From NCBI GenBank assembly GCA_964637965.1, contig CAZWXP010000108.1:22342-46341 (forward strand): a DNA stretch of 24,000 bases, read 5' to 3'. The position numbers were made by a program, and so were the translations under genes. The notes beneath the pieces were generated by a model. That model had not been told where the DNA came from. It did not search any database and saw nothing but the letters and a program-made list of their open reading frames with translations. This DNA comes from an uncultured Alphaproteobacteria bacterium. GTDB lineage: Bacteria; Pseudomonadota; Alphaproteobacteria; GCA-002720895. Position 1 is the stretch's first letter. Every line of letters begins with the position of its first letter. Below, piece after piece: positions 1 to 24,000 of the stretch.

Positions 1-1532
1 ATGCGTTGTCTTTGTCCGCCTGATAATTTTCCACCTTTATCTCCTATGATCGTTTTGTATTTTAATGGAAGTTTTTTTATAAATTCATTTGACTGTGATG
101 TTTGTAGAATCTTTTCTAAATCTCTTTTATGATATTTTTTTTTGTTTGTAATATTATTTATAATTGAGTCATTGTACAAAAAAACTTCTTGAGGAATATA
201 CGATATTAAATTTTTTTTAAATCCTTTTACTGAAAAATTATATTTCTTATTATCTACTGTAATTTCTCCTTTGTAATCATGTAATAAACCAGATATAACA
301 TCTAATAAAGTAGTTTTTCCAGAACCCGATGGCCCTTTGATAAGAATGCGATCGTTTTTGTTTATTTTTAAAGAAACATTTTGTAAAACTTTGTTAGTTG
401 AATATGAATAACAAATTTTCTTTAATTCAATTTTATTTCTGAAATTAATAGTATAATTCCTCTTTGATTCTTTTTCGTTTATTAAATTTCTATTAAGATC
501 ATTTAAACGCTTATTAAGTGGTATGTAACTAAAAATACTTTGTAAATATTTTTGAATTGTTGAAAGACATTGAGTTATTCTAAGAAAAAGGATGCCCAGT
601 AACCCCACTTTTTCAATGCTCATTTCTAATTTAACTAAAACTATAAAAATTCCAAATAATAAGAAAAAAGTAAAAAAAATATTTTGAGAAGCAACAGTAC
701 CTTCTTTATATAAAGAAAGTTTTTTGGAATCTACTGCTAATTTGTTAATTTCTTGAGATAAATATGAATTTATCTTTTGTTGAAATTGCTCAATTTTTAT
801 TATTTTAAAAGAATTTAAGAAATCAGAAAAAATTCTATTAAATTGTGAAAACGTAATTGTATTTTTTAATCCAAGTTTCTTTGTTAAAATAATAATCTTA
901 TTTAAAAAAATAAAAACAAATAAACTTATAAATACAGAAATCAAACTTATTTTCCATGATATAAGAAAACTAAATCCTATATAAACAATTGCTTGTAAAA
1001 TTGCGGTAATAATTTTACATATGTGAACATAAATATAGCCTGTCGATAATGTTTCTCTATTAATTACATCGATTAGTGATCCATGTGAAAAATTCTTTAA
1101 ATAATTTGGTTTTATGTTTATTAAATTGTGAAGAAATTTCTTTCTAGATATAGCTGTAAAATCTGCCCACACTTTATTCATTTGCCAAAGTGCAAAAAAA
1201 TTTAGTGAATGTTTACAAGCTAATAATATTCCAAATAGAAATAAAAAGCTTCCTACTTCAATTTTTAAATTGTAACTTTCTAAAAAGTTTAGAACTTTAG
1301 TACTAAAAACTGAAATATTATCTAAATTATTATTTAAAAGAATCTCCAAAAATGGGATTAGTAATCCTATTCCAATTGCTTCTGAAAAAGTAGCTAGCAA
1401 TATCAAGCTAACATTAAAAAAAGTTTTTAATGGAAATTCTTTAACTATCTGAGATAAAAGAAAAAATATTTCACTTTGTATTGTTATATTTTCTTTTAAA
1501 ATTTTTTTAAAATTTATTACACCTATTGACAT
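1..1532 (-). CDS. ABC exporter with fused permease and ATPase (MsbA/PglK-like type I exporter). The C-terminus runs off the left edge.
   Basis: Absent from the supplied ORF track because it is open at the window edge. My minus-strand translation from the ATG at 1532-1530 reads MSIGVINFKKILKENITIQSEIFFLLSQ..., with a hydrophobic N-terminal half. Walker A GPSGSGKTT lies at 335-309 and the ABC signature LSGGQRQR at 26-3. Both are in frame with 1532 (checked by modulo 3). Confidence 0.85.
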   Translation of the reverse strand, partial: MSIGVINFKKILKENITIQSEIFFLLSQIVKEFPLKTFFNVSLILLATFSEAIGIGLLIPFLEILLNNNLDNISVFSTKVLNFLESYNLKIEVGSFLFLFGILLACKHSLNFFALWQMNKVWADFTAISRKKFLHNLINIKPNYLKNFSHGSLIDVINRETLSTGYIYVHICKIITAILQAIVYIGFSFLISWKISLISVFISLFVFIFLNKIIILTKKLGLKNTITFSQFNRIFSDFLNSFKIIKIEQFQQKINSYLSQEINKLAVDSKKLSLYKEGTVASQNIFFTFFLLFGIFIVLVKLEMSIEKVGLLGILFLRITQCLSTIQKYLQSIFSYIPLNKRLNDLNRNLINEKESKRNYTINFRNKIELKKICYSYSTNKVLQNVSLKINKNDRILIKGPSGSGKTTLLDVISGLLHDYKGEITVDNKKYNFSVKGFKKNLISYIPQEVFLYNDSIINNITNKKKYHKRDLEKILQTSQSNEFIKKLPLKYKTIIGDKGGKLSGGQRQR

Positions 1533-1563
1533 AAAATAATTAGATCTCCAATTAATTGTTAAT

Positions 1564-3135
1564 TTATAAACTAAATATTTCTTGATTTAAGAGTTTCTTT
1601 TTTTTTACTTCTTTTATTCCTAAATTAATTAAATCAGAATTTAGTATTAATCTATTTTTCTTATCTATATTAGTACTTATATAGCCACATCTTTTTTTTA
1701 AAATAGAAATAAAATTTTGATCCAGATTTCTTTCATTAATATTTATAAGTAATATTGGTATATTTGTTTTAAGAGACTCGTTAAAAGCCGATGTTTCAAC
1801 GCTATCAAATAATAAAATATCTGCTTTTTTATATGCATTTAGCATATTTTTTTCAATTATTTTTAAATCAAATTTTTTTAGTAAAGAAATAGGAACATCA
1901 TGATAATTTGCTGGGTGAGGCTTATAATATAAGTCGAATCCCAGATTTTTTAAATTGTTAAATAATCTTGCTTGCCAATCTAAATAAACTTGATGTGGGT
2001 AAAATAAATTAAAACCCTGAATAACTGCTTCTTTTGTATAAATTCTAGGTATGTAAACTATTGACTTATAAACATTTCCTTTCTTTATATACTTAGTATT
2101 TTTTTTTTCTTTATATTCAACATAATGAATATTATTTTTTCTAAATTTGTTAAATAATAAATTTTTGTTGAATTTTTTTTTTAAAGCGGACTGCATTTTT
2201 TTATTATAAGTAAAAAAATGGTCTAAATAATTAAATTCTATAACATGTTGAGTTATTGAATCTTTCCATCCAGAACCTGCTCCATGATCAAAACCATAAA
2301 CAATTCCTCCATTCATCATAACCGCATATGAAAATATACGATTAAATGAAATTCCCGTAGAACCTAGCCAAACTTTCTTAGGAAGGTATCTTCTATTATT
2401 TAATAAACTAGAATAATGAATTAAACTGACTTTAAAACTTGAGTCTATAAGTCTGACAATATAATTCTTTTCATTTTCTAATAAATTAATACCAAAATTT
2501 TTAAATACTTTATTTATTGTGTTAAATGTTTTTAAGGATGAATTTTTTTCAATTTCATCCATTTGCAAATTCTTTTCATTAATTTTTCCATATTTAAACC
2601 AATCATAAAAGGAGCTTAATCTTACATTATGTTTCTCTTGAGATAATTTTCTTTCAATTAATTCGCATTTTGTAAATGTAATTATATGATTATCTTTAAT
2701 ATTCTCTTTTTTGATATATTTTAGATTTTTACTAAAAAAATAAGATTTAGCTTTTGATATTGATGAAAGAATTTTATTTTTTTTTTGCAAACCATTAAAA
2801 AACAAATTTGTATCTTTAGTAAAAAGAATTTTTTTTTTTAAATAAATTGATTCTGTATATTTAGTTCTTAAAAAATTTGAATAAGGTTTTTTATTTGATA
2901 ATAAAATATATTTTTTAATTGCAAAAAAATTTGTAAGATCTTTTGCAATTAGGAAAATATTCAATTTAAGCATCTCGTAAAATTTATTCTTATCAGATTT
3001 TATTAAAAATAATAATTCTTGATATATTTGTAATTTAAATTTTTCTAGAATTTTCATTGAAATTGGGCAATAAAAATCTTTCAAACCTTTTTGATTAAAA
3101 ATAAAGTCTTTTACAAAAAAATTATTTTTCTTCAT
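1564..3135 (-). CDS. Large conserved-looking protein of unknown function. It may be a GT-B-like glycosyl or nonulosonate transferase.
   Basis: 523-aa ORF with an ATG start, tightly packed in the operon. The C-terminal third (YYKPHPANYHD...ADILLFDSVETSAFNESLKTNIPILLIN) resembles the C-terminal Rossmann half and the 'HP' motif of GT-B sialyl/capsule transferases. The resemblance is weak and judged by eye only. Confidence 0.35.
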   Translation of the reverse strand: MKKNNFFVKDFIFNQKGLKDFYCPISMKILEKFKLQIYQELLFLIKSDKNKFYEMLKLNIFLIAKDLTNFFAIKKYILLSNKKPYSNFLRTKYTESIYLKKKILFTKDTNLFFNGLQKKNKILSSISKAKSYFFSKNLKYIKKENIKDNHIITFTKCELIERKLSQEKHNVRLSSFYDWFKYGKINEKNLQMDEIEKNSSLKTFNTINKVFKNFGINLLENEKNYIVRLIDSSFKVSLIHYSSLLNNRRYLPKKVWLGSTGISFNRIFSYAVMMNGGIVYGFDHGAGSGWKDSITQHVIEFNYLDHFFTYNKKMQSALKKKFNKNLLFNKFRKNNIHYVEYKEKKNTKYIKKGNVYKSIVYIPRIYTKEAVIQGFNLFYPHQVYLDWQARLFNNLKNLGFDLYYKPHPANYHDVPISLLKKFDLKIIEKNMLNAYKKADILLFDSVETSAFNESLKTNIPILLININERNLDQNFISILKKRCGYISTNIDKKNRLILNSDLINLGIKEVKKKKLLNQEIFSL

Positions 3136-3139
3136 AAAA

Positions 3140-4429
3140 TTATTTGATTAATTTCTTTAAAATTAATAAATCAATTATAGGAATTAGTTTATGTGCTGAA
3201 ATTTTTAAAATATTTGCAATATCAATAATATCATTAGTGCCATCAGCATAAATTATAAAATCTAAAATAGTTTTTATTTGTCCTTTATTTTTTTTATAAA
3301 AATTTATATTAGAAATTTCATGATATAAATTTCTAGAACTTAGATGTGGTTCACATGTTGTAGTAGATTTATATTTTTTATTTTTTTCTAAAACATCAAT
3401 ACATTTTTTGTGAATTTCATAACTACCTTCTAAACCTTCTTCTGATACAAAATTCAAATTGTCCAATGAAGTGTGATATTCTCGATAAGTTCCGTATTTT
3501 GATCTCATAATTGATACCATTGGTAAATTTATTCCTGGACTGCAGTATTGTCTTTCATCGCTACCTCTATCTAAAAAGCTATAATATTTTTTTTTTGTTG
3601 TGTTATATTCAAGAATATTTTTTGCTAACTTATCTGCTATTGTGTTTCCATATTTAGATGGTAAAAAGGAAAATGTTTTATTGTCTCCTACACATGTAGC
3701 GTTAAATCCAGCTAAAACATTTCTTTTTAATTTATTTAAATTCTTAAATAGATATATTATTGAACCTATTGTTTCTGGAATAAAAACAAAACGGTATGTT
3801 AAATTTCTTTTTTTATTTAATAAAACATATTGAATAAGAGATATTAATAATGCTGTTCCTGATAATTCATTATTTGCCATCGATGGATGACAAATGTAAG
3901 TTGAAAAAAATATTTCGTTTTTCTTCTTTCCTGGAATAATGATTTCGCCATAATTAAATTTCCCATTTGTAAATTTAGAATCAATTTTAACATAGTAGTT
4001 GCCCTTCTTTTTTTTTAATTTCTTCATTTCATTCCAACTTAAAGAAAATCCCCAATTTTTTTTGTAATATGATGTTACGTAAGGAATGGCATTTGGTATT
4101 TTAGGCTCAGTGTGTAAATGTTTTTCTAACTCACTAAATGACATTTTTCTACTTACTGGCTCTGAATATGAAACCAAATGTAAATTATTATTTTTAAAAT
4201 CAATAATTTTTTTATTTTTTTCATCTTTTACGTAAGCATCTTTAATATTCCATTCCTGTGGCACCTTCCAATCAAAAACTTTTGTTCCGGACTTAACTGA
4301 ACAAATTCTTAAACTAGGTATTATTTTTTTTATATACTTAAGTGTTTGATACAAACCTTTACCACTTATACTTCTACAAATTGGAAAAAGATCGACAATC
4401 CAATTATACATTTGTTTACCTTTTCTCAT
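3140..4429 (-). CDS. Aminopeptidase-like (M28-like) protein of the DUF4910/DUF2172 family, with a probable C-terminal winged helix.
   Basis: 429-aa ORF. The N-terminus (LFPICRSISGKG...KVFDWKVPQEWNI...) matches my recollection of the aminopeptidase-like domain proteins that recur in polysaccharide loci. Family assignment is from memory. Confidence 0.55.
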   Translation of the reverse strand: MRKGKQMYNWIVDLFPICRSISGKGLYQTLKYIKKIIPSLRICSVKSGTKVFDWKVPQEWNIKDAYVKDEKNKKIIDFKNNNLHLVSYSEPVSRKMSFSELEKHLHTEPKIPNAIPYVTSYYKKNWGFSLSWNEMKKLKKKKGNYYVKIDSKFTNGKFNYGEIIIPGKKKNEIFFSTYICHPSMANNELSGTALLISLIQYVLLNKKRNLTYRFVFIPETIGSIIYLFKNLNKLKRNVLAGFNATCVGDNKTFSFLPSKYGNTIADKLAKNILEYNTTKKKYYSFLDRGSDERQYCSPGINLPMVSIMRSKYGTYREYHTSLDNLNFVSEEGLEGSYEIHKKCIDVLEKNKKYKSTTTCEPHLSSRNLYHEISNINFYKKNKGQIKTILDFIIYADGTNDIIDIANILKISAHKLIPIIDLLILKKLIK

Positions 4430-4433
4430 TTTC

Positions 4434-5072
4434 TTATTTTTTTTTTAATAAAAACATTGAATCAATTTCTTTATTGGAAATCAGGCTTTTAAAAAGGATT
4501 TCTTTTTGTATTTTAAGATCTGTGAAAGTAGATATAAATTTTTTTGAAAAATCAGTTTTCCATAACAAGTTTTTATGATTTCTATAGTTAACGTTTTCAT
4601 ATTTCTTAGAATAATATTCAAAACACCATATCCATTTAGATGTAACTCTATACATCTCGGACATGAAATGAGAAATATTGGATGGATGAATATGTATTAA
4701 AACATTGCTTGTAAAAACTAGATCAAAAAAATTCTTTTTAAATGGTATATTATTTCCATCACCTTGAACAAGATTAATAAATTTAAATTTTTTTTTTAAA
4801 TTTTTAATACATAAGCTTTGTAATTCAATACCATAAAGGTTTTTAAAACCCATTTTATTTAAACAATTTAATTGGTAACCAACATTACAGCCAATTTCTA
4901 AAATTCTTATTTTTCTATTAATTTTTTTTAAAAATAAATTATTTAATTCTAATTTTGTTTTTCCAAATCTTTCTTTATAATAATTATTCCAACTTTCAAA
5001 ATCTTTATGTAGATTTCTGTACATTTGGTCTGTTCCAAATTTTCCGTACCAGATCTTTCCTTGATTATCCAC
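4434..5072 (-). CDS. Class I SAM-dependent methyltransferase, similar to pseudaminic-acid-biosynthesis-associated methylases.
   Basis: 212 aa. SAM motif I is ILEIGCNVGYQL. The N-terminal IWYGKFGTDQMYRN resembles that family. The start codon is GTG (5072-5070), because the conserved N-terminus precedes the first internal ATG. Confidence 0.65.
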   Translation of the reverse strand: MDNQGKIWYGKFGTDQMYRNLHKDFESWNNYYKERFGKTKLELNNLFLKKINRKIRILEIGCNVGYQLNCLNKMGFKNLYGIELQSLCIKNLKKKFKFINLVQGDGNNIPFKKNFFDLVFTSNVLIHIHPSNISHFMSEMYRVTSKWIWCFEYYSKKYENVNYRNHKNLLWKTDFSKKFISTFTDLKIQKEILFKSLISNKEIDSMFLLKKK

Positions 5073-5076
5073 TATT

Positions 5077-5949
5077 TTAAAAAACTATATCTGTTTTAAG
5101 TTTTTTTATTCCTTCATTTAATTTTGGTAAATTAATTCTCATAGTTTTCTCAATTTTTTTTATCGACATTGTCATATTTGACGGTCTAAAAGCTTTTAAA
5201 TTTAAATTTTTTGATGCAACAAATTTGAATTTATTTTTATTTGCCTTAATTAATTCTGCAAATTTTAATAAAAACATTCCTTTAGATAATTTATCTTTAG
5301 ATCCTATATTAAATGTTCCTTTTATATTTTCTCTAAAAATAATTTTATTTAATACTTCGGATAAATCTCTTATATAAATTGGATTAAAATAAATATCACT
5401 AACCAAATTTATCTTCTTTTTCTTTCTTATTTCATCCAGAAACCAATTAATAAATGAGTATTTGTGATTTGGAAAGTAACCAAAAAAATTAGTTCTTATA
5501 ATTACATGATTACTTACATTTTCTACTATCTTTTCAGCTAAATACTTAGTAACAGAATAAGTGTTACTTGGCCTAACATCTTCCTCTTTACTGAATCTAT
5601 TTGAATTATAAACTTGATCTGTTGAAATATAAATTAATCTTACTTTTTTTCTTTTTAATATCCAATTGACAATATTATATGTTCCTTCAACATTTAACTT
5701 ATATGCTTGTTCAAAATTATTTTCACATTTATCTACATCTGTTATTGCAGCTAAATGTATTATTATATTTGGTCTAATTTTACTTAATATTTTTTGCAAT
5801 TGATTTTGATTAACTAAGTTCGTATTTATAATTCCATTTTTTTTTTGCTTGTATCCTAAAGGGAAAACTAAATGAAACTTTCTAAGATATCTTATTAAAA
5901 AATTACCAAGCTTTCCTGAAGCGCCTGTTACAAGAATTCTCTTTTTCAT
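5077..5949 (-). CDS. NAD(P)-dependent sugar-nucleotide reductase/epimerase, RmlD-like (extended SDR).
   Basis: 290 aa. Rossmann motif ILVTGASGKLG, catalytic YSVTKYLAEK (YxxxK), and the size typical of dTDP-4-dehydrorhamnose-reductase-like proteins. Confidence 0.7.
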   Translation of the reverse strand: MKKRILVTGASGKLGNFLIRYLRKFHLVFPLGYKQKKNGIINTNLVNQNQLQKILSKIRPNIIIHLAAITDVDKCENNFEQAYKLNVEGTYNIVNWILKRKKVRLIYISTDQVYNSNRFSKEEDVRPSNTYSVTKYLAEKIVENVSNHVIIRTNFFGYFPNHKYSFINWFLDEIRKKKKINLVSDIYFNPIYIRDLSEVLNKIIFRENIKGTFNIGSKDKLSKGMFLLKFAELIKANKNKFKFVASKNLNLKAFRPSNMTMSIKKIEKTMRINLPKLNEGIKKLKTDIVF

Positions 5950-5953
5950 TAAT

Positions 5954-6985
5954 CTATTTGAGATTTTTAATTATGAATTCCAAATTTTTAAAATTTAATT
6001 GCTTTTTATTTGTGTTGCTTTTGTATTCAAAGTTCTTAAAAACTTTCTTTCCGGATAACTTTTTTTTAAAATTTCTATCCCAAAATGCTATTGATGGCTC
6101 AATTACATATCTATCTTTAAATTCCAATGTTTCTCTTGATTCATCAGAAGATATTAAAGTTTCATGAAGTTTTTCCCCAGGCCTTATTCCAATAAATGAC
6201 TTTTTTATTTTAGGACAAAAATAATTTATTAAATCTATAACTTTTGAACTAGGTAGCTTAGGGACATATATTTCTCCACCTTTCATTATATCTAAACAAG
6301 ATAGAACAAATTCTACTCCTTGTTCTAGGCTAATCCAAAATCTTGTCATATCTTTATCTGTGATAGGAACGTATTTTATTTTTTTAATTAAAGCTTTTTG
6401 AATAATCCAAAATATACTTCCTCTTGAACCAATTACATTACCATAACGAACAACTGAAAATTTTGATCTTCCATTTGCTGCTAGATGGTTACCTGAAACA
6501 ATTAATTTGTCAGATGCTAATTTGCTAGCACCATATATATTTATTGGATTAGAAGCTTTATCTGTTGATAAAGAAATTATTTTTTTTACGTTGTTTTCCA
6601 ATGCCGCATAAATAACATTTTCAGCACCCAAAATATTTGTTCTTATGCATTCTGTAGGATTATATTCTGTTGCCGGAATATGTTTTAAAGCTGCTGCGTG
6701 GATAATATAATCAACATTTTGAGTTGCTATTTTAAGTCTATCTCTATCTCTAACATCTCCAATAAAAAAACGTAATAAATTTTTTTTTGGATGTTTATCT
6801 AATCTTATAAACATTTCATTTTGTTTATGCTCATCTCTAGAAAAAATAATTAATTTTTTAGGTTTAAAACATTCTAATATTTTATTAACACATGCATTAC
6901 CAAAAGAACCAGTGCCACCAGTAATTAGTACTGATTTATTATTCAAATTAAGAGAGTTTTTATAATACTTAAATTTATTTTTCAT
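5954..6985 (-). CDS. pseB: UDP-GlcNAc 4,6-dehydratase of the PseB/FlaA1 type.
   Basis: 343 aa. Motifs VLITGGTGSFG, IIFSRDEHKQNEM and YGASKLASDKL. The catalytic Tyr is retained, which fits PseB/FlaA1 rather than the CapE type. It sits next to PseH-like and PseI-like genes. Confidence 0.75.
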   Translation of the reverse strand: MKNKFKYYKNSLNLNNKSVLITGGTGSFGNACVNKILECFKPKKLIIFSRDEHKQNEMFIRLDKHPKKNLLRFFIGDVRDRDRLKIATQNVDYIIHAAALKHIPATEYNPTECIRTNILGAENVIYAALENNVKKIISLSTDKASNPINIYGASKLASDKLIVSGNHLAANGRSKFSVVRYGNVIGSRGSIFWIIQKALIKKIKYVPITDKDMTRFWISLEQGVEFVLSCLDIMKGGEIYVPKLPSSKVIDLINYFCPKIKKSFIGIRPGEKLHETLISSDESRETLEFKDRYVIEPSIAFWDRNFKKKLSGKKVFKNFEYKSNTNKKQLNFKNLEFIIKNLK

Positions 6986-6991
6986 ATTTTT

Positions 6992-7531
6992 TTACTTATT
7001 TTTTTTAGAAAAATTTTTAGATAAAATTCCAAAAAATAATGAGTCATGCCATTTATTTTTAAAAAAATAGGTTTCTTTATGTCTTCCATCAAGTTGAAAT
7101 TTTAATTTTTTAAACATTTTGATTTTTTTTTTATCAAACTCATAAATTTCAGCCCATATTCTATGAAGATTTAGTACATTGAAACCATAATTCAATAAAA
7201 TATTGGCAGAATCTATGGCAAATTTTTCATCTATATAAATATTATTTTTTCCAATATAGATTGAGAAATCAGCATTTTTATTTATCCAATCTATATAACA
7301 AAGACCACAAGCGCCTATCAATTCATTTGTCTTATTTTCTATTATAGAAAACATATGCGTGGTATCTTTTTTTTTAACATACTCTTTGAACCACAAATTC
7401 TGATTATATATGTTAATTTCTCTATGCTCTCGGAAAAACTGTCTAAAGCTTGGTTTATTCCTCCAATTCATTAGAGATTTTAAATCTTTTTTTTCTATTG
7501 CTCTTAAAGAAGTAATATTGCCTTTTAACAT
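6992..7531 (-). CDS. pseH: GNAT N-acetyltransferase, PseH-like.
   Basis: 179 aa. The N-terminal LRAIEKKDLKSLMNWRNKP is typical of PseH-type GNATs. It lies between the PseI-like and PseB-like genes, 1 nt after the former. Confidence 0.55.
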   Translation of the reverse strand: MLKGNITSLRAIEKKDLKSLMNWRNKPSFRQFFREHREINIYNQNLWFKEYVKKKDTTHMFSIIENKTNELIGACGLCYIDWINKNADFSIYIGKNNIYIDEKFAIDSANILLNYGFNVLNLHRIWAEIYEFDKKKIKMFKKLKFQLDGRHKETYFFKNKWHDSLFFGILSKNFSKKNK

Positions 7532-7532
7532 A

Positions 7533-8609
7533 TTATAAAATATCTGATAAAAAAATTTCCATTCCTTTTTTTTTATTTATTCTTAATTTTTTATTTAAAA
7601 TTTTTTTTAATTTACTTGGTGGTAAAGAATTTTTAGGTGCAGGTCTTAAAAATGTTAAATCATTAATTTTGATTATATTGCCTTTTAAAAGATTTTTATT
7701 TAATCTTATGCATCTTCTTTGTACAATTGCACTTTCTAGTTCATTTTTTTCAATAATTTTTTTTTCACTTCCTAATGAATCTTCTAATTCTCTTGCATTT
7801 TTAATCATCTCTTTCCAAGAATTAGGATTCATAGAGAAATAATGGTCTGGGCCTACTCTTGAATTATCATCAGTAAAATGTTTTTCAATAATTCTTGCTC
7901 CTAAAGAAATAGCGCCAAGAACTGTCGCATGTCCTTCAGTGTGATCTGACAGTCCTAATATGACATTCTTATATTTTTTTCTGAAAAGATTTAGCACTTT
8001 TAAATTAATATGTTTAAAATTATTTCTTTCATTTTTATAGTTTGTATTACATTGCATTAAACAAATTTTATCATTATTTGTATTAATTATTTTTACCGCA
8101 TTATCTACATCCTTTATATTAGAAGCTCCTGTTGCCAAAATTATAGGTTTATTTTTCTTTGAAACTGCCTGGATAAATTCTAACCAAGTAATATCTCCTG
8201 ATCCTATTTTATATACTGATGAAAATTTACTAACTTTTTTCAATGCATCAAAATCGTAAGGAGTTGTCATCCATTGAATATTAATTTTTTTTGTTAATTC
8301 AAATATTTTTTCATCCCAATTTCTATTAAATGAATATTTTTTATAAATCTCGTAGACAGAATTTTTCCACTTTGCTTGATGGCTCATTTTTTTACCCAAA
8401 TTTTTAAAACCATAATCGCTTACTATTTTTGGAGCTAGGAAATGTTGAAATTTAACTGCATCTGCGCCACACTCTTTTGCTAAATATACAAGCTTTTTTA
8501 CCCTATCAAATTTACCATCATGATTAGCTGCTATGTCAGCTATAAAATAGGATGGATTGCTTAAAGAAATTTTTCTTTTATTTATAAAAAATTCAGATTT
8601 AAATTTCAT
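7533..8609 (-). CDS. pseI: Nonulosonic acid synthase (NeuB family with a C-terminal SAF domain), probably a pseudaminic acid synthase.
   Basis: 358 aa. Motifs FIADIAANHDGKFDRVKKLVYLAKECGADAVKFQHF and LSDHTEGH. The C-terminal SAF-like tail is GNIIKINDLTFLRPAP...GMEIFLSDI. Confidence 0.7.
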   Translation of the reverse strand: MKFKSEFFINKRKISLSNPSYFIADIAANHDGKFDRVKKLVYLAKECGADAVKFQHFLAPKIVSDYGFKNLGKKMSHQAKWKNSVYEIYKKYSFNRNWDEKIFELTKKINIQWMTTPYDFDALKKVSKFSSVYKIGSGDITWLEFIQAVSKKNKPIILATGASNIKDVDNAVKIINTNNDKICLMQCNTNYKNERNNFKHINLKVLNLFRKKYKNVILGLSDHTEGHATVLGAISLGARIIEKHFTDDNSRVGPDHYFSMNPNSWKEMIKNARELEDSLGSEKKIIEKNELESAIVQRRCIRLNKNLLKGNIIKINDLTFLRPAPKNSLPPSKLKKILNKKLRINKKKGMEIFLSDIL

Positions 8610-8628
8610 TATTTTTAAATAGTAAATA

Positions 8629-10584
8629 TTAAAAGTTAATCCATCTAATATTTGAGTTATATTCTTTATTAAGATTAAAATGCTTTACAAATAACTGGTC
8701 TAATAACATTGTTGTTAATATTAAAAAAAAAGCTGTATCTTCTCTATAATTAATTTGATTTGGATTTTTTTTAGACAATATAGATAACAAATTTGAAACT
8801 TTTGATGATGTGAAATAACCAGTTTTATCTATCTGGTTTTTACTTAGTAATTCTTTTACATAATCAGGTAATTTTTTCTGAGAAAAAAAGGCAAGGCAGT
8901 TAGGGGCTATATAGGGTTGTTTTGCTCTATTAACAATTTCTAAAGGGATATCATTTTCAAAAGTTTTTTTTAATATCCATTTCTCTTTTAATCCCTTTAT
9001 AAAAAAAAGTTCATTAAAATCTGAAATAGATTCCCAAAGTTCGTGGTCTAGGAAAGGATATCTTCCTTCAACATGATTAGCTAAAGCTACTCTGTCGCCT
9101 TGAGAAGATAATAAATACCCCTCTAACAATGTTTTAACTTCCAAAAATCTTGCCTTTTGTAAGGAAGAAAAAGAAGAAAAGTTTGTGGGAAATAGATTCG
9201 AATTATTTGTTACATCAGCATTATTATAATAATCTTTTGACAAAAAAGTTCTCAATGAATCATTGTTCGACCATCGAACTATATGGGAAAAATCCATTTT
9301 TTTTTTATTTTTTAGAAATTTAGAAAAAAAATTTAGAATATATTTATAGTTTGTATCATTGAAGTTAGGTAAAAAATTATACAATTTTTTTAATAAAATA
9401 GGCCTCATCTCTGATTTTGGAAATTTTGACCAAAACAATCTTATTTTTAATTCCTTGAAAATATTATATCCAAAAAATGCTTCATCAGCTCCCTCTCCTG
9501 ATAAAACAACTTTTATATTTTGCTGATTTACAAAACTTGATAATAAATACATTGGAATTGGAGCGCTTCTAAATAAAGGATTTTCAGTAGAAAAAATAAC
9601 TTTAGGAAGAGTATCTGTAATATTTTTATATGAACAGTTGATATTGAAATGTTCTGTACCAAATTTCTTTGAAACTAAATTCTGATATTTTGATTCATCA
9701 AAATTTTTATCTTGAAAAGTAACAGAATAACTTTTGATTTTTTTTGTGTATCTTGATGCAATATTACATATTATTGAACTATCTATACCACCAGATAAGT
9801 ACAGTCCAATAGGAGCTTCTGATATTAATCTTTTTTTAACAGAATTATTTAATTCATTTCTTGTAATCTCAATTGCTTCTTTTTCATTTGTAATTTTTGG
9901 TTTTTTTCTTAGTGGAAAATCCCAAAACTTCTCAAATTTTTTTTTATTTCCTTTTATTGTTAGAGTGTGCGATGTCTCTAATTGACTAATGTTTTTAAAT
10001 ATTGTGTTAGGCGCATTGACTGTCCATTGTTTTATTAATTCATTTAGTGATGTTCTAGATATTTTTCTAGGCACAGAAGGAATGGAAAATAAAGATTTTA
10101 TTTCAGAAGCAAAATATAACCTTTTTTTATGGATAGTATAAAAAAGTGGTCTTATACCAAATCTATCTCTACCTAATATTAATTTATTGTTTTTAGTGTC
10201 ATATATTGCAAATGCAAAATTTCCATTAATATATTTTGGAGCATTTATCCCATATTCTTCATAAAGATGCACTAAAACTTCGGTGTCACAATTTGTTTTA
10301 AAATGATGACCTTTGTTTTGAAGATCTAATTTAATATCTAAATAATTATAAATTTCTCCATTATAGACAACCCAAATACTTTTATCTTCATTTGATATTG
10401 GTTGAAAACCATTTTTTATATCTATAATAGATAATCTTGCACATCCCATCATACAATTATCAAAACTTATTGCACCTAAACTATCTGGCCCTCTATGTTC
10501 AATTTGATGCAACATATTATTTAAATCTGATTTAATATTCTTTAAACCAGGTTTTAAATTAACCCAACCTGCAATTCCACACAT
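8629..10584 (-). CDS. Asparagine synthetase B-like glutamine-dependent amidotransferase.
   Basis: 651 aa. N-terminal nucleophile MCGIAGW (Ntn glutaminase) and PP-loop LSGGIDSS. The start codon directly abuts the stop of the carrier-protein gene (10585). Confidence 0.85.
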   Translation of the reverse strand: MCGIAGWVNLKPGLKNIKSDLNNMLHQIEHRGPDSLGAISFDNCMMGCARLSIIDIKNGFQPISNEDKSIWVVYNGEIYNYLDIKLDLQNKGHHFKTNCDTEVLVHLYEEYGINAPKYINGNFAFAIYDTKNNKLILGRDRFGIRPLFYTIHKKRLYFASEIKSLFSIPSVPRKISRTSLNELIKQWTVNAPNTIFKNISQLETSHTLTIKGNKKKFEKFWDFPLRKKPKITNEKEAIEITRNELNNSVKKRLISEAPIGLYLSGGIDSSIICNIASRYTKKIKSYSVTFQDKNFDESKYQNLVSKKFGTEHFNINCSYKNITDTLPKVIFSTENPLFRSAPIPMYLLSSFVNQQNIKVVLSGEGADEAFFGYNIFKELKIRLFWSKFPKSEMRPILLKKLYNFLPNFNDTNYKYILNFFSKFLKNKKKMDFSHIVRWSNNDSLRTFLSKDYYNNADVTNNSNLFPTNFSSFSSLQKARFLEVKTLLEGYLLSSQGDRVALANHVEGRYPFLDHELWESISDFNELFFIKGLKEKWILKKTFENDIPLEIVNRAKQPYIAPNCLAFFSQKKLPDYVKELLSKNQIDKTGYFTSSKVSNLLSILSKKNPNQINYREDTAFFLILTTMLLDQLFVKHFNLNKEYNSNIRWINF

Positions 10585-10854
10585 TTATTTAATTTTTTTT
10601 ATAATAATCTTGGAGATTCCTAATGGAGATGCTGATTCATCACTTAATAAATCATTTTCATTAAATGAAATCTTATATTTTTTCTCTAAATAGAGAATCA
10701 TGTCTATAATTGAAGCTGAATCGATGATTCCTTCACTAATTAGCAATGAATTCTTATTTAATTTACTAGGAATTACTGAATTATTTTTCTTGATATAATT
10801 AATAATCCCATTGCAAATATCATTTAGGCCTAGCTTTTTTTTTTTATTTTGCAA
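10585..10854 (-). CDS. Acyl/peptidyl carrier protein.
   Basis: 89 aa. The candidate phosphopantetheine site is EGIIDSASIIDMILYLE (DS motif in a helix-II-like context). The start codon is TTG (10854-10852), bounded by an in-frame TAA 12 nt upstream. It overlaps the upstream gene by 11 nt. Confidence 0.6.
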   Translation of the reverse strand: MQNKKKKLGLNDICNGIINYIKKNNSVIPSKLNKNSLLISEGIIDSASIIDMILYLEKKYKISFNENDLLSDESASPLGISKIIIKKIK

Positions 10855-11608
10855 AATATTTTTTTTTTATTACAAAAAAAGGATTTCTTTTTATATGTAA
10901 ATTGAATAAATCATAAAAACTCCTGAAATTAAACAATGACATTTGTCCCCAACCAATTTTAATTGAATTAATTAATTTTTCATTTTTTAATAACAAATTC
11001 ATTTTTTTGAAATCATATACTGTCTTCTTATTTAAGTATCTTGCATAGTAAGGTACTTTAATTGCTTTAATTTTATTAAATTTTTTTACTTTAATTTTAA
11101 ATGTTTTAAAAAATCTATAAGGAACTTTGTTCTCTTCTTCTATTTGATGAATTAAAGTAACATATTTTATTCCTACTCCAACTAAAAGACATTTAGCGTT
11201 CATATTTACAAGTTTCTTAAAAACACTGTTATCTCCAAAACTTGTAGGGCTGATGTTGTCAATTATTTCTTTTGCCCTATAACCTATTGCAACAACCGAA
11301 TGTAATGGGTGATTACTTCTTATCGCTTTTTTTTTCTTAATTAACCAATTTCCAAATGAGCCACTATCTGTAGAAATTTTTTCTTTATCAAAAATTTTTC
11401 CATGCGAGCATTCAAGTGTAAATGCTGGGGCTACTAAAGTACCTCTATTTCCTATAATTTCTTTTATACTTTTAAATAATAATTCTGAAGAATTTTTTTG
11501 TTTTCCAAAAATTAATCCTAAAGAAGAATGTGTGAATACTATATCGCTTTTTTTTAATCCTAAATGCCTTAGACATTCGATTAGCTTTTTTTGATCTATA
11601 CTTAACAA
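10844..11608 (-). CDS. AAC(3)-family (aminoglycoside N3-acetyltransferase-like) N-acyltransferase.
   Basis: 254 aa. The N-terminal LGLKKSDIVFTHSSLGLIFG and the later NHPLHSVVAIG resemble the Antibiotic_NAT fold family. The start codon is TTG (11608-11606), with an in-frame TAA immediately upstream. Confidence 0.55.
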   Translation of the reverse strand: MLSIDQKKLIECLRHLGLKKSDIVFTHSSLGLIFGKQKNSSELLFKSIKEIIGNRGTLVAPAFTLECSHGKIFDKEKISTDSGSFGNWLIKKKKAIRSNHPLHSVVAIGYRAKEIIDNISPTSFGDNSVFKKLVNMNAKCLLVGVGIKYVTLIHQIEEENKVPYRFFKTFKIKVKKFNKIKAIKVPYYARYLNKKTVYDFKKMNLLLKNEKLINSIKIGWGQMSLFNFRSFYDLFNLHIKRNPFFVIKKKYFAK

Positions 11609-11635
11609 TTATAAAATTTTAAAAGAGAGAGAAAA

Positions 11636-13108
11636 TTATTCTTTTTCTATTATAAAATTAGAAGGTATTTTACTTCTTTCTAATTTTTTAAAACAATAGC
11701 TTTTTAAACTGTTTAAACCTTGAAATTCTTTTTTGATTACTGCTATTGAGCATGTTATTTTATCTTTTTTATTTAAATATACCTTAGCTTTTTTAATGCC
11801 ATTAAAAGATTGAATAAAATTTTCTATTTCTTTTGGATCGAATTTTAACCCACCTTTGTTTATAATTCTAGATTCTCTTCCTGTAAGGAATAAATTATTA
11901 TTTTTATCTAAGAATCCTATATCATCAGTTACGAACCAGCCTTTATCAAAATATTTCCTATCTTCTTTTGCTCTGTTTAAATAAGTTTTCATTACATGAT
12001 TTCCTTTGATACATACTCTTCCTTTCTTCATAGAATTCAATTTTTTTTTATTTTTATCAGCAATTTTTACTTCAACATTTGGCATTGCTTTTCCAACACT
12101 GTTAAACAAATATTTCTTGGTTTTATTATTAAATTCAATAAAAGTAGATCTCGAAGCCTCTGTTAATCCGTAATAAACCATAATTCTCGTATTTGGAAAC
12201 TTGCTTACTAATTCTTTTAATAAACTTGGAGGAACAGGTTCAGAATTTATAATAATTAATTTTAAAAATTTTTTACACAATAAAAATTTTTTTGGGAATA
12301 TTTTTAATAAAATTTTAAAACCAGAGGGTGTTCCTGGAAAACCGTTTGGTTTTTTTTCAAACAAAGTTTTAAACAAAGAATTAAAATTAGAAAAACCAGG
12401 TAATAATTGTACTTTTCCTCCAACAAATAAATTGCAATAAATATGTCCTAGGCCAAAGTTATGGTAAATAGGTAAAGTTATTAATTCGTAAAATTTTTTA
12501 TTATAACCAACAAAAGATATAATGTTCTTAATTGCTGTTAAAACATTTTTATGTGTTAGAACAACACATTTTTTTTTTCCTGTTGATCCTGATGTAAACA
12601 TAAAAGATATTGGATCTTCTAAACCAATTTTAGGAAATTCATGAGTCATATAATTTTTATTGTTTATAATCAAATTCAAAATATAAGAATTTAATTTTTT
12701 ATTTTTTAATTTTTTATCAGATATAAGAATAATTTTATTTCTTATTAAAACGTTTTCTAAAAAATTTCTTTTTATAATTTCAACAAATGAAAAAATACAT
12801 TTTAATTTGGTTATTCTTATTATTTCACTTAAGTTGTTTGGCATTATTTCTGAACTTAATGGAACGCTTACAAAACCTGAAAAAACAATTGATAAGTGGG
12901 CTTTAACAAAATAATTACAATTTGGTAAAATAATCCCTATTGCATCTCCCTTCTTTAAATTTGTTTTGTTCATTAAAAAATGTGAAATTTTATTAATCTG
13001 TTTAATTAAAAAATCGTAACTTATATTTTCATTTGGGTCAGATAAAGCAATTTTTTTTGGGTTCTTATTTGCTGTGTTAATAATAGTTTCTGATAACGAA
13101 GAAATCAT
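11636..13108 (-). CDS. AMP-forming adenylating enzyme (ANL superfamily; acyl-CoA or carrier-protein ligase).
   Basis: 490 aa. Core motifs are FTSGSTGKKKCVVLTHKN (A3), YGLTEAS (A5), VTDDIGFLD (A7) and GRESRIINKGGLKFDPKEIE (A8). No recognisable A10 GK motif occurs before the stop. Confidence 0.85.
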   Translation of the reverse strand: MISSLSETIINTANKNPKKIALSDPNENISYDFLIKQINKISHFLMNKTNLKKGDAIGIILPNCNYFVKAHLSIVFSGFVSVPLSSEIMPNNLSEIIRITKLKCIFSFVEIIKRNFLENVLIRNKIILISDKKLKNKKLNSYILNLIINNKNYMTHEFPKIGLEDPISFMFTSGSTGKKKCVVLTHKNVLTAIKNIISFVGYNKKFYELITLPIYHNFGLGHIYCNLFVGGKVQLLPGFSNFNSLFKTLFEKKPNGFPGTPSGFKILLKIFPKKFLLCKKFLKLIIINSEPVPPSLLKELVSKFPNTRIMVYYGLTEASRSTFIEFNNKTKKYLFNSVGKAMPNVEVKIADKNKKKLNSMKKGRVCIKGNHVMKTYLNRAKEDRKYFDKGWFVTDDIGFLDKNNNLFLTGRESRIINKGGLKFDPKEIENFIQSFNGIKKAKVYLNKKDKITCSIAVIKKEFQGLNSLKSYCFKKLERSKIPSNFIIEKE

Positions 13109-13135
13109 TTCTTTAAAAATAATTTTAGTTATATT

Positions 13136-13933
13136 TTATTCAGATGATACTAGAACTGTTCTTCCACCATCAACCAATAAATTTTGCCCTGTAATATAGC
13201 TCGATTGATCAGAAGATAAGAATTGTATAGCGCCAACTAATTCATTAGGATGACCCATTCTTCCTAGAGGAACCGTTTTTTCTAATCTTTGTTTGAAAGA
13301 TAATTTTAAAGCAGCGTCATCCATTGGGCCTGGGCATAAGGCATTACACCTTATATTATAATCACCTAACAGACTCGCGTAATATCTTGTAACACCAATT
13401 ATTGCATGCTTGGTTATTGAATAATGAACAGGTTTAATAAATTTTTTAAATAAACCCTTATAAAGTCTTTGGTTTGGAGCTATTAAAGATAAATCAGATC
13501 CAATATTAATAATGCTGCCATGCTTCTTCTTTTTCATATCTTTTGAGAAAGCTTCAATTAAATTAACCGCTCCTAATACACCGACATTAAATGACTTAAA
13601 AATTTCATCATCAATATTTCTTTTTAATTTACCTGGAACACTATCTAGTGCTGCATTATTAATCAGCACATCAATATAAACTTTTTTTTTTTCTAATGAT
13701 TTCTTAAATTGATTTACTGCTTTAATATCAGTGATATCCACAGTTTTAACAATAATTCTTCCTTCAGGAAATAGTTTTTTTAAAACATTATAATTTTTTA
13801 AATTTTTTTTTCCATTTACATCACACATAATCAAAAAGCCGTCTTTTTCTAAGATAGCCTTACCATGATATAAGCCTAATTTTCCGCCCGCTCCTGTTAC
13901 GAGACAAATCTTATTTTTTAAATCATTAAACAT
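13136..13933 (-). CDS. Short-chain dehydrogenase/reductase (classical SDR).
   Basis: 265 aa. Motifs CLVTGAGGKLG, NNAA and YSITKHAIIG (YxxxK). The C-terminal YITGQNLLVDGG is typical of SDRs. Confidence 0.8.
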   Translation of the reverse strand: MFNDLKNKICLVTGAGGKLGLYHGKAILEKDGFLIMCDVNGKKNLKNYNVLKKLFPEGRIIVKTVDITDIKAVNQFKKSLEKKKVYIDVLINNAALDSVPGKLKRNIDDEIFKSFNVGVLGAVNLIEAFSKDMKKKKHGSIINIGSDLSLIAPNQRLYKGLFKKFIKPVHYSITKHAIIGVTRYYASLLGDYNIRCNALCPGPMDDAALKLSFKQRLEKTVPLGRMGHPNELVGAIQFLSSDQSSYITGQNLLVDGGRTVLVSSE

Positions 13934-14756
13934 TTTTTATTATTTTTTTTATAAAATAAAAATTTTTTCTTAATTCATCAACATGTTTGTTTTTTGATCT
14001 AGCAGTTTGTAAGATTATATTTCCTTTATATTCTTTTTTTAGATATTTAAAAACTTTTTCAAAATCTTGATTTCCTTTTCCTAAAGGTACTGTTGTTCCA
14101 AAGCACAAACGATCTTTTATATGTACATTCTGAACATATTTTATATAAATTTTTTCTTTATTAAAATCATAATTTTTAGAAGCGCTATTACCTGTATCGT
14201 AGTTTATTCCTATATTCTTTAATTTAAATCTTTTTATAAATTTTAATAATTTTTTAGGGTTATAATCACTTTCAAAAAGAATTCTAATATTTGTTGATTT
14301 TATTAAAGGCAAAAAAAAATTAATCAATCCTACAATGGTATTCTCATCCTTTTTTGTTTTTAAAGATGTATTATCCACTAAAGGTAAAACTATATATTTT
14401 ATATTCAAAATTAAACAAGAATTTATTAAAAAAAGTATTTTCTTTTTTATTTCAATTTGATTTTTTTTATTTTGTTTAAAGTATGGCTTTTCCATAAAAA
14501 AATCACATGTGACAGACTCTATCCTAATATTGTTTTTTTCTGATAAGTTCTTAATTTTCTCAAAATATTTTGAATTCAATAAAGGATTCTTATAAAAATT
14601 CTTATTATCTAATGTCCACTCAATTAATTTAAGTCTTAGTTTTTTAGCTAAATGAAATTCTTTTTGCCAACTTTTCCATGGAAAAGATTGTATTTTATTT
14701 TTGATCTCAGGTGGAACAAGCCTACCTTGCATTACACCAAAATTAAATTTATTCAT
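13926..14756 (-). CDS. Xylose-isomerase-like TIM-barrel protein (sugar phosphate isomerase/epimerase family).
   Basis: 276 aa. The overall pattern (GVMQGRL...IEW...ESVTCDFF...LFES...NYDTGN...VHIKD) resembles AP-endonuclease-2/xylose-isomerase-like barrels. Judged by eye only. Confidence 0.45.
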   Translation of the reverse strand: MNKFNFGVMQGRLVPPEIKNKIQSFPWKSWQKEFHLAKKLRLKLIEWTLDNKNFYKNPLLNSKYFEKIKNLSEKNNIRIESVTCDFFMEKPYFKQNKKNQIEIKKKILFLINSCLILNIKYIVLPLVDNTSLKTKKDENTIVGLINFFLPLIKSTNIRILFESDYNPKKLLKFIKRFKLKNIGINYDTGNSASKNYDFNKEKIYIKYVQNVHIKDRLCFGTTVPLGKGNQDFEKVFKYLKKEYKGNIILQTARSKNKHVDELRKNFYFIKKIIKNV

Positions 14757-14761
14757 TCTTA

Positions 14762-15841
14762 TTATACTTTATTTCTCATTTTTCGAGTTCTATCAAAGAT
14801 CTGAGTTTTCAAAATACTAAACTTATTTTCTTTGATATAATCTGATATTGGCTTATATCTATCACATTTAACACAAACTTTAGGTAAGATACCTTTTTTC
14901 CAATTAGATCTGAATTTTTTTATTTTTTTTCCTCTCCAAATGTTAGTTAAAGTGTCGGAATTAATATTTCCTATATTTATTTCTCCTTCTATATCTCTCG
15001 ATGCACATACTCCTACGTTTCCATCTGACATGATATATAATTTTCTATATAGCTCCCAACAAGGTTCTTTAAATTTTTTTTCATTTGGAACTATTTCTCC
15101 CAATGTTGACCCTTTTGGTAAATCCTTCTCTGTAATATAACCACTCCAATTTTCATAGGCAGTTTTGAAAGACATATTTTCAAAACCTATTAACTTACCA
15201 ATTTCTAAAAAATCTTTATTTTTTCTCCATTTTTCTTCAGGTTGTTCAACTCTTAAATGCATAGTGAAATGAATAGGTTTATTATATTTAATATTTAATT
15301 TTGCAATATTAATTATATTTTTGATAACTCTTTGATATTCATCAACTCCATAATATTTTTTATATAATTTTCTAGTTCCAAAATAAGTGGATATTGCTAT
15401 TCGTGTCACACCGCTTTGAACTAATTCTTTTAAATTATAACGATCTAAATAAATAGCATTAGTGTACATAAAGACACTGTGTATATTTTTTTTAGACCTT
15501 GCGTATCTTATTTTCTCAATTAAAGATTTATCAACTAATGGGTCACCAACCACTGGTGTAAAAGAAACTGTACCTCCACCATCTTTTGAATACAAATCAA
15601 TTGTTTTTTTAAACATTTTAAAATCCATGATATATAATGATCTTTTTTGAAATCTATACGCACAAAAAGAACAATTAGCATTACAAGCATTGGATATTTC
15701 TAAACCTAAGTCTGTATAATTTTTCTCCATTAGTTTAAGCAAAAAAGAGTTTGGAAAAAAACTAAGAAAAAAATTTTTTATTTTTTTCTTTAGAAGTTTT
15801 TTTAAATATTTTTTATGATCTACAAAACGAATTTCTTCCAT
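14762..15841 (-). CDS. Radical SAM enzyme with a Cys-rich C-terminal (SPASM/twitch-like) region.
   Basis: 359 aa. CX3CX2C motif is CNANCSFC. C-terminal cysteines occur in CWELY...GNVGVCASRD and CVKCDRY. Its ATG shares 1 nt with the upstream stop (TAATG). Confidence 0.8.
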   Translation of the reverse strand: MEEIRFVDHKKYLKKLLKKKIKNFFLSFFPNSFLLKLMEKNYTDLGLEISNACNANCSFCAYRFQKRSLYIMDFKMFKKTIDLYSKDGGGTVSFTPVVGDPLVDKSLIEKIRYARSKKNIHSVFMYTNAIYLDRYNLKELVQSGVTRIAISTYFGTRKLYKKYYGVDEYQRVIKNIINIAKLNIKYNKPIHFTMHLRVEQPEEKWRKNKDFLEIGKLIGFENMSFKTAYENWSGYITEKDLPKGSTLGEIVPNEKKFKEPCWELYRKLYIMSDGNVGVCASRDIEGEINIGNINSDTLTNIWRGKKIKKFRSNWKKGILPKVCVKCDRYKPISDYIKENKFSILKTQIFDRTRKMRNKV

Positions 15842-16542
15842 TATAACCCCTTAGCAATCCATCCTCCATCAACTACAATATCTTCGCCTGTAATATATGA
15901 TGAGTCCTGTGATATGAGAAACTTTATTACTCCAACTATATCGGTAGTTTTACCCCATCTTTGAAGTATTGTTCTATTTGATCTTTCTTTATATTTTTTT
16001 TTGTTTTTATAAGAATTAATTGTCATGTCAGTTAAGATATATCCTGGAGAAACTGAATTAACTCTTATTTGATATTTCCTATAATCTAATGCCATAGATT
16101 TAGTTAACATTCTCAAACCTCCTTTTGATGCAACATATCCAGGATTTTCAGGAAATGCCTGGTAAGCATTTATGCTACAAATATTAATAATAGATTTAAT
16201 TTCTGATTTTTTAATCTTATCCAAAAAAGAGTCAGATACAATATATGGAATTTTTAAATTAAAATCTATTATCTTAGAAAAATTTTTTATTTTAGATTTA
16301 TATTTTGTTCTCGCAATCCCAGCGTTGTTTATCAAAACATCTAACTTTGGAATCTTTTTACTTAATAATTTTAGATTATTTTGTTTACTAATATCTAACG
16401 CAAAATAATTAAAATTATTTATTTTAATTTTTGATCTTCCAACTCCATAAACTTGAAAGTTTTTAAATTTAGATAAATTTTCGCAAATTTCTCTACCAAT
16501 ACCTTTAGAGGCTCCTGTAACTAAAACGTACTTTTTTTCCAT
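15841..16542 (-). CDS. Short-chain dehydrogenase/reductase (FabG/PtmA-like).
   Basis: 233 aa. Motifs VLVTGASKGIGREI, NNAG and YVASKGGLRMLTK. The C-terminal YITGEDIVVDGG is typical of SDRs. Confidence 0.85.
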   Translation of the reverse strand: MEKKYVLVTGASKGIGREICENLSKFKNFQVYGVGRSKIKINNFNYFALDISKQNNLKLLSKKIPKLDVLINNAGIARTKYKSKIKNFSKIIDFNLKIPYIVSDSFLDKIKKSEIKSIINICSINAYQAFPENPGYVASKGGLRMLTKSMALDYRKYQIRVNSVSPGYILTDMTINSYKNKKKYKERSNRTILQRWGKTTDIVGVIKFLISQDSSYITGEDIVVDGGWIAKGL

Positions 16543-16555
16543 ATTATTTTGAAAA

Positions 16556-17296
16556 TCATCTTTCTAAAATTAACCTAACTAAATCTAAATCAAACTTTTC
16601 ATCAATTTCAAGAGATTTTTTTTTATCTACAATATAGGGTAAAGTTTTTCCTCCAAAAAAATAGTTGTTTTCACTATTTATAATGAATTTTTTTTTAGTT
16701 AAAAAAATATTTCCGCTTAATTTATATATATTTGGAAAAATATCTTGTCTTCTAACAAATTTTTTTACTTTTTTCATAGGTAATAAGAATTTATTTCTAA
16801 TTTTATTTAAATACATATCACTACATTCATTTGCTTCTCTTACACTTACAACGCTATCAACTTTTTTTTTCATCATCTTTATACATTTAATAATATCGTT
16901 TGCATTTGTTAATGGATTGGTGGCTTGTAAAAGCATTACCAAATCAACTTTAAATTTTTCATTATCTTCAATAAATTTTATAGCATGCTTTAAAACTGGC
17001 AATGTTGGTGCTGTGTCAGTAGCTAAATGTTTAGGTCTTAAAAATGGAACTTCTGCTCCAAATTTTTTTGCAATCTTTGCAATTTTTAATGAATCTGTTG
17101 AAACTAATAAAGTTATGGAAGCTATATCATTCCCTCTTGATATAGTTTCTTTATAAAAAAATTTTTTAGCTTTTAAAGCTGCTTCAATACAATAAGCAAT
17201 TAGTGGTTTACCATTAATATTTATTATGTTTTTATTACGAACCTCTTTTGACCCAGCTCTTGCTGGAATCACGATTAAAATATTCTTTTTTTTCAT
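16556..17296 (-). CDS. CMP-nonulosonate/acylneuraminate cytidylyltransferase family protein.
   Basis: 246 aa. The N-terminal IPARAGSKEVRNKNI is typical of NeuA/PseF/LegF-type cytidylyltransferases. It abuts the NeuB-like gene with a 0-nt gap. Confidence 0.8.
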   Translation of the reverse strand: MKKKNILIVIPARAGSKEVRNKNIININGKPLIAYCIEAALKAKKFFYKETISRGNDIASITLLVSTDSLKIAKIAKKFGAEVPFLRPKHLATDTAPTLPVLKHAIKFIEDNEKFKVDLVMLLQATNPLTNANDIIKCIKMMKKKVDSVVSVREANECSDMYLNKIRNKFLLPMKKVKKFVRRQDIFPNIYKLSGNIFLTKKKFIINSENNYFFGGKTLPYIVDKKKSLEIDEKFDLDLVRLILER

Positions 17297-18139
17297 TTAT
17301 TTAATATTAAGATGTGCTCTTAATTTTTTTGCAACTTCTAACTCTTTTTTATTATAAATTAAATTTCCCTCTCCTAATGAACTCGATATGGCCAAAACTC
17401 CATCAACTAGCTTTTTAAAACCATGAGGCTCAATCGACGCTGCTTGATCTGAACCATACATAGCTCTATCTAGAGTAATATGTCTCTCTAAAGATGTTAT
17501 TCCCATTGCGCATGCTGCAAAGGAAACAGTTAAGCCGACTTCGTGCCCGCTATATCCTACATTGCATTTAAATATTTTTTTTAATCTTGTAATTCTATTC
17601 AAATTTGCATCTTCATCTGCCATTGGATAAGTTGAGATACAATGCATTAATTCAAATGGACATTTAAATTTCTTAAAAATTCTTACAGCATTGTCTATAT
17701 CTTTTTTTTTTGACATTCCAGTTGAAATAAATGTATATTTGTTTTCTTTAGCTACCGCTTCTAATAAAGGTTTATATATAATCATTGCTGAAGCAATTTT
17801 ATTATATTTAAATTTAAATTGTTTTAAAAATTTTTGACTTTCTAAATCCCAAGCTGAAGCAAACCAATCTATTTTTAATTTTTTACAATACTTATTTATT
17901 TCTTGATAATCTTTTTTATCAAATTCCAACCCTTCTTTTTGTTTTCGAAAAGTTGTTCCCCAAGGACTTTCTCTATTAGAATTTAATTCCTCTTTAGAAT
18001 AAACTAAATCTATGGTTCTTTTTTGAAATTTTACTGCATCGGCGCCAGCTTTTTTTGCACAATCTATTAACTTTTTAGCAATTTTTAAATCACCGTTATG
18101 ATTAATTCCTATTTCTGCTATAACTTTTATTTTTTTCAT
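17297..18139 (-). CDS. NeuB-family PEP-condensing synthase, TIM-barrel domain only (no SAF domain).
   Basis: 280 aa. Motifs IAEIGINHNGDLKIAKKLIDCAKKAGADAVKFQKR and GYSGHEVG. The ORF ends about 70 aa short of full-length NeuB/PseI, and the next gene starts at the adjacent nucleotide. Confidence 0.75.
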   Translation of the reverse strand: MKKIKVIAEIGINHNGDLKIAKKLIDCAKKAGADAVKFQKRTIDLVYSKEELNSNRESPWGTTFRKQKEGLEFDKKDYQEINKYCKKLKIDWFASAWDLESQKFLKQFKFKYNKIASAMIIYKPLLEAVAKENKYTFISTGMSKKKDIDNAVRIFKKFKCPFELMHCISTYPMADEDANLNRITRLKKIFKCNVGYSGHEVGLTVSFAACAMGITSLERHITLDRAMYGSDQAASIEPHGFKKLVDGVLAISSSLGEGNLIYNKKELEVAKKLRAHLNIK

Positions 18140-18144
18140 ATTAA

Positions 18145-19473
18145 TTAATGCGACAATATCCCTAATGATGGAGTGTTTTCTAAAATTAATAAAAAAACAT
18201 TATTTAATTCATCATATTCTATATCTCTAATTCTCTCACCAATATAAATTGGTTCCATGGAAATAATTTTTTCTAAATTATGATCAAAAATTACTCTATA
18301 TAATGTCTTTCCATTTAATGAAGAAACAAAAAAATTATTTTTTAATTTTTTTGAATATTTTTCGGGAATTTTTATTATTTCTGAAATACCGATTGAAGGA
18401 ACAAAGGCAAATATTGGTTCGACAAAACCAAAATCTTTATGATTTTTTAAAAAAGTAAAATCTTCTGACTGATCATAGCCGTATTTTTCTCCATAAGATG
18501 CCAATGGCCACCCGTAATTTTTATTTTTTTTTATTAAATTTATTTCATCACCTCCATATGGTCCATGTTCTGTAGATATAATAATATCTTGCTCAGTATA
18601 AAGCCCTTGTGGATTCCTATGGCCTAAAGAATAAATATCATAATTTTTATTTTTTAAATCAATACTAATAATTTTTCCAAATATTGATTTTTCATCTTGA
18701 GCTAATTCTCTTTTACGATAATCCCCAATTGTGAATAATAATTTAGTATTTCCATTATGATCTTTATGTATTTTCAATTTACCGCCAGATTGACTAGAAT
18801 TAAATGCTGGATTAATTTTTGAATCAACGCATTCATCATATGTAAAAAAATCAATAAATTTTAAATATTTAAAATCAAATTTTGCTGAAATAATTGATGT
18901 ATTATAACAATTCTTACTTACAGACTTATTATAAGATAAATAAACTTTATCCTGATAAAACAAAACACCTCTTATTCCAATATCTTTTGAGTGTTTTATA
19001 GTATTATCATAATTCCAAAATGCTTTATCATTTATTAAATTAGTTAAATTATTGTCAATTTCCTCAAAAATTATATCTTTTTTATTTAAACTTTCTTTAT
19101 TAAAAAAATACGTTTTACCAATACCTGATACTAAAAACATTTTTGTTTCATTAATATTTTCAAGATAAGCAACTGGTTTTTGCTGAGAAACTTCTGAATT
19201 GTATATATTTAAAGATATTTTTTCTAAACTAAACCCAATGTAATTAGCATCATTTGGTGTATTTATTAAATTATAAAAACCTTTTAAGTATTGATTCTCT
19301 TTTTTTAATTCAGGAATACTAAAAAATGTATTTTTTAAAATTCTTTTAATATTTTCAGGTATGATTTTTTTTATAGGTAAAAGAAATGAATTATTAGGAA
19401 CATAATAATGAATTGATCCTAAAATAATTATAAAAAATAAAATAGAAATAAATATTAAAAAAACTTTTTTCAT
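18145..19473 (-). CDS. Exported beta-propeller protein resembling PQQ-dependent glucose/sorbosone dehydrogenases (GSDH).
   Basis: 442 aa. N-terminal signal/anchor is KKVFLIFISILFFIIILGS. Family motifs GHRNPQGL, EHGPYGGDEIN and NYGWP are present. Confidence 0.65.
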   Translation of the reverse strand: MKKVFLIFISILFFIIILGSIHYYVPNNSFLLPIKKIIPENIKRILKNTFFSIPELKKENQYLKGFYNLINTPNDANYIGFSLEKISLNIYNSEVSQQKPVAYLENINETKMFLVSGIGKTYFFNKESLNKKDIIFEEIDNNLTNLINDKAFWNYDNTIKHSKDIGIRGVLFYQDKVYLSYNKSVSKNCYNTSIISAKFDFKYLKFIDFFTYDECVDSKINPAFNSSQSGGKLKIHKDHNGNTKLLFTIGDYRKRELAQDEKSIFGKIISIDLKNKNYDIYSLGHRNPQGLYTEQDIIISTEHGPYGGDEINLIKKNKNYGWPLASYGEKYGYDQSEDFTFLKNHKDFGFVEPIFAFVPSIGISEIIKIPEKYSKKLKNNFFVSSLNGKTLYRVIFDHNLEKIISMEPIYIGERIRDIEYDELNNVFLLILENTPSLGILSH

Positions 19474-19481
19474 TTAATTTT

Positions 19482-20954
19482 TTATTGAAAAGAATCCAAC
19501 TTTGTAAAATCAATTAATTCTTTATAAATAGAATTTGATAATAATTCATAACCATATTCATTAAAATGGTAATCCCAATAATGAATAATTTCATCAGGAT
19601 TTTCATAGTTTAAAAAATAAGGCATTATATCTAAATAATTTATTTCTAAATCTTTTAATAAATTTGGAAAATCTTTTCTAATTTGATTTATATAGGATTT
19701 ATTTGTATTTTTAAAATTTTTTGAATTAAAAGCATTTTTATCTAAACGCTGCCCATATTTAAAATAAGGCGTAGGAATATATGTAACAAAAAGATTTCCT
19801 TCCCAAGTATCAATTTCTTTTTTTATTTTTAAAAGAATTTCTTTTGTTAAATCATATCTTTCTTGATAAGTTAATTTAGAATTTTCTACAGTATTTTTTT
19901 TAAAACTTATATTGAACTTTTGTCTAATTGGTCTTAATAAAAATAAATCATAAAAAAAATTCCTTTGTTGATCCATAATTATTGTTTTAAAACTCTTTTT
20001 TAAAATTTTTTTTTCTAATAAATTCAATTCTCTTTTAAATTCTATTTCATGAGCTTTTTTTTGTTGATAATTTATTTCACTTTGTCTATTGATTAAATTT
20101 TGTTTAAAATTTTCATCATTTAAATATTTTTGAAAGATTCTATCTTTATTATTAAATTCAAAATCATTACCTTCAAAAATAACAATGATGACATTTTTAG
20201 GTTTTACATAACTCAAATATTCTTTTGTTATTGCTAAATATTCGATTAAACCTATCGCTCTTAATCCCAAATTAAGAATTTTTGAATTCAATTTACTTTC
20301 TAGTTTTCTAACAACATCATTTTTAGTTTCTAAACAATTAGTGTGAATAAATGAGTCCCCAACTATTGCAAAATTCAAGTTTTCATCCCATGTATCATTT
20401 TTATTATTAAAACCATATCTATCAGATACTATATTCAACCATTGGCCATTTTTTCTACATAAAACAATATTAGAATTAGATATTCCGCCAAGCCATCTAA
20501 TTCTATTAAGATTATCTAAATTATAAGGATGCATTGGAAATAAATATGAATAAGTATTACTATCAGTCTTTCTTTTATCAATTATATATTCAATTTTAGT
20601 TCTATCATCGAATTCGTGTTTATTTTGAAGTGTTTCCTTATAAAAAGAAATCTTTTCATCTTTAATTTTAATTTGTTGTTGGAAATTCCAAAAATTATTT
20701 AAAGAATAAATAATAAAAAAAAGATACGTTGAAACTATGGTTGAGAAAGTTATTAATAGCCAATTAATTTTTTTCTTTTTTAATGATATAAAAATAAAAA
20801 TTAAAAGAAATAAAGGAAAAAAATAAAAAAAAATTAAATTTAAATATGTAAAATTAAAAAAATTATAATTATAAATTACATAAAATAACTCAATAAATAA
20901 TATTAATAAGAAAAATTTAGATATAAAAAATAAAGTTTTTTTTGAGCGATTCAC
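19482..20954 (-). CDS. Membrane-anchored SGNH/GDSL-like hydrolase or acyltransferase-fold protein.
   Basis: 490 aa. Three N-terminal hydrophobic helices. Block I-like AIVGDSF, block III-like FEGNDF and block V-like WDYHFNEYGY are present. The start codon is GTG (20954-20952); the first ATG would remove all transmembrane segments. Confidence 0.5.
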   Translation of the reverse strand: MNRSKKTLFFISKFFLLILFIELFYVIYNYNFFNFTYLNLIFFYFFPLFLLIFIFISLKKKKINWLLITFSTIVSTYLFFIIYSLNNFWNFQQQIKIKDEKISFYKETLQNKHEFDDRTKIEYIIDKRKTDSNTYSYLFPMHPYNLDNLNRIRWLGGISNSNIVLCRKNGQWLNIVSDRYGFNNKNDTWDENLNFAIVGDSFIHTNCLETKNDVVRKLESKLNSKILNLGLRAIGLIEYLAITKEYLSYVKPKNVIIVIFEGNDFEFNNKDRIFQKYLNDENFKQNLINRQSEINYQQKKAHEIEFKRELNLLEKKILKKSFKTIIMDQQRNFFYDLFLLRPIRQKFNISFKKNTVENSKLTYQERYDLTKEILLKIKKEIDTWEGNLFVTYIPTPYFKYGQRLDKNAFNSKNFKNTNKSYINQIRKDFPNLLKDLEINYLDIMPYFLNYENPDEIIHYWDYHFNEYGYELLSNSIYKELIDFTKLDSFQ

Positions 20955-20957
20955 TTC

Positions 20958-22010
20958 TTAATTTTTCTTCTTTTTTACTGGGTACATTGAATTAACACAT
21001 TTTTTACATGTATCATTTTTATAATATTCACCTTTTTTATGCATATCTCTTAATTCATTCATTTCTTTACTATGCCAGGCATTATAAATAGAATTAAATC
21101 TTAGATCTCCGATCTTTAATTTTGAACTATATACTGCGCAACATGGTGTAATATCATTATTTCTAATAACAACTCTATGAAAAGGTTGAACACAATTAAA
21201 ACTATCCATTGGTTTATCTAAAAATTGATCATCAGGATAATATTTATCAAATTTCTTTTCAAATGATGGTGGCGCAAATCTTTGTATTGTAACTATGTCT
21301 ACAACATCTTTCCATTCATCAATAAATTTTTCTTTTTCATCAATGTTTTGCTTTATATTTACAAAACTAACACCTGTAATTGGAAGTTTATATCCACCTT
21401 TTTCTTTTAATTCTAAAAATCTATAAATATTTTTTTTAATTCGTTCTAAGGGAGGACTTCCAACTCTAACCTTTTTAAATGTTTCTGGATTTGATGCATC
21501 TAAACTAAACCTTAATCTTGTAAGACCAGAATCTAATATAGATTTTGCCCTTTTTTCAACTAAAGCTGATCCGTTGTTGTTTAACATAATATCTATAAAA
21601 CCTTTTGAATGCGCATACCTTATATATTCTTCTAAATTTTTCATTAAAAAAGGCTCGTTATTACCCTGCGGAGCAATTGAAGGGCAATTATATTCCGAGC
21701 CCTCATCTACAATTCTTTTGTAATCTTGAAAATTTATTTCATCATTATCTTTATAATATTTTTTAACTATTTGTTTATTTCCTATAATGCAGTGTGGGCA
21801 CGTAAAATTACATGTTTGATTTAGTTCGCAATGTAAAAAAAGAGGGAAATCTGTAACTAGCTCAAATTTATTTGCAGCATCCCATTTTTTTCTATAATCA
21901 ACAAATTTTTTTCCAATAATTTTACCTAATTTGATATTAATTTCTTCATCTTTAGACAAATGTACTACTTTTCCATCTGTTGTATAACTTTTTTGAAAAT
22001 TAATTGTCAT
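20958..22010 (-). CDS. Radical SAM/SPASM-domain enzyme.
   Basis: 350 aa. CX3CX2C motif is CNFTCPHC. The C-terminal Cys cluster is CVQPFH...ITPCCAVY...CKKCVN. It is the first gene after the regulatory gap. Confidence 0.8.
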   Translation of the reverse strand: MTINFQKSYTTDGKVVHLSKDEEINIKLGKIIGKKFVDYRKKWDAANKFELVTDFPLFLHCELNQTCNFTCPHCIIGNKQIVKKYYKDNDEINFQDYKRIVDEGSEYNCPSIAPQGNNEPFLMKNLEEYIRYAHSKGFIDIMLNNNGSALVEKRAKSILDSGLTRLRFSLDASNPETFKKVRVGSPPLERIKKNIYRFLELKEKGGYKLPITGVSFVNIKQNIDEKEKFIDEWKDVVDIVTIQRFAPPSFEKKFDKYYPDDQFLDKPMDSFNCVQPFHRVVIRNNDITPCCAVYSSKLKIGDLRFNSIYNAWHSKEMNELRDMHKKGEYYKNDTCKKCVNSMYPVKKKKN

Positions 22011-22021
22011 TATTTTAAAGT

Positions 22022-22033
22022 ATAGCTACCGCA
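22022..22033 (-). promoter_or_regulatory. ops-like element (candidate recruitment/pause site for the RfaH-like protein).
   Basis: The sense (minus) strand reads TGCGGTAGCTAT. The core GCGGTAGC (22032-22025) matches positions 2-9 of the E. coli ops consensus GGCGGTAGnnTG. It is a G/C-rich 8-mer in AT-rich noncoding DNA. It lies 14 nt upstream of the ATG at 22010 and about 45 nt downstream of the RfaH-like gene. Confidence 0.5.
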
Positions 22034-22059
22034 CAATAGTTAGTTTACATAACTATTGT
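22033..22059 (-). repeat. Perfect inverted repeat forming an RNA hairpin (10-bp stem, 7-nt loop).
   Basis: ACAATAGTTA (22033-22042) and TAACTATTGT (22050-22059) are exact reverse complements. On the sense strand a U9 tract lies upstream (separated from the stem by ATGGACA), and the ops-like motif follows directly. Confidence 0.7.
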
Positions 22060-22078
22060 TGTCCATAAAAAAAAACTG

Positions 22079-22579
22079 TTAATTAACTGCAATATAATTT
22101 TTAGGCAATTTTAAATTTAAGTTTTTACCCAAAATATTTAAAATTAAAATAATACTCTTATTATTTAAAGCTTGATGGAATATTCCATTTAAACCTTTAA
22201 ATGGTCCATGCAAAATTTTATAAATTTTACCTTCAATTAATTCTTTAAATCTAAATATAGAAATCACGCCTTTTTTATTTTCAAGTGATTTTAGTTTTTG
22301 AATATATTCTCCAGGTAATATTGACTTTGTGTTTGAAAATGAAAGTATCGAATTAACTCCCATAGTATTATTAATTTTAACTAACCTAGGGTTTGACAAG
22401 TCACTTTTTACAAAAATATAACCTTCAAATAAAGGTGATTTTATAGTTTTGATTTTATCAAATATTTTTTTTATTTTATAAGTTAGAGGTATGTAAACTT
22501 CAAATTTTTGTCTTACTAAATTTTCTTTTGCCCAAAATTCCTTAGATCTTTTAGTTTTTATAATTATCCAATTACTCAT
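22079..22579 (-). CDS. RfaH-like specialised NusG paralog (NGN plus KOW; operon-specific antiterminator).
   Basis: 166 aa. The N-terminus MSNWIIIKTKRSKEFWAKENLVRQKFEVYIPL aligns without gaps to my recollection of E. coli RfaH (W4, K10-R11, E19, L21, R23-Q24, P31). PLFEGYIFV corresponds to PLFPNYLFV. The KOW-like segment GKIYKILHGPFKGLNGIF...ILILNIL corresponds to GDKVIITEGAFEGFQAIF...LLLNLI. An ATGA overlap joins it to the upstream regulator gene. Confidence 0.8.
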   Translation of the reverse strand: MSNWIIIKTKRSKEFWAKENLVRQKFEVYIPLTYKIKKIFDKIKTIKSPLFEGYIFVKSDLSNPRLVKINNTMGVNSILSFSNTKSILPGEYIQKLKSLENKKGVISIFRFKELIEGKIYKILHGPFKGLNGIFHQALNNKSIILILNILGKNLNLKLPKNYIAVN

Positions 22580-23244
22580 TTTAACCTAACAATCTTTTTT
22601 ATATTTAAAATTTTTGGTACAACAATTTCCTTTTTTGGAAAAAACTTTTTTAATTTTAAAAATGTGTCATAGGAGCTTTTTATGTCGCAAAGTATAATTA
22701 TTTCAACTTTAATATTGTTTCTAGGAATCTTTGGAAATACTTTAATACCAAAAAAATTTTTTAAATTAGAATTTGGAATTACAATTCCTGAAAATTCTAA
22801 ATCAATTTCTTTAGCAGTTAAGACAAAAACTTCAGATAATTCACTTGCTGAATATAAAATAATTTTTTTATTTTTTTTTTTATATTTCATAAGAATCTTT
22901 AAACAATCTTCACGCATATTTCTATATAAGGAAAAAGAAGAAGACAAATATTCAGCAGTAAGTTTACTTTTCTCAATAAATCCTTTAGGAGTTAAATAAT
23001 ATATGTATCTTTTTTTTGGAACATTTTTTAATTTAATCCACCCTTTTTTTAAACATCTTTTTACATATGAATTTGCTAAACCAGCGGATATCCCGAGTTG
23101 TCTTGATATTTTTCTTTGTGAATAAAAAATACCATCGTTTATATCGGATAAAATACGTAAAATATTTTTTTTATCCGTTGAATTCTTGACATTTGTAAAA
23201 GTTTTCATTTTCCCCTTGTTCACAATGTGAACGTTTATGTTCAT
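22576..23244 (-). CDS. Winged-helix transcriptional regulator (MarR-type, EPS-associated family) with a C-terminal Rossmann-like extension. The true start may be 23208.
   Basis: The segment SQRKISRQLGISAGLANSYVKRCLKKGWIKLKNVPKKRYIYYLTPKGFIEKSKLTAEYL matches the EPS-associated MarR-like wHTH pattern. An internal Met at 23208 is preceded by AAGGGGA (23217-23211), the best SD-like sequence I found in the window. Confidence 0.7.
   Translation of the reverse strand: MNINVHIVNKGKMKTFTNVKNSTDKKNILRILSDINDGIFYSQRKISRQLGISAGLANSYVKRCLKKGWIKLKNVPKKRYIYYLTPKGFIEKSKLTAEYLSSSFSLYRNMREDCLKILMKYKKKNKKIILYSASELSEVFVLTAKEIDLEFSGIVIPNSNLKNFFGIKVFPKIPRNNIKVEIIILCDIKSSYDTFLKLKKFFPKKEIVVPKILNIKKIVRLK
23218..23232. 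promoter_or_regulatory. Perfect 15-bp palindrome; candidate operator.
   Basis: GTTCACA-A-TGTGAAC. It lies between a candidate -10 box (23250-23245) and the SD-like sequence and ATG at 23208. It falls inside the first 12 codons of the long ORF model. Confidence 0.4.
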
Positions 23245-23272
23245 AATATATACATAACTACAAAATATGCAA
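23245..23272 (-). promoter_or_regulatory. Candidate sigma70-like operon promoter (weak call).
   Basis: The minus strand has TTGCAT (23272-23267), a 16-nt spacer and TATATT (23250-23245). AT-rich DNA produces many such hexamers, so this is only a geometric hypothesis. Confidence 0.2.
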
Positions 23273-23334
23273 TATAAAAAAATTAAAGAATTAATATTAA
23301 TTTTTTAAAAAAATTTCTATACTGTGGGAATTTA

Positions 23335-24000
23335 ATGAAAAGATGTAAAAAAATAAATAAATGTAGAAATTGTAATTCGCCAAATTTAGTGAAAATACTT
23401 GATCTTGGAAATCTAGCATATACAGGAAAATTTGTAAAAAATGGAACCGCAGTTCAAAAAACTCCCTTAAAAATTGCGATGTGCTCTAATTGTAATCTTG
23501 TTCAATTAAATCATGAATATGATAACAGTTATATGTACGGTTATGATTATGGTTATCAATCAAATATAAATTCAACGATGAAAAATCACTTGTTAAGTAT
23601 TGTCAACACAATTAATAAAAAATTTAAAATAAAAAAAAAGGATATTTTTGTTGATATAGGATCAAATGATGGAACTTTGTTAAATCACAAAACTTTGGAC
23701 AAATGTATAACAGTGGGATTTGATCCAATAATTAAAAGATTAAAAAAAAATTACAAGAATATTGACTTTAAAATAGATAAATTCTTTAATTTTAAAAATT
23801 TTAAAAAATTTAAAATTAATAAAGCAAAATTCATAACAGCTATAGCTATGTTCTATGATTTAAAAGATCCAAATAATTTTCTTTCTGAAATAAAAAAAGT
23901 ACTCAATAAAAATGGTATTTTTATCTTAGAACAATCTGATTTACGTTTGATGTTGAAACAAAATTCATTTGATACAATTTGTCATGAACATCTTGAATAT
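23335..24000 (+). CDS. SAM-dependent sugar C-methyltransferase (TylCIII/NovU-like, with an N-terminal Zn-ribbon). The C-terminus runs off the right edge.
   Basis: Absent from the ORF track because it is open at the edge. My translation reads MKRCKKINKCRNCNSPNLVKILDLGNLAYTGKF...MCSNCNLVQLNHEY... (CxxC...CxxC). The SAM motif is VDIGSNDGTLL. It ends with ICHEHLEY, characteristic of NDP-hexose C-methyltransferases. It is divergent from the operon. Confidence 0.75.
   Translation, partial: MKRCKKINKCRNCNSPNLVKILDLGNLAYTGKFVKNGTAVQKTPLKIAMCSNCNLVQLNHEYDNSYMYGYDYGYQSNINSTMKNHLLSIVNTINKKFKIKKKDIFVDIGSNDGTLLNHKTLDKCITVGFDPIIKRLKKNYKNIDFKIDKFFNFKNFKKFKINKAKFITAIAMFYDLKDPNNFLSEIKKVLNKNGIFILEQSDLRLMLKQNSFDTICHEHLEY

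What the first reader, a model, noticed from the sequence alone, without database searches (positions are those of the whole stretch)
8629..13108. Carrier-protein-dependent acylation/amidation cassette embedded in a nonulosonic-acid locus (ANL ligase, AAC(3)-like transferase, carrier protein, AsnB-like amidotransferase)
Four consecutive, overlapping or abutting genes encode the following. An adenylating enzyme. An AAC(3)-fold N-acyltransferase, a family normally annotated as aminoglycoside resistance. An 89-aa carrier protein with a DS phosphopantetheinylation-like site. A glutamine-dependent AsnB-like amidotransferase. Together they look like a self-contained route. A carboxylic or amino acid would be activated and tethered to the carrier protein. 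It would then be transferred to a sugar amino group, and a carboxylate would be amidated. There is precedent for ligase-plus-ACP cassettes that build unusual N-acyl groups on amino sugars. As I recall, the tetronate genes of the Vibrio cholerae O1 O-antigen locus are one example. I do not know of a characterised system that pairs an AAC(3)-fold enzyme with a carrier protein. The predicted product would be an unusually N-acylated or amidated pseudaminic/legionaminic-type sugar.
Basis: inference. Interest (0 to 1): 0.7.

Follow-up and report, generated by a model that had tools for sequence, protein, structure and literature searches.

The report
Carrier-protein N-acylation cassette for pseudaminic-type sugars
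Four adjacent genes in a marine bacterium's surface-sugar locus belong to a widespread but biochemically untested module, in which an enzyme with the fold of an antibiotic-resistance acetyltransferase probably takes an unusual acyl group from a small carrier protein and attaches it to a sialic-acid-like sugar.

Summary
Window 8629-13108 (minus strand) encodes an ANL ligase, an Antibiotic_NAT/AAC(3)-fold protein, an 89-aa carrier protein and a glutamine-dependent AsnB-type amidotransferase. They are tightly packed inside a pseudaminic-acid-type locus.

Comparative evidence supports the core interpretation.
- In 40 distinct lineages of this NAT clade, the gene sits beside a small carrier, an ANL ligase or FkbH loader, and a DUF4910 protein.
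- Natural fusions exist: carrier-NAT, NAT-FkbH, and one AMP-binding/PP-binding/Antibiotic_NAT protein.

It is the family of Campylobacter jejuni Cj1295, which is required for the 2,3-di-O-methylglyceroyl N-acyl form of pseudaminic acid. The same DUF4910/AAC(3)-like/ACP neighbourhood was catalogued in 2014, but without a mechanism. I found no biochemical characterisation.

The AsnB gene is not a general component. It occurs in three marine lineages, always as NAT-carrier-AsnB, and its substrate is unknown.

Caveats:
- The window's ligase lacks the A10 lysine.
- The carrier misses Pfam's cut-off.
- Nothing here is experimentally shown.

Verdict: a real new variant of a known kind, of moderate to high interest.

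The parts
11636..13108 (-). ANL-superfamily acyl-activating enzyme (490 aa). It is the acyl/aryl-CoA-ligase type rather than an NRPS amino-acid type, and the presumed loader of the carrier protein.
   Evidence: Pfam AMP-binding 3.2e-63. The closest PDB hits are 4-coumarate- and oxalate-CoA ligases at 1e-31. The sequence shows the motifs SGSTGKKK, YGLTEA and GRxxxxINKGGxKxxPxEIE, and 'LPIYHNFG' where NRPS A domains have FDxS. Caveat: it ends before the A10 PxxxxGK motif.
10844..11608 (-). Antibiotic_NAT / AAC(3)-fold transferase (254 aa), the proposed acyl-carrier-protein:aminosugar N-acyltransferase.
   Evidence: Pfam PF02522 5.5e-32. AF2 pLDDT 95.5. Foldseek TM about 0.83 to YokD, FrbF, BA2930 and AAC(3). 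His154/Glu157 align with BA2930 His183/Glu186 and are invariant in 48 homologues. Scores are far below all resistance AAC(3) cut-offs. Carrier and ligase fusions occur in homologues.
10585..10854 (-). 89-aa carrier protein with the conserved motif EGIIDS(46).
   Evidence: NCBIfam ACP models 8.9e-6 to 4e-4. The orthologue profile hits only carrier proteins in the PDB, best 3.8e-6, with DS aligned on the modified Ser. The AF2 single-sequence model has four helices, with helix II starting at Ser46, but pLDDT is only 58.7. Pfam PP-binding is below cut-off.
8629..10584 (-). Glutamine-hydrolysing AsnB-type amidotransferase (651 aa), a lineage-specific accessory of the cassette.
   Evidence: GATase_7 plus Asn_synthase. 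N-terminal MCGIAG nucleophile and SGGIDSS PP-loop are in the sequence. TIGR01536 scores 477 bits. The closest solved structures are the 7ylz hydroxyamidotransferase and 1ct9 AsnB. The order NAT-carrier-AsnB is conserved in three lineages at 51-52% AsnB identity.
3140..4429 (-). DUF4910/DUF2172/HTH_47 protein (Cj1295 / CA_C2195 family).
   Evidence: Pfam DUF4910 4e-99. PDB 3k9t (CA_C2195) 3.7e-107. It is found within 8 kb of NAT in 17 of 20 lineages with enough flank. Cj1295 is needed for the di-O-methylglyceroyl-Pse glycoform (PMC3068675).
4434..8609 (-). Pseudaminic-acid-type context genes: Pse-associated methylase (4434-5072), RmlD-like reductase (5077-5949), PseB (5954-6985), PseH-like GNAT (6992-7531) and NeuB-family synthase (7533-8609).
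   Evidence: NCBIfam PseB 458.6 bits against cut-off 407.75, and TIGR03587 154.8 against 112. PseH-like 58.9 bits and NeuB/PseI-like.
13136..18139 (-). Upstream genes of the same tightly packed operon: SDR, xylose-isomerase-like TIM barrel, radical SAM/SPASM, SDR, PseF-like cytidylyltransferase and a second, short NeuB.
   Evidence: Pfam and NCBIfam. Overlapping or abutting coordinates.

Best explanation
The ligase, AAC(3)-fold protein and 89-aa protein, together with the DUF4910 gene 6 kb downstream, form one instance of a widespread module. The module replaces or supplements the ordinary N-acetyl group of a pseudaminic/legionaminic-type sugar with a different acyl group.

Proposed mechanism (all steps inferred):
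1. The ANL enzyme adenylates a non-amino carboxylic acid and thioesterifies it to the phosphopantetheine arm of the carrier protein.
2. In this lineage, the AsnB-type enzyme uses glutamine and ATP to turn a free carboxylate into a carboxamide. The target is most simply a second carboxylate of the tethered acyl group.
3. The AAC(3)-fold enzyme uses its conserved His154/Glu157 pair. It accepts the acyl-S-pantetheinyl carrier in place of acetyl-CoA and transfers the acyl group to an amino group of the nucleotide-linked sugar.
4. The DUF4910 protein either exposes that amine or assists the transfer.

Shown here: gene content, folds, catalytic-residue conservation, conserved neighbourhoods and domain fusions.

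Inferred: every chemical step, the identity of the acid, the acceptor amine and the product.
For: Conserved neighbourhood:
- There are 40 NAT lineages (<70% identity) from metagenomes and genomes. Among the 20 with at least 4 kb of flank, 16 have a carrier, 15 an ANL ligase or FkbH loader, 17 a DUF4910 and 10 a NeuB.
- Independent Pfam-annotated contexts agree. One is a flagellin-Maf glycosylation island (L078). Another is a stand-alone ligase-carrier-NAT trio (L074).

Fusions:
- L038 is a single 1010-aa protein with AMP-binding, PP-binding (34.3 bits) and Antibiotic_NAT domains. This is NRPS-like A-T logic with NAT in the place of a condensation domain.
- L013 and L019 are carrier-NAT fusions.
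- Several NAT-FkbH/HAD fusions exist.

Enzyme features:
- NAT keeps the AAC(3) catalytic His/Glu and the fold.
- CoA and holo-carrier proteins share the same pantetheine thioester (established knowledge).
- A separate PseH-like GNAT for ordinary acetylation is present in the window.

Genetics elsewhere:
- Cj1295 (DUF4910) is required for N5-(2,3-di-O-methylglyceroyl)-Pse (PMC3068675; PMC7099621).
- Its neighbours include AAC(3)-like proteins, an ACP and the FkbH-domain gene cj1302 (PMC4000134 supplement).

AsnB: NAT-carrier-AsnB is conserved, with 0-10 nt spacing, in three lineages whose other gene orders differ. The catalytic Cys2 and PP-loop are intact.
Against: - No experiment supports any step.
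- The window carrier fails Pfam's PP-binding cut-off. Its single-sequence structure model is of low confidence and Foldseek matches are non-significant.
- The window ligase and its 76% homologue lack the A10 lysine normally needed for adenylation.
- No phosphopantetheinyl transferase, PseC or PseG gene lies in the window.
- In FkbH-type clusters a ligase is still present next to NAT, so the ligase's role may not simply be loading the carrier.
- DUF4910 lacks canonical peptidase catalytic residues according to PMC4000134, so a de-N-acetylase role is unproven.
- AsnB is absent from most lineages, and close-scoring AsnB homologues occur in unrelated contexts.
- The locus survey was seeded with a motif of this NAT clade and used home-made HMMs, so the percentages are approximate.
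Confidence: 0.62

Rival explanations
1. The AAC(3)-fold protein is an ordinary acetyl-CoA-dependent sugar N-acetyltransferase, a PseH/LegH substitute like FrbF acting on a CMP- or NDP-linked amine. The ligase and carrier serve another reaction in the locus, such as O-acylation or making a lipid or acid side chain that a different enzyme attaches.
For: All characterised members of the fold (AAC(3)s, FrbF, BA2930) use acetyl-CoA (PMC8956665; PDB titles). The catalytic residues are the same. PMC4000134 labels these neighbours 'aminosugar N-acetyltransferase'.
Against: Covalent fusions of the carrier, and of ligase plus carrier, to the NAT domain are hard to explain otherwise. The adjacency is tight and recurrent, including a trio with no other sugar genes. 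The window already has a PseH-like GNAT. No alternative acyltransferase for the carrier-bound group is present in the minimal cassettes (L011, L018, L074, L075).
Confidence: 0.15
2. The module works as proposed for ligase, carrier and NAT. The AsnB-type enzyme, however, acts on the sugar itself or on the finished glycan. It might amidate the C1 carboxylate of the nonulosonic acid or another uronic carboxylate, or help make an amidine. It would not act on the carrier-tethered acyl group.
For: AsnB homologues of 640-670 aa at 42-46% identity are abundant. At least one sits in a context without carrier or NAT. L078 has an Asn_synthase gene beside NeuB, away from the NAT-carrier pair. AsnB-type uronamide synthases are known from O-antigen loci (own knowledge, not checked here).
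Against: In all three lineages that have the 51-52%-identity AsnB, it directly follows the carrier gene with 0-10 nt spacing although other gene orders differ. AsnB homologues acting on thioester-bound dicarboxylates are known (OxyD; own knowledge, not checked here).
Confidence: 0.2
3. The four genes are an aminoglycoside-resistance gene and a housekeeping asparagine synthetase that happen to lie beside unrelated fatty-acid-type genes.
For: Public annotation names the homologues 'AAC(3) family N-acetyltransferase' and 'asparagine synthase (glutamine-hydrolyzing)'. TIGR01536 is passed.
Against: NAT scores 83.6 bits or less against AAC(3) resistance models whose cut-offs are 270-675. Its closest structural relatives are the non-resistance members YokD, FrbF and BA2930. 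The neighbourhood is conserved across phyla and fusions exist. The operon is tightly packed inside a Pse locus.
Confidence: 0.03

Closest known systems
Campylobacter jejuni NCTC 11168 flagellin-glycosylation genes cj1295-cj1304 (2,3-di-O-methylglyceroyl-pseudaminic acid)
   Same: A DUF4910 protein (Cj1295), AAC(3)-like 'N-acetyltransferases', small ACPs, a methyltransferase and an acyl loader sit beside Pse genes. Cj1295 is genetically required for a non-acetyl N-acyl Pse (PMC3068675; PMC4000134 supplement; PMC7099621).
   Different: The C. jejuni loader is an FkbH-domain protein (cj1302), and no AsnB gene was reported in the papers read here (the C. jejuni locus itself was not examined). The window uses an ANL ligase and adds an AsnB amidotransferase, so it must make a different acyl group. 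The roles of the AAC(3)-like and ACP genes have not been tested in C. jejuni either. I could not fetch the C. jejuni sequences for a direct comparison.
Clostridium acetobutylicum CA_C2195-CA_C2199 neighbourhood (DUF4910 structure 3k9t; Das et al. 2014)
   Same: The window DUF4910 matches 3k9t at 3.7e-107. That paper lists an aminoglycoside N3-acetyltransferase homologue, acpA and an acetyltransferase-HAD fusion next to it, and proposes a role in modified carbohydrate synthesis.
   Different: The paper proposes no carrier-dependent acyl transfer and does not list an AsnB or ANL ligase as core. It is purely bioinformatic.
FrbF, YokD, BA2930 and AAC(3) enzymes (Antibiotic_NAT fold)
   Same: Same fold (TM about 0.83) and the same His/Glu catalytic pair. 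FrbF acetylates the amine of a CMP-linked intermediate (own knowledge of Bae et al. 2011, cited in PMC8956665), a substrate class like CMP-nonulosonic acids.
   Different: All of these use acetyl-CoA as free cofactor. None is encoded with, or fused to, a carrier protein as far as I know. Sequence identity is only 15-22%.
Carrier-protein-dependent N-acylation of amino sugars: butirosin BtrI/BtrJ/BtrH and the Vibrio cholerae O1 tetronate genes (wbeK-O)
   Same: The logic is the same: an acid is activated, held on a small ACP and delivered to a sugar amine. wbeL is a tetronate gene with an ATP-binding domain (PMC3441752).
   Different: To my knowledge the transferases there are not Antibiotic_NAT-fold enzymes. 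This rests on memory and was not tested here.
NRPS A-T-C initiation/condensation logic and DltA/DltC
   Same: There is an adenylating enzyme plus a stand-alone carrier. The L038 fusion shows the domain order A-T-NAT.
   Different: The amide-forming catalyst is an AAC(3)-fold domain, not a condensation domain or MBOAT. The window ligase is the acyl-CoA-ligase type.
AsnB-family tailoring amidotransferases (TsnB9 hydroxyamidotransferase 7ylz; OxyD malonamate starter-unit enzyme)
   Same: 7ylz is the best solved-structure match (5.7e-52). The window protein has an intact Cys2 glutaminase and PP-loop.
   Different: Substrate unknown. The OxyD analogy is from memory.

Membership tests
Antibiotic_NAT (PF02522) / AAC(3) fold | Pfam model above the gathering score | tested here: met
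   111.6 bits against cut-off 25, E=5.5e-32.
Antibiotic_NAT (PF02522) / AAC(3) fold | TTHA0583/YokD-like alpha/beta fold | tested here: met
   AF2 pLDDT 95.5. Foldseek TM 0.79-0.84 and E about 1e-20 to YokD, FrbF, BA2930 and AAC(3).
Antibiotic_NAT (PF02522) / AAC(3) fold | Catalytic His-x-x-Glu pair | tested here: met
   His154/Glu157 align to BA2930 His183/Glu186. They are invariant in 48 homologues.
Aminoglycoside-resistance AAC(3) (NCBIfam equivalogs) | Score above the curated cut-off of any AAC(3) resistance model | tested here: not met
   The best is NF033082 at 83.6 bits against cut-off 270. The others score 59 or less against 420-675.
Antibiotic_NAT (PF02522) / AAC(3) fold | Acyl donor is acetyl-CoA | not testable with these tools
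   Needs enzyme assays. Genomic evidence (fusions) argues for an acyl-carrier donor instead.
Acyl/peptidyl carrier protein (PP-binding) | Pfam PF00550 above the gathering score | tested here: not met
   14.2 bits against cut-off 20.8. However, the orthologous gene in L075 is PP-binding-positive, as are positional equivalents in L014, L073 and L074.
Acyl/peptidyl carrier protein (PP-binding) | Conserved Asp-Ser with Ser at the N-terminus of helix II | tested here: met
   D45 and S46 are invariant in six orthologues. They align to the DSL serine of AcpM and PfACP. Helix II starts at residue 46 in the model.
Acyl/peptidyl carrier protein (PP-binding) | Four-helix carrier fold | tested here: inconclusive
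   The single-sequence AF2 model has four helices but pLDDT 58.7. Foldseek top hits are all ACPs, but with E>=0.1 and TM about 0.35.
Acyl/peptidyl carrier protein (PP-binding) | Phosphopantetheinylation of the serine | not testable with these tools
   Needs Sfp/AcpS assay and mass spectrometry.
ANL adenylate-forming enzymes | AMP-binding domain with core motifs A3, A5, A7 and A8 | tested here: met
   PF00501 at 214 bits. The motifs are visible in the sequence and the alignment.
ANL adenylate-forming enzymes | A10 motif lysine (PxxxxGK) of the C-terminal domain | tested here: not met
   The protein, and its 76% homologue in L011, end about 20 residues early. Most cassette ligases keep NKTGK or NxxGK.
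Class II glutamine amidotransferase / asparagine synthetase B family | N-terminal Cys nucleophile, GATase domain, PP-loop synthetase domain | tested here: met
   MCGIAG and SGGIDSS are in the sequence. GATase_7 plus Asn_synthase. TIGR01536 scores 477 against 267.
Class II glutamine amidotransferase / asparagine synthetase B family | Aspartate as the acceptor (true asparagine synthetase) | not tested
   The context argues against it: conserved NAT-carrier-AsnB order and best structural relative 7ylz, a tailoring enzyme. The substrate pocket was not analysed.
XrtA/PEP-CTERM system amidotransferase (TIGR03108) | Score above the curated cut-off | tested here: not met
   381.6 bits against cut-off 816.9.
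DUF4910-AAC(3)-like-ACP nonulosonic-acid modification neighbourhood (Cj1295 / CA_C2195 type) | DUF4910/DUF2172/HTH_47 protein in the same locus | tested here: met
   Window 3140-4429: DUF4910 4e-99 and 3k9t 3.7e-107.
DUF4910-AAC(3)-like-ACP nonulosonic-acid modification neighbourhood (Cj1295 / CA_C2195 type) | AAC(3)-like gene next to a small carrier and an acyl loader (ANL or FkbH) | tested here: met
   Window genes. The same pattern is seen in 40 lineages.
DUF4910-AAC(3)-like-ACP nonulosonic-acid modification neighbourhood (Cj1295 / CA_C2195 type) | Nonulosonic-acid synthase, cytidylyltransferase and Pse/Leg genes nearby | tested here: met
   PseB equivalog, two NeuB genes, PseF-like and Pse-associated methylase.
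DUF4910-AAC(3)-like-ACP nonulosonic-acid modification neighbourhood (Cj1295 / CA_C2195 type) | Product carries a non-acetyl N-acyl group | not testable with these tools
   Needs glycan or CMP-sugar mass spectrometry/NMR.

The most novel reading that the evidence does not exclude
One clade of the Antibiotic_NAT/AAC(3) fold would be a widespread family of acyl-carrier-protein-dependent N-acyltransferases. These enzymes would be the missing ones that install the non-acetyl N-acyl groups of pseudaminic and legionaminic acids (di-O-methylglyceroyl, glyceroyl, and here an amide-bearing acyl group). They would work with DUF4910 proteins and interchangeable loaders (ANL, FkbH, LuxE), and would act as the condensation catalyst in a compact NRPS-like A-T-NAT assembly line. 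The window would encode a new branch of this family, in which an AsnB-type enzyme amidates the carrier-bound acyl group before transfer.
Probability: 0.45. Interest if true: 0.75.

Novelty: new variant of a known kind. Interest (0 to 1): 0.6.

Why it matters
Nonulosonic acids on flagella, capsules and S-layers carry many different N-acyl groups that shape immune recognition, phage binding and surface charge. The enzymes that install them are largely unknown; a 2017 Tannerella forsythia paper (PMC5378307) calls knowledge of NulO-modifying enzymes 'scarce'.

If this clade of the AAC(3) fold takes its acyl group from a carrier protein, four things follow.
- It assigns a function to genes now annotated as aminoglycoside-resistance enzymes in hundreds of environmental and pathogen genomes, removing false 'resistome' calls.
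- It explains the genes around cj1295 in Campylobacter.
- It adds a new catalyst type to carrier-protein biochemistry.
- It offers a modular toolkit (loader plus carrier plus NAT) for making sialic-acid analogues.

The hypothesis can be tested directly with four small soluble proteins.

Tried and rejected
- Resistance-gene reading: rejected. NCBIfam AAC(3) scores are far below cut-offs, and the closest structures are non-resistance members.
- Housekeeping AsnB: rejected on the conserved carrier-AsnB adjacency, although TIGR01536 is passed.
- Genome-contig scan with a 4-sequence alignment: it used very narrow patterns and returned only 3 loci. Those were informative, but the cap then stopped me from fetching C. 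jejuni or C. acetobutylicum genomes for direct comparison. The link to Cj1296-1299 and CA_C2197-2199 therefore rests on PMC4000134's supplement.
- Single-sequence AF2 of the carrier: a poor model (pLDDT 58.7) with non-significant Foldseek matches. Orthologues from loci could not be supplied to the predictor.
- Literature searches for a characterised AAC(3)-fold/carrier pair, for Cj1296-1302 biochemistry and for FkbH/glyceroyl-Pse enzymology: none found. The library lacks most subscription journals, so absence is not proof.
- Organism identification: only the sample source was found, Tara station 125, 0.22-0.45 and 0.22-3 µm fractions. Taxon unresolved; GC is 22-23%.
- V. cholerae tetronate precedent: I confirmed only that wbeL is a tetronate gene with an ATP-binding domain. 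The fold of its acyltransferase was not checked.
- Identity of the activated acid: I did not attempt to predict it beyond noting that the ligase is the acyl-CoA-ligase type.

Full report
**Observation**

The window has 22-23% GC, and every substantial ORF but one partial gene at its right end (23335-24000, plus strand) lies on the minus strand.
- ANL ligase, 11636-13108, 490 aa: Pfam AMP-binding 3.2e-63.
- Antibiotic_NAT protein, 10844-11608, 254 aa: 5.5e-32.
- An 89-aa ORF, 10585-10854.
- AsnB-type protein, 8629-10584, 651 aa: GATase_7 3.8e-43 plus Asn_synthase 1.5e-74.

The genes are packed as described. There is a 27-nt gap, then an 11-nt overlap, then no gap.

The setting is a pseudaminic-acid-type locus.
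- PseB equivalog above its curated cut-off (458.6 against 407.75).
- A 'pseudaminic acid biosynthesis-associated methylase' above cut-off (154.8 against 112).
- A PseH-like GNAT, two NeuB-family synthases and a PseF-like cytidylyltransferase.

The operon is headed by an RfaH/UpxY-like antiterminator and ends at a partial ABC exporter. No PseC or PseG gene lies in the window.

**The 89-aa protein**

This was the weakest element.
- Pfam PP-binding scores only 14.2 bits, below the cut-off of 20.8.
- Several NCBIfam ACP models match at 8.9e-6 to 4e-4.
- Six orthologues from related loci share an invariant Asp45-Ser46.
- A profile of these orthologues finds 34 PDB sequences, all acyl, peptidyl or D-alanyl carrier proteins. 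The best is 3.8e-6, and DS aligns on the modified serine.
- The orthologous gene in locus L075 is PP-binding-positive in precomputed Pfam.
- A single-sequence AlphaFold model shows four helices with helix II starting at Ser46. It is of low confidence (pLDDT 58.7). Its Foldseek matches are all ACPs but are not significant.

I accept it as a carrier protein on sequence-profile and positional evidence. The fold test is inconclusive.

**The AAC(3)-like protein**

- With 48 homologues, AlphaFold gives pLDDT 95.5.
- The model superposes on YokD, FrbF, BA2930 and AAC(3) enzymes at TM about 0.83.
- His154 and Glu157 align with BA2930 His183 and Glu186. They are invariant across the homologues.
- It is not a resistance enzyme by NCBI's criteria: 83.6 bits or less against cut-offs of 270-675.

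**Co-occurrence**

Homologues are common in metagenomes and are uniformly annotated 'AAC(3) family N-acetyltransferase'. I collected 3 genome loci, 56 metagenome loci and several Pfam-annotated contigs. I searched all their ORFs with HMMs built from the window and first-hit proteins.

After collapsing NAT proteins at 70% identity there are 40 lineages. Among the 20 with at least 4 kb of nearby flank:
- 16 have a small carrier within 3 kb;
- 15 have an ANL ligase or an FkbH-type loader;
- 17 have a DUF4910 protein within 8 kb;
- 10 have a NeuB;
- 2 have an AsnB.

Independent, precomputed Pfam neighbourhoods agree.
- KSB1 MAG (L013).
- Roseateles and Paucibacter (L014; L015 by the HMM survey).
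- Marine contigs (L001, L006, L011, L072, L075).
- A flagellin-Maf glycosylation island (L078).
- A capsule-type locus (L079).
- L073.
- A Helicobacter-like contig where ligase, 74-aa PP-binding protein and NAT stand alone among housekeeping genes (L074).

The survey was seeded with a motif of this clade ([PY]YRF[FY]K[ET]F) and uses home-made HMMs, so the fractions are approximate.

**Fusions**

The strongest evidence is covalent.
- L038 encodes one 1010-aa protein with AMP-binding (residues 170-519), PP-binding (684-747, 34.3 bits) and Antibiotic_NAT (788-930) domains, joined by poly-Asn linkers. This is an NRPS-like A-T arrangement with the AAC(3) fold where a condensation domain would be.
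- L013 and L019 encode carrier-NAT fusions with a GWDS-type serine motif.
- L050 may carry a C-terminal carrier.
- L022, L024, L025, L026 and L029 fuse NAT to an FkbH/HAD loader.
- P0077 fuses a MaoC dehydratase to NAT.

Such fusions are hard to reconcile with a free acetyl-CoA-dependent acetyltransferase that merely happens to lie nearby.

**The missed partner**

The most constant neighbour is the DUF4910/DUF2172/HTH_47 protein. It matches the solved CA_C2195 structure 3k9t at 3.7e-107.

- This is the family of C. jejuni Cj1295. Loss of Cj1295 removes the N5-(2,3-di-O-methylglyceroyl) pseudaminic acid glycoform (PMC3068675; PMC7099621).
- Das et al. 2014 (PMC4000134) described the neighbourhood of this family as including an 'aminosugar N-acetyltransferase', acpA and an acetyltransferase-HAD fusion.
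- Their supplement groups the following into one neighbour cluster: aminoglycoside N3-acetyltransferase homologues from C. acetobutylicum, C. jejuni (next to an ACP), Nitrosoarchaeum and cyanobacteria, plus 822-830-aa FkbH fusions.
- cj1302 is an FkbH-domain gene.

The association is therefore already catalogued, and in one pathogen it is tied to a non-acetyl N-acyl group. I found no paper that proposes or tests carrier-dependent transfer by the AAC(3)-like protein. The searchable library is incomplete.

**The AsnB gene**

It has the Cys2 nucleophile (MCGIAG) and the SGGIDSS PP-loop, so it should adenylate a carboxylate and amidate it with glutamine-derived ammonia.

Only two other lineages have a close relative (51-52% identity): L001/L016 and L075/L076. 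In all three, the order NAT-carrier-AsnB is kept with 0-10 nt between carrier and AsnB. The positions of the ligase and DUF4910 differ.
- Window: ligase-NAT-carrier-AsnB, with DUF4910 further downstream.
- L001: DUF4910 upstream of NAT-carrier-AsnB-rSAM-ligase.
- L075: NAT-carrier-AsnB-ligase-DUF4910.

The next tier of homologues (42-46%) is a huge generic family. At least one of them is in an unrelated context. Sister NAT lineages (L017, L018, L036) have NAT-carrier-ligase-DUF4910 without AsnB. The closest solved structure is the tailoring hydroxyamidotransferase 7ylz.

AsnB is therefore a lineage-specific add-on linked to the carrier. Its substrate is unknown. It could be a second carboxylate on the tethered acyl group, the attached side chain, or a sugar carboxylate.

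**The ligase**

It resembles 4-coumarate- and oxalate-CoA ligases. It has 'LPIYHNFG' where amino-acid-activating domains have the Asp-bearing motif, so a non-amino carboxylic acid is likely (inference).

Unexpectedly, it and its 76% homologue end before the A10 PxxxxGK motif, whereas most cassette ligases keep that lysine. I cannot explain this. It may reduce adenylation, or another lysine near the C-terminus may substitute.

In the FkbH-type superclusters a ligase still abuts NAT, and there are two carriers. The ligase may therefore reload a released acid onto a NAT-specific carrier, rather than being the only loader.

**Mechanism and confidence**

The best-supported reading has four steps.
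1. The ligase loads an acid on the carrier.
2. AsnB amidates a carboxylate, in this lineage only.
3. The AAC(3)-fold enzyme transfers the acyl group from the carrier's pantetheine thioester to a sugar amine, using the conserved His/Glu.
4. DUF4910 exposes or presents the amine.

Confidence is about 0.6 for the carrier-dependent N-acyl transfer. It is lower, about 0.35, for AsnB acting on the tethered group. All chemistry is inferred.

Rivals:
- An acetyl-CoA-only NAT with an unrelated ligase and carrier (0.15).
- AsnB acting on the sugar rather than the tethered acyl group (0.2; compatible with the main model otherwise).
- Coincidental resistance and housekeeping genes (0.03).

**Novelty and verdict**

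Carrier-protein-dependent N-acylation of amino sugars is a known kind of system. The gene neighbourhood itself has been listed before. Three things are new here:
- explicit evidence, from fusions and a survey, that the AAC(3) fold is the carrier-linked transferase;
- the ANL-loaded form;
- the AsnB-containing variant.

I rate it a new variant of a known kind, with interest 0.6. It is directly testable with small soluble proteins. It bears on an acknowledged gap in nonulosonic-acid biology (PMC5378307). It also bears on the mis-annotation of these genes as aminoglycoside-resistance determinants.

Noticed in passing
window 11636-13108 (and L011:185-1678): The ANL ligase ends about 20 residues before the A10 PxxxxGK motif, so the canonical adenylation lysine is missing. 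A 76%-identical homologue ends at the same place. L041's ligase is also truncated, whereas most ligases of this cassette keep NKTGK/NxxGK.
   Followed up: partly
L038:599-3631: A single 1010-aa ORF combines AMP-binding, PP-binding and Antibiotic_NAT domains, joined by long poly-Asn linkers. It also has an unassigned 160-aa N-terminal region. The DNA is extremely AT-rich and the host is unknown.
   Followed up: partly
L022:8396-10999, L024, L025:1858-4341, L026, L029; P0077: The NAT domain is fused to an FkbH/HAD loader (about 830-870 aa) in several lineages. In P0077 it is fused to a MaoC dehydratase. This shows modular shuffling of the acyl-supply enzymes around NAT.
   Followed up: partly
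L074:8202-10786: A ligase, a 74-aa PP-binding protein and NAT form a three-gene unit among ribosomal and housekeeping genes in a Helicobacter-like contig (HP_1247_M domain neighbour). It is far from any nonulosonic-acid gene. The NAT cluster has 167 member sequences.
   Followed up: no
window 7533-8609 and 17297-18139: There are two NeuB-family synthases in one operon, of 358 aa and a short 280 aa, but only one PseF-like cytidylyltransferase (16556-17296). No PseC or PseG gene is in the window.
   Followed up: no
window 13136-16542 and 18145-22010: The glycan operon contains unusual tailoring genes. They are two radical SAM/SPASM enzymes (14762-15841, 20958-22010), a xylose-isomerase-like TIM barrel (13926-14756), two SDRs, a glucose/sorbosone-dehydrogenase-like beta-propeller (18145-19473) and a 490-aa protein with no family (19482-20954).
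   Followed up: no
window 22079-23244: An RfaH/UpxY-like NusG paralogue (95 bits to RfaH and 83 to UpxY, both below cut-off) and a winged-helix protein sit at the head of the operon. This suggests dedicated antitermination of the roughly 22-kb transcript.
   Followed up: no
L001:4518-6347 and L072:5056-6861: A NodU/CmcH-type carbamoyltransferase lies directly upstream of, and overlapping, the NAT gene in two lineages. B12-binding radical SAM enzymes are nearby. This hints at still other modifications in the sister cassettes.
   Followed up: no
L078:7790-8080 and L079:11019-11309: FkbH-type superclusters carry two carriers. One is a PP-binding protein after the FkbH gene. The other is a 96-aa 'IDSLD' protein with no Pfam hit, next to NAT or the SDR. 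This suggests one carrier for building the acid and another for delivery.
   Followed up: partly
window 1564-3135 and 3-1532: A 523-aa protein with no Pfam or NCBIfam match follows the DUF4910 gene and may be the glycosyltransferase or polymerase. A partial ABC exporter (Walker A and LSGGQ motifs) ends the operon.
   Followed up: no
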